The notes beneath the pieces are model-generated. The model saw only the letters and a program-made list of their open reading frames with translations. It did no database searches and had not been told where the DNA came from. From assembly GCA_046563655.1 (NCBI GenBank), contig CM102284.1, positions 7,688,001 through 7,752,000 on the forward strand: 64,000 nucleotides of DNA, in the 5' to 3' direction. Positions 1-64,000 of the stretch are shown here, piece after piece; within the stretch, counting starts at the first letter, position 1; every line of letters begins with the position of its first letter. Both the position numbers and the translations under genes were made by a program. The stretch comes from Yuukianura sp. NJ FZ-2021. Its lineage: Eukaryota.

Positions 1-336
1 CAAACCTAACGTGACCTTTGACCTCCACCGCATGACTAATCCAGAAAAACTTCAAGTCCAGTCATAAACTTATAATTAACACGTTGACCTCTCAAAGTGT
101 TAAAGTTTAACAGATATTAGAGAGGTCAAGTTCGAAAATGAATGCTAAACCATTACGTGCTATCTACTCACATCAATTGACTAACTAATTAGCTAACTAA
201 TGTTAATTAACTAATGTGAACATGTAAAAACTAGTTTCAGTTTGCTATTTAGCAGGAGACGTTTGATCTATATGCTACACGGTCAACTAAAAACTAACTA
301 AAGGTACTTGTTTGATGTGAATTTTAAAACTTTCAC

Positions 337-2396
337 TCAGACTATTGCATTCTGATTTGAAGTTGAAGTTGATCTGCTGGAGGCTGGAATATGCACGGCT
401 GGAAGGTCAACATGTCCAGCGATAACGCTGTTGGGAGGGGCATGAGGAGCCACTTCGGCTGATCCGTCGTCAGTATCACTCAGAGTATCCATGTCAGCCG
501 GATCGAGGTTTATAGCCGCAGCATGTTCCAGCCCCCTAGCTCCTCCTCCTCCAGCCGCTTGCAAATCACGGGGTAAGCTAGTTGACCTTCCAGCAAAGCT
601 TGACGCTTGAAGCGATGGCACCGGAGCACGGGATCCTTGAGGCACTTCTGTGCTTTGCCCAAAACTACTCGAACCGTGCACTTCGGCTAAAACCGGAAGA
701 CTCCGGAGACTGCGACTCCTTTGCTCATCTGAGTCAGTACTGCTAATGGAAGAACTGTCTGTGGAAGTGGCGGGGTCTTGACCTTGAGCATGGGCACGGT
801 GTGACTGTTGACCTCTACGCCCTTGCTGGTGAAGTAGGGGATGCCGACGTATTCGAAAGAGACTGTCCTAGAATGTGCAATTTTTTAGAATTTTGAAAAA
901 ATTTTGAAAAAAAAATAGATTCTGATTGATCTTTGACTCACTCCTTGCTGAACAAATGTACTGCTACTGCTGGATGCTGGATTGGGATTTGCAGTAGGAT
1001 TTCGCAACAACGGTGTTCGTTCATCCTCAGAGTCTGAATCTGAATCGCTAAAACGTTCTTCTGCCAAGATGATTTTCCTCTTGCATACTGGACATACTCG
1101 GCGATTCTTCGTCAGCCACGGATCAATACATACCGAATGATAGCCATGCGAGCAGGGTAGTACTCTGACTTTGTCTTGCTCAATGAAATCTTCAAGGCAG
1201 ACAGCACAAGTCTAAAAGTAAAAGTTACAAGTAAATCCTGCCAGCCCAGCATTTTATACAAATAGTAAAGGCTTGAAATCCTACTTCATATGGATCGCCT
1301 TTGGTCCATCTTGTAATAGGCAGCTTCTTTAACATTGAGCTCGGCAGTTTCCTTCTACGACTTCTCCGGCGTTCCTGTAGCCATCTTGTCACTTGCTGCC
1401 ACACCTATAAAAAATGAAAATTTTGAAATCACCTTGAAATGTTGAAAATGTGATCGTGATGTCAAATTTTAACACTAAAAAACCTCTCTCGCCACTATGT
1501 TATGAAAAAAAAGTTAACGAATTTGGCATCACGATCTTGTGCAGTTAATAGGAAGTATTTGTTAGCTGATGGTGTACATACGAGACGAACCATGAAAAGC
1601 AGCATTATCACGAAACACACGGAGACTACGATTGCAAATGGATAGATGTAGCCAGAAAACGAAAAGTCATCTTCAATTTTCAAGACAAACTCGAAATTGG
1701 ATGCAGTAATTGAATAGTTGTCTCTGAGTAGATGACCATTGTACTCTCCAACGAAGGCAGCGTAAATGACTAATCGTTCTGCATCCTTCACCGTCATCGG
1801 CTCCGTTCTAAAAATGTACAAATACGCAATGTTTTAAAACTGATACAAGATCATTAGTTCAAATTGTTTTAGAAGCGGTGTTTTCTAACCTGTTCGACCC
1901 GACGTTATGAATGATGATGGCACTGTAGCCCATATTTTGAGCATTTTCTATCTTAGTCTGAAAGTCACAGTCGAATCTTTGGGCTATCAGGATCCAGTTC
2001 GTATTGGACGTGAGATTCGGTGCTGGCTCAACAGTTGAACAAGCATTTGCGGGTTTCGAGGCTACTGCATAGCCCTGGAATAACAAAAACCAAAACGTTT
2101 GTAAAACGAACGGATAATTTTGAAAATAATTCTTAGAATCTTACCATTAATCCGTAGTAACTGACTCTCTCCGGAACGAAACTTGCTGGAGCATCGAATA
2201 TTTGCGCAACAGTTTCATTTGTCCTTGGTTTAATCACAGTAATCGTAGCAGATACACAAGTTGTCATTGAAAATAGTCCAAGAATGACTAATAGACCAGC
2301 TGATGCTGACGAGAACAACATTCTGGAAGATGTTGCCAGTACTTTAAGCTCCCGTTTCCTTATTACATCATCATGTGTAAGAAATGAGGAATCCAT
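337..2396 (-). CDS. RNF13: PA-domain/TM/RING-H2 E3 ubiquitin ligase (RNF13/RNF167/godzilla-like), 6 coding exons
   Basis: Exons ~2396-2145, 2074-1890, 1807-1591, 1404-1285, 1211-942 and 867-337 with GT-AG junctions. Hydrophobic leader, PA domain (CDFQTKIENAQNMGYSAIIIHN), TM segment, RING-H2 CAVCLEDFIEQDKVRVLPCSHGYHSVCIDPWLTKNRRVCPVC, then SDSDSEDERTPLL. Confidence 0.88.
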
Positions 2397-3410
2397 TGTT
2401 TACGGTACTAAATGTTGATCAGATAACAAGGTCACGTTCACTTTTTTGATGTTCTAGTGTTGCGTAGCCCATTTGTCACAAGATCCCCAAGTCTAACTTT
2501 GCCATGAATTTTTTATGAATATGTGTGAAACCCGAAACCCCTCCACATCCACTTAAATGACTCAACTTTAACTCTACTCCGATGTTAATGAGTAATGACG
2601 AAGAAAACGGCCTTCCAGAATGTGGAATCGGTGACCATTTAGAGGATTAACGGATTCCAGGAGATCCCAATTTTCCAATCCCGTTAGGGAATTTAGGGTT
2701 ATTTTGGTCAATCAGATGACTAATTGTAGAACTGGGACAAAATGATGATTACAAATTGCAGTGCACAAAAGTTAACATTTAAAATTTAGTTAAGTAATAG
2801 AACCCAGAGCAGAGATAAAAATGGCGAGTGTTTGTGTTAACTTTGGAAGAATAAGGCTTATTACGGAGATACACAAAGCTATAGACTCCACTTAAGTTAT
2901 AAGTGGCCCAGACACCCATACAACCACTAATATATATTTCGTGAATATCGCAAAATATTTGGTGAATTTTTTGTGAATAAAGCTTACGTGTCTAACCAAA
3001 TGTGTCACTTGAGTAAATATTAGATGCCGTCATTTTTACACAGTTACTTTCATTTAGTTTTTATGTGCCAAAAATATGCAGCCGAAATATGTACTTCCAC
3101 CGTGGATGAAAATATACACCGAAAATGTATACATTATCAGGTACACTTTATGTCATAGGCTTTGAGTAAATAAAATACATAGTTTGGATGACTAGGAAAG
3201 TTGTATTGACGATATCATCTGAGGTGGCGCGATTTATGCACAGTTTCAGCATGCTACAAAATGTGCATGATGCAATACAGTTCTGGAAGTGCACACCTCA
3301 TGGAATGATACAGTTTAGTCATACAAAGAATACAGTTTATAAACCACGTTGTCTACTTCAGTTTGTTTGTGTGTTTGTTCGTCGACCACAGTTCTCTTCC
3401 TTCCAGTATC

Positions 3411-4902
3411 ATGACTTCTGTTCAATTCAAAAACTTTTCAGTAGTATTCTTTCCACACGAAAACCGATACTCCGTTGTGCCGTCGAAGTGGATATCGCCA
3501 GAAGAAGGAAACCTAAAGTGTCACTGGCCACCAAAAAAAACAAAAAATGTGGGACTACTCTCTAAATCCGCGGAATCTGTACCGGACGAGAACTGGGACA
3601 AGTATGAGATAGAATACGTAAAAGGATTTGGTGAGTGGATAACTCGATAATGCTCATTGCGTATAGGGTTTAAGATGCATGTGTTAGATAATCAAAGTTG
3701 AATCAATTGTGCCTCCACATAACCAAATTTATGTATTCTTTTTTTAGATTCCCACGAAAAGGCTGTGAAGAAATCCAATATTTTACGAAAATCCAGGAGG
3801 TTAGATCTAGCGGACACAAGCGAGAGTGAAAATCAGTCTTCAGCATCCCAATCGTTGCCTCCGCCACCGACTACCTACTTACATGAGGAATTTGTGTTGG
3901 GAATCAATCCAGATTCGGAACAAACCGTGCAAGATACAGGTGATCAAACCCAAACATTAATTACATTCATTCAATTTGAGTTATTGGAGACTATGTGTGT
4001 TTCAGGAGTTGGCGTCACACAGAACGTTGGAGAATTCGCAGTCCTGTCGACAGTTTCCTCGAGCAAATGCAAAATGAGCATCGTGGTAATGACTTTCTTC
4101 AATTTAATGTACGAAATTATATCTATTATTATAACTAATGATTTACTCCTTTTTTCCAGAGTTCCAACAGATAGTGCTGGAGAGTCTTGAGCGCTTAAAC
4201 CAACAGATGGTGGATTTGACTAAATTTGTTCGTCTGTCACTTGCACAATCAAACACTGTCACCACCCAACGTCACGAGTATCCTCCTTGCCATTGAAAAC
4301 AATTGATGAGTTGAACATCGCAGAACAAATAGTTCAAAATCAAACTCAATATCAGTTCCTTGTAAGTGCATTCTCAACATCACACTATTTTAATTACTTA
4401 ACTAGAATCAACTCTCTACCAAGTGTTTGTTAATATACTAAGGTCACTGAGTTGTCCAAAGCCGGCGGATATCCAGTGTCGAAAGCGGTATATAACACCC
4501 TACGTCTGCTAATCTCAGAGGATGTAAGAAAACAGCTGAGAATTACGGATAACTCTGGCAAAGTTCCTTTCGGTGGATTGACTCTGGCTTTGGCTGTGAG
4601 AGGTAACTTAACTTTGTGTATAACGATTTCCATTTTTTGTGATTCTTTACTACAAATTGTTCAATTAACACTTTTATCTTAAATTTCCAGCTGCGGTTCA
4701 GCAAACATACAAAGGCGAAGACGCATCAGACGCAAAACTCAATTTATTTATTGGACGTCATTTCCGAAACTCTAAGAAAGACGACAATGGAGACACCGAG
4801 GCGAAGCCGAGTAAGACGAATTCAACAGCAGGTTGTTCAAAACCTGCAAAGAATTCAAAGGAGGCCAGAGAGAAGTCTTCCTCTTCCGAAAATTCAGCTT
4901 AA
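3411..4902 (+). CDS. Spliced accessory (non-transposase) gene of the CACTA element, DUF4806-like
   Basis: N-terminus FSVVFF..YSVVPSKWI..CHWPP is typical of animal CACTA second ORFs. Several short introns. The last exon starts at 4691 (..LNLFIGRHFRNSKK..) and ends at TAA 4900-4902. Internal exon boundaries are approximate. Confidence 0.6.
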
Positions 4903-6632
4903 CATGGATACTGCGATTTCGCCTCGAGAAGACAATCTGATTTTGGCTGACGACACTATTCATCATTCGACTACACCACAGTATGCCAATATTAGTGTAA
5001 ATAATACTATTTCTAGAAAATGTGAGTTACGAGATTTTGTATTTAAACATAACTTAACCGGTGCTGCTACTAGTGATTTACTAAAACTAGTAGCATCGTG
5101 GTTTCCAAATGAGAACTTCCCTAGCGATTCCAGATCTTTTTTAAGGACTCCTAGAAAAGTTCTCGCCAAAAAATCCAGTGGTGGTGAAATGTTTTATTTT
5201 GGTATTGAAAAAAATATTACGCGCATATTAGAAAGTGAAGTCCCTTCCAAGTCTTCTAACTTAACACTAACTGTGAACATTGATGGACTTCCCATTTCTA
5301 AAAGCTCCAAATTGCAATTTTGGCCAATATTAGGCAAAATTTCCGAATTTAGAAAAAACCCAATTTTTGTAATTTCACTATTTAGCGCGTATAACAAGCC
5401 AACAAATGTTGACGAGTTTTTAGCAGATTTTGTAGAGGAGATGAAACACTTAGAGCAAAACGGTATCCTATTCAAAAATTCGATTTATCCAATAACTCTC
5501 AGGGCAATAATAGCCGATGCCCCCGCCCGGTCTTTCTTAAAATGTGTAAAGCCGCATACTGGTTATTATAGTTGTGAACGTTGTTACGCCCGAGGCACTT
5601 GGAAAAACAATAGGGTATGCTTCCCAGCTAAAGTGACTTCACTTTATTCTAATAATTCATTTAAAAATCAAATTTATAAGAAGCACCACACTGGGTTTTC
5701 GCCTCTTGTTGAGTTAAACATAGGACTAATTACAGAGATACCACTGGAGTATATGCATCTATGTTGTTTAGGTATTATGAAAAGAATGCTTATCGTTTGG
5801 AGCAAGGGTCCTTACAAGTTGTCAAGTGGTGACTTGGAACGCATTTCCAGTCGAATGGTGCGACTCCGCAAATTTATTCCTAAGGAATTTGTAAGGAAGC
5901 CTCGTCCACTTACTGACCTGGCTTATTTTAAAGCCGTGGAGTATAGAATGTTTATGCTGTATTTAGGACCGGTAGTACTGAAAGGAATTTTGACACTAGA
6001 AAGGTATTCACATTTTCTGATATTTCATACTGCTATGTATATTTTAGTATCTCCTCAAGCTAAGAATTCCAGTTGGCTTAAATATGCCTCACAATTAATT
6101 TGCAAATTTGTTGAACAGATTCCTGAGTTATATGGCTGTGAATTAATTACTTATAATATGCACTCACTTTTACATTTGGTACAAGATGTTAAGAAATATG
6201 GCAGCTTGGACTCTTTTAGTGCTTTCGAGTTTGAGAGTTTTATGTCTAGACTAAAAAATTAGTTCATGGTACTAGCAACCATTTAATGCAAACTGTTAAT
6301 AGAATTACAGAAAGAGGCAACAGTTTCGATTTAGGAGGCACTAAATCTGATGTTCAATGTAGTAGTGTAGGTGTGGGATGTTGTTACATTGTAAATGAAA
6401 CCGATATTTGTGTTGTACAAAGCATTGACACTACAAAAGGCACTGTTTTGGTTAAGCGTTACAGAGTACTCGAAAATGCTAAACATTATCCTTGTGAATC
6501 GAAACTACTTGGAATCTTCTTTTGTAAAACCTTAAAGCGAACGGTTATGTCTTACAAGCTAGATTTGTTAAGAAAAAATGTATTTGCCTACCATTCAAGC
6601 AGAGCGTATTCTGTATTCCACTTTGTAATTAA
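4787..6632 (+). CDS. EnSpm/CACTA-type DDE transposase with two apparent single-base frameshifts
   Basis: Motifs NIDGLPISKSSKLQFWPILG, ADAPARSFLK..HTGYYSCERC, EYMHLCCLG and YNMHSLLHL..DVKKYGSLDSFSAFEFESF. Adding one A to each A6 run (~6253-6258, ~6573-6578) restores LKKLVHGTSNHLMQTVNRITE and KCICLPFKQSVFCIPLCN*. Confidence 0.85.
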
Positions 6633-7602
6633 TTTAATTGTTACTCCATTAGTCTTTTGTAAATATTGTAGCGTAATACTGATAAATAAAATACATCATC
6701 TGAAACTCGTCTAAATGGCGTTGATTTTGATCACAGTTTATTTCAATATTATATACCACTCATTCATAAAGCGTGCATATTTTGTACATAAACTTGTCGT
6801 TTTTTATGCATTGATCTGATACACACAAAGTAGTGATTAAGTATATGAACAGATTATGTACAGAATATGCAGTGCATGAAATGTAAATGGAATCGGGGCA
6901 AATCGGTAACTACTTATTCACTAAGCCATATTCACGCTATTGGTATCTAATATTTACAAGTTGGTTGTACGGGCATACACTTTTACAGACACAGAGCCAC
7001 TTTGGATCCATAGTGGATACATCCTTTCCATTACCATTGCTATACCCAATTGAAAGTGAAAACAAATCCCTTTGTCTACTATTTTCTATTTCAGTGGAAT
7101 TTGGCCTAAAATACTAAAATATCTATACCCAGGGGAGATCCTGTTAGGTCTAAACTAAAGTAGCTGTAAAAGATAAGATTTCTATTTAAAAACACTCACA
7201 AATTGAATGTAATCTTAGCACTACTGAAGTAAATAAACAAACTAAATGTTTAGTTAACCAAACACAACTAAAAAAAACTAAACTAAAAATCCAAATCAAA
7301 ATCAAGGATTTTAAAAAGTAGCTTTTTAGAAAAAAACCGTATGCATAAGGACTAAAAGTGTAACGCCATCTCTTGTTTACGCTTGCTAAGCTCTGATGCC
7401 AGCTAAGGTCATTCACCTTTCACAATTCAAAAAATGGCATCCGAAAATAACAAAGTAGCGAACGCATGCGCGAGTGCAAAATTCAGTTTTTGAACCAACA
7501 ACATTTTGGTGTAATTTTCATAATAAAGTTGGTTTTGTGATTCTTCTTACTGAAAAACTGCTCACTGAAAAAGGTTAATCGATTAAGTGTTTCAGAACTA
7601 AA

Positions 7603-8209
7603 ATGATTTCGTACGCAGCATGGATTGTTAGCGTTGCAGGCATGTTAATCGGCATGATGTGCCTGGGTCGCCGCATTTTCAATTTCTTCTTCTCTGGATC
7701 ATTTCCAGAACGATTAATAATCCTGGAAGGTCAGTGCCAATTTGGAAGAGTTTTACTGCTGAAATTGATCATCGTTTGAAAAATTAAGAACGTCAAAAAG
7801 CAAATTGTTGTATTTTGATAAGGTGAAGATGAGATCTTCTACGAAGCTAGAACAGGGCAAGAGGAGACTGTACGCCCCACTGGTGAAGGGGATCGAGGTC
7901 ACGCTCAAGGTCAAATGACATCAATCCCGCGCTTGCCCATCTTACCTACCCGAAGTAAACAAACCTTGGTCAACTGCAACTCATGCTTTTGTTGCACAGC
8001 TCGCAAAGTCATTTCAGCTCTGTTTCTTACGGAATTTGAAAAATCTAAAGCCTACGCCCCACCAAATACTCGAGCAGCAGGTTTAAAAGCAACTTAAAAT
8101 TCAAAATGAAAAATTGTGAACCATTGTTTGAAAAAAATTTCTATTTTCAAAATTTTCAGCGTCCGAGCCAAGCGTATCCAGCGTCAACTGGGATTGGGAT
8201 ACAGAATGA
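7603..8209 (+). CDS. Small predicted single-pass membrane protein of unknown function
   Basis: ATG 7603 begins hydrophobic MISYAAWIVSVAGMLIGMMCLG. Phase-compatible GT-AG exons 7603-7729, 7823-8080 and 8160-8209 end ..SSVNWDWDTE*. The 3' part is duplicated at ~9715-9960. Confidence 0.4.
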
Positions 8210-8725
8210 ACCGAAATCGATTGATTTCGTTAGCTTAATCAATTGAAAGTTTTTTCATGTGTGTAGATCTGCTGGATCGCTACCTAAACAGAAATTACCA
8301 AAAACTGATCGGTATGAGTTCATTCGACTAAAAAAAGTTACACTACTAAAACATGAAAACATTATTCGCAACGAATTTCTTTTTTTTTTTGCGAAAAAAT
8401 TGCCAGAATTTCTTTTCGGAGTCCGAAAATTTTAGCATCTACTGGTTTGAAACTAAAGAGAACGCGCGTGCAGAAAACTACGCATAGTTTTCTGCACGCG
8501 CGGCACAAAATAGCCGAAGCGGATAGTGATAAGCCTACAATTAAATTAACCACAATTAATTAGCCCATCAGCTCCGACCGGTTCGTGCATCGCAATTAAA
8601 GTAGCGCACGATACGATTAATTAATTAAAAGCACTTAACTAGTTTAATATATAATAGGCACCTCATTTCCGCTAGGCCCCTCATTTTTAAATCTAGGTTC
8701 ACCCACGGACAGTACACTTGAGGTC

Positions 8726-9424
8726 ATGGCTTCCTCCAGAATTAAAATTTGTCAAGTTGAAACACTTTCCAAAGTTTTCTTGAGTGTTATCGTGATTGGC
8801 ACGTTGACCACGACCAGTTCCTGGGGAGTTCCAGCAGCAGCTTCTGCGCAACACAAAAACACCAACGGTAGCATTGGTTAGTTTCAGTCGAATGTGAAAA
8901 TTCACATCGAATTTCTGTTCACTTTTATGTAACATTATGTGAATCACTTACAATGCTGATGAAATGCTGGTGCCGGATGCTTTATGTAGATACTTCCCAC
9001 GTATCAGTTCCAGTACCGATTCCGGCTCAACTCACGATGCCGGTTCCATTAGACACAAGTTGTTACGACTCCAATGGAAATCCCTACATAGAAGAAATTG
9101 GTAACTCCTACGACTGCACCTACTACTACAAGTGCATTATTGTGGCTTCGCCGGACATTTTTGCGCCCACTACGCTATCATGCTCCCCAGGCGGTAGTAT
9201 GGGAACATGCTTTGACATGGTTACATGTAGATGTCAATGGTGCACAGACGAAAACCTTGTTTGCTACAATTCCAGCATCCCGGAACACAACGAAGACTCA
9301 TGTAAAGCCTATTTTAAATACAAACGTATTTTACCACTCAAATTCGTTTTTAAAACGTTTAGACCTTGATCTTACTTTCGTTTTCCCAGTTCGCCTGAAA
9401 TGTGCCAAACCATATTATCCATAA
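8726..9424 (+). CDS. Secreted Cys-rich peritrophin-A/CBM14-like protein, copy A
   Basis: Three exons (8726-8876, 8990-9301, 9390-9424). Signal peptide, then LDTSCYDSNGNPY..DCTYYYKC..C..CFDMVTCRC..C..C..PEH..RLKCA. Confidence 0.75.
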
Positions 9425-10203
9425 ACTTCGAAAATGACGTTGACCATGAAGGGCGGAGGCAGTTGAAGCCGCGTGTGATGGAGAATAACGTATCTCATCT
9501 CATTTGACATCAGAATCGTTTAGTCGCACCTTCTAAAAGATAAAAAAAAACGCTCATCAATAAACAAAATCGTGCAAATAAAATGCAAAGTTTCTAATTT
9601 TGTAAAATCTTAAATTCATGTCGTCACGTCTTCAAGCGACTACAAAATCAGCGATACACAGCGCAATGGGGCTGATTAGGCCAAAAATTAATGAGATTTA
9701 ACAATTATCCTGAAACAAAGTTTGGTCAACTGCGACTCATGCTTTTGTTCCGCTTTGTTTCTTGCAAAACTAAAAAAATTTAAAGCCCACGCCCCAACTA
9801 GAACTCGAGCAGCAGGTTGGAAAATTTAAAAAATTTCAAAAAATTTTGATAATCAATTTTCTAAAAAATTGCTTTCAATTTTCATAATTTCCAGTGTCCG
9901 AGCGAAGTGTATCCAGCGTCAATTGGGATACGGAACGAACCGAAATTGATTTCGTTAAAATCATGGATCGATTTTGTTAGAACGAACCGAAAATCAGTGA
10001 TTGATTACGTGTGGTTACTCACGTGAAATTCTTTGTTTATGACACAATTCATTCCAGTGTTAAAAAAGTTGGTTAGTTAATCGAATTGAATTGAACAAAG
10101 CAAGGCCAACTACTAAACCAATTAACAACAGAATTGACTTCTATTGTTGAATTTTCACTAATTTTCTACCCACATTCACAAAAGGTGTCGCCAATTTTCC
10201 AAA

Positions 10204-11991
10204 ATGTTTCAAAATTTTTACGTCCCTTTAGCAGTATATTTAGTCTTTAGCGCTATAATAGCACCGGTTTGGAGTTACGGTAAAGACGGATGCCGCGGGT
10301 CAACGTCCAGACATGTTGACCCCACGAATTGTCACAGTTATTTCCAGTGTATCGGTGGAGTCCGCTATCGCGCACGGTGTGAACCTGGCATGGCCTTTAC
10401 CAAACTTACACAAAAATGTGAAATATCAGTCCGTACGCCATGTTCTGCCAACAAGCTCACTGGTCATAGCATGGTCGGCAAGAAATGTTCAGTTAACAAT
10501 GAAATCAAGCCAAGCGAACTTGAGTGTGACAAGTATCTTCTGTGTCGTGTCAGAACTTACATTGCTCTGACATGTCCATTTGGCCTCATCTTTTCAAACA
10601 TCAAGTATCGTTGTGTCCTGCCGCCAAATCCATGCACGACAGTTGCTGAACAAGCGGCAAACACGACTTTGAAGGAAATGGAACTGAAAAAAGAAGAAAA
10701 TCCGTACATAGGAATCTGTGATAACAAAATTAATCAAACCGTGGCAGAACCATTTGATTGCTCATTTTACATTATGTGTGAAGAGGATCGCGGTGAAGAC
10801 GGAAGTGTCCAGGCAGCTATGTCTGTTCTGGAGTGTCCCAAAGGCACTCTTTTTAGTGTCACAGACAGTAAATGCATAAGTCCACAGTCCGTGTTCTGTG
10901 ACCAACGTTACAGGATGATGAATCTGTACGGTCCGGATGTACTTCCAACAGCTATGGGCAGGTCTTTTGGCCGAAGTGTGTTGTCGAACAATACGAGTCC
11001 AAGGAAACCAAAGTTTTGGGTCCAACCGGGGAAGTATCGAGCCATATCCAAGTCAAGTCCTGCAAATGAAACTGATAAAAGTGATACTTCCAACAAAACG
11101 AGTACAAATAGTACTGGAAATGGAGTTGTTACTACCGTAGTCAATGGTTTCATTATCCAGAAGCCTCTGGTTGCTGAACGTCCAACTCCAGTTGACGAGG
11201 ATCATGGATTTGATTCGTCTCCGATAGGATCCGGTCGAGGTCGAGCCAACGAGTCGTCTGCGAGTAACCCTGATGGTCGTTCCTTCCGTTCCGGCAAAGG
11301 TAAGGTCAGTTCCGAATCTTCAGAAGAAACCGGAAAACCGATATCGGGAAACGGTAAACCGAATTCCAGCAGTGGCAGTACCGGAACTGGAACCGGCAAC
11401 TACAAAAATACAGCCCAAAAAAGTTTAATTACAAACAACATCAACAATATTAATGGATCAAATCACCAGCCAATCGTCGTCAACATCATCCTCGACGAAA
11501 ATCACAGAGTCCATGGAATGTCGTCAACCAAAGGGAAGAAACCAAAGAAAAGAATCACAGTTGCTGTAAAAGATTCAAACGAAACGCCTGGTTACAAACG
11601 ATATGAAAAATCTGAACGGTACAAGAAATTCGAACCTTCTCGAACCGGTACTCGTCCGAAACCGTTTACCGGAACTCCGGAAGACTCTGACTATGTTTCC
11701 CAGGAGTCCGATGAAGACGAACCGTTCAAATTTGACAAAAGTAGGCCGAGGGGTCCCAAGCGCCGGACACTTCTGGAGGATTATCATGCGATTCGGAATG
11801 GACAGCGATTCAATTCCACGGCGGATGACATTTTGTATTACGGCGAGGACGAGTACTACATCGGAGACTCCGTTGAAAATGGCACTGCAATTCCAACCAA
11901 ACCAAATAGATTAGAATCGTCATTAGAGTTGACTCATCACGTGTATAGATCTGGATCACTACCTAAACAGAAATTACCAAAAAAGGCTTAG
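10204..11991 (+). CDS. Secreted protein with three CBM14 (peritrophin-A) domains and a long Ser/Thr/Gly/charged low-complexity tail
   Basis: 595-aa single-exon ORF with a signal peptide and three 6-Cys domains (e.g. DPTNCHSYFQC..CEPGMAFTKLTQKC). Confidence 0.85.
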   Translation: MFQNFYVPLAVYLVFSAIIAPVWSYGKDGCRGSTSRHVDPTNCHSYFQCIGGVRYRARCEPGMAFTKLTQKCEISVRTPCSANKLTGHSMVGKKCSVNNEIKPSELECDKYLLCRVRTYIALTCPFGLIFSNIKYRCVLPPNPCTTVAEQAANTTLKEMELKKEENPYIGICDNKINQTVAEPFDCSFYIMCEEDRGEDGSVQAAMSVLECPKGTLFSVTDSKCISPQSVFCDQRYRMMNLYGPDVLPTAMGRSFGRSVLSNNTSPRKPKFWVQPGKYRAISKSSPANETDKSDTSNKTSTNSTGNGVVTTVVNGFIIQKPLVAERPTPVDEDHGFDSSPIGSGRGRANESSASNPDGRSFRSGKGKVSSESSEETGKPISGNGKPNSSSGSTGTGTGNYKNTAQKSLITNNINNINGSNHQPIVVNIILDENHRVHGMSSTKGKKPKKRITVAVKDSNETPGYKRYEKSERYKKFEPSRTGTRPKPFTGTPEDSDYVSQESDEDEPFKFDKSRPRGPKRRTLLEDYHAIRNGQRFNSTADDILYYGEDEYYIGDSVENGTAIPTKPNRLESSLELTHHVYRSGSLPKQKLPKKA

Positions 11992-12775
11992 CATTAGTAA
12001 CATCAATCAACAAAAAAAAAAGTTTAACTAAAACATGAAAATATTTGCTAAACAAATTACATCAAAATTATTAGTAAATTCCTTCATTAGTCATTACTAG
12101 GCAATTCGCGGCTTCCGGGTTTTGGTCCAAAAAAATTACAGGGAACGATTCGAAATGGAGAAAAACGTTGTGAAAATTGAAAAGAAAGGGATTTTTTTTT
12201 CCACAAAAAATACATCTAACGGGAAGTTTTGCGCGCAGTGCAGTAGCTTAAAAATTTCCAAACAAATATGTGTTTTTTTTGGGCTCATTTCACGTTTCAG
12301 TGTGTGGAAATAAGTTTTAAGTGGAATTGCAACAAAAAATGAAAAAAACTTTCTTTTTTTTATGGTGATGAGGCAAAGGGGGGACCCTTCCCCCACCAAA
12401 AAGAAAATTTTTACCCCACCAAAAATGACAAAAATGATATGAAACGTCAAAAAAAAAAGTGAAAAGGAGGAAAACAAACTTTCCGAAAAAATTGCCAACA
12501 AAAGCTGACGTTTCATGTGTACTTTTGCGACTTAATTGACAGTGTTTGACGTAAGTTTGTCGACTTACCTCACTAATCCCTTTCCGTAATCAACACAGAC
12601 CATGTCCAATGTGGCGGCTGTATTGACAAGCAATATGACGTAGATTTAACATAGATTTACACAAAACTGCACTTCGAATTCCATCTTATCTGATGAATAT
12701 GGACACAAAGTGCCGCTTTCCGCTGGGCCCATTTTTAAATCCAGATTCACTCACGGACACAGAACACTTGAGGTC

Positions 12776-13487
12776 ATGGCCTCCTCCACAATTTGTCAAG
12801 GCGAGACACTTTCCAAAGTTTTCTTGAGCGTTATCGTGCTTGGCACGTTGACCACTTCATGGGGACTTCCAGCAACAGCTCCTGCGCAAGACAAAAACAA
12901 CAACGTCAGCATTGGTTAGTCTCAGACGAGACAATTCGAAACGTTGTAACATAAAAAGTGGCAATTCAATTCAATTATCACTTTTATGAAAAATTGTGTC
13001 AATGACTTACAATATTGATGAACTGCTGGTTGTTTATGCAGATACTTCGGAAGTATCGGTTCCAGTTCCAGTACCAAATCCGAAACCACTTGACGCAAGT
13101 TGTTACGACTCCTACGGAAATCCCTACGTAGATCTAATTCCGAATGACTTCGACTGCACCTACTTCTTCAAGTGCTGGATTGTGGCTCTGCCTGACATTC
13201 CTGCTCCCAGTCCAGAGTCTTGTTCTCCAGGCGGTGGTACTGGGACATGCTTTGACATGGTCACATGTGACTGTCAGTGGTGCACTGATGAAAACCTCGT
13301 TTGCTACAATTCCAGCATCCCGGAACACAACGAAGACTCATGTAAAGCCTATTTTAAAAACAAACGTATTTTACCACTCAAATTCGTTTCTAGAACGTTT
13401 TGACCTTGATCTAACCTTCGTTTATTTCCAGTTCGTTTGAAATGCGCGAATCGATATTATCCAGAACCTTCAGACATTGGACCTTGA
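12776..13487 (+). CDS. Secreted Cys-rich peritrophin-like protein, copy B (recent paralog of copy A)
   Basis: Same three-exon structure as 8726-9424 with near-identical exon 2/intron 2 DNA. Ends RLKCANRYYPEPSDIGP*. Confidence 0.78.
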
Positions 13488-14136
13488 CCATGCAGGGCAT
13501 TCGAACTTGCGTGGATGGAAAAAAACATATCTCCGTTGAAATCAAAATTCGGCACTTCTAAAAGATAAAAGAACGATTTGATTATCAAATTTTAATAAAC
13601 AAAACTGTGCAAATAAATTACTAAAAGTTTTCTATTTTTGTAAAACACTTCAGTCCATGTCGTTTGATTTGCAACTCATTTGCGCATCTTCATGCACCGG
13701 AAACATGAAAACCAATTGAAATTGCAATTAACAGCGTATGCACCAGCGTCAAATCGTTTTTTGACGGTTACTACGTCAGAAAATGTTGAGTAGGTTAACC
13801 TTTTAACCCACTTTGGCATGACCTCATCGATATTTCCAAAAACTACAAAAAAAAAGTTTATCTTTCCGTGTTTTAAAGCAATTAGCAAGCGACAAATGAC
13901 CACAAAATCAGCGAAATATAGTGCGATGGCGCTGATTAGACTAAAAATCAATTAGATTGAACAACTCTCTTGAAACAGTTAACATTTTCATGTAACATGA
14001 CTGATTGGAGTTTACCTAATAAATTGGCCATAAAACGAAGAGAGGTCATCAAATCAAATGTCACTTTGATTACATTTTGCAACACAAATTATAAAATACT
14101 GACATCAATTACCTGTTGCGCAAAAACTGTTGAAAA

Positions 14137-14735
14137 ATGGACATCCACATTCGAGCTATCGCTGTAGTTCTTGCAATTGCAGCCGTGTCGGTGTCATCTC
14201 TATCGATTCCTTCAGGTATAAACCTTCAAAAATCAAAATTAAAGCAGAATTAAACCAAACCTACTCAAAATAAGTTTGAAAACATTGCATTTTTTGATAA
14301 TGTTTGAAACTTACGAAATTTTAGAAAAGACAAACGCAATTCAATTGGACACCAGTTGCTTCGATGACCTCGGACGACCTTATATCAACAGCATTCCACA
14401 TCCGAGTAACTGCAGTCTGTACTACGATTGCATTCCTTTAGAGGGTACTTACGTTGCGCTGGAAAGGTTTTGCCCAGAAACTATCGAATTTAGTCTCAAG
14501 ACTTGTAATTGCGAATTTCCTGGATCTGAATTGGCCTTTTGCTTCGACGGTGACAATCCAGAACATCAAGAACGTAAGTAGTTGACGAAAAGTTCAAAGG
14601 GCAAGTTCAAAAACTTGGACCCTGAAAATTCAAAAACAAAAACAACTTTAAAAAATTATCTTAAAATTTTATGGTATCTCTTTACCCTCAGATCGATTGA
14701 ACTGTGCCACCCTGGTTGAAGAGCAAGAAAGTTGA
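14137..14735 (+). CDS. Secreted Cys-rich peritrophin-like protein, copy C
   Basis: Signal peptide MDIHIRAIAVVLAIAAVSVSS. Exon 2 LDTSCFDDLGRPY..IPHPSNCSLYYDC..PEHQE. Exon 3 HRLNCATLVEEQES*. Confidence 0.75.
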
Positions 14736-15538
14736 CCTTTGACCTAACAGGATTTTGGATTTTAACTTGAAATTAGAAACTAAAATATTCTAACTACACA
14801 AAATTTCAACTTTAACTTATAGTAATTCACCTGATTGTTTAACTTCACCTGTTAAATTAACTTAAAATCTAAGCTTTGCTGAGATTTAAGTAAACATTTT
14901 TTGACACATCGCATAAAAATTCTGCCAGCATCATAAACTTCATTCGTTTGAATCCGGAATGGCGTCAAACTGTTGTAAAAAGCGTCAAACTTATTGGAAA
15001 AAAGCGTCGAACTATTCTAAAAAGCGTTAATCTGTGCTAAAAAGTTCTTCGAAATCAGTCACAGCTTGGTTAAGTGAACACGAACACCTACGACCAATAT
15101 CTGTTCGTGATAAATCAATGATTCGGATTACGATAAAGTACTGTGAATATGGTAAATTCCGTGCAGCAAACAAATTACTGCGAAACTGGTACTGGTAATC
15201 CTGTTTTTCCAAATCTGTTTTTGTGCGAAGTTATTAAAGTGGATTAATTTCCAAAACTTAACAGCTCGTAAAGGGAATTTTTAAACTAAACAAATAAATT
15301 AGTCAGGATTACTTGAAGTAGAGCTTAAAATTATCACGAAAGAACCGAAGAAAGTCCACGGTAGGAAGGTCAGAGAGTGAGAGGTTACAGCGTGCAAAGA
15401 TTTTTCCTTTGATTTTTGATAGTTTAGTTTGATTGAGTTTGTAAAGTTATAAAAAGCACTGCAAAGTTTCAGCGAACTAAAACGTTCAAAAAATTAACAA
15501 GTGCATCGACTGTTAAAAGAAATTTAAGTTAATCAGTA

Positions 15539-16071
15539 ATGGAGAGAGTTACTATCTGTTTCCTGGTTGTGTTAATTGTTATTAAATTCGTAACGAGCGG
15601 TGTAGTTCCTTCATCGATTAACTCAAGTAAGCAAATTATTAGTTGCAATTTGGAAAAAAAGTTATAATTTTGTTTTTAAATGTTTAGAAACAAAAGACAA
15701 AGGAAATTATATACAACCGTTAGACAATTCGTGTTACGACAGTACTGGCGTACCGTATTTGGGAAAAATTCCGGACTCGGCAAACTGCTACCGTTTCCTA
15801 ACATGTACAGAAGTTGCAGATGGCATACCCGCTGCGGTACCGGATAATTGTCAAGATTCGTTGATATACGATATTAACTCTTGTACTTGCCACCAAGAAG
15901 GTCAAGCTGTATGCTTTGATCCTTATAATCCCGAGCATGAATCAAGTAAGCCAAAAAGAGTGAAAATAGTTTGAAGTTACGTTACGTACGAGAGACTTTA
16001 ATCTAAACGTTCTTTGAATTCTTTAAGTTCGACTCCAGTGCGCAGAACCAATGGAGCACGAGAAGGTCTGA
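15539..16071 (+). CDS. Secreted Cys-rich peritrophin-like protein, copy D
   Basis: Signal peptide MERVTICFLVVLIVIKFVTS. Exon 2 LDNSCYDSTGVPY..IPDSANCYRFLTC..PEHES. Exon 3 RLQCAEPMEHEKV*. Confidence 0.75.
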
Positions 16072-16200
16072 AGAAAACAAGAAGAGAGCGAACGTACCTG
16101 CACACAATAATCATAAATTATTACTAATTTATCTTACAGAAATACGTATTGTTAAAATAAACTTTGTACCTTCTACATGTCCACTTTACCTTCTTGTGAT

Positions 16201-17388
16201 CTATGATGTTTTGCGAAACCCGATTTTGATTTCATCTTTGTTGACTTTGACCGAGTAGACCTTTAACTTCAAGTCAGCACTTGGTCCAGGAGCGATACAA
16301 TCTCCAGTCGCAATGTTGAATTCATAAGCATGCCATGGGCACCGGATACACGTTGCTCTAGCTTTAGCCAAGTCCTCTATTTGACCTTGTTCCAGTGGAC
16401 CACCTTCAAAACAATTCAAAATACATGCACGATTTCAAAATAAGTTCAATAATATTAACTCCTATGGGGCCACTTTGACGATTTTACGTCAAATTTGACT
16501 TTTGCTCCATAAATTAATAGGTCACAATAAGGTCAAACATGCCTAATTTTAGGAGATCTTAATCGCAAGGGTTCAAAACGGGGGTAAAAAATTTAATTAA
16601 ATGTATTATTTTTAATTATTACGCCTATTGTTTTCAAAATTTAAAAACGCGTTTTGGCGCGCTTGAGACAAACATGTGTACCCACAGTCACGAACTCCCG
16701 TGACCCCTGAGGATAAGTAGGCCCCGCCCATTGAGTCTCCGACCGCCCCGTTTGCACAACACTTATCCTCAGTATCGCCACTGCTCCTGGGAGGGGAGTA
16801 TGTAAGGATCGACACAATGGCAATCGTGTGTTTGCACGTGTTTTCGTAAGGTGTTTGCACTGAGATATCTGCGATTCTGACGAAAAGGTGTCATGTGGGC
16901 ATTAAAATTTGTGGGTCAATGCGGCCACAGAGAGGTTAATCTACTAGGCTTATTGAATACCTTTGTGAGGACATTTGGCCTGGAAAGCATGTATTTGACC
17001 TTGATGTGACACCAATGCGATTTCCTGGTTGTTCAGAGTCACTTTTATCTTTCCCGATTTCCCGAGTGCTAAAATAAACAGGAAGTGAGTACGCAAAGCA
17101 TTGCCTAATTAGTAATCGACGTAATCCTACATTCCTAATGCTATTTCAAGCACCAACAACCAAGGGCACATCGCACCCGTGCCAAATACGTGTATCTTAC
17201 CGGATACAGTAACTCCTGGAACAGATACGAAATTCAATTGATCGCTGGTCGGTGAAGAGCTTGAGCCAGCCATTTTGAACACCAAAACGTTTTACGATAC
17301 CGCTGACCTTTGACCTCTGACGTCCAACGTTGAATTTCCAAACGAAACGAGACAAAGAAAACAGCACGAGACGACATTGACATGACAT
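16201..17388 (-). CDS. Rieske [2Fe-2S] domain-containing protein (RFESD-like)
   Basis: Exon ~17068-16961 encodes ..GQIHAFQAKCPHKG. It splices to ~16404-16201, GPLEQGQIED..CIRCPWHAYEFNIATGDC. These give the CxH and CxxH ligands. The 5' exon(s) and start are uncertain. Confidence 0.8.
16459..16935. mobile_element. piggyBac-like non-autonomous element in the Rieske-gene intron
   Basis: TTAA on both flanks (16455-58, 16936-39). Imperfect TIR CTCCTATGGGGCCACTTTGAC vs CCTCTCTGTGGCCGCATTGAC (15/21). It makes this intron ~10x longer than its neighbours. Confidence 0.55.
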
Positions 17389-18120
17389 GGATGGAATGGA
17401 AGAGGGAGGGAGATTTTCTTTGTTCTCAAATTTTCAAACTTTTTTGAATTTTCCGCTTTGCCACAAAAGTTGGGCGCGTTAATTTGAAATAGCATTTTTA
17501 TTTGCGTAGCCTCCTTATCGAGACGAAACTTTTTTTCCCCCTTTTTTGAAAATTTTAATTTATTTTTTACATTAACTTAAGATAATTACACCAAATTAAC
17601 ATTGATTCTCATTTCATTTACTACTGTCCAATCTACATCTACTACGCTCGATTCAACAAATTTTGAAATTATTTTTAAAATTTTATGGTCTATTATACTC
17701 ATAATTTATGAGATTCATAAATCATAAATATTCATCCAGAAAATCTTCACTTTCACACAACATGGTAAGTAGAGAGTCTATTGCCATCTCCTCTATACCC
17801 TCAAAACCAAAGTTATTTTTATATCTTACCAGAAACTCAACGGTATAAGTTCCTAAGTTCACAACAAATCTTATTAGCCCACAAATACTAAACAGAAGAG
17901 AACGAAGTCCACAAAATACGACACAGAAAGGACAAGTAAGGCTATTTTTCATAACTTACCCATGATTATAATTATACCCATGATTATAAATTTTGAAATC
18001 GTGACGATTTCAAAATTTTCAAGTTATTTCAAAATAACTTAGACACCGGAAATTTCTTTTCCTTCGCACTACTACGGGCAAATCAGATTACTGTGTTGGA
18101 CGGATTCTTACTTATACAAT

Positions 18121-18876
18121 ATGGGTGGACAACAATCGGCCTACAATGCTCCTCTGGTACCCCAAATCACACCGATCTGTGCACTGGATACCCGGTTCTG
18201 TCTCCCACGATCTCTCCAACTCCGAATTCGGGAGAAACTCTTCTCCCGATCCGGGGACGACTATAAAATCACCGATCCATCGGATGGAACTGTCTACTTC
18301 AAATGTGCTGGAAGGCTGTTTAGTCTCCGGGACAAGAAAACGCTGCTGGACAAAGATGGAGTTCCAGTGCTCAACATGAAGGAGGCAATCATCTCTAACA
18401 ATTTTACAATTTATGCTCAAGATTCATCAGACAAGGTCAGTAGCATGTCATAAGGGGTATAAATCGCTTTCTAAAAATTCGGATTTCGGAGTTTGATTAC
18501 GAAATCCGGATTTAAACCAGGATTTGCACTCCTAACTATGAATTATGTTAATCTTGATCAATGACTTTTATTATAGGTTCTGTGTAAAGTCAAAGCAGAG
18601 TTTACTTTTGTAAAGGCCAAACTGTTTGCTCATTTTACGGATGCTGTGACGAATGAATCTCGAGTACTTGTGCTGAAAGGCGACGGAACTTCGAAGACAG
18701 CAGTGATATACTTAGGAGAGCCCAAACAAGGCGGAATTCCAGTGGCAAGGATATTCCGACCTTTGACCGGAAGATCTTTCCTCGGAGCAGACGAATATCT
18801 GCTGGAAACTGCTCCAGGAGTGGACATCTCCCTGCTGGTCATGCTGTGCATTGCCCTCGATGAGTATGACACCTAA
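18121..18876 (+). CDS. LURP-one-related (LOR/Tubby C-like) protein
   Basis: Two exons (18121-18435, 18578-18876): RFC..LRIREKLFSRSGDDYKITD..YFKCAGRLFSLRDKKTLLDKDGVPVLNMKE..DEYLLETAPGVDISLLVMLCIALDE, matching the LOR family pattern. Confidence 0.85.
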
Positions 18877-19165
18877 ACATACCTCAACTTATACATTTTT
18901 TATACTAACACTAATTTATTTTTATATTTAGTTTAGATTTGTTAAATTTTAGTACATTTTTAATGCATTCGTAACTATAGTTATTTTTGGAATTTTGAAA
19001 CTCGCTCGATCGGAATATTGTTAAAATTGGAACAGCTCAAAACATAAGTTAATAAAATACTCTTTGAAATTAGTTGCTGAAATAAGTTGATTAGTTAGCA
19101 ATGTACTTTGCTAATTAATTAACTTACTTAGTTAATTGATTTAGTTAGTTAAATAATCTTGGTTT

Positions 19166-21400
19166 TTAGAGCGTATTAGACAGAATAGTTTTGCAGGAGG
19201 CGGAGCAGTAAGGAACCATGAAGTCGTCGTACTCGTCACAGAATCCATCTTGAGCCCAGTCTGAACATTTTTCGTTCAAGTCCTGACACGTATCCTCTGT
19301 ATTTCAAAAAAGTCAAAATTTGATTCACTTTTTCGAAATTTTTCAAAATTTTGAATTTTGATAATTCCTTACCGCATTTATTACAAGCCAGGCGACAATT
19401 GACTGTCATCCACTTTGAATTTTTGCCAGTACAGTGGTCCAGTTTGGCCCAATCGGAGCAACTGTTGTGCAGATTAGTGCATTTTGAATCTATATTTCCA
19501 ATAAAAGAATGTGTTAATTAATAAAAATTAATGAATTAATATAACTTATTTAATTAGTGTTTTTTTGTAAAAAGTACTTTCACTGCAACTGATTTTCCGC
19601 AATGACTTGACTTGCGGAGGACTTTGACTTTTGGGTTTGCACTTGTACCACTTGTTCACCTTCTCTACATCTTTCTGCAAGCGATGAAAGAATTACTATC
19701 ACAAATGCTTCAAAATTTCGAAAATTTTCAAATCTTCAAAAATTTCCTTTAAAATTTTTTCAAGATTTTGATTTTTCTTGCCTTTGAAAAACCATCCCGT
19801 TGTCCCAGATTCTCCGGTTCGTCAAAATACGGGAAAATTGTAATTTCGTGCTTGGGTTCAGCGAAGGCTTGAGCACTGTAGTGCAATACACTGTTCGTGT
19901 CATATGCTCCAGCGTAGTTCCCAGCAGGAGGATCCCGTTTTTCAAAATTGTGTTCATATTCTAAAAAAAAGATAAATCAAAATTTCAAAAAAAAAGTTTT
20001 TGAAAAATCTTGAACGATCTTATATGGGGTGAGATCGTCCGCAAAAACGTTCAACAAGCAACTCAATTTTATTTTCGTCGACTTTTTTTTTACGCCGACT
20101 TTTTTTTGGAACGACTTTTCAGCTACTGTAAAAAATTAAGCCGACATAGCAAATTTTTTTCGCTGCAGATTTTTCTGAAATGTTTTTTGCCAACGATCTC
20201 CCCCCATAGACTTACCCTCTTTGATGACATCGTAGTCCACTAAAACGTATTTGTCTCTATCGGACCTCGACTGTTCATGGACGAAGCCCACCGTGTGCAG
20301 TAGTTCATGCAGCAGTCGCCCGAACTGATCGAAGCACTGATTGGCCAATTTGATGCTCTGGCGACCACCCTTGTGCCCAATGGGGCTCTTGCATCCTTCG
20401 TCCGAGTTCTCTATGAAAACGTAGTCGTCGTCCTTCTCCAAATCCGCAGCCACAAACCGTATACACGTCTCATCCTCAAACTGTTGGATAGCCTTGGCCA
20501 AATCCAGCCGTTCATCCTCATCTAAAGTAATTGAATCACGATTAATCAAGAGTGACCTTGACCTTTGCCCTTGAATTTAAAGTGAAGAGACTTACCAAAA
20601 TCAGAATCAAGAACATAAGGAATCCTACCGCCATCCCATTGCTCCACGACGTCCTTCTGCCGACCCTCCTTATTAGATGTCTTGCTCTGCTCAATATCCT
20701 CATTCGTCGGGTCATTCGGGTCAATTGCACCTTTAGTTTCTAAATTTTGAAAAATATTTAAAAAATAAATGAAAATTTCAAAATTTTGAAACTCCAAATT
20801 TTTTGAATTCGTGTTTTACTGATTAGCTGGGCTCCCTTGATGAACTCGTCAGGGGTCAACGGTTCTCCAGGAATATTGGACTTTCCTTGAACTCCAGTGG
20901 CGACTCCACCATCAGCCAAAGTATTCTCTTCTGAAACTGAAATCTAAAAAAAATTGAAATGAAAATTTTAAAATTTCGAAATTTTGGACTCGAAAAGTGT
21001 GTGTCAAAGTCTTACCGACTTGGAAGCTGGATGTGTTTCCAGTAGTGGTACTGCCAGTATTGAAGAAAACAGTACAAAATTTAGTAAGTATTTGAGTCCT
21101 GAACGATGAGTTTTTGTGCTCCGCTGGAAATGCATCCTGGATTGGTTTTATTTCTGCTCTGGCTCCAGTCTTCCAGCGACAACGGTCCAAAATTCTGAAA
21201 GAAAAACCAAAAAAGTTGGAAAAATTTCTTGTCCAGGGTCACTGGCCTCCTGAAAGACTTTTTTCCAAATGCTCAGCTAAACTAACACCTTCGCTAATCA
21301 CGTTGATTAATTAACTAATTAATTATACAGTTCGCACTTGCGAGAAACCAATACTAGAAAAACAATAAGCAAAGTGATTTGCCAATTTTTGCAGAGCCAT
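19166..21400 (-). CDS. Astacin-family zinc metalloprotease with two C-terminal ShK domains
   Basis: WDGGRIPYV, TCIRFV, zinc motif HELLHTVGFVHEQSRSDRD, Met-turn region SVLHY, GQRDGFSK. ShK CTNLHNSCSDWAKLDHC..MTVNCRLACNKC and CQDLNEKCSDWAQDGFC... The start exon is uncertain. Confidence 0.85.
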
Positions 21401-21582
21401 GTTTTTTTTTCGAAGGATCTGTTTCAAAAAATCTCCATTTTCCGCAGATTTAGCTTTTTTGAACAAAACAGCAAAACGTTTTATTTACGTTTTTAGGACC
21501 TTTTAGACATGAATGACTAGGAAAGTAGAAAAACTGAAGTTAAGTGAGCAGGAAATGCTTGATGGTGGAGTTGGAATGCTTT

Positions 21583-22356
21583 TTACAGTGGTGGAAGGAT
21601 GAAATGAAGCGTGGGTACTGCCAAGTATCGTCGGTAGTATTTGGAACTCTGTTTAGGATTGTAGTACTGATGACCGAAGTTTGATGAAGGTCGAATTCGG
21701 AGTGGATGTCGACAGTATCCCCGGTACGGGTCACGTCGTTGTCCCGGTGGACAGCCTCTATCTGGAACAATTATCGTTGTCTTGTCTTTTAAAATTTTAG
21801 TTTCATCAAACTCGTGTTGACGGCGGTCGTGAAGGTAATCCTGTCTAGATGAAATGACTCCGCCCCTTTCTTCACTGTTTGAATTATGAAGCATATCGGT
21901 GTCCATTCGGCTCGATGACATCATTTGGTCACGATCAGAGGTCACAGTTTCTTTTAAAAGTTGTTCCTGTGTATCCCGATCAGTTCCATGATTGGACATT
22001 CCAGCATTTCTGTCTTCAGTGGAAGTATGGTCAAACCGGCGGGCGACGGAAGGGATGACACCGCTGCGACTGCTGCTTGCTTGACATTCTACTTTCATTG
22101 CTACCAAAAACGTTTGAAAGATTGAGCAGAGCGAACCGATTTCTGAGGGTTGAAGACTACGACGAACTGGATTTTCCTTCGGGTTGAAATCAGCATCTGC
22201 CAGTATTTGCTGTTGCTTGGGTGGTTGATGAAACTGGTTGCTGGAAATTGGAAAATTGAGATCCAGAGGAGGTTGACCTGAGGTCAACTGGGTTTCCAAA
22301 ATGCTGAAAATCAGGAATCCGAACAGGAAAACTTGAGTTCCGCGGAAACTAGTCAT
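21583..22356 (-). CDS. Secreted precursor with a secapin-like two-Cys C-terminal peptide
   Basis: ATG 22356, signal peptide MTSFRGTQVFLFGFLIFSILETQLTSG, several RR sites and the motif TIIVPDRGCPPGQRRDPYRGYCR. Single exon. Confidence 0.6.
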   Translation of the reverse strand: MTSFRGTQVFLFGFLIFSILETQLTSGQPPLDLNFPISSNQFHQPPKQQQILADADFNPKENPVRRSLQPSEIGSLCSIFQTFLVAMKVECQASSSRSGVIPSVARRFDHTSTEDRNAGMSNHGTDRDTQEQLLKETVTSDRDQMMSSSRMDTDMLHNSNSEERGGVISSRQDYLHDRRQHEFDETKILKDKTTIIVPDRGCPPGQRRDPYRGYCRHPLRIRPSSNFGHQYYNPKQSSKYYRRYLAVPTLHFILPPL

Positions 22357-22884
22357 GTCGGAAGGAGTGTGATTTTGATGTGCTGGTGATTCCTGTGAAG
22401 TGTAAACAAGAAACGAGTTACAAATCCTTTTTGTCTGAGTGAGTGAAGTACTTGAAATTGAAAGTACCTTGCCGGAGGGTGTGACAAGTCCACAATGGAC
22501 ATGTCGATTACCCAATGGGGTAGTTCATTGCCTCTTAAAATGCAAAGTCTATGACTTCGAGGGTGTTGATGATGGTGGTATTAATTGGAGTAAAAGTAAG
22601 ACAAGGCAAAGGAGGAACCAAATCTTAATGCACTTTTGATTCACTTGATGCTCATTCCAACTACTAAAGTTATTAATCGTAAACTCATACCTTCTCATTG
22701 GGTCAAGGGTCAAGTGACCGTCCTAATTTTCCGAATTTGTCCCCGTCCCAATTTGTGTCAAAGTAGTTGTACGTCATCTTTACATGAAGTTCAGTGGAGT
22801 CTTTATTGAAATGACGTGAATTCATTGAGAGTAAGGAAGATTTGTGTAAAAAACTGGTGATTCTTGGATACTTGTTGATCATCT

Positions 22885-23509
22885 TCATCTCTTCCCTTCA
22901 ACCATGACGATGTGATAGCCGAACTTCGTTTTGATTGGTGGATCAGTATAGACAGGATTGTCCATCGATGAATTCGGAAGGGCAAATGCAGCATCCTACA
23001 AAAACGGTTTTAGTTCAAGTACATTTCAAGGTCAAGTTTCAAACGCTTAGTGTACGAATACCTGGAATGGTCCCACCATCGCTCCCCGAATTTGCCAACC
23101 TAAGTCTCCCTGGACAAACAAATCATTAACGAGTATCGATACTACAAAAATCGGAACATGAGTTACTTTAATTTACCCCTTGACGTGCTTTATCCTCACT
23201 GTACTGAGCAGCTACTTCAGAAAATTTCATTCCAGACTTTAGTTTCTCCATGGCTTCCAGGATTTTAGACTGCTTTTCACACAGAATATGGCGGACCTAC
23301 AAAGATTAATATAGTATCAATCAATCTCTAATTAAATTAGTTTTAATCAGCACCTTCACCGCGTTTCCGCCCTTGGTAGCAGCGGCTGCCGGTTTTTCCT
23401 TTTCGTCTCCTTTGCCCTTTGACCCTCCAGCGGCAGCTTTCCCACCGCCTTTAGCTCCAGCACCACCAGATTTAGCTCCGCCAGCTTTTGCATCTTTCTT
23501 AGGAGCCAT
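22885..23509 (-). CDS. PIN4: Parvulin-type peptidyl-prolyl isomerase PIN4 (Par14)
   Basis: Four exons: MAPKK..KGGNAVK | [40 protein letters not shown] | GDLGW..MVGPFQ | [29 protein letters not shown]. Confidence 0.95.
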
Positions 23510-23832
23510 CGGTGACAATCAAATGCAAGTGAGGTTAATTAACTTAGACAAATTACTGATTATGAAATCAACAAGAAATTTTCAATGTTTACATTTTGTC
23601 TCAAATCAGCTGATGGACACATGTATTCTTCCTTAACTTTGCGCGTAGATTCAAGTTTTTTGGCGGGAATCTGCTTTGTCAATTTATCATCCACATGATT
23701 TTGAATTTGAATGAATGAATTCTTGTTACATGTTTATTTGGAAAAGTTAATCAATTAGTAGCAATTAGTTAATTACAAACGCAATTATAGGAGTTAATTC
23801 AAGTTATTCAAGTTGGTGAGCTCAGGTCAGCG

Positions 23833-25391
23833 ATGGACACGTTTTTGAAGACTGGTAAGTTGGGTAAATCGTCTTCTGCTCCATCCACTTCGAACAAAAA
23901 CGATGACGGCAAGCCTACAAAGAAGAAGTATCCAGTGCCTTGGGTTGAGAAATAGTAAGTTAATTAATCCTTACGTTTATATCATAATATTAACAAATAC
24001 TTCATTTGTAATTTCTAATTGCTAGTCGACCGAGGAACATAACGGATGTCGTCCAGCAAGAAGAAGTTGTGGCTGTTCTGCAGAAGACGTTGGAAGGAGC
24101 GGATTTACCGAATCTGCTATTCTATGGACCACCGGTAAGAAGGAACTATTGGAATATGTAACAATTTTGCATCGTTGAAATGTTTGTAGGGCACGGGAAA
24201 GACAAGTACAATCCTAGCTGCAGCTCGACAACTTTTTGGTGATAACTATAAGGATAGGTAGCTAAAAATTTGAATTAAGCATGAAAAGAGTAAACCCAGA
24301 TGATCATTTGAGACTGCTAATCATAGGATTCTCGAGCTGAACGCTTCTGATGAACGTGGAATTTCCGTTATCCGGGAGAAGGTCAAGAAATTCTCACAGT
24401 ATTCAGCATCTGCTCACTTACCCGAGTAAGTTCACTGGAATTTACTAAATTGTACTAAAAAAATTATGATTTGAATTTCTTTAAATTTCACAGTGGACGC
24501 CCCTGTCCTCCATTCAAGTTGATTATTCTGGACGAAGCAGATGCAATGACAAATGCTGCTCAGTCAGCCCTTCGTCGTACGATGGAAAAAGAAACCAAAT
24601 CAACTCGGTTCTGTCTGCTCTGCAACTATTTGTCCAGAATCATTCCACCGCTGACTTCGCGTTGCTCCAAATTCCGTTTTCAGCCTCTCAGTAATTGATC
24701 ATACCTCAATATAAACTACGAATTCAACTTACAGCTTACTACTTTTTTAAATTTTAGAGGATGACATGATACTTCAACGTCTAGAGTATATTTGTGGCGA
24801 GGAGAAAATTCAGTTTGAAGATGGCGTGTTGACTGAACTGATCAAAACGTCGGAAGGGGACCTGCGAAAAGCAATTACAACACTCCAGTCGTGCTATCGT
24901 CTCAAAGGGAAGCAACAGGTTCTTAAGGTCAAGGATATCCGAGACATTTCAGGGGTAAGGAAATCCCAAAGTTACTATTATTTTTAAAAAAATGGAATTC
25001 TGAAATTTTGGATTTTTCAGGTTCTCGATTCTGAAAAAGTTGAGAAACTTTTTGGCGCTTGTCAGAGTGGAAACTACGACAAAGTGGACGCATACATAGA
25101 AGATCTGATACGAAATGGGTATCCTGCTGCCAAAATCTTGGACCAGACTTTCACCTACACCCTGGAGAATACAGAATTGGCGGATCCCCACAAAGCAAGA
25201 ATTTTTGAAAAAATTTCCGTAAGTTTTAAAAAACAACTGTTTCTTTCTTAAAACTAAAATTCTGCCTTGTAGACAGCACAGCGTTATGCTTCGTATTTTT
25301 TTAGGAATGCAACTACCGACTTTACGACGGAGCCAGTGAATACCTCCAACTCATGGATCTCGCTACCACCATCATGCGCCTTGTTTCCTAA
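23833..25391 (+). CDS. RFC4: Replication factor C subunit 4
   Basis: [94 protein letters not shown], ..[11 protein letters not shown]. Multi-exon with GT-AG introns. Confidence 0.95.
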
Positions 25392-25530
25392 ACCAGTTCA
25401 AACTTCGAATGAAATTTCGAGTTTTGAAATTTCGAAAACAGCTTAAAATTCACACTCTGATTTACTCTCTTACTTGACTTTGTTTAGAATATTTTCTCAA
25501 AAAATTGTTCAGTTTTTCCGTTCTGGACGG

Positions 25531-26753
25531 ATGTCCCGTCGAATTAAAAGAAACAGGACGTTCTCATGCCACCAGCATTCAGGTCAAAGGTTTCAAACAA
25601 TTTCAAAATTCTTTCAAAATTTTAACAATACAAATGTCTGGCTAATTCGAAATTGCTAAAACAAGAAGCTAGATTTCGATTCGGTTAGAAAAATGGCACT
25701 TCTGGAGGGTTACAGATTGACTCCATTGCAGTTGGACTCGTTCCAGCCACCTTCCAGTGCTGTAGGGCACAGGAGACGTCGACAGAAAGGAAGTGAAGAA
25801 GATTCGCATGATGGATTCGGCAGCAGCGGTGATCGTCACTCTTCAAATTCCAGAAATTCTGGAGAAGAAGCTGCATCATGGAGTTACTCCGTTCCAGTTC
25901 TGTCCACTTTTCTTGGATTCGTCCAGGTACGCTTCAAAACAAAAATATTCAAAAGCAAATCCCAAAATTTTGAAATCTTTGATGTTTACCTTTGCTAAAT
26001 TTTGTTTAGGTTTTGCTGTACTTTTGGTCTGATCGAGCTGGAATCAAGACGGAGGAGGACATCGGAGTCAGTTGGACCAAAGTTAGCCAAGATGGAGGCT
26101 TCTGGCGTCTCATTTTTGCTCACTACTTTCATTTCGGACGTCTTCATGTCATACTCAACGTCATCAGTCTCTATTGCTTTGGTAAAGCTTGACATTTATT
26201 ATACATATATTATATTATTTAATTCGTTTTTTGACAACCTTTTCAGGACGATTTCTGGAGCGGAAGATGCAATGGTTCGCACTTTTGGTGATTTTGGAAG
26301 CAATGGGAATTGGATCCAACGTGCTGTTCATTTTGACCAATCGTTTCGTCGCTGGAGGCGCTGCAGATCCAATCGCTTGTGGATTTTCACGTTAGTGGTC
26401 TCCAAAATCAAAATTTTGAAAACTTGAAATTTTTGTGAAAAGTTTTGTTTTTTGAATTTCTAGATGTTCACTATGGACTGCGGATTCTGCTGGCCTACAT
26501 CCAGGAACCGCGAAACTACGAGCCCAGTCTGTTCCTCGGCATGTTTCCAGCCTATTTGTCACCAATTTGGGCTCCATGGCAACCCGTCCTGGAAGTGTCG
26601 CTACTCAAACTAATCATTCCGGAACTCAATGTCGTCGGTCACTTCAGTGGCATTGTGATGGGGTTCCTCATTTCATTTGTCCTCAAAATTGTCCCACCAC
26701 GACTCATCTACACGCAACAATTCGTCCACGCTAGGAATTGGCGCCGCGGATAA
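25531..26753 (+). CDS. Rhomboid-family intramembrane protease (RHBDD1/RHBDL4-like, divergent)
   Basis: The spliced frame gives the WR motif (FWRLIFAHYFHFGRLHVILN), FLERK, catalytic-Ser region ACGFS and catalytic His VGHFSGIVMG. Confidence 0.78.
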
Positions 26754-27134
26754 ACTCTATTCTACGTCTTTTCCATTCCTTGTTCCAAATTTCCAAGTTT
26801 TTGTCAAAATTTCTCATTTTGTGCCAAGATTTTCAAGTTTTTTTTTGTCTCTCTTGTCATTTTTCGCCCAAATTTTGTAGTTTTTGTCAAATTTTCTTTT
26901 TATTACATAAAAACATTACATAAAATTATGCTTCAAGAAGTGCACAAATCTAAATCGTAAAAGTTTATCACATTTAGTTTTTCATGATTAATTGACAGAT
27001 TTAGTTGCAAGTAGTGGTGAGATCGAGTATAATTTTAAGTTTTTACTAAGTTTTTGTGTGTTTCTGGTTTTGCATGAGAACTTGTTGAAGATTTCGTTTT
27101 CTAATTTGTTACAAATTTACCTACTTTTCGTTGG

Positions 27135-28872
27135 TTAGTTGCGGGCTCTCCAGTTGTCACTGGTTTCAGCCTCCGAGTTACGACGGTTTCTGTTGAAGAA
27201 GTTGGTGTTGATCCATTCGCGGTGTCTCTGTTGGTTGTGACGAAAAGGTTGTGAAGTTGCTGACGGTGAGTTGTGGTGAATGTTGAGTCTCCAATTTGGA
27301 ATTTCATTGGCCTCTCGACTGCTACTGTGAAATCCACTGCCAAAGCGGTTACGTCCTCGATTCATCAAGCTTCCATTTCTAACAGGAGAGTCATCATCGT
27401 CCGACAGAAGGAACACATGAGACGGAATGCGTGGCAGTTGATGTTGGATCATTGACCAATGGTCGTAGGGTTCACAGGCTTCACGGAATCTGTCCAGTGT
27501 TTCTTCTGGAGTCATGTGAGTAGAAGCGACACGTTGCGGTTTTGGGCAAGGAGTGGACGTTCGCTGATTCGTACTGGGCTGGTCGCCTCTGTCACCGCGA
27601 CGAACGGGAATGAAGAAATCTTCGTCCCAACAAGTCGGTGTCGGGAGTGGAAATGGAGCGATAATCCCACGTCTAAAGACGAAAAACGACAATAAAACGT
27701 CGAAACACGAAAATTGTATTTTCAAATAGTAATGCTTTTTTTACGGTGGTTTGAGGTAGTGTTGGATCAAGATTCGTTTCTCTCGTGCTCGCAGCATTTG
27801 TTGTCGCATTTCCTTGGTCGTAGGGGGTTTGGCCCACTGGATTTCCAGTGCCACTCCGCGGACTTTGAATCCATTGAGTCCCTCTTTAGCCTTGGCAGCA
27901 TCCGCTCTCTCAGCGAAGTGAATGAAAGCGAAATCCTTGATTTTCTTGACACGGTCTAGTGGTCCGAATTCTTCAAACAGGAGTCTTAGCTCCCCCTCAG
28001 TTACGGCTGCTGGGATGTGTCGCACGTACAGAATTTGAACCTTGGACATCGTTGCATCATCTACTTCTTGTTCCGGATCGGCCCAGTCTACCATGACTGC
28101 AAATAGTGAAATTAACTTAGATTAATTTGCAATTTGTTGACTTAATTTAGTTCGCTTGTTGTTTAGTGAAGTAGTAATTACCATCACATCCAAAGATTTT
28201 AGAATCACGAGTGGACAATCGACGTTTTGCGGCGGCTGCAGCACGGTGAGTCTCGTAATCGAGAAAGCAAAATCCACGGTTCTTCTTGCCGTCATCCGGT
28301 GAGTAGTAAATGATAACTTCTTTTAGACCAGCTGAAACGTCAAAGATTCGACAAAATTACACTTGATTATTCAGTTACTCAATAACTAATCAATTAGTTC
28401 AATCACGTTTCCTACGATACTTACGTGCTTTAGTCGCAAATTCTCGAAACAGTTCCGCCTGTCCCTTGGCCTTTGGAATGTTACCGATGAACAGACGTGT
28501 ATTCGGTACCGAGCGCGTCACCTTGAGATACTGCCGATGTCGTACCTGGCGACCGTTCATTTTCATAATCGCTTTAGCAGCATCCTCATGTCGTACAAAA
28601 GTGATGAAAGCGAAGCCTTTGTGCAGTCCAGTCACTGGAAACTTCGGAAATCGAATTTCCCGTATTTCGCCAAAAGAACTGAACAGAGTGCGCAGTTCAG
28701 CCTCGTTCACCTCCTTTGGTATGCGACCACAAAATACCTCAGCTTCAGCAGCATGGCAACTAGCAGTCTCTTCTTCTTGTTGATGCCCGGGCGACCGACC
28801 TTGACCTTGGACATGGTCCCCTTGATCTCCTCTGTCCCTTGGAGACGATACTGATCCTTGGACCGAGGCCAT
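27135..28872 (-). CDS. Three-RRM RNA-binding protein, hnRNP Q/R (Syncrip)-like
   Basis: EVFCGRIPK, HKGFAFITF, NTRLFIGNIPK, GLKEVIIYYSPDDGKKNRGFCFLDYETHRAAAAAKRRL, VDWADPEQEVDDATMSKVQILYVR, RVKKIKDFAFIHF, WAKPP. Four exons. Confidence 0.85.
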
Positions 28873-29177
28873 GTTGACACGAGGACAGTAACAATACAGT
28901 AGTTTTGGAATGAACCTGAAATTTTCTGGACGATTTTCTAAATTTTCAAGATTGGTTGAGCAAGAGACAAAGAAATTTTAGGTCTTTGACACTTGACAGC
29001 CAAATGACAACTGAGGCAGTCAGCTGAGAAATTTCAAGAAAAAAAAGTGAACAAAGAAAGTAAACAACTGAATTGTAGAGGGCATGCGCGTCGCTATAGC
29101 ACCCTAATAAAAGGGCCCCGCCCCAGCGCGTCACCTTACTTAAAAAAAGTAGAACGTTTATCACTTCCAGTTCCAGT

Positions 29178-29596
29178 CAGTGTTGCTGGATATCCACTTT
29201 TTCGACATTTCATCCACGGCTGAATATCCAGTGAAAGAAATGGATGAAATGGATGAATCCAAAGGGGCGGAGCTTTGCCCCCAGGTATGAATAATTTGCA
29301 AATAAACAGTGAAAAGAAATCAATAGCACTACAGAAATCACTGCAAATCGTGCAACGTAAGGTTAAATATCGAAACAAATGAACCAAAAGCGATTTAAAT
29401 AGTTAATTAAATGGTTTCATAATAATTTGTTTAAAAATAATCGTTTTTGTACTGAATTTTTAGTATTTTAACCTTATTGTATTGAATTAATTTAAATCCC
29501 GCGAGTAAAGCTCCGCCCTTTTGGATTCATCCGTTTCGTCCGCTAGATATCCAGCCGTAGATGAAACGACGAAAAAGTGGATATCCACCAACACTG
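29178..29596. mobile_element. MITE with ~120-bp inverted arms (CAGTGTT ends, hAT-like)
   Basis: CAGTGTTGCTGGATATCCACTTTTTCG.. vs ..CGAAAAAGTGGATATCCACCAACACTG. The arms also share GGATGAATCCAAA.GGGCGGAGCTTT. No clean TSD was seen. Confidence 0.7.
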
Positions 29597-29927
29597 ATCA
29601 CTTCCAATTGGAAAACGACCAGAATGCTTCGCATTCTTGCTGGGGCATAGCCCCCCCCCAGGACTTATCAAGCGTCCTATAGTTCATCTATTAGGGGGTT
29701 TCAAATTTATTTTTGCGCTGTTCCTAGTAGCAACGCAAGTAAAATTTGACGGGTTGAGTTAAGGCGCGACCAATTTTTCGTACTCAGAAAAGGTAAATTT
29801 AAAATTGACGCTTAATTCCTCTGAAGGTTACCCATGGACAAAAGTTTAATTACGACAACCCATATCCTAATTAAGTGAAATTTTTTTTAAAACTTAATCG
29901 CTCTCTTCTTCGCTGGATTCTGAGCTG

Positions 29928-32487
29928 GGGACTATTTCACCACTTTACATTTTTCACTTTTCAATAATCAATCCGCAGTTTGCAATTTTTGCAAATTGAG
30001 GATGAGGAGCGTTTCACCATAACAACAAGCTCCTCAAATTTCCTTCCGCAGTTTTCAACCTTTTTTTTTGAAAAGTGAGGAAGAAAAACTGAGCAAAATG
30101 AAGAGTGATGATGAGTGATGACTCTTCATTTACGTCTCGCAAATATGGATATTACACTACTGGAAATTGAAACGTTTGGTCCAGTCAAAACTTGGTGACC
30201 GTGCATGGGTCACCGTCGGTTAGTGAACGTCCATTAATAACTGTGAATTGGACGCTATGCATTGGCGACCGTCCGTTAGTGGCCGCCCATTATGATATCG
30301 GCCAACCAGTGACCGTTACCTCTTAAGGTGACCTTCGAAACTCTCCATTTGCTGCATGTCAGGAACAATTCCCGGATCCTTATTGACAGTCACTTATGCA
30401 CAGTGGTCGATTTTAAAAAAAACAGTTCAGGCGTTTTTTGAAACAAACTTTAATTTCAATGTTGCCGTTGACAACTCATTCGGTTCAAGGAATGCAACAC
30501 TACACAATGTACCCATTCTGCTTCTTTCAACATTTAGCAATTGGCTAACTTTAAAAAACAAAACTTAACTGACAACTTAACTTAACAAGGCTGACTGTTG
30601 ATCTTGACCTTGAATGTTGACCTTTGACTATTGACCTTTGAGTATTGACCTTGACGTTGACCGAACGATGACTCTTCCTCGAAAAACGGCTTGATTGACG
30701 ACCGACCAGAAACACGCAAAACACAAAGAACAGTTTGAGTTTTGAGATTTTTTGAAACTTTGGAATTGGCGTGTCCAAAGTGGTGACGCCAAATCTCACC
30801 ATAACATCACGTTATGAATGCGAAATCACAAATTCGGAAATTATGATTACTGCAACCAATAATGTAAAAAATAATTTAGCAATACTTTGAATAAGCCTTG
30901 TGCCACGACTAAGCATTTTCCGGGGATCTCCGCAACAAAATATTGAAGATCAAGGCTTCCAGAACGCGAATCACCATTGGGTTTGTCATTAGAGGGTGAG
31001 GCATTTTGAGGCAAAAAATCAATCGGTACCTCAATTTTTGGGTCAAAATGACACTGATACGTTAGTTTGTTTACAAAATTTATTTGATTCCCTGAGAACC
31101 AAATAATAAAAAAACAACCACTGTGTTATGGAGCTATACACTTATGCACGGGCAATTATGCACACACGAACACGGTGGTTTCCCGAGGGAGATGACCCCC
31201 GGGTCTGGGCAGGGGGTGGGTGTCAATTAGCACTATATTTGTAGAAAAATCACATTAATAAGTCAATTTGAATCGTTTATACAACATTTCATGACGAATC
31301 TGTCCAGTAATGGACGGCAACTCATAATAATCAAGCACTTTTCAATCTTTGAAGAAGCCCTCGACCTTCTTCAAAAAAAATTGAAAAGTGCAAAACTTTG
31401 CACACATTTTGTTGCCAAAGAAAAAGCAGTGAAACACTCTTCACGCTTTTTTAGTGAAAATTTCCTCAATTTTCACTTTGCAAAATCCATCCACTATGCA
31501 ACGTTGTTATGGTGAAACAGTCCACTCCTCAATTTTCTCGAAAACATGAAAATTGAGGAGAAAAAAGTGCAAAATGAAAAGTGGTGAAATACACCCCAGG
31601 GGTGTAATCCTCAGTTTGCAATTTTTGCAAAGTGAGGATGCAGAGCGTTTCACCATAACAACATACTCCTCAAATTCCCTTCCGCAGTTTTCATCCCTTT
31701 TTTTTGAAAAGTGAGGAGAAAAAAAGAGCAAAGTGAAGAGTGATGAATGATGATTCTTCATTTACGTTTCGTAGATGGACATTCCACTACTCAAAATCGA
31801 AACTTTAGGTTCAAACAGAACTTGGTGACCGTCCATTGGTCACGATCTGTCATTGAACGTCCATTAGTGACTGTCCATTGATGACTATGTATTGGCCAGA
31901 GTCCGTTAGTGATAATCCAACAGGATATCGGTCCGCAAGTGACCGTGAATTAGTGACTGGTTATTCCAGAGGTTGACCTTCGACACTCTCCATTCGCGCC
32001 ATGTCAGGAATCCCGCATCCTTATGGACACTTATGGACCTATACACTTATGGACAGACACTTACCAAATGACACTTACCGACTGATCCTTGTCATCCGTG
32101 TCACTTGAGTAGAGTCACCCATGACTCCAACTTAACTCCATTTTAATCATTAATTAAAACATGTCATGCCCAAAATGTCAGGTAATCGATGGCAACTCTA
32201 AAAAATCATACACTTTTCAATCTTTGAAGAAGCCCGCGACCTTCTTCAAAAAAAATTGAAAAGTGCAAAACTCTGCACACCTTTCGTTGCCAAAGGAAAA
32301 GCGGTGAAACACTCTTCACGCTTTTTTAGTGAAAAATTCCTCAATTTTCACTTTGCAAAATCAATCCCCAATTTGCAATTTTCACTCTGCAACGTTGTTA
32401 TGGTGAAACACTCCACTCCTCAATTTACTCGAAAAAATGAAAATTGAGGAGAAAAAAGTGCAAAATGAAAAGTGGTGAAATACACCC
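29928..32487 (+). mobile_element. Head-to-tail dimer of PIF/Harbinger-like MITEs (29928-31596 and 31600-32487)
   Basis: TIR GGGTGTATTTCACCACTTTTCATTTTGCAC. Outer flanks CTG/CTG (29925-27, 32488-90) and CAG at the junction (31597-99), i.e. CWG target. The internal sequences are direct repeats of each other. Confidence 0.75.
30399..31125. mobile_element. Non-autonomous Transib-like element nested in the first MITE
   Basis: Ends CACAGTGGT.G.TTTT / ACCACTGTG. Exact 5-bp TSD TTATG (30394-98, 31126-30). Absent from the second MITE copy. Confidence 0.75.
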
Positions 32488-33944
32488 CTGGACTCAGTAT
32501 CGGATGACGATCCATTTCCCAAATCGATAATTATACCATCTTGATTTGTTCTTATAAAGGTATTTGCTAAGTTTTCCGTTTCCATGGTTAGGTTTTCTAA
32601 TTCAATGACATGCCTTTATAATATAGCCTAATAAATTCTTTCCCGAGTCCCAAGAATCCATCTTCCGAACCAATATTCAGCAAAATTACGCGCTTTCCTG
32701 CTCCTGCTCTATCGGTCACATTCAGATAGTCTATGGGAATATCCGAATGCTTCATGTGTCCCAACTTCACTTCGTTCTCAAATTCTATTTTCTCTTCTAG
32801 AAACGTTAGCACTGTACTTTGAATCATCTCCTTCGATTGCCAGGAAAAAGATTTCCCTTTACCCATTATTTATGGAAGTAACAATTAATTAACGAAAGAG
32901 AAATCACGTTAAACATAAGATAAAATGAAAATAAGGAATTAGGGGTTCTCACGGTCCAAAAAAGAATCCGATTCTTTTTCGAAAAGGATCTTTTTTTCTC
33001 GGTTTATAATCCGCCTCCGTGAGTGGACCGTTTCTGCGAAAGATTATAATCAGTGGAATGTATTAGGAAATAATAGCTATAGTCAAGTAGAAGGGAATTT
33101 CCACTTTTCCAAGATGGCCGCCCCCCCCCCCCCGGGCGCCCGCTAGGCGCACGGGTAATGGGTATTGGAAATTGGGATAGGCCAAGTGCCCTATATAGAG
33201 GATCGTCACCCCTCCCCCTTTGGTCCCCTCCTAATTCACCAAGGCCACCCCCCCCCCATCCTCCTTCCGCCAGATAGTCTCACCTCAGTATTCTCACCTC
33301 CCCCTATTCCACTAAGCTCCCCCCCCCCCCTGCCTGGCTCCTCCTGCATACAAGTATGAGATTATTAACTCCATCGTTTACCCCAGATTTGGCCTGCCCC
33401 CCCCCCAGAATCTCAAGGTCGCGCCAATCCTTTAACCCCCCAAGGTCACGGCACCTGTAATAGGGAAATGAACTTTCACCAGGATCCCGACATTGACTTT
33501 ATCCACATCTAACCTCGAGGTCACACGATTCCCTACACCCCATTCTCAAGGTCACGTTTGGGAGAAAAGCTTTCACCACACGACTTGAACTTGACCCATC
33601 TCAAGGTCACTTGCGCAAATGAAAAACATTAGCTTTACCAAATGACTTTTACTTACCCCGAGATCAAGGAAGCAATTTTGAGGGTGCGGTGTAAACTCAA
33701 ATGCAACCATTGGGCATGCGCCCGTTATAGTACAACACTATGCATGGTCGTAGCATATAAAAGTAAATGCAAATTCAAAATGTGGCACTTGTATGGTGGG
33801 AATAGGTGGCAGGTGCATTTCCCGTGTTCCCCTCGCTTCCATTACCCGTCCCTTTCTCCACAGACTGCTTTCTCTGACCAACAGACAATACCCCCACATT
33901 ACCACATGATTTACACATGTACACATTACACAATACCACATGAT

Positions 33945-34085
33945 TTTAAAAAAAAATCAATTTTTGAAAAAAAAAATCAATTTTTGAAAAAAAATCAATT
34001 TTTGAAAAAAAAATCAATTTCTAAAAAAATCAATTTTTGAAAAAAAAATCAATTTTTGAAAAAAAATCAATTTTTAAAAAAAAAA
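33945..34085 (+). repeat. A/T-tract tandem repeat (AAAAAAATCAATTTTTG-like, ~16-18 bp, ~8 units) in the left arm; mirror copy at ~38627-38785
   Basis: Directly visible. Unit number and length differ between the two arms. Confidence 0.85.
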
Positions 34086-34995
34086 GAATTTTTTCTACCA
34101 CTTCCATTAGCTGTCGTTTTGATAACTGGGAAAGCCGCGAGGACGGGAAAACTCAAATGGGTCAAAGGTCAAATATCCGAGTTACGCTACGCTCGGCAAG
34201 TACCACTACGCCGGGGGCGTGGCAAGCCTCAGTTTGGCAAGTCAGTCTTTAGCATTTCAATTGGGGGCGTGGCCAAAGGAAATGGTGCAATATGATTGGT
34301 CGACGACACTACATTGTACGCACGGCCATAAGACAAAGTTTCACGGTTTACATGTTGGCGGTTAGATTGACACTGAGGTCACACGTTAAGTTTTCGTGGT
34401 CTGCAATAAAGAATTGAGGCGATTACATTTTTTTTGTGAACTGGATTTGTATTGACTTAGAGCTTACCTCACAACAGGGGTGCTTGAATTTGGGTGAGAT
34501 CGTCTATACAAAGTAGCATCCCGCTTACAAGAATCCTATTACAGGAATATACTTTTTGCCGAATCAGAATGGCACCTTGTCAATTACTGAGGCCCCTCTG
34601 GGGTGAAACAATCCAATTTGAAATGACAAATGTGGAGCCCTTATATTTCATTCTGGCGGCATGTTCTGCCAAATCGTGAACGCTTAACGCTGCACTTTCC
34701 CTCAACTTGTGAAACCCATTGATGATAAGCGTAGAGAATTTAGTGGTGCATACTTTAATGCATTGTAAAAGCTGGTATCATTGCTTTGGCTGCCAGATTC
34801 GTACGCGGCATGAAAAAGTTGGCCTCTAACCGTCAAGAATTTACAATCTACAGCACATTAAACTTTTCTACGAATAAATGTACACAAACACAAATGTGAC
34901 ATGACATGGAAAATTGGTTTATTTTACAAATTGTGAAAAAAATTTTTTTACAAAAACAAGGCAAAGACTTAGCGATAGGTTATAGTAAAGTTCAC

Positions 34996-35562
34996 TTAGA
35001 AAAATATTTTTTTAGTAGAGGCAAGTCCGGTAATTCCATTTCCTGCAATTTGCAGCGTTTCATCTTCGATGCCGACGACAAGCACAACTAGATCTTTTGG
35101 AATCGCAGCGTCAAAGTTTATTTCCAGTCCAAGTTGTCCCATTCGTCCTGCAGTAAATCCATCTGCCCACAAGTCTTGAAGGTCAAATGCAAAGACTGCG
35201 TTGCCGTCGACAAATTGTTGATAGGTAATGTCGTTTCCACCACTTCCAATTAGTTTGCACAAGTTTTGATATGCCAGCATGTAGTTTTTGTCTTTGAAAA
35301 CCATTTCGTCAAACACAACAGGTCTGTTTTCAAACTTTAACACAATCCGGTTTACGCCATGAGGTTTAAAATTGAATGGTGAACTTTGAACTTTTCCGTC
35401 GTAAACGTCTCGTTCAATAAATGCGACGAAAACAGCTTTGGGAATCTTCGAAGACTGGTAAACTCTAGCCAATTCGATACAGTTCAGGCTGGCCGGAACG
35501 TATTCTACTTGCATGTGCGCCTGATCGTAATTCTGGACGGCCAATGAAAACAAAATCTGCAT
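34996..35562 (-). CDS. Inverted partial copy of the capsid gene (C-terminal 177 aa) with its own ATG and an 11-aa novel N-terminus
   Basis: 188-aa ORF identical to the capsid C-terminus from YDQAHMQ onward except P>A and R>K. Expression unknown. Confidence 0.5.
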   Translation of the reverse strand: MQILFSLAVQNYDQAHMQVEYVPASLNCIELARVYQSSKIPKAVFVAFIERDVYDGKVQSSPFNFKPHGVNRIVLKFENRPVVFDEMVFKDKNYMLAYQNLCKLIGSGGNDITYQQFVDGNAVFAFDLQDLWADGFTAGRMGQLGLEINFDAAIPKDLVVLVVGIEDETLQIAGNGITGLASTKKIFF

Positions 35563-35722
35563 GGGATATATTTTGTGAGCTCCTGCTAATGCACGTTACG
35601 ACGGCATTTAACAATTGGGTTGCCGATGGATTCGTGTCAATTTAAGACGTACTTTACCATTGAATAAAATCAGTAGTGAGTTGGACGTCGGTGAGTGCAC
35701 AGTACTGAGTTCCAGTGGAAGC

Positions 35723-36259
35723 ATGGCAGAGGATTCTCCAGTGGAAGATTGCTTGTCCGTCGGCACAACGGCAATGGAACCGGATAAAGTACTTCCAAAC
35801 CCAAGGAACAATAGAAAGCGGACGTTTTCAATAGTAGACGATGAGAAGTTTCATGGTGTTGAACAAAGTGACAACAAATTGACTCCCAAAATTTCAAGGA
35901 AAAGAACCTCTCGTTCATTTAAACCGCTTGGGACATCCACTATTGTTCCGAAAAAGCACTCTGATGCGTCGATTTCGGAATTATTTTCCAAAAGGCTGTC
36001 AATAACGCGCCCAAAATCAACACAAAAGTTGAAAAGAAGGCGCCACAATTCGCAATTGACTCAAAAATTACCAAAAAGTGCATCACGGAAGCAAACGACC
36101 ATATCGGATTCGAGCAAAAAGTCTCTCCCTAATTGTACTAAAATGAGCAAATGTCTGGACAATAGTGCACCTACGCTGAAATTTGGCAACAATACTGGAA
36201 GAAATGAGACCTTTTTGGAGAAATATCTCGAAAATTCACGTCAAAAGGCATTAAAATGA
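35723..36259 (+). CDS. Basic Lys/Arg/Ser-rich ORF of unknown function in the Maverick core
   Basis: Open frame 35615-36259 with first ATG at 35723 (178 aa). NLS-like RKR and KRRR clusters. Lies directly upstream of the capsid gene. Confidence 0.45.
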   Translation: MAEDSPVEDCLSVGTTAMEPDKVLPNPRNNRKRTFSIVDDEKFHGVEQSDNKLTPKISRKRTSRSFKPLGTSTIVPKKHSDASISELFSKRLSITRPKSTQKLKRRRHNSQLTQKLPKSASRKQTTISDSSKKSLPNCTKMSKCLDNSAPTLKFGNNTGRNETFLEKYLENSRQKALK

Positions 36260-36413
36260 AGACATTTGTGACCAAGTAGTCAGTCGTAATTTAAAGTTCA
36301 ACGGAGCAACACGCTGAGTTTTCTGTGCAATAACACAGCATTTTAACATTTAAACCCTTCAGTATTGAATTCGCACTCATCCAGGCAACATCTCCTTTAT
36401 TTTTCTCCCAAAT

Positions 36414-37712
36414 ATGGAAATTGACGTCCCAATAAACTCCAAGTTGGTCAGAAAAAGCCCCAAATTTAACCTTTTCTCGCGACCCGACACCGAGGTGTCC
36501 TATATTTTGGGCAACTACTTGAAAGTAAAACCGTTCGGACCGACAAAGGATGACGGACCAATTTATTTTTTTGTGCAACAAATGTCGTATTTGGACTTGT
36601 CGGATTCCTTTTTGAAATTTGTCGTCTCAATTAAGAAGAGTGATGGCACCAAACTTACCGACACTGACAAGATTGCACCAGAAAATTTATTTTTTCACGC
36701 ATTTATTGACGATTTTAAAGTCACAGTCAACAACTGCCAAGTAATCGCACAAGGCTTCAAGGCATATTCGTACGAGTCATGGCTGCTCACACAACTAATT
36801 AATGGAATTGGGTCCAAGTCGAGTACATTGTCGAAAGAAATTTACTACTCTGGAAATGTAGTGGACAACTATGATGACACTAACGTCAGCTACAAGACGC
36901 GATTAGACTTGGCAAAAAAGAGTCAGATGTTTGAAATGATTGGGCGACCGAATCTTGGAATTTTCACAACGCAAAGGTTGTTTCCACCAAAAACTGAATT
37001 CAATTTCGAAATAAAAAGGAGCGAACCGTCATTCTGTCTGAGAGGACCGGAGACTACTACTCAATACAAAATTGAAGTCGAATCGGCCGAGTTTTATGTT
37101 CGACAAGTCTACCCAAGCGAAAAAGTGATGACACAAATACGACAAGGGTTCGCAAAAAACAAAATTGCTTGCTACACTTATGATCAGGCGCACATGCAAG
37201 TAGAATACGTTCCGGCCAGCCTAAATTGTATCGAGTTGCCGAGAGTTTACCAGTCTTCAAAAATTCCTAAAGCTGTTTTCGTCGCATTTATTGAACGAGA
37301 CGTTTACGACGGAAGAGTTCAAAGTTCACCATTCAACTTTAAACCTCATGGCGTAAACCGGATTGTGTTAAAGTTTGAAAACAGACCTGTTGTGTTTGAC
37401 GAAATGGTTTTCAAAGACAAAAACTACATGCTGGCATATCAAAACTTGTGCAAACTAATTGGAAGTGGTGGAAACGACATTACCTATCAACAATTTGTCG
37501 ACGGCAACGCAGTCTTTGCATTTGACCTTCAAGACTTGTGGGCAGATGGATTTACTGCAGGACGAATGGGACAACTTGGACTGGAAATAAACTTTGACGC
37601 TGCGATTCCAAAAGATCTAGTTGTGCTTGTCGTCGGCATCGAAGATGAAACGCTGCAAATTGCAGGAAATGGAATTACCGGACTTGCCTCTACTAAAAAA
37701 ATATTTTTCTAA
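36414..37712 (+). CDS. Maverick/Polinton major capsid protein (PY, double jelly-roll)
   Basis: Intact 432-aa ORF collinear with the Polinton MCP pattern: YLDLSDSFLKFVVSIKKSDGT, PENLFFHAF, YSY..WL..L, EMIGR, FYVRQV.PS, IPK..FVAF, YDG..SPFNFKP, AY..L, GNDITY..F.DG.AVFAFDL, GQLGLEINF. Confidence 0.85.
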   Translation: MEIDVPINSKLVRKSPKFNLFSRPDTEVSYILGNYLKVKPFGPTKDDGPIYFFVQQMSYLDLSDSFLKFVVSIKKSDGTKLTDTDKIAPENLFFHAFIDDFKVTVNNCQVIAQGFKAYSYESWLLTQLINGIGSKSSTLSKEIYYSGNVVDNYDDTNVSYKTRLDLAKKSQMFEMIGRPNLGIFTTQRLFPPKTEFNFEIKRSEPSFCLRGPETTTQYKIEVESAEFYVRQVYPSEKVMTQIRQGFAKNKIACYTYDQAHMQVEYVPASLNCIELPRVYQSSKIPKAVFVAFIERDVYDGRVQSSPFNFKPHGVNRIVLKFENRPVVFDEMVFKDKNYMLAYQNLCKLIGSGGNDITYQQFVDGNAVFAFDLQDLWADGFTAGRMGQLGLEINFDAAIPKDLVVLVVGIEDETLQIAGNGITGLASTKKIFF

Positions 37713-40079
37713 GTCAACTTTACTATAACCTATCGCTAAGTCTATGCCTTGTTTTTGTAAAAAAAAAAATTTCACAATTTGTAAAATAAACCAATTTTCC
37801 ATGTCATGTCACATTTGTGTTTGTGTACATTTATTCGTAGAAAAGTTTAATGTGCTGTAGATTGTAAATTCTTGACGGTTAGAGGCCAACTTTTTCATGC
37901 CGCGTACGAATCTGGCAGCCAAAGCAATGATACCAGCTTTTACAATGCATTAAAGTATGCACCACTAAATTCTCTACGCTTATCATCAATGGGTTTCACA
38001 AGTTGAGGGAAAGTGCAGCGTTAAGCGTTCACGATTTGGCAGAACATGCCGCCAGAATGAAATATAAGGGCTCCACATTTGTCATTTCAAATTGGATTGT
38101 TTCACCCCAGAGGGGCCTCAGTAATTGACAAGGTGCCATTCTGATTCGGCAAAAAGTATATTCCTGTAATAGGATTCTTGTAAGCGGGATGCTACTTTGT
38201 ATAGACGATCTCACCCAAATTCAAGCACCCCTGTTGTGAGGTAAGCTCTAAGTCAATACAAATCCAGTTCACAAAAAAAATGTAATCGCCTCAATTCTTT
38301 ATTGCAGACCACGAAAACTTAACGTGTGACCTCAGTGTCAATCTAACCGCCAACATGTAAACCGTGAAACTTTGTCTTATGGCCGTGCGTACAATGTAGT
38401 GTCGTCGACCAATCATATTGCACCATTTCCTTTGGCCACGCCCCCAATTGAAATGCTAAAGACTGACTTGCCAAACTGAGGCTTGCCACGCCCCCCGGCG
38501 TAGTGGTACTTGCCGAGCGTAGCGTAACTCGGATATTTGACCTTTGACCCATTTGAGTTTTCCCGTCCTCGCGGCTTTCCCAGTTATCAAAACGACAGCT
38601 AATGGAAGTGGTGGAAAAAATTCTTTTTTTTTTAAAAAATTGATTTTTTTTCAAAAATTGATTTTTTTTCAAAAATTGATTTTTTTTTCAAAAATTGATT
38701 TTTTTTCAAAAATTGATTTTTTTTTCAAAAATTGATTTTTTTTCAAAAATTGATTTTTTTTTCAAAAATTGATTTTTTTAAAAAATCATGTGGTGTTGTG
38801 TAATGTGTACATGTGTAATCACGTGGTAATGTGGGGATATTGTCCGTTGGTCAGAGAAAGCAGTGTGTGGAGAAAGGGACGGGTAATGGAAGCGAGGGGA
38901 ACACGGGAAATGCACCTGCCACCTATTCCCACCATACAAGTGCCACATTTTGAATTTGCATTTACTTTTATATGCTACGACCATGCATAGTGTTGTACTA
39001 TAACGGGCGCATGCCCAATGGTTGCATTTGAGTTTACACCGCACCCTCAAAATTGCTTCCTTGATCTCGGGGTAAGTAAAAGTCATTTGGTAAAGCTAAT
39101 GTTTTTCATTTGCGCAAGTGACCTTGAGATGGGTCAAGTTCAAGTCGTGTGGTGAAAGCTTTTCTCCCAAACGTGACCTTGAGAATGGGGTGTAGGGAAT
39201 CGTGTGACCTCGAGGTTAGATGTGGATAAAGTCAATGTCGGGATCCTGGTGAAAGTTCATTTCCCTATTACAGGTGCCGTGACCTTGGGGGGTTAAAGGA
39301 TTGGCGCGACCTTGAGATTCTGGGGGGGGGCAGGCCAAATCTGGGGTAAACGATGGAGTTAATAATCTCATACTTGTATGCAGGAGGAGCCAGGCAGGGG
39401 GGGGGGGGAGCTTAGTGGAATAGGGGGAGGTGAGAATACTGAGGTGAGACTATCTGGCGGAAGGAGGATGGGGGGGGGGTGGCCTTGGTGAATTAGGAGG
39501 GGACCAAAGGGGGAGGGGTGACGATCCTCTATATAGGGCACTTGGCCTATACTAATACCAATACCCATTACCCGTGCGCCTGGCGGGCGCCCGGGAGGGG
39601 GGGGGGGTGCCATTTTGAAAAAGTGGAAATTCCCTTCTACTTGACTATAGCTAATAATTACAATCAACCTTCACAACTTGTTTCTTTGTTGTAAGGACCT
39701 TCACAAACCAACTCACCTTGTGCTTCTTTTCCTTGTTCTCTTCCTTGTCCTACTTAGTATAAAAGCCACACTGTCACTCTCATTCTGGTTCTCAGTTTCT
39801 TATGTGTACTTGCCACTCAGCCACTTGAATAAATCTTATTCAGCATACACAACATTTTGGCGACGAGAGTAAAGAAAAAAAAACTATCAATTTTCCATTC
39901 TGGACCTGGACGCTAGCGAGTTCCTAACCGCATCTTACTATCTTTTTGATACTTGGGCAGAGTTTTTCCAAGGACAAATTAGTCGAGAAGAGCAGTTGAA
40001 TCGCATTTACGACACTTTCGCAACCATCATTGCTACCAACAGCCCATCACCGTCACGCCATTTGGCACCACCCACTGCC

Positions 40080-43000
40080 ATGTCAACAATAGGAACACTT
40101 CCTGCTTTTGACCATGGGAAAGATGACTTTTAAGATTGGGTGAATGTGTACAAATCCTTTTTGCTTGCAAATGGACTCGACTATAATTCAGCAACAGACC
40201 AGAAGAGATGCATTGGAATTTTCCTGTCCTCAATTGGAATTGGTACGTACAATCTGCTTACAAATTTACTTTCTCCAACACCGCCACTTGAGAAAAAAGT
40301 TGAAGATGTTGTCGCAACACTCAAGGCTCATTTCAAGCCAACGCCAAAAGCAATAGCCGAACGTTTTAAATTCTCTACTCGCAAACAGCAAACTGGAGAA
40401 TCCGCAACCACTTTTTTGGCTGAATTGCGGAAGCAAGCGGTTCATTGTAAATTTGAAACTACCCTGTCGGAGAGACTGCGGGATTAGTTTATTTTTGGCT
40501 TGTCAAGTGAAACGGCCCAACGTCGAATTTTCACTCGAGATGATACCCTTACGCTTGAAAACGCTTTGAAAATCGCTGTTTCTCAGGAAGTTGCCGAGGC
40601 CGGTACTTCTACAATTCGAGAATATAATTCAACCAGTGGGGTTAATTATGCCTCTGCCTCACGTCCTTTCCAACGTCCTACACCTCAGTACGGTCATAAC
40701 AATGGATCTGCATCCAAATTCGCACCAAATCCAAAAGGTGGGAGGAGCCAAGGGAGGAGTCAATGGAGGAGCCAGCCGTTGCGCAACCAATCAAAATCTT
40801 CATGTCCAAATTGTGGCTCGACGCAACACAAGAACCCTAAGGATTGTCCTCACAAAGACGCAAGCTGTTTTGCATGTGGGAAAAAAGGACATTTCCGCAA
40901 GTTCTGATTTCCGCAGAAAATCCACCCATTACGTAGAAGTCGATGATGATTCTGCCGTATCAAACGTCAATTCCATTTATCAAGGACCGGGTAACTTGTC
41001 AGAATTCAATATTCGAGTAGAAATCAATGGCTTCCCTCATAAGATGGAGTTCGACAGCGGGTGCAAAGAGAGTCTCCTCAGCGCTGATTTCTGGAGAAAT
41101 ACGCTAGGTGCTCCACAGCTTCGTAGAAGCAACGCAGTTTTTCGGACCTTTACTGCTCAACAATTTCGCCCCTTGGGGAAATTGGAAGTAACCCTGGTTT
41201 ACAAAGGTCAGTCCAAGAAGCATTCCTTTTCCGTAGTAAAAGGAATGCACTCTCTCTTCGGACGAGATTTAATCCGACTTTTCGGATTGGAGTAGACACT
41301 CGCGGAACTTTCCCAGTGTAACTATGTTCCTGCCAAGCAGAAGTTGACCTTAGAATCGCTTTTGGAAGAATACAAGAACGTATTCTCGCCGTCGTGCGTA
41401 CAAATCAAAGGAGTTAAGGCCAAAGTTATCCTCAAGGACGACGCTGTTCCGAAGTTTCTGAAAGCTCGCCCTATTCCATTTGCACTTGTTCCAAAGTAGA
41501 TGCCGAGTTGGATCTAATGGAGAGGTCTGGAGTCATTCACCGAATTGAACACTCCGATTGGGCCTCACCTCTCGTGGTAGTACCCAAACCAAATGGCAGA
41601 GTCCGGATCACTGGTGATTTCAAGCACACTGTCAATTCGCAGTTACACATCTCGCAGTATCCCCTACAGCGGGTTGACGAGCTACTCTCAACGGTCTCTG
41701 GAGGAAACACGTTTTCAAGACTGGACGGGCCGGACGCCTTCCATCAAATTGAACTTGACGAGGCAAGCAAGTCGTTTATGGTCATAAACACACACCGCGG
41801 ACTTTATCGGTACAAAGTTTTGCCCCAGGGTATCGCTTCCTCTCCAGCGATTTTCCAGGAGTTTATGGACAAGCTTCTGAAGGACATTCCCATGGCTGGA
41901 TCATTCATGGACGATTCCATCTGTACTGGTTTCACCGATGCCGGGCACTTGACGACCCTACAGAAGATCTTCCAGCGCATGCGAGAGTTCAACTACCGAC
42001 TTTCGAAATCCAAATGCCAATTTTTCCAAAAGTCGTGGGACTACATTGGATTTGTGATCACCAAGGATGGACTGAAGACGTCTCCGAACAAAGTAAAGGC
42101 GGTACAAGCCATCCAACGTCCGACAACAGTAACCGAAGTAAAATCCTTCCTAGGATTGGTAAATTTCTACGGGAAATTCATACCTACTTTGGCGGACAAA
42201 TGTGCTGTTCTGTATGAACTCACGAAGAAAGATGTCCCATTCAACTGGACCAAACAATGTCAAATGGGATTTGACAAAATCAAACAAGCACTCGCCTCCG
42301 CTCCAGTGCTTTGTCATCACTCTCCACGACTTCCAATCGGAATTAGATGTGACGCTTCTCCGAGAGGACTCGGAGTGATCCTGTTCCATCGCTTCCCAGA
42401 TAACTCTGAACGTCCAGTTGCCTTCGCGTCAAAGGTTCTTTCTTCAGCTGAGCAACGCTACTCACAGATTGAGAAAGAAGCCCTCGCTATTGTCTTTGGA
42501 GTTAAGAAATTCTTCCAATTTCTTTGTGGACGAGACTTTATTGTTGTCACGGATCACCAACCATTGCTTTCAATTTTGGGTCCGAGTTCACAAGTTTCAT
42601 CTTACACTGCAACTAGACTTCAGAAATGGAACCTTTTTCTGAGTCAGTTCAACTACTCCATACAATACCGCAGAACACTGGATCATGGTAACGCTGACGC
42701 TCTTTCACGTCATCCGGTTCACACCGATGGTGAAAACACTGAGGTCACAGAGGTCGAATTGGAGGTCAACCTTGTTGCATCTTCTACTCTGGATATTCTT
42801 CCCGTGACAGCCAGAGCAATCAAAACTGTAACTTCACGAGATAAGTTACTCTCCTCTGTTTATCGCTATGTTTCCAGCGGATGGCCTTCCAGCATGCCTA
42901 AGGTGGATTCACTTTACCCGTACTTCCTCAGACGCGAGGAACTGACAATTGTTCAAGACATTATCCTGTGGGGAATTCGAGTTATAATTCCAACTTCGCT

Positions 43001-44069
43001 CCAGAAAAAGATTTTGGACGAACTACACGAGTCTCACTTTGGAATAGTGAGAATGAAGTCGCTAGCAAGACAATACGTCTGGTGGCCTGGCATTGATGTC
43101 CAAATCGAAGAGTTGTGCAAACGCTGTGAACGCTGTGTTCAAAACCGAGCTAATCCACCCAGTTCGCCACTGCATCCATGGGAGTTTCCAGAACGTCCCT
43201 GGCAGCGTGTTCATGTGGATCTGGCTGGACCATTTTTGAACAAGATGTGGCTGATCATCACCGATGCTCATTCGAAATGGCCGGAGGTTTATAACATGAA
43301 CAACAATACCAAAAGCCTGGCAGTGATTTCGAAGATTCGAGAATCAATTTGCAGATTTGGAATAATGCAGCAGATCGTAAGTGACAATGGTCCACATTTT
43401 ACTTCGCAAGAATTCAAGAGTTTCTGCGAATCCAATGGCATTCGTCACACCACCAGCTCTGTTTATCACCCCCGTTCGAATGGTGAAGCTAAACGTTTCA
43501 TCCAAACGTTTAAGAAGGCACTCAAAGCCGCAGGGGAAGATAAAGATTTGGCACTTCAGAGATTTCTGTTTACCTACCGGGTAACACCGCATTCGACAAC
43601 CGGACAATCTCCAGCGGAATTGCTACAAGGAAAAAAGTTACGAACTTTACTGGACTTGGTTCGCCCTGACGTTCGAGAAAAAGTGGGCTACTCTCAGTTC
43701 AAACAAAAGACGAACTACGACAAGAAAACGAAAGTTCGAGAATTCCAGGTTGGACAACAGATCTGGGTCAAAACGTTTTCGAAAAACGCTCCGAAATGGT
43801 CATCCGGAACTATCCTTCGTCAGACGGGGCCAGTGACTTTCCAGATTGATGTCGATGGAGAACAGATGAAACGACATGCAGATCAAATCCTGGACGCTCC
43901 AAAAACGAAACCAGAAGTTTTCGATGACGATGACCAAGATAAAAAGTCGGATCAACTGGAACTGCCAGAGGTAGCTGCAGAAGCTCCAGTTACAGCAGAA
44001 GCTCCTGCTTCAGCAGAACCCAGATATCCACAACGGGCACGACCACCTCCTGGAACTTATAAGGTTTAG
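40080..44069 (+). pseudogene. Gypsy gag-pol: two zinc knuckles, protease (DSG), RT (FMDD), RNase H, integrase
   Basis: ATG 40080. Stops or frameshifts at ~40485, ~40905, ~41293 and ~41497. Integrase H-H-C-C, DLAGP and SDNG present, but the catalytic Glu reads SNGEAKR (E>K). Confidence 0.92.
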
Positions 44070-44711
44070 GTTAACAGGACACAACCTTTCTTCCGTATGC
44101 TTTTTGCATGAATGCAGTTTCTTTAAATGGAACCATGTTTCCGTACTTTCAATTTCTATGTAGTTTCCAAACTTAAAGAGGAAGGTAGTGTAATGTATTA
44201 GGAAATAATTACAATCAACCTTCACAACTTGTTTCTTTGTTGTAAGGACCTTCACAAACCAACTCACCTTGTGCTTCTTTTCCTTGTTCTCTTCCTTGTC
44301 CAACTTAGTATAAAAGCCACACTCTCACTCTCATTCTGGTTCTCAGTTTCTTATGTGTACTTGCCACTCAGCCACTTGAATAAATCTTATTCAGCATACA
44401 CAACAATCAGTTTCTTTGGAGCGGTGATAGGAATTTTCAAATAAGTAAATAACCTACACGTCACTAATTAAGTCCGGTTGTTTATTTGATTATGACTTAT
44501 AAAATTATGATTTGATTATGAACTTCTCACCTTGTAGGCTTCATACTTTGCAGCAAAGTAATCAGTCATCACTGTTTCAGTTTGATTTGTCCATTGGGAG
44601 TGGGACAACGATGGAGTGGCCACACTATCACTAAAGGGTTGGCAGACCCTTGGCTTGACAGTTAGTTAGATTAGATTAGTTAGTAACTAATTAAACTGGA
44701 TCTAAGAACTA

Positions 44712-45531
44712 ATGTTCGTCTAAAAACGTAAGACCCTTTATTTATTTTCACAATTTAATATTTTTGATTTTTTCGGGGCGGGTTGGGCTGCGCTTATGCA
44801 ACACCATGTATACACCAGCGACTGAGTGGGTTATTCAGGAACTTACTATCACCGAACGTCGTCATTTGTCAAAAATCATCTTCGTTTCTTTGTCACCTTT
44901 TTCTGTTACCGTTTTCTGGTCCATTCTTTTCATTTTAGTTAATTAATTCGACTTTTAGCTGTGCTAATTACTAAAATGCCTAAAGCGAAGAGCAAAGAGG
45001 AGAAAGCCTTGACCGACTTGCATAACAATTATGTATTAAAGACAACTTAGATAAAGTTGGCATGCAACAAAGTAAAATATTTCAGAAGTGAAATTTTCAC
45101 TGAAATGAAGCGCAAACAAAATGCAATGCAAAATCACACCAAGTGCAAGAAACGATAACAATTTTTGCACCTTTTTTGCAGTTTTGTGCAGTATTTTTAC
45201 TTTTTTATTGTGAAATAAAATGAAATAAATTGAAATCAAATGCAACAAAGTGCAGTAAGTTTTTTTTATTCCATTTTATTGCACTTTATTGCATTAATTG
45301 CATTTATTTCATTTTCTTGCAATTTTTTTCACCTGCAATGGAAAAAAAAACAGGCGTAGTGCAAAATTTCCAACTTTGAGTCCGATATTAGTTTTGATGA
45401 AGATTCGGATGATTAGTGGTTACAAATGATGTGTCGCACGTTGTATTCAACCTTGCGGTAACGTATGGCAACAAATACAAAATCAGCGAAAATTTGTGTA
45501 AACAAAGGGTCTTGCGTTTTTAGACGAACAT
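44712..45531. mobile_element. Non-autonomous TIR element with TA flanks (Tc1/mariner-like)
   Basis: TIR ATGTTCGTCTAAAAACG(T/C)AAGACCCTTT(A/G)TTTA at both ends with TA on both flanks. Residual ORF start MPKAKSKEEK at ~44977. Confidence 0.7.
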
Positions 45532-47533
45532 TAAAAACCTAACCTAAAAACTTAAAACTTTCGAAAACCGAATAAGAAAGACAGCGAGAATCGGATTCTT
45601 TTGAAAAAGATCCACTCGAAAGAGGATACGAGGAAAAAGGGATTATAATTCATTTTTTGAGTTTCGCGCCCGAAAAAAAAAGAACCGATTCTGGAAAAGA
45701 ATCGGATTCTGGATTATAATCCACCACCGTGAGAACCCCTATTGACCTGTTTTGAACAAAGAAGACACTCGTGCGCAGTTGCTGTTGAACATGTTACACA
45801 TGCGCAACAGCTATCTTAAGTCAACCGGGGTAACAGTAAACAAAAATAAAATTTTTGCGCGAATTTCAAACCCGCCTTCTTAAAATAGATGAACTAGAGT
45901 CGGACTTTTCGTCCGACTCTATTACTATTACAAAAAAAAATAAGGTTGTAAACCGTGCATACTGACAGACAATAGCGAAGTAATAGGGCAGTTTTCTAAA
46001 GCATACTGAACCGATTCGAATGTCTTGTGTGTGGCGCAAATACAGAGCCACACTCCAGATTTCTTGATTGAGTCGTTAACCACTTATCCTGCGTTGCAGG
46101 TAATTACACCGTGGATTGGTAAATTGAGTAATTGTTACAGATACTAGCATTTGTAATTAGCATAAGGTTTAAGTTGAAAAGTAATTTATATTGCGAATGG
46201 TAAATAAACCGATTGTAAACCGCGCATAACTAAATAGCTCGGAAAAATTTGGGTTTAGTGGAAAAATTCAGATAATTTTGAAAATTTTTGTGTAAACTCT
46301 CTATCGACCACTTATACCAAAAAGCAAAAAAAAAATTTCCCGGAAATCAAAATTTCCCCAACAAATTTTTTTTTGAAATTTATTTTTTCGAATTTTTTTT
46401 TGTCTCAGAATTTGATGAAAATCAGTTTTTAGACTAATTAATGTATGTGTCGGAGTTCTAGGCGAACTCCTGGTGGTAATTAGGAAAACTAGAAATTGAA
46501 ATCAAGCCAGGTGAAAACAACAAGATGAGATTGGATTTTTTGGGGCTTTCACCCTTTTATTAAAAAAGAAAGAAATGACGGAGCCTAATGTTTCGATTTA
46601 GTATTGGAATCAGAATCTGACAACTGAAAGACAAGTTGACTCTTGGAGAGTAAGAAACTGACTGAGATTGGTGGGGCAGGAGAGTCTTGACATGGGCTGC
46701 TGAGTGACCTTGGTCACTCGTCAGTCCATGAACTCCAAATGCTCCACGTTGTGACATGGGTAGTCACAACGTGAGACATTCAGACAGGCAGAGCCTGTAA
46801 GACTCAAGAAAAAGAAAGAATTTTAATTTAATTAGTGGAGGGGTTGACCAAGGTCAAGCGGCTATTGGCTTGGCCTTGTCAATTCCTCCAACACTCCCGG
46901 CCCTTGGTGGATTTAAGATCCACCAAGAGATTTTGGAAAATGAAATTTGAAAATGGGAAATGAAATAGAAATGGAAATGGAAATGGAGTGCTGGAGAAAA
47001 AGCCAACCCTAGGAAATGAAAATTGTTTTGTAAATATTTGTATATAGTTAATTAATTTTAAATTTAAAGTAAATCTAGCGTCTACTTTACTCGAATTGAA
47101 AAAAAAAAGAAACTTAAAGTTATTGAAGCGTGGTGTAGTTGGAGATGACGTTGTCGTCCAATGGGAGTGGGGAAAGCTTGGTGATTGGTCGATGGAAGAT
47201 CTTGTATGGTTTTCCATCCGGTTTGGCGGGATCAGGTGGGACCGGAATGCGCACATCGCAGCTGCGCACAAATCCGTCTTTCCCTGGGAACACGGCCTCG
47301 ATCCGTCCAAGTGTCCAGCGTTGTGGTCCAATGGCAGCATCGGAGTCGTGGAGCAGAACGAGCGTGTCCTTGGTGATGTTTGGCTTGGGGTCAAGCCACT
47401 TTCCCTTTTGCTGGAGAGTGTGGAGGTAATCCAACTTCCAGCGTTTGAACAAATGTTGGGTCATCTGTTGGACGTGTTGCCAGCGGGAACTATGACTTTT
47501 CCTCCAAGTGACGTCTTCTTCGGTCTGTGGAAA

Positions 47534-47787
47534 GTGACCCCGTGTCACCCGTGAAGGAGCATCTGAAAGGGAACTCGCCCGTGTACAATAAGAGCAAACT
47601 AAATCTTTATTCGTAGAATAAAGATCTATAAAATGAAACTAAGGCTAAATGGTGCAGTGCTGGTCCATGCTTCCTTCCTTGAGTCCTGTCCGCCAGCAAC
47701 TGAGTGGCTCTGGTGCTGCTCCGCTGCTAGTCATCTTCGGCCCCCTCTTCCTCGGACGGGCGGATAACTCAGACCGTCACAGGTCAC
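47534..47787. mobile_element. Short insertion in the BEL integrase (solo-LTR-like core TGTCAC..GTCACA, 47543-47781)
   Basis: Removing it restores the BEL frame (TPFHFLTLRGPREFPQTEEDV). Bounded by GTGACC/GGTCAC with no TSD. Confidence 0.55.
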
Positions 47788-47805
47788 TTCTCTTGGTCCG
47801 CGTAG

Positions 47806-50800
47806 TGAGGGGTTACAGCCTCTGCAACCCAACCCTAAGTCAACCAGATGTTCGTCTCCGTCTCCACTCGTCACAACTTCAAGTCAGTCGTCTCCCTCCC
47901 CTCTTCCAGTCAACATCTCATCTCCGTCATCTCTCATTTCAAATTTCAATTAACTTAACCTTAACTTTAACTAAACCTAAAATAAAAGGAGTATCAACTC
48001 TATTTCCCTAGCATCACATCAGTTGTTCGTGGCATCTTGTTTCTTGGGCTTACCCATTAGCCCGTCAAGTGGTGGACGAGGTCGCATTCGAACAAAGGGA
48101 CGGGAAGCAACTGCCAACGACCTCACCGCTGACCTACATTGCCGGATTCAAGCAGTAACCGTCGCCGTTCAGCGAATATCGGTAAAACAAACATCTGATT
48201 TTTGAAATGTAGGCATTGTAGCCAGAAATTCGCCTCGTACGATTGCTGCCCCCCCCCCCCCTCTATCCGTTTTATCCCGTTTTGCAGGTCAGAGGTCACG
48301 CCGGTGGCGTGGAGCTCAGTTGGTAAAGCATTTGAGCGCATTTTTGTGTTAAGCGAGTTAGTTTTGGTGTATTATGGTGGTTTATTGAGTCCCTACGATC
48401 ATAATTTCATTTGTCCTTGCCCCACCATCCCGTTTTCCCCATTTTTAGGCGGTTTTGTGGCCAGTTTGACCTCAAATCATCGATTTTTAGCCACAAAAGA
48501 GGGAAAATTCAAGATGGTGGCTCGGACGCGTGGAAGGAAGGACGCCGTCATGGACGCTCAGAGGTGGTGAGGAGGTTGAAGGAGTCTACCCCCTCCTTCG
48601 GAATACACGCTAGCTGCGGATCTCCCCTCTTCTTTCCCTCTTTTCCCCTTTTGTCAGCAGCGTCTCCCCAACCATCACGAAACACCACTAATATTGCAAT
48701 TGCAATTGCAAAATTGCAAAACGCGGTTGCACTACAGCAACGCATGTTCCCTTGGACTCCACACTTCTATCCTTCAATTCCTTTTTTGCAATTCTTCTTT
48801 TTAGACGACGAAACTACAAAAACCTAATTAAATACAAAATTTAGGAAATCTGATTTCACAATTATTGGTTCTTTTGTTAAAATCTTTTCTTTTGAGTTTC
48901 AGTTAATTCCATTTGATTTCCTGAGATGAGTCAGCTGCCTATCTACGCAAATTCACCCAAGATGACCTCAAATAACCTACGAACCCCTGATGGAAGACCC
49001 ATTTGCAATTTTTGCAGATTTCCTGGCCATATTTAGAGAACCTGCCCCCGCTACAGGAACCGCCACCGATCTACGCAAGGAATCACGCCAGTACAATTGA
49101 TGTCTCTCCAACTCGACTCGCCTCCTAGTCCAAATCAATGCCAAATTCCAGAATCCAGAAGCCCGCCATGTTCTTCCTGTGGATTAGAAGACTCCCTAGC
49201 CCCGATTCTTTCTGGAATGTTGCAGATGCTGCAGGAAATTCTTCGTCGTTTGCCTGTAGCAGCTCCCGATTTCCCCCAATCCACAGGAACCCTAGCGAAG
49301 TTGACTTGTTCTACCCAAACCGACCACGCTCCATCGCCGCCTCCAGTTGAAACTCCGTCACCTCCGATTACTCCAGAACTTCCAGAGCCTGTGTTCATCC
49401 CTCCTATCCTAAATTCGGTACCTAATCCTAACCCTACCTATGTCAGTTCGAGAGACCCCGAATCCGTTTTTGTCCCCCCTGCTCCAGTCGCCACGCCCGT
49501 TCTCCCAGTTACAGGCATATTTCCTCTTTCTCACACTTTAGGTGATCGACGTAAGATTTTCCGCCTCGGAGACATTCCTGAGGGCTGGATGAGGGAGAAG
49601 GAATGGGAAATTGCCATGGTGTACCACGAACTTAACTTCTACACTCCCATCTTCGGTAGCCTCTTGATCAATGACATACATCCTCCTCTCCAAAAATATT
49701 TCCTTTCCCATGTTGATCACGGACTCCAAGTTCTTGAGAAGTTGAGACTCCTAGATGATTTCCGAGACTCCCTGCCTAGTTTCCTTGATTGGGAAGCGCT
49801 GATGGTTCAGCGTGGATTGCCTTGCCCCGTCCGTTTTAGTGAACCCCTGGATCCTACACCTCGTCATGATGGGATTGTGATAGCCGGACTCTCCTGTGAC
49901 AAGCCCGGTTTGGTAAAGGAACAAGTTCAACTTCCCCGTTTCCGCCTTTTCCATAGCCTTCGCTTCAAAAAAGACGTGACACCAAAGAAGCCCTCATTTT
50001 CACTTGGATCAAACCCATCCAAGTTTGTTCGGCTGGCGAAACAGTACATGGATTTCCATTTTCCCGCCAAAGTTTACCCAGATCGAGGCAGGACATTGTT
50101 GAACTTTTGGACCCCCAACTCCAGATTTACTTCACCCTTGGATGTTAAACCGAAGAAACCGTTTGTCGTCGTCTCCTCCTGCTAAACAGTTTCCGCCGTT
50201 CCCTTCCCAATTTTTCAGATTGGAAAACCCTGATGGTCACGAACCTCCTCCTCGCCCTGGATTTGGTATGTAAATTTCTCCGGTCCTTCCCGATTTGGTG
50301 AGTATTTTCTTTGAAATTGGGGTGAAATATGCCTCTGATTTTGTGGTATTTTTGTGGTTGGTCTAATTGAAGTGAAACATGCTTCTTAATTTATCTTTTG
50401 TCTTTTATTGCGGTGAAATATGCTGTTGGATTTTCTTTGGTATTTAGTGGGGTGAAACATGCCTCTGGATTTTGGTAATTGATTTGATTTTTGTGGGTTT
50501 TTTGGTATTTTTGGCCTTGATTTTTGTGTATTTTGGTATTTGTGCGCTGATTTTTGATTGAATTTTGTGATTTTGCCTATATGGTCCCCCGTTTTTCCCC
50601 CTAATCATTTGATTTCCCAGGTTTTTAGGAGACATAGGCCTGAAGGAGATCGACGTCGCACGCATTCCATGGATTGGTACTTTGATGACGACTTTGGACA
50701 CTTTTACTGGTTCTTAAACACTCTTATTGATTTATGTATACATACTTAATACAATTTTTCCTAACCTTATCTTTCTTCCTCTTTAGAGATGTTGATTCAC

Positions 50801-51380
50801 TAAATTGGTTCCTTTACCCTCCATTTCGAGCCTTAGACGAGCATTTTTCCTAAAATTTTCCCCCTACCCGTTTGACCCACCAATTAGGCATAACAAATTT
50901 GCAAAATTTCAGCCCCTGAATTCGGTTTAATCTTTTCTCATGTTTTCAGAGTCCCTCCCCGCTTTTCCCCATAGTTTTGTTCTATTTTCAGAGATTGGAC
51001 TCCATTCGGCACCAATGTCAATATTTTTCAAAATTGACGTCAGGCCCACGCTACCCGCTTGTACCCCTTGGTTTTTTCGAGCCGGGACGGCTCTGGGCTC
51101 GGCGGCGGGGTCATGAGGGGTTAAAGCCTCTGCAACCCAACCCTAAGTCAACCAGATGTTCGTCTCCGTCTCCACTCGTCACAACTTCAAGTCAGTCGTC
51201 TCCCTCCCCTCTTCCAGTCAACATCTCATCTCCGTCATCTCTCATTTTACATTTCAATTAGTCAATTAACTTAAACTTAACTTTAACTAAACCTAAAATA
51301 AAAGGAGTATCAACTCCATTTCCCTAGCATCACATGAGTTGTTCCTGTCTTGTTTCTTGGGCTTACCCATTAGCCCGTCA
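47806..51380 (+). mobile_element. Non-autonomous (pol-less) LTR retroelement
   Basis: LTRs 47806-48067 and 51114-51380 (TGAGGGGTTA..CCCGTCA). 4-bp TSD GTAG (47802-05, 51381-84). PBS TGGTGGACGAG at 48070. G-rich tract before the 3' LTR. Confidence 0.88.
48926..50185 (+). pseudogene. ORF with an N-terminal CCHC zinc knuckle, Pro-rich linker and unknown C-terminal domain; one in-frame TAG
   Basis: ATG 48926, then RTPDGRPICNFCRFPGHI*RTC (TAG 49034-36), in frame with the 362-aa ORF 49097-50185. Confidence 0.65.
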
Positions 51381-53024
51381 GTAGGGTGAGAAAGTGGAAT
51401 GGAGTAAGGACCTGGAAGTCGTCTGGAGAGTCGGAGAGTGGAGTGAGCGGCCTGGAGTTGAGGTTGGCAGAGGTTCTGGCTAGCAGAGTAACGAACTCTT
51501 CAATGGAAGGGTGGTGACCTTGGGTGACCTTGGCAAGGTTCATCTTCATACTTTTCACGACTGCTTCCCAAATACCGCCGTGATGTGGTCCGTAGGGTGG
51601 AGAAAAGTGAAAGTTGATGCTTTCACCAACGCAGAAGAGGTTGACCTTGTGGAGGTGTTGTGGAGATGAGATGAGACGCTGTAGTTCGGCCATCTCGTTT
51701 TTGGCGCCAAGGAAGTTTCTGCCTCCATCGCAGAAAATGTCACTTGGTGCATTTCGGAGTGAAATGAAGCGTTGGAAGGCGGAGAGAAAGTCTGGAGTGC
51801 TCAGTCCTCCAGAAAATTCCAGATGAATGGCCTTGGTGGCCATACAAACAAAAACACACACATACGATTTGAGAATGCGCGGTTTCCTTCCAGTGGTTGC
51901 AGCGACTTCAAACGGACCTGCGTAGTCCGTTCCCACTTTCACGAAGGGAAAGTCAGTGGTTATACGAGCAGGAGGAAGTTGACCCATGAGTTGCAGACTT
52001 GGTGTTGGATTGGCCTTGAAGCACTGAATACAGCGGCGGAAGACCCATTTGCAGAGGTCATGACCCCGTTGGATCCAGAACTCGGTCCTGACGAGAGAAA
52101 GGAGCAACTTCGGTCCTGCGTGTAGGTGGTGTTGGTGAAAGTCGCGAACAATGGCCAAAACGAAAGCGTTGATTTGTTGTTGTTCCGTGTTGCTTGGGCG
52201 GGCGACGACGGAATTTTGGAAGTAAGATGGGGTGACGCATGTGGAGTGATGTGAGGTGACGTCATTTGGTGGATTTGATTTGGTGGCACTGGTGGAAGGC
52301 GTGGACTGAGTTTCCTTTGGTTTAGGATTGGAGTGACCTTGACTCTGGTGTGAGTCAGGCTTAGAGGACGTGGAGTCCTTGGAGTCGAACTTGTTGCAAT
52401 GTCTGCAGAAAGTTTTGTAAAGACAATCTGCAGTTGAATGTCCATGACGAAGGCACAAGTTGCACAATTTGCATTTGTGCACTAGTGACCATTTGTCATT
52501 GAGCGAAAGACCTTGAAATTCCGGGCAATGGAATAGGCGATGTTCTGCAGAGCACTTCGGACATTTAGTTGTTAGCGGTTGTTTGCCCTGGGTGGCGTTG
52601 ACATGGTGGGTAGCGTTGACATGATGCGTAGAGGATGTGGTGGGTTTGACCTTGGATTGTTTCGTGGGTTCGGAGAGAGCACTGGATCTGCGTTCTAGGA
52701 ATTCCAGGAATTCCGAAAGAACTGGGAGGTTATCGTCTTCTGAAAGCAGCCACTGCTTTCGTGTTTCTGCGTCTAACTTTGTTTGGACCCAGTAAACAAT
52801 GAAGACGTCCCATTGGTCCACGGCCAGTCCCATTTGCTTGAGAGAAATTGAAGTTTGATTGACAAGGTCAATGACTTTCCGTAAGCCGGAAGTGGAATCA
52901 GAGACTGTCTGGAGAGAGAAGAGCTTCTGGAGGTGGGAGAAAGCGATTTCTCGCTTTTTGTTGTATCTTTTTTCCACCAACGCCCAAGCCTCAGTGAAAC
53001 TTAGGTTGGTTGGCGGAAATGATG

Positions 53025-53808
53025 CTCGTCACAACTTCAAGTCAGTCGTCTCCCTCCCCTCTTCCAGTCAACATCTCATCTCCGTCATCTCTCATTTCAA
53101 ATTTCAATTAACTTAACCTTAACTTTAACTAAACCTAAAATAAAAGGAGTATCAACTCCATTTCCCTAGCATCACATCAGTTGTTCGTGGCATCTTGTTT
53201 CTTGGGCTTACCCATTAGCCCGTCAAGTGGTGGACGAGGTCGCATTCGAACAAAGGGACAGGAAGCAACTGCCAACGACCTCACCGCTGACCTACATTGC
53301 CGGATTCAAGCAGTAACCGTCGCCGTTCAGCGAATATCGGTAAAACAAACATCTGATTTTTGAAATGTAGGCATTGTAGCCAGAAATTCGCCTCGTACGA
53401 TTGCTGCCCCCCCCCCCCTCTATCCGTTTTATCCCGTTTTGCAGGTCAGAGGTCACGCCGGTGGCGTGGAGCTCAGTTGGTAAAGCATTTGAGCGCATTT
53501 TTTGTGTTAAGCGAGTTAGTTTTGGTGTATTATGGTGGTTTATTGAGTCCCTACGATCATAATTTCATTTGTCCTTGCCCCACCATCCCGTTTTCCCCAT
53601 TTTTAGGCGGTTTTGTGGCCAGTTTGACCTCAAATCATTGATTTTTAGCCACAAAAGAGGGAAAATTCAAGATGGTGGCTCGGACGCGTGGAAGGAAGGA
53701 CGCCGTCATGGACGCTCAGAGGTGGTGAGGAGGTTGAAGGAGTCTACCCCCTCCTTCGGAATACACGCTAGCTGCGGATCTCCCCTCTTCTTTCCCTCTT
53801 TTCCCCTT
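53025..53808 (+). mobile_element. Second, doubly truncated copy of the pol-less LTR element (partial LTR, PBS, leader)
   Basis: Near-identical to ~47867-48649. Cuts off BEL gag on the left and is cut by the satellite on the right. Confidence 0.88.
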
Positions 53809-56800
53809 CCGGCGCCTTCAAATGCCTCAAACCGGTTTGCTAATTAATGCGTTGAAAATAATTGCATCATAAACGTATTTTCCAGCATAGTCAGCCAGTA
53901 GCTGAAAGTTTAGCAAAAGACAAATGATTGTGAAGTAACATTGCGTTGACTTTCAATTTAAACAATCACAGACTTGCTGCTTCGCCTTCCCGGTTTTTGA
54001 CGTGGTAGTGTCTGCAAGAAGGAATTTGAGTTTGACGCAGCTCAGGTTATGTTGTTAGGATTACGAGAAGTTCTGCTTGTAAAATCTTGTTGCTAACGCC
54101 AAGCAAGCAGTGTGACTTTGTCGTGTCTTGCTAAGCTCAGCTTCCGGCACCTTCAAATGCCTCAAACCGGTTTGCAAATTAATGCGTTGAAAATAATTGC
54201 ATCGTAAACGTATTTTCCAGCATACTCAGCCAGTAGCTGAAAGTTTAGCAAAAGACAAATGATTGTGAAGTAACATTGCGTTGACTTTCAATTTAAACAA
54301 TCACAGACTAGCTGCTTCGCCTTGCCGCTTTTTGACGTGGTAGTGTCTGCAAGAAGGAATTTGAGTTTGACGCAGCTCAGGTTATGTTGTTAGGATTACG
54401 AGAAGTTCTGCTTGTAACATCTAATTGCTAACGCCAAGCAAGCAGTGTGACTTTGTCGTGTCTTGCTAAGCTCAGCTTCCGGCACCTTCAAATGCCTCAA
54501 ACCGGTTTGCTAATTAATGCGTTGAAAATAATTGCATCGTAAACGTATTTTCCAGCATACTCAGCCAGTAGCTGAAAGTTTAGCAAAAGACAAATGATTG
54601 TGAAGTAACATTGCGTTGACTTTCAATTTAAACAATCACAGACTAGCTGCTTCGCCTTGCCGCTTTTTGACGTGGTAGTGTCTGCAAGAAGGAATTTGAG
54701 TTTGACGCAGCTCAGGTTATGTTGTTAGGATTACGAGAAGTTCTGCTTGTAACATCTAATTGCTAACGCCAAGCAAGCAGTGTGACTTTGTCATGTCTTG
54801 CTAAACTCAGCTTCCGGCACCTTCAAATGCCTCAAACCGGTTTGCTAATTAATGCGTTGAAAATAATTGCATCATAAACGTATTTTCCAGCATAGTCAGC
54901 CAGTAGCTGAAAGTTTAGCAAAAGACAAATGATTGTGAAGTAACATTGCGTTGACTTTCAATTTAAACAATCACAGACTTGCTGCTTCGCCTTCCCGGTT
55001 TTTGACGTGGTAGTGTCTGCAAGAAGGAATTTGAGTTTGACGCAGCTCAGGTTATGTTGTTAGGATTACGAGAAGTTCTGCTTGTAAAATCTTGTTGCTA
55101 ACGCCAAGCAAGCAGTGTGACTTTGTCGTGTCTTGCTAAGCTCAGCTTCCGGCGCCTTCAAATGCCTCAAACCGGTTTGCTAATTAATGCGTTGAAAATA
55201 ATTGCATCATAAACGTATTTTCCAGCATAGTCAGCCAGTAGCTGAAAGTTTAGCAAAAGACAAATGATTGTGAAGTAACATTGCGTTGACTTTCAATTTA
55301 AACAATCACAGACTTGCTGCTTCGCCTTCCCGCTTTTTGACGTGGTAGTGTCTGCAAGAAGGAATTTGAGTTTGACGCAGCTCAGGTTATGTTGTTAGGA
55401 TTACGAGAAGTTCTGCTTGTAACATCTAATTGCTAACGCCAAGCAAGCAGTGTGACTTTGTCATGTCTTGCTAAACTCAGCTTCCGGCACCTTCAAATGC
55501 CTCAAACCGGTTTGCTAATTAATGCGTTGAAAATAATTGCATCATAAGCGTATTTTCCAGCATAGTCAGCCAGTAGCTGAAAGTTTAGCAAAAGACAAAT
55601 GATTGTGAAGTAACATTGCGTTGACTTTCAATTTAAACAATCACAGACTTGCTGCTTCGCCTTCCCGGTTTTTGACGTGGTAGTGTCTGCAAGAAGGAAT
55701 TTGAGTTTGACGCAGCTCAGGTTATGTTGTTAGGATTACGAGAAGTTCTGCTTGTAAAATCTTGTTGCTAACGCCAAGCAAGCAGTGTGACTTTGTCGTG
55801 TCTTGCTAAGCTCAGCTTCCGGCGCCTTCAAATGCCTCAAACCGGTTTGCTAATTAATGCGTTGAAAATAATTGCATCATAAACGTATTTTCCAGCATAG
55901 TCAGCCAGTAGCTGAAAGTTTAGCAAAAGACAAATGATTGTGAAGTAACATTGCGTTGACTTTCAATTTAAACAATCACAGACTTGCTGCTTCGCCTTCC
56001 CGGTTTTTGACGTGGTAGTGTCTGCAAGAAGGAATTTGAGTTTGACGCAGCTCAGGTTATGTTGTTAGGATTACGAGAAGTTCTGCTTGTAAAATCTTGT
56101 TGCTAACGCCAAGCAAGCAGTGTGACTTTGTCGTGTCTTGCTAAGCTCAGCTTCCGGCACCTTCAAATGCCTCAAACCGGTTTGCAAATTAATGCGTTGA
56201 AAATAATTGCATCGTAAACGTATTTTCCAGCATACTCAGCCAGTAGCTGAAAGTTTAGCAAAAGACAAATGATTGTGAAGTAACATTGCGTTGACTTTCA
56301 ATTTAAACAATCACAGACTAGCTGCTTCGCCTTGCCGCTTTTTGACGTGGTAGTGTCTGCAAGAAGGAATTTGAGTTTGACGCAGCTCAGGTTATGTTGT
56401 TAGGATTACGAGAAGTTCTGCTTGTAACATCTAATTGCTAACGCCAAGCAAGCAGTGTGACTTTGTCATGTCTTGCTAAACTCAGCTTCCGGCACCTTCA
56501 AATGCCTCAAACCGGTTTGCTAATTAATGCGTTGAAAATAATTGCATCATAAACGTATTTTCCAGCATAGTCAGCCAGTAGCTGAAAGTTTAGCAAAAGA
56601 CAAATGATTGTGAAGTAACATTGCGTTGACTTTCAATTTAAACAATCACAGACTTGCTGCTTCGCCTTCCCGGTTTTTGACGTGGTAGTGTCTGCAAGAA
56701 GGAATTTGAGTTTGACGCAGCTCAGGTTATGTTGTTAGGATTACGAGAAGTTCTGCTTGTAAAATCTTGTTGCTAACGCCAAGCAAGCAGTGTGACTTTG

Positions 56801-59800
56801 TCGTGTCTTGCTAAGCTCAGCTTCCGGCACCTTCAAATGCCTCAAACCGGTTTGCTAATTAATGCGTTGAAAATAATTGCATCGTAAACGTATTTTCCAG
56901 CATACTCAGCCAGTGGCTGAAAGTTTAGCAAAAGACAAATGATTGTGAAGTAACATTGCGTTGACTTTCAATTTAAACAATCACAGACTTGCTGCTTCGC
57001 CTTGCCGCTTTTTGACGTGGTAGTGTCTGCAAGAAGGAATTTGAGTTTGACGCAGCTCAGGTTATGTTGTTAGGATTACGAGAAGTTCTGCTTGTAAAAT
57101 CTTGTTGCTAACGCCAAGCAAGCAGTGTGACTTTGTCATGTCTTGCTAAACTCAGCTTCCGGCACCTTCAAATGCCTCAAACCGGTTTGCTAATTAATGC
57201 GTTGAAAATAATTGCATCATAAACGTATTTTCCAGCATAGTCAGCCAGTAGCTGAAAGTTTAGCAAAAGACAAATGATTGTGAAGTAACATTGCGTTGAC
57301 TTTCAATTTAAACAATCACAGACTTGCTGCTTCGCCTTCCCGGTTTTTGACGTGGTAGTGTCTGCAAGAAGGAATTTGAGTTTGACGCAGCTCAGGTTAT
57401 GTTGTTAGGATTACGAGAAGTTCTGCTTGTAAAATCTTGTTGCTAACGCCAAGCAAGCAGTGTGACTTTGTCGTGTCTTGCTAAGCTCAGCTTCCGGCGC
57501 CTTCAAATGCCTCAAACCGGTTTGCTAATTAATGCGTTGAAAATAATTGCATCGTAAACGTATTTTCCAGCATACTCAGCCAGTAGCTGAAAGTTTAGCA
57601 AAAGACAAATGATTGTGAAGTAACATTGCGTTGACTTTCAATTTAAACAATCACAGGCTTGCTGCTTCGCCTTGCCGCTTTTTGACGTGGTAGTGTCTGC
57701 AAGAAGGAATTTGAGTTTGACGCAGCTCAGGTTATGTTGTTAGGATTACGAGAAGTTCTGCTTGTAAAATCTTGTTGCTAACGCCAAGCAAGCAGTGTGA
57801 CTTTGTCATGTCTTGCTAAACTCAGCTTCCGGCACCTTCAAATGCCTCAAACCGGTTTGCTAATTAATGCGTTGAAAATAATTGCATCATAAACGTATTT
57901 TCCAGCATAGTCAGCCAGTAGCTGAAAGTTTAGCAAAAGACAAATGATTGTGAAGTAACATTGCGTTGACTTTCAATTTAAACAATCACAGACTTGCTGC
58001 TTCGCCTTCCCGGTTTTTGACGTGGTAGTGTCTGCAAGAAGGAATTTGAGTTTGACGCAGCTCAGGTTATGTTGTTAGGATTACGAGAAGTTCTGCTTGT
58101 AAAATCTTGTTGCTAACGCCAAGCAAGCAGTGTGACTTTGTCGTGTCTTGCTAAGCTCAGCTTCCGGCGCCTTCAAATGCCTCAAACCGGTTTGCTAATT
58201 AATGCGTTGAAAATAATTGCATCATAAACGTATTTTCCAGCATAGTCAGCCAGTAGCTGAAAGTTTAGCAAAAGACAAATGATTGTGAAGTAACATTGCG
58301 TTGACTTTCAATTTAAACAATCACAGACTTGCTGCTTCGCCTTCCCGGTTTTTGACGTGGTAGTGTCTGCAAGAAGGAATTTGAGTTTGACGCAGCTCAG
58401 GTTATGTTGTTAGGATTACGAGAAGTTCTGCTTGTAAAATCTTGTTGCTAACGCCAAGCAAGCAGTGTGACTTTGTCGTGTCTTGCTAAGCTCAGCTTCC
58501 GGCACCTTCAAATGCCTCAAACCGGTTTGCAAATTAATGCGTTGAAAATAATTGCATCGTAAACGTATTTTCCAGCATACTCAGCCAGTAGCTGAAAGTT
58601 TAGCAAAAGACAAATGATTGTGAAGTAACATTGCGTTGACTTTCAATTTAAACAATCACAGACTAGCTGCTTCGCCTTGCCGCTTTTTGACGTGGTAGTG
58701 TCTGCAAGAAGGAATTTGAGTTTGACGCAGCTCAGGTTATGTTGTTAGGATTACGAGAAGTTCTGCTTGTAACATCTAATTGCTAACGCCAAGCAAGCAG
58801 TGTGACTTTGTCATGTCTTGCTAAACTCAGCTTCCGGCACCTTCAAATGCCTCAAACCGGTTTGCTAATTAATGCGTTGAAAATAATTGCATCATAAACG
58901 TATTTTCCAGCATAGTCAGCCAGTAGCTGAAAGTTTAGCAAAAGACAAATGATTGTGAAGTAACATTGCGTTGACTTTCAATTTAAACAATCACAGACTT
59001 GCTGCTTCGCCTTCCCGGTTTTTGACGTGGTAGTGTCTGCAAGAAGGAATTTGAGTTTGACGCAGCTCAGGTTATGTTGTTAGGATTACGAGAAGTTCTG
59101 CTTGTAAAATCTTGTTGCTAACGCCAAGCAAGCAGTGTGACTTTGTCGTGTCTTGCTAAGCTCAGCTTCCGGCACCTTCAAATGCCTCAAACCGGTTTGC
59201 TAATTAATGCGTTGAAAATAATTGCATCGTAAACGTATTTTCCAGCATACTCAGCCAGTGGCTGAAAGTTTAGCAAAAGACAAATGATTGTGAAGTAACA
59301 TTGCGTTGACTTTCAATTTAAACAATCACAGACTTGCTGCTTCGCCTTCCCGCTTTTTGACGTGGTAGTGTCTGTAAGAAGGAATTTGAGTTTGACGCAG
59401 CTCAGGTTATGTTGTTAGGATTACGAGAAGTTCTGCTTGTAAAATCTTGTTGCTAACGCCAAGCAAGCAGTGTGACTTTGTCGTGTCTTGCTAAGCTCAG
59501 CTTCCGGCACCTTCAAATGCCTCAAACCGGTTTGCTAATTAATGCGTTGAAAATAATTGCATCATAAACGTATTTTCCAGCATAGTCAGAAAGTAGCTGA
59601 AAGTTTAGCAAAAGACAAATGATTGTGAAGTAACATTGCGTTGACTTTCAATTTAAACAATCACAGACTTGCTGCTTCGCCTTCCCGGTTTTTGACGTGG
59701 TAGTGTCTGCAAGAAGGAATTTGAGTTTGACGCAGCTCAGGTTATGTTGTTAGGATTACGAGAAGTTCTGCTTGTAAAATCTTGTTGCTAACGCCAAGCA

Positions 59801-61509
59801 AGCAGTGTGACTTTGTCGTGTCTTGCTAAGCTCAGCTTCCGGCACCTTCAAATGCCTCAAACCGGTTTGCTAATTAATGCGTTGAAAATAATTGCATCGT
59901 AAACGTATTTTCCAGCATACTCAGCCAGTGGCTGAAAGTTTAGCAAAAGACAAATGATTGTGAAGTAACATTGCGTTGACTTTCAATTTAAACAATCACA
60001 GACTTGCTGCTTCGCCTTGCCGCTTTTTGACGTGGTAGTGTCTGCAAGAAGGAATTTGAGTTTGACGCAGCTCAGGTTATGTTGTTAGGATTACGAGAAG
60101 TTCTGCTTGTAAAATCTTGTTGCTAACGCCAAGCAAGCAGTGTGACTTTGTCGTGTCTTGCTAAGCTCAGCTTCCGGCGCCTTCAAATGCCTCAAACCGG
60201 TTTGCTAATTAATGCGTTGAAAATAATTGCATCGTAAACGTATTTTCCAGCATACTCAGCCAGTAGCTGAAAGTTTAGCAAAAGACAAATGATTGTGAAG
60301 TAACATTGCGTTGACTTTCAATTTAAACAATCACAGGCTTGCTGCTTCGCCTTGCCGCTTTTTGACGTGGTAGTGTCTGCAAGAAGGAATTTGAGTTTGA
60401 CGCAGCTCAGGTTATGTTGTTAGGATTACGAGAAGTTCTGCTTGTAAAATCTTGTTGCTAACGCCAAGCAAGCAGTGTGACTTTGTCATGTCTTGCTAAA
60501 CTCAGCTTCCGGCACCTTCAAATGCCTCAAACCGGTTTGCTAATTAATGCGTTGAAAATAATTGCATCATAAACGTATTTTCCAGCATAGTCAGCCAGTA
60601 GCTGAAAGTTTAGCAAAAGACAAATGATTGTGAAGTAACATTGCGTTGACTTTCAATTTAAACAATCACAGACTTGCTGCTTCGCCTTCCCGGTTTTTGA
60701 CGTGGTAGTGTCTGCAAGAAGGAATTTGAGTTTGACGCAGCTCAGGTTATGTTGTTAGGATTACGAGAAGTTCTGCTTGTAAAATCTTGTTGCTAACGAC
60801 AAGCAAGCAGTGTGACTTTGTCGTGTCTTGCTAAGCTCAGCTTCCGGCACCTTCAAATGCCTCAAACCGGTTTGCTAATTAATGCGTTGAAAATAATTGC
60901 ATCGTAAACGTATTTTCCAGCATACTCAGCCAGTAGCTGAAAGTTTAGCAAAAGACAAATGATTGTGAAGTAACATTGCGTTGACTTTCAATTTAAACAA
61001 TCAGAGACTAGCTGCTTCGCCTTGCCGCTTTTTGACGTGGTAGTGTATGCAAGAAGGAATTTGAGTTTGACGCAGCTCAGGTTATGTTGTTAGGATTACG
61101 AGAAGTTCTGCTTGTAACATCTAATTGCTAACGCCAAGCAAGCAGTGTGACTTTGTCATGTCTTGCTAAACTCAGCTTCCGGCACCTTCAAATGCCTCAA
61201 ACCGGTTTGCTAATTAATGCGTTGAAAATAATTGCCTCATAAACGTATCTTCCAGCATACTCAGCCAGTGGCTGAAAGTTTAGCAAAAGACAAATGATTG
61301 TGAAGTAACATTGCGTTGACTTTCAATTTAAACAATCACAGACTAGATGCTACGCTTTGCCGCTTTTTGACGTCGTAGTGTCTGCAAGTAGGAATATGAG
61401 TTTGATGCAGCTCAGGATATGTTGTTAGGATTACGAGAAGTTCTGCTTGTAAAATCTTGTTGCTAACGCCAAGCAAGCAGTGTGACTTTGTCGTGTCTTG
61501 CTAAGCTCA
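53806..61509. repeat. Satellite array, 335-bp monomer, 23 copies
   Basis: The unit start CTTCCGGCRCCTTCAAATG recurs at 53806, 54141, 54476 ... 61176 (exact 335 period). The last copy is the most degenerate. Confidence 0.97.
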
Positions 61510-64000
61510 AAATATCGGAGTGCAATTTTCAGTTCTCAGATAGCTCAGAATGACTTTTTGGGGAGTTTTGAATGAAAAAAATGGATTTTTTGACAAAAAT
61601 TGAGCTTGGTTCACTTCAGATGAGCTTTCCGAGGCAAAATATCGGAGTGCAATTTTCAGTTCTCAGAAAGCTCAGAATGACTTTTTGGGGAGTTTTGTTT
61701 GAAAAAATGAATTTTTTGACTTTGACAAAAATTGAGCTTGGTTCATTTCAGATGGGCTTTCCGAGGCAAAATATCGGAGTGCAATTTTCAGTTCTCAGAA
61801 AGCTCAGAATGACTTTTTGAGGAGTTTTGTATGAAAAAAAATGAATTTTTTGACAAAAATTGAGCTTGGTTCATTTCACATGGGCTTTCCGAGGCAACAT
61901 ATCGGAGTGCAATTTTCAGTTCTCAGAAAGCTCAGAATGACTTTTTGGGGAGTTTTGTATGAAAAAAATGAATTTTTTGACAAAAATTGAGCTTGGTTCA
62001 CTTCAGATGGGCTTCCCGAGGCAAAATATCGGAGTGCAATTTTCAGCTCTCAGAAAGCTCAGAATGACTTTTTGGGGAGTTTTGTATGAAAAAATGAATT
62101 TTTTGACAAAAATTGAGCTTAGTTCATTTCAGATGGGCTTTCCGAGGCAACATATCGGAGTGCAATTTTCAGTTCTCAGAAAGCTCAGAATGACTTTTTG
62201 GGGAGTTTTGTATGAAAAAATGAATTTTTTGACAAAAATTGAGCTTGGTTCATTTCAGATGGGCTTTCCGAGGCAACATATCGGAGTGCAATTTTCAGTT
62301 CTCAGAAAGCTCAGAATGACTTTTTGGGGAGTTTTGTATGAAAAACATGAATTTGTTGGCAAAAATTGAGCTTGGTTCATTTCAGATGGGCTTTCCGAGG
62401 CAACATATCGGAGTGCAATTTTCAGTTCTCAGAAAGCTCAGAATGACTTTTTGGGAGTTTTGTATGAAAAACATGAATTTTTTGACACAAATTGAGCTTG
62501 GTTTACTTCAGATGGGCTTTCCGTGGCAAAATATCGGAGTGCAATTTTCAGTACTCAGAAAGCTCAGAATGAATTTTTGGGGAGTTTTGTATGAAAAAAA
62601 TGAATTTTTTGACAAAAATTGAGCTTGGTTCACTTCAGATGAGCGTTCAGAGACAAAATATCGGAGTGCAATTTTCAGTTCTCAGAAAGCTCAGAATGAC
62701 TTTTTAGGGAGTTTTGTATGAGAAAAAATGAATTTTTTGACAAAAATTGAGCTTGGTTCACTTCAGATGGGCTTCCCGAGGCAACATATCGGAGTGCAAT
62801 TTTCAGTTCTCAGAAAGCTCAGAATGACTTTTTGGGGAGTTTTGTATGAAAAACATGAATTTGTTGGCAAAAATTGAGCTTGGTTCACTTCAGATGGGCG
62901 TTCAGAGACAAAATATCGGAGTGCAATTTTCAGTTCTCAGAAAGCTCAGAATGACTTTTTAGGGAGTTTTGTATGAAAAAAAATGAATTTTTTGACAAAA
63001 ATTGAGCTTGGTTCACTTCAGATGTGCTTCCCGAGGCAACATATCGGAGTGCAATTTTCAGTTCTCAGAAAGCTCAGAATGACTTTTTGGGGAGTTTTGT
63101 ATGAAAAACATGAATTTGTTGGCAAAAATTGAGCTTGGTTCATTTCAGATGGGCTCTCCGAAGCAAAATATTGGAGTGCAATTTTCAGTTCTCAGAAAGC
63201 TCAGAATGACTTTTTGAGGAGTTTTGAATGAAAAAAAAATTAATTTTTTGACAAAAATTGAGCTTGGTTCATTTCACATGGGCTTTCCGAGGCAAAATAT
63301 CAGAGTGCAATTTTCAGCTCTCAGAAGGCTCAGAATGACTTTTTGGGGAGTTTTCAATGAAACAAATGATTTTTTTGACAAAAATTGAGCTTGGTTCACT
63401 TCAGATGGGCTTTCCGAGGCAAAATATCGGAGTGCAATTTTCAGCTCTCAGAAAGCTCAGAATGACTTTTTGGGGAGTTTTGTATGAAAAAATGAATTTT
63501 TTGACAAAAATTGAGCTTAGTTCATTTCAGATGGGCTTTCCGAGGCAACATATCGGAGTGCAATTTTCAGTTCTCAGAAAGCTCAGAATGACTTTTTGGG
63601 GAGTTTTGTATGAAAAAAATGAATTTTTTGACAAAAATTGAGCTTGGTTCATTTCAGATGGGCTTTCCGAGGCAACATATCGGAGTGCAATTTTCAGTTC
63701 TCAGAAAGCTCAGAATGACTTTTTGGGGAGTTTTGTATGAAAAACATGAATTTGTTGGCAAAAATTGAGCTTGGTTCATTTCAGATGGGCTTTCCGAGGC
63801 AACATATCGGAGTGCAATTTTCAGTTCTCAGAAAGCTCAGAATGACTTTTTGGGAGTTTTGTATGAAAAACATGAATTTTTTGACACAAATTGAGCTTGG
63901 TTTACTTCAGATGGGCTTTCCGTGGCAAAATATCGGAGTGCAATTTTCAGTACTCAGAAAGCTCAGAATGAATTTTTGGGGAGTTTTGTATGAAAAAAAT
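61510..64000. repeat. Satellite array, ~127-bp monomer, ~19-20 copies, running off the window
   Basis: ATCGGAGTGCAATTTTCAG recurs at 61514, 61641, 61773, 61901, 62028, 62154 and onward. Length varies in the A/T runs. Confidence 0.97.

Follow-up and report, generated by a model that had tools for sequence, protein, structure and literature searches.

A probable non-autonomous Maverick/Polinton derivative with an intact capsid gene inside a young Gypsy element

How did an element with an intact capsid gene and no enzymes of its own come to lie, with two correct ends, inside a young Gypsy element? This question is raised by a locus in a 64-kb window, the whole stretch of DNA that was analysed. 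The best explanation, which we consider probable, is a non-autonomous Maverick/Polinton (adintovirus-like) derivative of copy-back origin that was inserted in trans into the Gypsy element. The boundaries and arms, the genes and the missing functions are described below, followed by the rival explanations.

Boundaries, target site and inverted arms

Window positions 33075 to 39652 are an insertion of 6,578 bp with AG...CT (AGCT) tips, the left tip reading AGCTATAG and the right tip CTATAGCT. The insertion, its target and its repeats are laid out as follows.

33054 to 44405, plus strand: host Gypsy element, with RVT_1, RNase H, Integrase_H2C2 and rve domains and ORFs at 40570 to 44069
33054 to 33074 plus 39659 to 39854: Gypsy 5′ LTR, split by the insertion
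33069 to 33074: left copy of the target site duplication (TSD) AATAAT, perfect over 6 bp; the same hexamer occurs once at the unoccupied 44204 to 44209
33075 to 39652, plus strand: whole inserted element, 6,578 bp
33075 to 35530: left inverted arm, 2,456 nt, its first 34 nt identical to the right tip
33413 to 33610, plus strand: array of five YCRAGGTCRC motifs in the left arm, with a mirror array on the minus strand at 39118 to 39315
33944 to 34094: A/T-rich tandem repeats of 18-19 bp in the left arm, with a mirror at about 38616 to 38790
35531 to 37177, plus strand: unique core between the arms, 1,647 bp
37178 to 39652: right inverted arm, 2,475 nt
39653 to 39658: right copy of the TSD, AATAAT
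44189 to 44405: Gypsy 3′ LTR

The empty site is preserved in the second LTR of the same Gypsy element, where GGAAATAAT is followed directly by TACAATC, with a single AATAAT and no insert, and ATCAG is present at both Gypsy flanks. Chance could not plausibly produce an inverted repeat of 2.4 kb together with a 6-bp duplication and an empty site that matches it. Because the second LTR is unoccupied, the capsid element is younger than the Gypsy insertion, which has 3 differences over the 217 nt of its LTRs, two of them in the right-hand 202 nt and one in the left 15 nt. An earlier note on this DNA had proposed the AG...CT ends, the AATAAT duplication, the empty site in the 3′ LTR and this order of events; re-reading the sequence returned the same coordinates and the same count of LTR differences. 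Long terminal inverted repeats, AG...CT tips and a 6-bp TSD are reportedly hallmarks of Mavericks/Polintons, and this insertion pattern is present in the element. No second copy of the structure was found within the window, and the tips had no match in a viral contig collection or a prokaryote genome collection, where a helper with the same tips was likewise not found. Reads of the host were available as short Logan contigs from four runs (X1-X4), in which depth is not copy number and the uncovered parts of X3 and X4 are uninformative. Apparent empty-site joints (33074 to 39667) in X1, X3 and X4 were rejected, their sides being only 18-23 letters long and derived from variant LTR copies.

The two arms together make up 4,931 of 6,578 bp, or 75% of the element, in agreement with the earlier estimate that about that share is one inverted repeat. 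Compared with each other, they differ by 34 mismatches and 8 gap openings, clustered at 33109-33176 (8 mismatches), 33863-34096 and 35371-35527, and the A/T-rich repeat array of the right arm is longer by one 19-bp unit. The innermost 157 bp hold 11 of the 34 mismatches (7%), and positions 34994-35370 hold none. Within this inner block 10 capsid codons are changed, 8 of them synonymously and 2 with replacement, a pattern in the sequence that points to recombination with a second capsid gene under selection. The YCRAGGTCRC motif is matched 16 times in the window against 0.52 expected, with 10 of the 16 matches inside the two arms.

The capsid gene, its neighbours and its relatives

The coding content agreed with the earlier description of a 432-aa capsid-like ORF, a basic ORF and a half-capsid copy, and a search of 32500-40300 against Rfam gave no match at E ≤ 0.1.

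34996 to 35562, minus strand: half capsid copy, a 188-aa ORF in which 12 new residues at the N terminus precede capsid residues 256-432
35723 to 36259, plus strand: basic ORF of 178 aa (pI 10.2, 21% K+R, 22% S+T)
36414 to 37712, plus strand: intact gene for a 432-aa protein, predicted to be a double jelly-roll major capsid protein, with its last 535 nt within the right arm
37786 to 37791, plus strand: AATAAA hexamer, from sequence alone a possible polyadenylation signal, 74 nt past the capsid stop codon

Structure prediction of the 432-aa protein with AlphaFold2 on a 104-sequence alignment gave a model with a pLDDT of 92.8 and a pTM of 0.90. When this model was compared to the PDB with Foldseek, the top match was the Sputnik capsid 3j26_A (E 7e-16), followed by the capsids of grouper iridovirus, PBCV-1 and mavirus; against BFVD, a Cotesia bracovirus protein was at the top (E 9.5e-23), followed by adomavirus LO7, giant-virus and virophage capsids. 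The double jelly-roll match for which the note had proposed looking was thus found. Searches by sequence were less informative, as the ORF alone yielded nothing useful against Pfam, PDB sequences or PHROGs, and a profile search of the PDB yielded only a weak match to adenovirus hexon (E 0.16). The family comprises 3,289 representatives at E ≤ 1e-3, mostly of about 430 aa, and has no Pfam model, PF21738 (DJR-like) being touched by 4 of 104 members. The window capsid matches the family at 28 of the 32 columns with at least 80% conservation. Distant family members lie in arrays with polymerase B, ATPase, integrase, capsid and protease genes, and the window protein is therefore, on the predicted fold, a double jelly-roll major capsid protein of the Maverick/Polinton family.

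A metagenome scan with the single window capsid protein found no relative, and a scan with a 7-sequence alignment of the family found 49 loci. Two of these contigs, L019 and L018, whose capsids share 25% identity with that of the window, carry arrays of DNA_pol_B_2, an A32/IVa2-like ATPase, rve with a chromodomain, two ORFs and the capsid gene; a weak adenain-like ORF lies 3′ of the capsid gene in L019, and a Ulp1 protease follows it in L007. The relatives carry the basic ORF and the capsid gene close to their right end, in the order seen in the element, and polymerase B, ATPase, integrase and penton in the left part. Terminal inverted repeats were absent from the stretches examined of L018, L019, L022 and L023. 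The viral contig collection contained no relative, and the prokaryote genome collection contained one distant capsid relative, L050, with no inverted repeats over 17.8 kb.

The basic ORF occupies the position of the basic ORF found just upstream of the capsid gene in the relatives. A homologue was not found, and there was no significant match to the basic ORF of L001, a metagenome contig considered below. Since the differences listed between this ORF and a diverged copy in the reads comprise 10 replacement and only 4 synonymous codons, it may not be a functional gene.

Missing enzymes

Stop-to-stop ORFs of at least 55 aa from the left arm and core contained no Pfam family in 29 of 29 cases. 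When all ORFs of at least 60 aa from the 49 related loci were compared to the element by tblastn, only the capsid gene and its half copy were matched, apart from short weak matches; the best of these came from a capsid ORF (L035) and lay beside the half copy (E 3e-5), and the others had E values of at least 7e-4. The same queries matched nothing in the rest of the window at E ≤ 1e-4. DNA_pol_B_2 was absent from the element, and the polymerase-bearing ORFs of L018 and L019 had no tblastn match in it. An rve integrase was likewise absent, the sole nearby rve domain being that of the Gypsy element, and no remnant was found of the penton, packaging ATPase or maturation protease, all of which the relatives have. 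The claim that the enzymes were lost and the capsid kept thus held up in both the Pfam and tblastn searches. With no enzyme remnant in the element or the window, the element is best described as a non-autonomous derivative that would have been integrated in trans. Retention of the capsid gene may follow from its right-end position alone.

Autonomous Mavericks/Polintons (adintovirus-like, 15-25 kb) share with the element the capsid family, AG...CT tips, long terminal inverted repeats, a 6-bp TSD and the order of basic ORF and capsid gene. The element differs from them in its length of 6.6 kb, in lacking polymerase B, integrase, ATPase, protease and penton, and in its inverted repeats, which fill 75% of its length and reach into the capsid gene. 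Polintons are defined in a passage of PMC5499653 as encoding a polymerase and an integrase; by the definition in that passage the element, which has neither, is not an autonomous Polinton.

Origin of the element

The element would most likely have arisen by copy-back or fold-back of a linear Maverick genome that was either replicating or broken. Only the right-end structural genes, the basic ORF and the intact double jelly-roll capsid gene, would have been retained. The right-terminal 2.47 kb, including the last 177 capsid codons, would have been copied in inverted orientation into the place of the left part, which in relatives carries polymerase B, ATPase, integrase and penton. Recombination with a second functional capsid gene, about 7% diverged, would have followed or accompanied this event. 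The product would have been a 6.6-kb linear molecule with two correct AG...CT tips, which an rve-type integrase acting in trans could then have inserted into the Gypsy 5′ LTR, producing the 6-bp duplication. As expected for copy-back, one terminus is present as an inverted duplicate in place of the other and the internal genes are lost. A simple copy-back on a single molecule predicts identical arms; to account for the inner block with its 7% divergence and for the 8 mismatches within 33109-33176, an extra event or two templates would be needed. We infer the trans-acting helper, as well as any present activity of the capsid gene.

Several other explanations were weighed against this one. Long-read assembly is known to fail at long palindromes, and among the read contigs listed none bridges 35530/35531, as might be seen if the inverted arm were an assembly fold-back. 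This reading, which the earlier note had named as a way in which its own could fail, is very improbable: the arms are separated by 34 sites and 8 indels, including the 19-bp repeat unit, both outer tips adjoin the appropriate LTR half with the 6-bp duplication, and a 217-nt read contig from run X2, which covers 10 arm-specific sites, is an exact match to the left-arm version. Runs X1-X3 may be source data of the window assembly, in which case they would not be independent support. It is also unlikely, if somewhat less so, that an unrelated cut-and-paste transposon with inverted repeats took up a Maverick capsid gene as cargo. Cargo capture is known for DNA transposons, as a passage of PMC6431247 describes. 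The viral and prokaryote collections and the window yielded no helper with the same tips, which would also fit such a capture. Against it stand AG...CT tips, kilobase-scale inverted repeats and a 6-bp TSD, reportedly the Maverick/Polinton pattern, an arm that leads directly from the 3′ end of the capsid gene to the tip and a gene pair in the same order as in Mavericks. Reduction in place, in which a full-length Maverick was inserted and later shortened by deletion and inverted duplication and no small element moved, appears improbable too, though slightly less than cargo capture. The full-length insertion would then account for both tips and the TSD, internal deletion is a frequent route of decay for large elements, and fragmented Maverick copies are reported in one insect genome in a passage of PMC8504770. 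Deletion alone, however, cannot place an inverted half capsid gene beside the left arm. The insertion is moreover young, given the near-identical bracketing LTRs and the long arm stretches free of mismatches, and the mostly synonymous 7% inner block could not arise in place in that time.

A larger share of probability, still well short of even, goes to a propagating satellite lineage, in which enzyme-less elements retain their own capsid gene under selection, depend on a helper Maverick for replication, packaging and integration, and multiply as a family. The intact window capsid with its conserved family positions and the mostly synonymous arm differences in the capsid stretch are consistent with such a lineage. 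So are diverged copies (about 91-95%) of the core and capsid gene in all four runs, under two organism labels; the contigs of these copies, however, part from the window at 35585, with loose letters that still resemble 35545-35570, and the element structure of the copies is not visible in them. The 3,944-bp contig L001, with a capsid 45% identical to that of the window, has 378-nt inverted repeats (84-90%) at both ends and between them only a basic ORF and an intact capsid ORF; 19 of its 19 ORFs of at least 60 aa are without a Pfam family above the curated cut-off. This two-gene layout is partial support for a recurring kind of element. The tips of L001 fall outside the contig, however, and its capsid is closer to P0002 (62%), P0001 (55%) and L016 (53% over 129 aa), the last of which has the end of a penton-like ORF upstream of its basic ORF, than to the window capsid. 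L001 and the window element therefore look like independent reductions rather than one old lineage, and the right-end position alone could explain which genes were retained.

Among known systems, the element has several partial counterparts. Non-autonomous Polinton deletion derivatives in repeat libraries have the tips and inverted repeats of their family, no enzymes and a dependence on a helper; the element has such tips and repeats, lacks enzymes and would likewise need a helper. The main texts of the literature searched describe no non-autonomous Maverick with an intact capsid as its only family gene and no Polinton derivative built as a long inverted duplication of one end. Copy-back defective genomes of linear protein-primed replicons, such as adenovirus incomplete particles, have one end inverted and duplicated in place of the other, with essential genes lost and both termini functional. 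In structure the element resembles them in each of these respects, and it differs in being chromosomally integrated with a TSD and in having mosaic rather than identical arms. Satellite tobacco necrosis virus is a small RNA satellite with a single jelly-roll capsid and no need of a penton, packaging ATPase or protease. Like such capsid-only satellites, the element codes essentially for a capsid protein and would take its replication functions from a helper; unlike them, it is DNA with a predicted double jelly-roll capsid protein. Transpovirons are described as linear plasmids of giant viruses and are not known to carry a double jelly-roll capsid gene. They are described in a passage of PMC3671162 as linear DNA of about 7 kb with long terminal inverted repeats. 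The element is similar in size and inverted termini and would likewise depend on another virus, and it differs in being a chromosomal insertion in an animal-type genome with a double jelly-roll capsid gene.

Mavericks/Polintons are regarded as both viruses and transposons, but there is little evidence that they pass through a phase of free replication in animals. The element bears on such a phase and on a trans helper, since it is difficult to see how an enzyme-less element with two correct tips, a fresh TSD and a copied-back end could form unless a linear DNA intermediate existed and a helper acted in trans. The mostly synonymous differences in the capsid segment suggest that a single molecule brought together two or more related capsid genes that were under selection. 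If copies of the same structure exist, this would be the first satellite-like Maverick parasite that keeps the capsid gene, whereas decay usually removes the structural genes first. More tentatively still, capsid-only Maverick derivatives may be recurring satellites of endogenous animal DNA viruses: having lost their enzymes, they would keep their own double jelly-roll capsid gene under selection, rely on a helper for replication, packaging and integration, and exchange parts of the capsid gene with that helper through recombination. In that case the copy-back architecture would record, as a fossil in the genome, a stage at which Mavericks in an animal replicated outside the chromosome by protein priming.

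Insertion site and inverted arms

The element is 6,578 bp long; it begins with AGCTATAGTCAAG, and its end is the exact reverse complement of this start. It is inserted 21 nt into the 5′ LTR of a Gypsy retrotransposon on the plus strand, which encodes RVT_1, RNase H, Integrase_H2C2 and rve domains in its reading frames at 40570-44069. The features of the locus are as follows.

33054-44405 (+), Gypsy element
33069-33074 and 39653-39658, AATAAT target-site duplication, one copy at each flank of the element
33075-39652, element
33075-35530, left arm
35531-37177, unique core
37178-39652, right arm, inverted copy of the left arm
34996-35562 (-), half capsid copy, an open 188-aa frame whose ATG is contributed by the unique core
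35723-36259 (+), basic ORF, 178 aa
36414-37712 (+), capsid ORF, 432 aa
44189-44405, Gypsy 3′ LTR

The perfect 6-bp duplication and the empty site in the Gypsy 3′ LTR, both claimed in the earlier note, were confirmed, the 3′ LTR being uninterrupted at the equivalent site with a single AATAAT at 44204-44209. Because this second LTR is unoccupied, the element must have inserted later than Gypsy, bearing out the order of events proposed in the earlier note, and the two LTRs (217 nt each) differ at only 3 positions. ATCAG is present at both Gypsy flanks. Structurally, the element has the hallmarks of a Maverick insertion; the overall observation of it is confirmed. In read-derived contigs from three sequencing runs (X1, X3 and X4), the left flank of the Gypsy 5′ LTR (33054) joins sequence resembling the right flank of the 3′ LTR (44406-44440), indicating that Gypsy is itself nested in another repeat, of which unoccupied copies exist.

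The arms jointly make up 75% of the element, in keeping with its earlier description as mostly one inverted repeat, and no part of the element has a second copy elsewhere in the window. An assembly fold-back, which the earlier note had named as a possible refutation, would yield identical arms, whereas the observed arms differ at 34 sites and by 8 indels, among which is a 19-bp repeat unit; fold-back also fails to account for the outer tips, each of which joins the correct LTR half. A 217-nt read-derived contig from run X2, which may be the assembly's own data, is an exact match to the left-arm version at 10 arm-distinguishing sites. Judged from their sequence, the arms are real and mosaic, with mismatches concentrated in blocks.

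Distribution of mismatches between the arms
33109-33176: 8
around the 18-19-bp repeats: 9
34939-34993: 6
35371-35527 (innermost 157 bp): 11 (7%)
33177-33862, 34097-34938 and 34994-35370: 0

The innermost block is coding, and its changed codons comprise 8 synonymous and 2 replacement changes, an excess that is improbable at about the 1e-3 level by a rough binomial estimate assuming that roughly 28% of random changes are synonymous. Selection for the full protein cannot act on a truncated half gene, so the two forms of this block must derive from a pair of capsid genes that were functional while they diverged, suggesting recombination or template switching that involved two related elements. The right arm begins at the third base of capsid codon 255, which in the AlphaFold2 model falls at the strand (252-266) that comes next after the inter-domain helix (236-247); the half copy thus covers approximately the second jelly roll. 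Each arm also carries five copies of the motif YCRAGGTCRC (33413-33610 and 39118-39315), uniformly oriented relative to the tip and about 340-540 nt from it; the window holds 16 matches against 0.52 expected, and the core of the motif, TCAAGGTCA, resembles what we take to be an extended nuclear-receptor half-site.

Several other features were observed in the window. Immediately upstream of Gypsy, sequences of 218 and 109 nt are directly repeated (31280-31600 and 32155-32491; 89-95% identity, spacing about 875-891 nt), and 53806-61475 is a tandem array of a 335-bp satellite, with 23 copies that are 95-100% identical to the reference copy. A 609-aa open frame at 10162-11991 (+) contains three chitin-binding peritrophin-A (CBM_14) domains, which fits an animal host that is probably arthropod-like, and a 552-aa open frame at 51370-53028 (-) with DUF1759 and Integrase_H2C2 probably represents a fragment from a different LTR retrotransposon.

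Coding content of the element

Single-sequence searches of Pfam, PDB and PHROGs returned nothing for the 432-aa ORF. A HMMER search of 1.84 billion representatives recovered 3,289 relatives at E ≤ 1e-3 (1,387 at ≤ 1e-10), most of them about 430 aa long, and an AlphaFold2 model built on an alignment of 104 of these reached a pLDDT of 92.8 and a pTM of 0.90. The window capsid matches the family at 28 of the 32 columns with at least 80% conservation, and the Pfam DJR-like domain is touched by 4 of the 104 members. The structure check, run on what the earlier note had called an intact capsid-like ORF, matched capsid folds in both databases searched: in the PDB, Sputnik capsid protein was best (E 7e-16), with further matches to the capsid proteins of grouper iridovirus, PBCV-1, EhV-201 and mavirus and to vaccinia D13, and in BFVD a Cotesia bracovirus protein was at the top (E 9.5e-23, 20% identity), followed by adomavirus LO7 and then giant-virus and virophage capsids.

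Capsid relatives were found at 49 loci in a metagenome scan. In the longer of the two longest, L019 (13.9 kb), the gene order is DNA_pol_B_2 (E 2e-18), a weakly matched A32/IVa2-like ATPase, rve with a chromodomain (E 8.5e-12), two ORFs, the capsid relative and a weakly matched adenain-like ORF. The order in L018 (9.3 kb; DNA_pol_B_2 E 5e-22, rve E 1.3e-12) is the same up to the capsid relative, after which the next ORF has no Pfam match; in a third locus, L007, a Ulp1-type protease follows the capsid gene. These neighbourhoods identify the family as a Maverick/Polinton capsid, and the assignment of the 432-aa ORF as a Maverick/Polinton major capsid protein is well supported. A further relative (24% identity) was seen at 6565-7821 of the 268-kb contig L050, whose label is that of a Chlamydiia metagenome-assembled genome; this may be a mis-binned eukaryote contig, and no inverted repeats were found in the 17.8 kb examined.

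The earlier claim that the element codes only for the capsid, the basic ORF and the half copy agrees with both Pfam and tblastn. None of the 29 stop-to-stop ORFs of at least 55 aa from the core and the left arm, whose sequence recurs in the right arm, matched a Pfam family at E ≤ 0.01, and tblastn with all ORFs of at least 60 aa from the 49 loci found only the capsid gene and half copy, besides short weak matches (the best, E 3e-5, coming from the L035 capsid ORF and lying beside the half copy, the others E 7e-4 or worse). The same queries had no match at E ≤ 1e-4 in the rest of the 64-kb window. With no enzyme genes present, the element is unable to replicate, integrate, package or mature by itself. 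The defining Maverick polymerase and integrase features are missing, so it is a non-autonomous derivative and not a strict member of the Maverick/Polintons.

The 178-aa ORF (pI 10.2, 21% K+R) has no detected sequence similarity to other proteins or to the basic ORFs of its relatives. Seven related loci (L001, L007, L008, L012, L023, L027 and L038) have a basic ORF of 133-220 aa (pI 10.2-11.9) immediately upstream of the capsid gene, and the 178-aa ORF may be the positional counterpart of this Maverick basic protein. Compared with a diverged copy in reads, it shows 4 synonymous and 10 replacement codons among the differences listed, and these give no sign of constraint. L016, the closest relative of the window capsid across the N-terminal stretch (51% over 127 aa), contains the end of a penton-like ORF (3-206), then repeats, a basic ORF ending LKGSAF and the capsid gene; the L001 basic ORF has the similar C-terminus LKGSVFDL, and in more distant relatives the terminal residues are DIFS or DIFD.

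A possible satellite family, apparently separate reductions and movement in trans

Capsid-only Maverick derivatives may form a satellite family. In favour of this, the inverted repeats of the 3,944-bp metagenome contig L001 (50-427 and 3391-3747, 84-90% identity) enclose nothing besides a zone of AT-rich repeats, a basic ORF and a capsid ORF that is intact and 45% identical to the window capsid; more repeat units continue to the contig end, the tips lie beyond it, and 0 of its 19 ORFs reach the Pfam curated cut-off. All four sequencing runs (three from one sample of organism A, one from organism B) also contained core and capsid-gene copies with about 91-95% identity; among them is a 1,432-nt contig that spans 36540-37969 and shows 73 differences. 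These diverged copies, however, depart from the window sequence at 35585, and the L001 capsid is nearer to the proteins P0002 (62%) and P0001 (55%) and to L016 (53% over 129 aa) than to the window capsid. Given these affinities and the penton-like ORF end upstream of the basic ORF in L016, L001 and the window element look like separate reductions rather than one old lineage. In relatives, the counterparts of the kept genes are close to the right end, and position alone may account for their retention. No description of a capsid-only Maverick derivative was found in the literature searched, whose coverage was incomplete.

The layout of the element, an inverted right end followed by 1.65 kb of unique sequence and the right end, is what copy-back or fold-back of a linear genome would yield, and comparable copy-back defective genomes are known for adenovirus. 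Because the product had two correct tips and a 6-bp duplication on integration, the rearrangement preceded this integration, in a copy that would have been either free or integrated earlier. Another element, a putative helper, must have supplied the integrase; no such element lies in the 64-kb window. Any present function of the capsid gene would be putative. The element is like a copy-back defective genome in its anatomy and like a satellite virus in its coding content, and its recent integration in trans is well supported.

Follow-up and report, generated by a model that had tools for sequence, protein, structure and literature searches.

The 188-amino acid half-capsid reading frame at 34996-35562 is probably an incidental product of the architecture of the mobile element in which it lies, and is carried as a passenger. 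It is a partial gene copy at the terminal-repeat border of a stripped-down Maverick, found in a window of 64,000 nucleotides (the whole stretch of DNA that was analysed, from Yuukianura sp. NJ FZ-2021, contig CM102284.1). The capsid-gene-only element occupies 33075-39652, a length of 6,578 bp, has ends of the form AG...CT and is flanked by a perfect 6-bp target-site duplication, with its termini reading 5'-AGCTATAG at 33075 and CTATAGCT-3' at 39652. The parts of the element and its borders are as follows.

33069..33074, no strand: left target-site duplication AATAAT, present as a single AATAAT in the intact 3' LTR
33075..35530, no strand: left terminal inverted repeat, 2,456 bp, starting 5'-AGCTATAG and pairing with 37178-39652
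33944..34093, no strand: 18-bp A/T-rich tandem array of the left arm, 8.2 copies, with its counterpart at 38626-38786
34918..34923, minus strand: AATAAA signal 3' of the half-capsid ORF, the mirror of 37785-37790 by the register of the arms
34996..35562, minus strand: half-capsid ORF, 188 aa with an ATG start, made of 11 core-encoded residues and a copy of capsid residues 256-432
35371..35527, no strand: diverged patch at the inner boundary of the arms, holding all 11 coding differences between them
35531..37177, no strand: unique core of 1,647 bp that separates the arms
35615..36259, plus strand: 214-codon open frame that precedes the capsid gene, basic and Ser-rich, with its first ATG at codon 37
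36414..37712, plus strand: major capsid protein gene, 432 aa, double jelly-roll, Maverick/Polinton family
37178..39652, no strand: right terminal inverted repeat, 2,475 bp, starting at the third base of capsid codon 255 and ending CTATAGCT-3'
39653..39658, no strand: right target-site duplication AATAAT, flanking the other end of the insertion

The element sits within a Ty3/gypsy-type LTR retrotransposon (33054-44405, with a 5-bp duplication ATCAG), having inserted into its 5' LTR 21 bp from the LTR start. The reverse transcriptase, RNase H and integrase domains of the retrotransposon lie within 41508-44069, and its LTRs are ~98.6% identical with 3 mismatches in 217 aligned bases (1.4%); the retrotransposon is young. 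The 3' LTR at 44183-44405 is intact and serves as the empty site, as it is uninterrupted at the insertion point and has a single AATAAT, which makes the boundaries of the 6,578-bp element exact. LTR copies that lack the element are also present in the public DNA runs X1 and X4, where X1 to X3 are from one organism (A) and X4 is from another (B). Contigs of X1, X3 and X4 join the left flank of the retrotransposon directly to sequence like that found 3' of the 3' LTR, therefore a site without the retrotransposon, either empty or paralogous, also exists. Elsewhere in the window an ORF at 51370-52980 on the minus strand may be a fragment of a BEL/Pao-type retroelement, given its DUF1759 and integrase zinc-binding domains, and there are two host-type genes, one with three peritrophin-A chitin-binding domains (10204-11991, plus strand) and one for an RRM protein (28399-28872, minus strand), both of which agree with the genome being that of an arthropod or another invertebrate.

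The two arms of the element are ~97.5% identical over ~2,480 aligned bases by blastn, with an inner block (34213-35530 and 37178-38495, 1,318 nt) found at 99% identity by a repeat search. When the arms are compared in the fixed register in which position i faces position 72708-i, their identity ends at 35530/37178. An inverted repeat of this kind is far beyond chance. Alignment of the arms gave 2,479 columns with 34 substitutions and 27 indel columns, with most of the indels and length differences located in the 18-bp tandem arrays (33944-34093 and 38626-38786). The substitutions are all confined to four patches (33109-33176, 33863-34096, 34939-34993 and 35371-35527) that are ~7-12% diverged, including 8 substitutions in the 68 bp of the non-coding patch 33109-33176, and the ~1,900 bp of the arms outside these patches have 0 substitutions. 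As read from the sequence, such patchiness points to gene conversion or to recombination with sibling elements.

The 432-aa protein is a double jelly-roll capsid protein, an identification based upon its predicted fold and upon its relatives in Maverick neighbourhoods, and one which upholds the initial annotation. No match was found for it when PDB was searched by sequence, and no Pfam or PHROGs family covers this protein, the half ORF or the frame of 214 codons. Of 2,922 candidates in a word-indexed search only 6 proved to be relatives, the best of which share 44-46% identity and are 437-541 aa long, and a profile built from 7 sequences matched 12,441 cluster representatives at E<=0.001 and 3,290 at E<=1e-30. 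Among the 150 profile matches listed nearly all are ~420-460 aa, and among the members that carry names are hypothetical proteins from the genome of a mollusc. In ESM-Atlas the closest clusters consist of hypothetical proteins of arthropods and nematodes of ~450 aa, with one of these clusters having the Pfam DJR-like_dom on 15% of its members.

Structural comparison was made with an AlphaFold model of the full capsid protein, built from a 7-row alignment (pLDDT 67, pTM 0.71). Foldseek matched this model to the major capsid proteins of SGIV, PBCV-1, EhV, mavirus and Sputnik with E ~1e-14, with 244 PDB matches at E<=0.001 and double jelly-roll capsids on top, and in BFVD a protein of Cotesia bracovirus ranks first (8.5e-20), ahead of entries for adomavirus LO7, MELD-virus and adintovirus. 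Alignment of model residues 25-426 to the PBCV-1 major capsid protein by VIA-align gave a Z of 24.1 (341 aligned residues, rmsd 3.5), with Z of 23.4 for Faustovirus, ~18 for mavirus and 15 for PRD1 P3. The protein is therefore predicted to fold, within a single chain, into two jelly rolls of eight strands each, one after the other.

In metagenomes, 8 loci that encode relatives of the capsid protein were found, with the profile scan using 5 closer sequences. The capsid protein matches five of them (L002, L003, L005, L006 and L008) by tblastn with E of 5e-35 to 5e-15 and 24-27% identity, and in L002, L003 and L005 other genes of Maverick type come directly after the capsid gene.

Neighbouring gene: ORF of ~185 aa, Peptidase_C5-like (adenain-like), E 0.0018, which is below the Pfam cut-off
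Neighbouring gene: rve integrase, 3.8e-16
Neighbouring gene: ORF of ~250 aa
Neighbouring gene: Pox_A32-type ATPase, 2e-6

L006 and L008 have large ORFs on the opposite strand, one of which is of polymerase size (1,239 aa). Judged from these sequences, the gene set at the context loci is that of a Maverick/Polinton, and the protein of the window is thus homologous to capsid genes in Maverick neighbourhoods at five loci. A quick maximum-likelihood tree, built with 45 sequences, puts the window protein in a clade of six members with P0001-P0004 and P0007 (SH-aLRT 100), separate from the five context loci, and its end branch is longer than any other in the clade (0.83 vs 0.28-0.49).

Whilst the capsid gene, the 6-bp duplication and the terminal inverted repeats with AG...CT ends are those of a Maverick/Polinton, the element has neither a protein-primed polymerase B nor an rve integrase of its own. 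When the 47 ORFs of the 8 related loci were compared with the window only the 8 capsid ORFs matched, and these only at the capsid gene and the half copy, so that this comparison revealed no gene for a polymerase, integrase, ATPase, protease or penton in the element, and no ORF of the element matches a Pfam family. As only capsid ORFs match, the element must be non-autonomous and have been integrated in trans, with the supply of the integrase by another element being what we infer from this. It is a non-autonomous, capsid-gene-only derivative of a Maverick/Polinton and not a full member of the group. The dependence on a helper that had been assumed in the initial annotation is thus a fair inference.

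Compared with a sibling copy, the 214-codon frame that precedes the capsid gene has 33 listed differences, 9 synonymous and 24 non-synonymous, one of which creates a stop, thus it is probably not a constrained gene, to judge from the letters, and may be leader or promoter DNA instead.

Compared with autonomous Mavericks/Polintons of animals (polintoviruses, adintovirus-like elements) the element differs in size, in its repeats and in where these end. One study gives a 6-bp target duplication, terminal inverted repeats and AG-type end motifs as hallmarks of Mavericks, with intact vertebrate elements being 12.7-24.6 kb long with repeats of 46-1,447 bp (PMC8097293). Against these figures the present element is only 6.6 kb, yet has repeats of 2.46 kb, and the border of its repeat lies inside the capsid gene. 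A capsid-only mini-element or a half capsid borne on a repeat was not described in the limited literature searched on Polintons/Mavericks and truncated capsids, with the accessible parts of the Polinton/Maverick papers covered including 10.1101/2025.02.07.637071, PMC6431247, PMC5499653, PMC3014272 and PMC11161782. In viral contigs a profile scan found no relative and the 21-base terminus of the element had 0 matches. A 16-base junction motif did occur at 107 loci in viral contigs, none of which encodes a relative; it was rejected, as the motif is a low-complexity word and the matches are chance ones.

The half-capsid ORF follows from where the repeat ends. Codon 255 of the 432-aa gene at 36414-37712 has its third base at 37178, which makes the left arm an inverted copy of the gene from Y256 to the stop, and by tblastn capsid residues 251-432 match 35544-34999 with 96.7% identity. 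The initial annotation had described the ORF as a copy of the capsid gene from this point with an in-frame ATG supplied by the core 11 codons upstream, 188 aa in all, and this was confirmed. The ATG (35562-35560) lies in the unique core with an in-frame stop 12 codons further upstream, and has a weak context with C at the -3 position. An ATG before a stop was obtained with a probability of 0.21 in composition-matched draws, and M261, inside the copied part, would supply a start even without the ATG of the core. As the arms are nearly identical an open half frame is to be expected; the half ORF as such is not beyond chance, unlike the repeat. The AATAAA of the capsid gene (37785-37790), 73 nt past its stop, is mirrored behind the half ORF.

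The break was thought to fall near the start of the second jelly roll, just after a named linker segment that was taken to be a helix. In the AlphaFold model of the full protein a helix is indeed predicted for that segment, at 236-249, and is followed by a strand at 251-266. The placement of the break therefore holds to within ~5 residues, but in the model the cut is in the first strand of the second jelly roll, and not in the linker. Y254, which is Tyr in 37 of the 39 aligned family members, is Q in the half ORF, as the copy starts two residues later. There are ~22 of the 432 codon positions at which a cut leaves a whole barrel, and the border, as a single case, is indistinguishable from chance; a chance breakpoint is the simpler reading.

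Modelled alone from a 40-row alignment, the half ORF gave a pLDDT of 84.2 and a pTM of 0.80, with eight strand segments of which the first is at 8-22 and the last at 178-180. In a search against structure representatives, residues 1-183 of the 188 in the model align to the C-terminal barrel of capsid proteins.

EhV-201 major capsid protein: target residues 319-492, Z 11.8
Sputnik: target residues 279-488, Z 11.5
Mavirus: target residues 275-494, Z 10.1
PRD1 P3: target residues 254-390, Z 8.3
PBCV-1: target residues 215-436, Z 8.1

Since the model spans the C-terminal barrels of known capsids, the half ORF is predicted to encode the whole second jelly roll, as a domain that would be able to fold independently.

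How might such an ORF arise without being selected for? As the repeat ends at codon 255, within the capsid gene, the genuine 3' half of this gene lies in one arm and a mirror copy of it in the other. Two routes may lead to this. In the first, a copy-back or strand switch, a linear genome with protein-primed replication would copy one end onto itself, with synthesis running from the right terminus leftwards to 35531, where the strand would switch and be copied back from 37178. The product of such a switch would be the reverse complement of 37178-39652 joined to 35531-39652, which is exactly the arrangement seen, and the left arm does correspond to the reverse complement of 37178-39652 joined to 35531 at a single switch point. 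Microhomology was looked for in the alignment of the junction, with only scattered matches beyond the end of the repeat. In the second route the terminal repeat would creep inward by recombination, as the borders of poxvirus inverted terminal repeats do, with the same end result. By either route the half frame would still be open due to the arms having been kept, or recently made, almost identical, the ATG would be supplied by core sequence through chance, and the whole element would have been integrated by an integrase supplied in trans; the half protein would presumably have no function of its own.

There are parallels for part-genes at the borders of repeats. In the myxoma virus, the inverted terminal repeat (ITR) ends within the M156R ORF, and poxvirus ITRs are described as expanding and contracting, with changes in one myxoma ITR mirrored in the other and the repeats homogenised by recombination (PMC9973261). 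The border in the present element is like that of a poxvirus ITR in that a terminal repeat ends in an ORF and leaves part of a gene at both ends. Poxviruses are otherwise unlike it, being large and cytoplasmic with hairpin ends and another replication system, whereas the element is integrated and transposon-like and its partial copy is a whole domain. The borders of plastid inverted repeats carry truncated copies of genes such as ycf1 and rps19, which are regarded as pseudogenes. These too are partial genes due purely to the end of a homogenised inverted repeat, although within an organelle genome. Copy-back or snap-back defective genomes are found in linear DNA viruses, including adenovirus, and in RNA viruses, and have an inverted duplication of one end, a single switch point and a dependence on helper; unlike these, the element is integrated with a target duplication.

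The reading of the half ORF as a by-product is thus favoured by the integration footprint, the identity of the capsid, the non-autonomy of the element, the near-identical arms, an ATG that is itself weak evidence and the lost Y254, along with the absence of an inverted capsid fragment from all 8 of the related loci (which are partial contigs of distant relatives) and the parallel with myxoma virus. In one of these loci, L001, the capsid is 49% identical and the 829-bp upstream part has no similarity to the core or the arms. Against the by-product reading are the synonymous bias between the two copies, a breakpoint that leaves a whole domain, the AATAAA kept with the half ORF and a patch that is more diverged than the LTRs.

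These last points bear on an alternative, considered unlikely, in which the half ORF is kept as a gene and its divergent transcription from the core would yield a stand-alone second jelly roll. For such a gene it can be said that the frame is open with an ATG, that the 3'-end AATAAA signal has been kept, that the element is dependent on a helper, and that the isolated domain (pLDDT 84) aligns with the C-terminal barrel of eight double jelly-roll capsid or scaffold proteins with Z of at least 10, although an excised domain can be expected to model well in AlphaFold, which is uninformative about function. Single jelly rolls can serve in capsids as proteins of their own, as in P23-77-type viruses, where each capsomer is assembled from two such proteins, so that a lone vertical jelly roll can be a building block. 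In those viruses there are two co-evolved genes, unlike here, where only the second barrel is separate and there is no partner N-terminal half. Were the product made, it may dock on the capsid protein of the element itself or of a helper and cap or remodel capsomers, acting as a poison or a modulator of assembly, which again seems improbable.

A further point for a maintained gene is the pN/pS of 0.06 on the 11 differences between the arms. These 11 fall within the 531 coding bases that the copies share, all in codons 256-308, with 9 of them synonymous and only 2 non-synonymous (P276A and R301K). The bias has P = 4e-5 if both copies are free and P = 0.0025 if only the full gene is constrained. 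If the 11 differences arose between the arms themselves, the half copy would be under purifying selection, as judged from sequence. Divergence in the coding patch is 6.9%, higher than the 1.4% between the LTRs of the surrounding retrotransposon, which means that the patch is either older than the insertion or was imported. Two readings fit the data. The first is that the patches are old divergence between the arms that has escaped homogenisation, so that the half copy would have been constrained. The second is that the patches were imported from diverged siblings by recombination or template switching, with the coding tract coming from a functional full-length capsid gene. The import from siblings is favoured, because there are similar patches in the non-coding arms and because siblings of the right divergence exist. 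A maintained gene is thus weakened by the fact that conversion from the full-length gene of a sibling can bring in the synonymous bias and by the non-coding arms being equally patchy, whilst the bias stays as one unexplained hint against a mere by-product.

The siblings also bear on the start of the half ORF. Sibling copies that are 4-9% diverged are present over 35585-37969 in the runs of both organisms, hence the element family is common to the two, and a contig break at 35585 is shared by the runs of A and B. One sibling (X1 record 3, X2 record 12, X4 record 27) has a ~91% match to the core from 35585 rightwards and then diverges. The 30 letters reported for it to the left of 35585 are recognisably homologous to 35537-35560 but are without the ~24-base piece that bears the ATG, and in the frame of the half ORF these letters contain a stop with no ATG after it. 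It had been proposed that a half capsid that is expressed should keep its ATG and frame in other copies, and the piece with the ATG is missing from this ~9%-diverged copy, which is the one diverged sibling to have been seen; this goes against that proposal on what is thin evidence. The weak start context (-3 = C) and the loss of the conserved Y254 also count against a maintained gene. Two loose contig ends in run X2, at 35091 and 37185, were considered as alternative breakpoints and dropped, as they adjoin GATC and give GATCGATC, and they are probably ligation junctions of a proximity-ligation library and not rearrangement breakpoints.

Of the original proposal that the element expresses a stand-alone single jelly roll able to affect the assembly of helper capsids, what stands is that the ORF models as a complete barrel, whereas that the protein is made or acts on assembly is not supported, with the ATG piece missing and Y254 lost. 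The half protein as a capsid poison is currently the less likely reading. A still bolder version, in which there is a lineage of capsid-only mini-Mavericks with the border fixed between the barrels, and each copy encodes a free second jelly roll that is under purifying selection and joins or blocks helper capsomers, is likewise doubtful.

A role for the long repeats themselves, as DNA or as RNA, is also given a small chance. They may act as a panhandle in replication, bring the element to a packageable length of ~6 kb, or, in read-through transcripts, form long hairpins that give small RNAs for the silencing of capsid genes. The arms being almost perfectly homogenised over ~1,900 bp would agree with such a role, and the presence in each arm of seven AGGTCA motifs in the same direction along with the 18-bp array makes the repeats more than stuffer. 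It leaves the border at the domain junction unexplained, although this has no need to be explained. The AGGTCA motifs have one orientation relative to the terminus, with left-arm sites at 33443, 33518, 33549, 33604, 34166, 34376 and 35180 and the mirror sites of the right arm within 37523-39280, and several of them are in the context CAAGGTCA, which we take to be that of a nuclear-receptor half-site. Seven copies in an arm were reached by 0 of 2,000 shuffles, and the motif is common across the window too (42 + 46). No Rfam family matched at its gathering score over 33000-39700.

That the palindrome is an artefact of assembly, or a rearrangement at the locus after a full-length Maverick had inserted, is highly improbable, since although palindromic joins are a known assembly error and no single contig among those listed from the public runs covers the element in full, there are 34 substitutions as well as indels between the arms, a public contig (X2 record 11) matches the left-arm-specific alleles exactly over 35287-35503, the terminus and target duplication are present at both ends, and the arms are separated by a unique core of 1.6 kb, unlike in typical fold-back artefacts.

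If the maintained gene were nonetheless to prove true, it would be the first instance in nature of a free barrel split off from a double jelly-roll capsid protein, serving as a split-capsid or dominant-negative fragment in the conflict between a satellite and its helper virus, and would have a bearing on the evolution of double-barrel from single-barrel capsids. If the simpler reading of the half ORF as a by-product is true, the element would be a clean and datable example of long terminal repeats creating partial copies of genes, with the young LTR around the element providing its own empty site, and would serve as a warning to annotators that an intact ORF in the arm of a repeat need not be a gene. 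The element itself is a well-bounded and recently mobile capsid-only mini-Maverick, and elements of this kind imply that capsid genes can ride as satellites on autonomous Mavericks.
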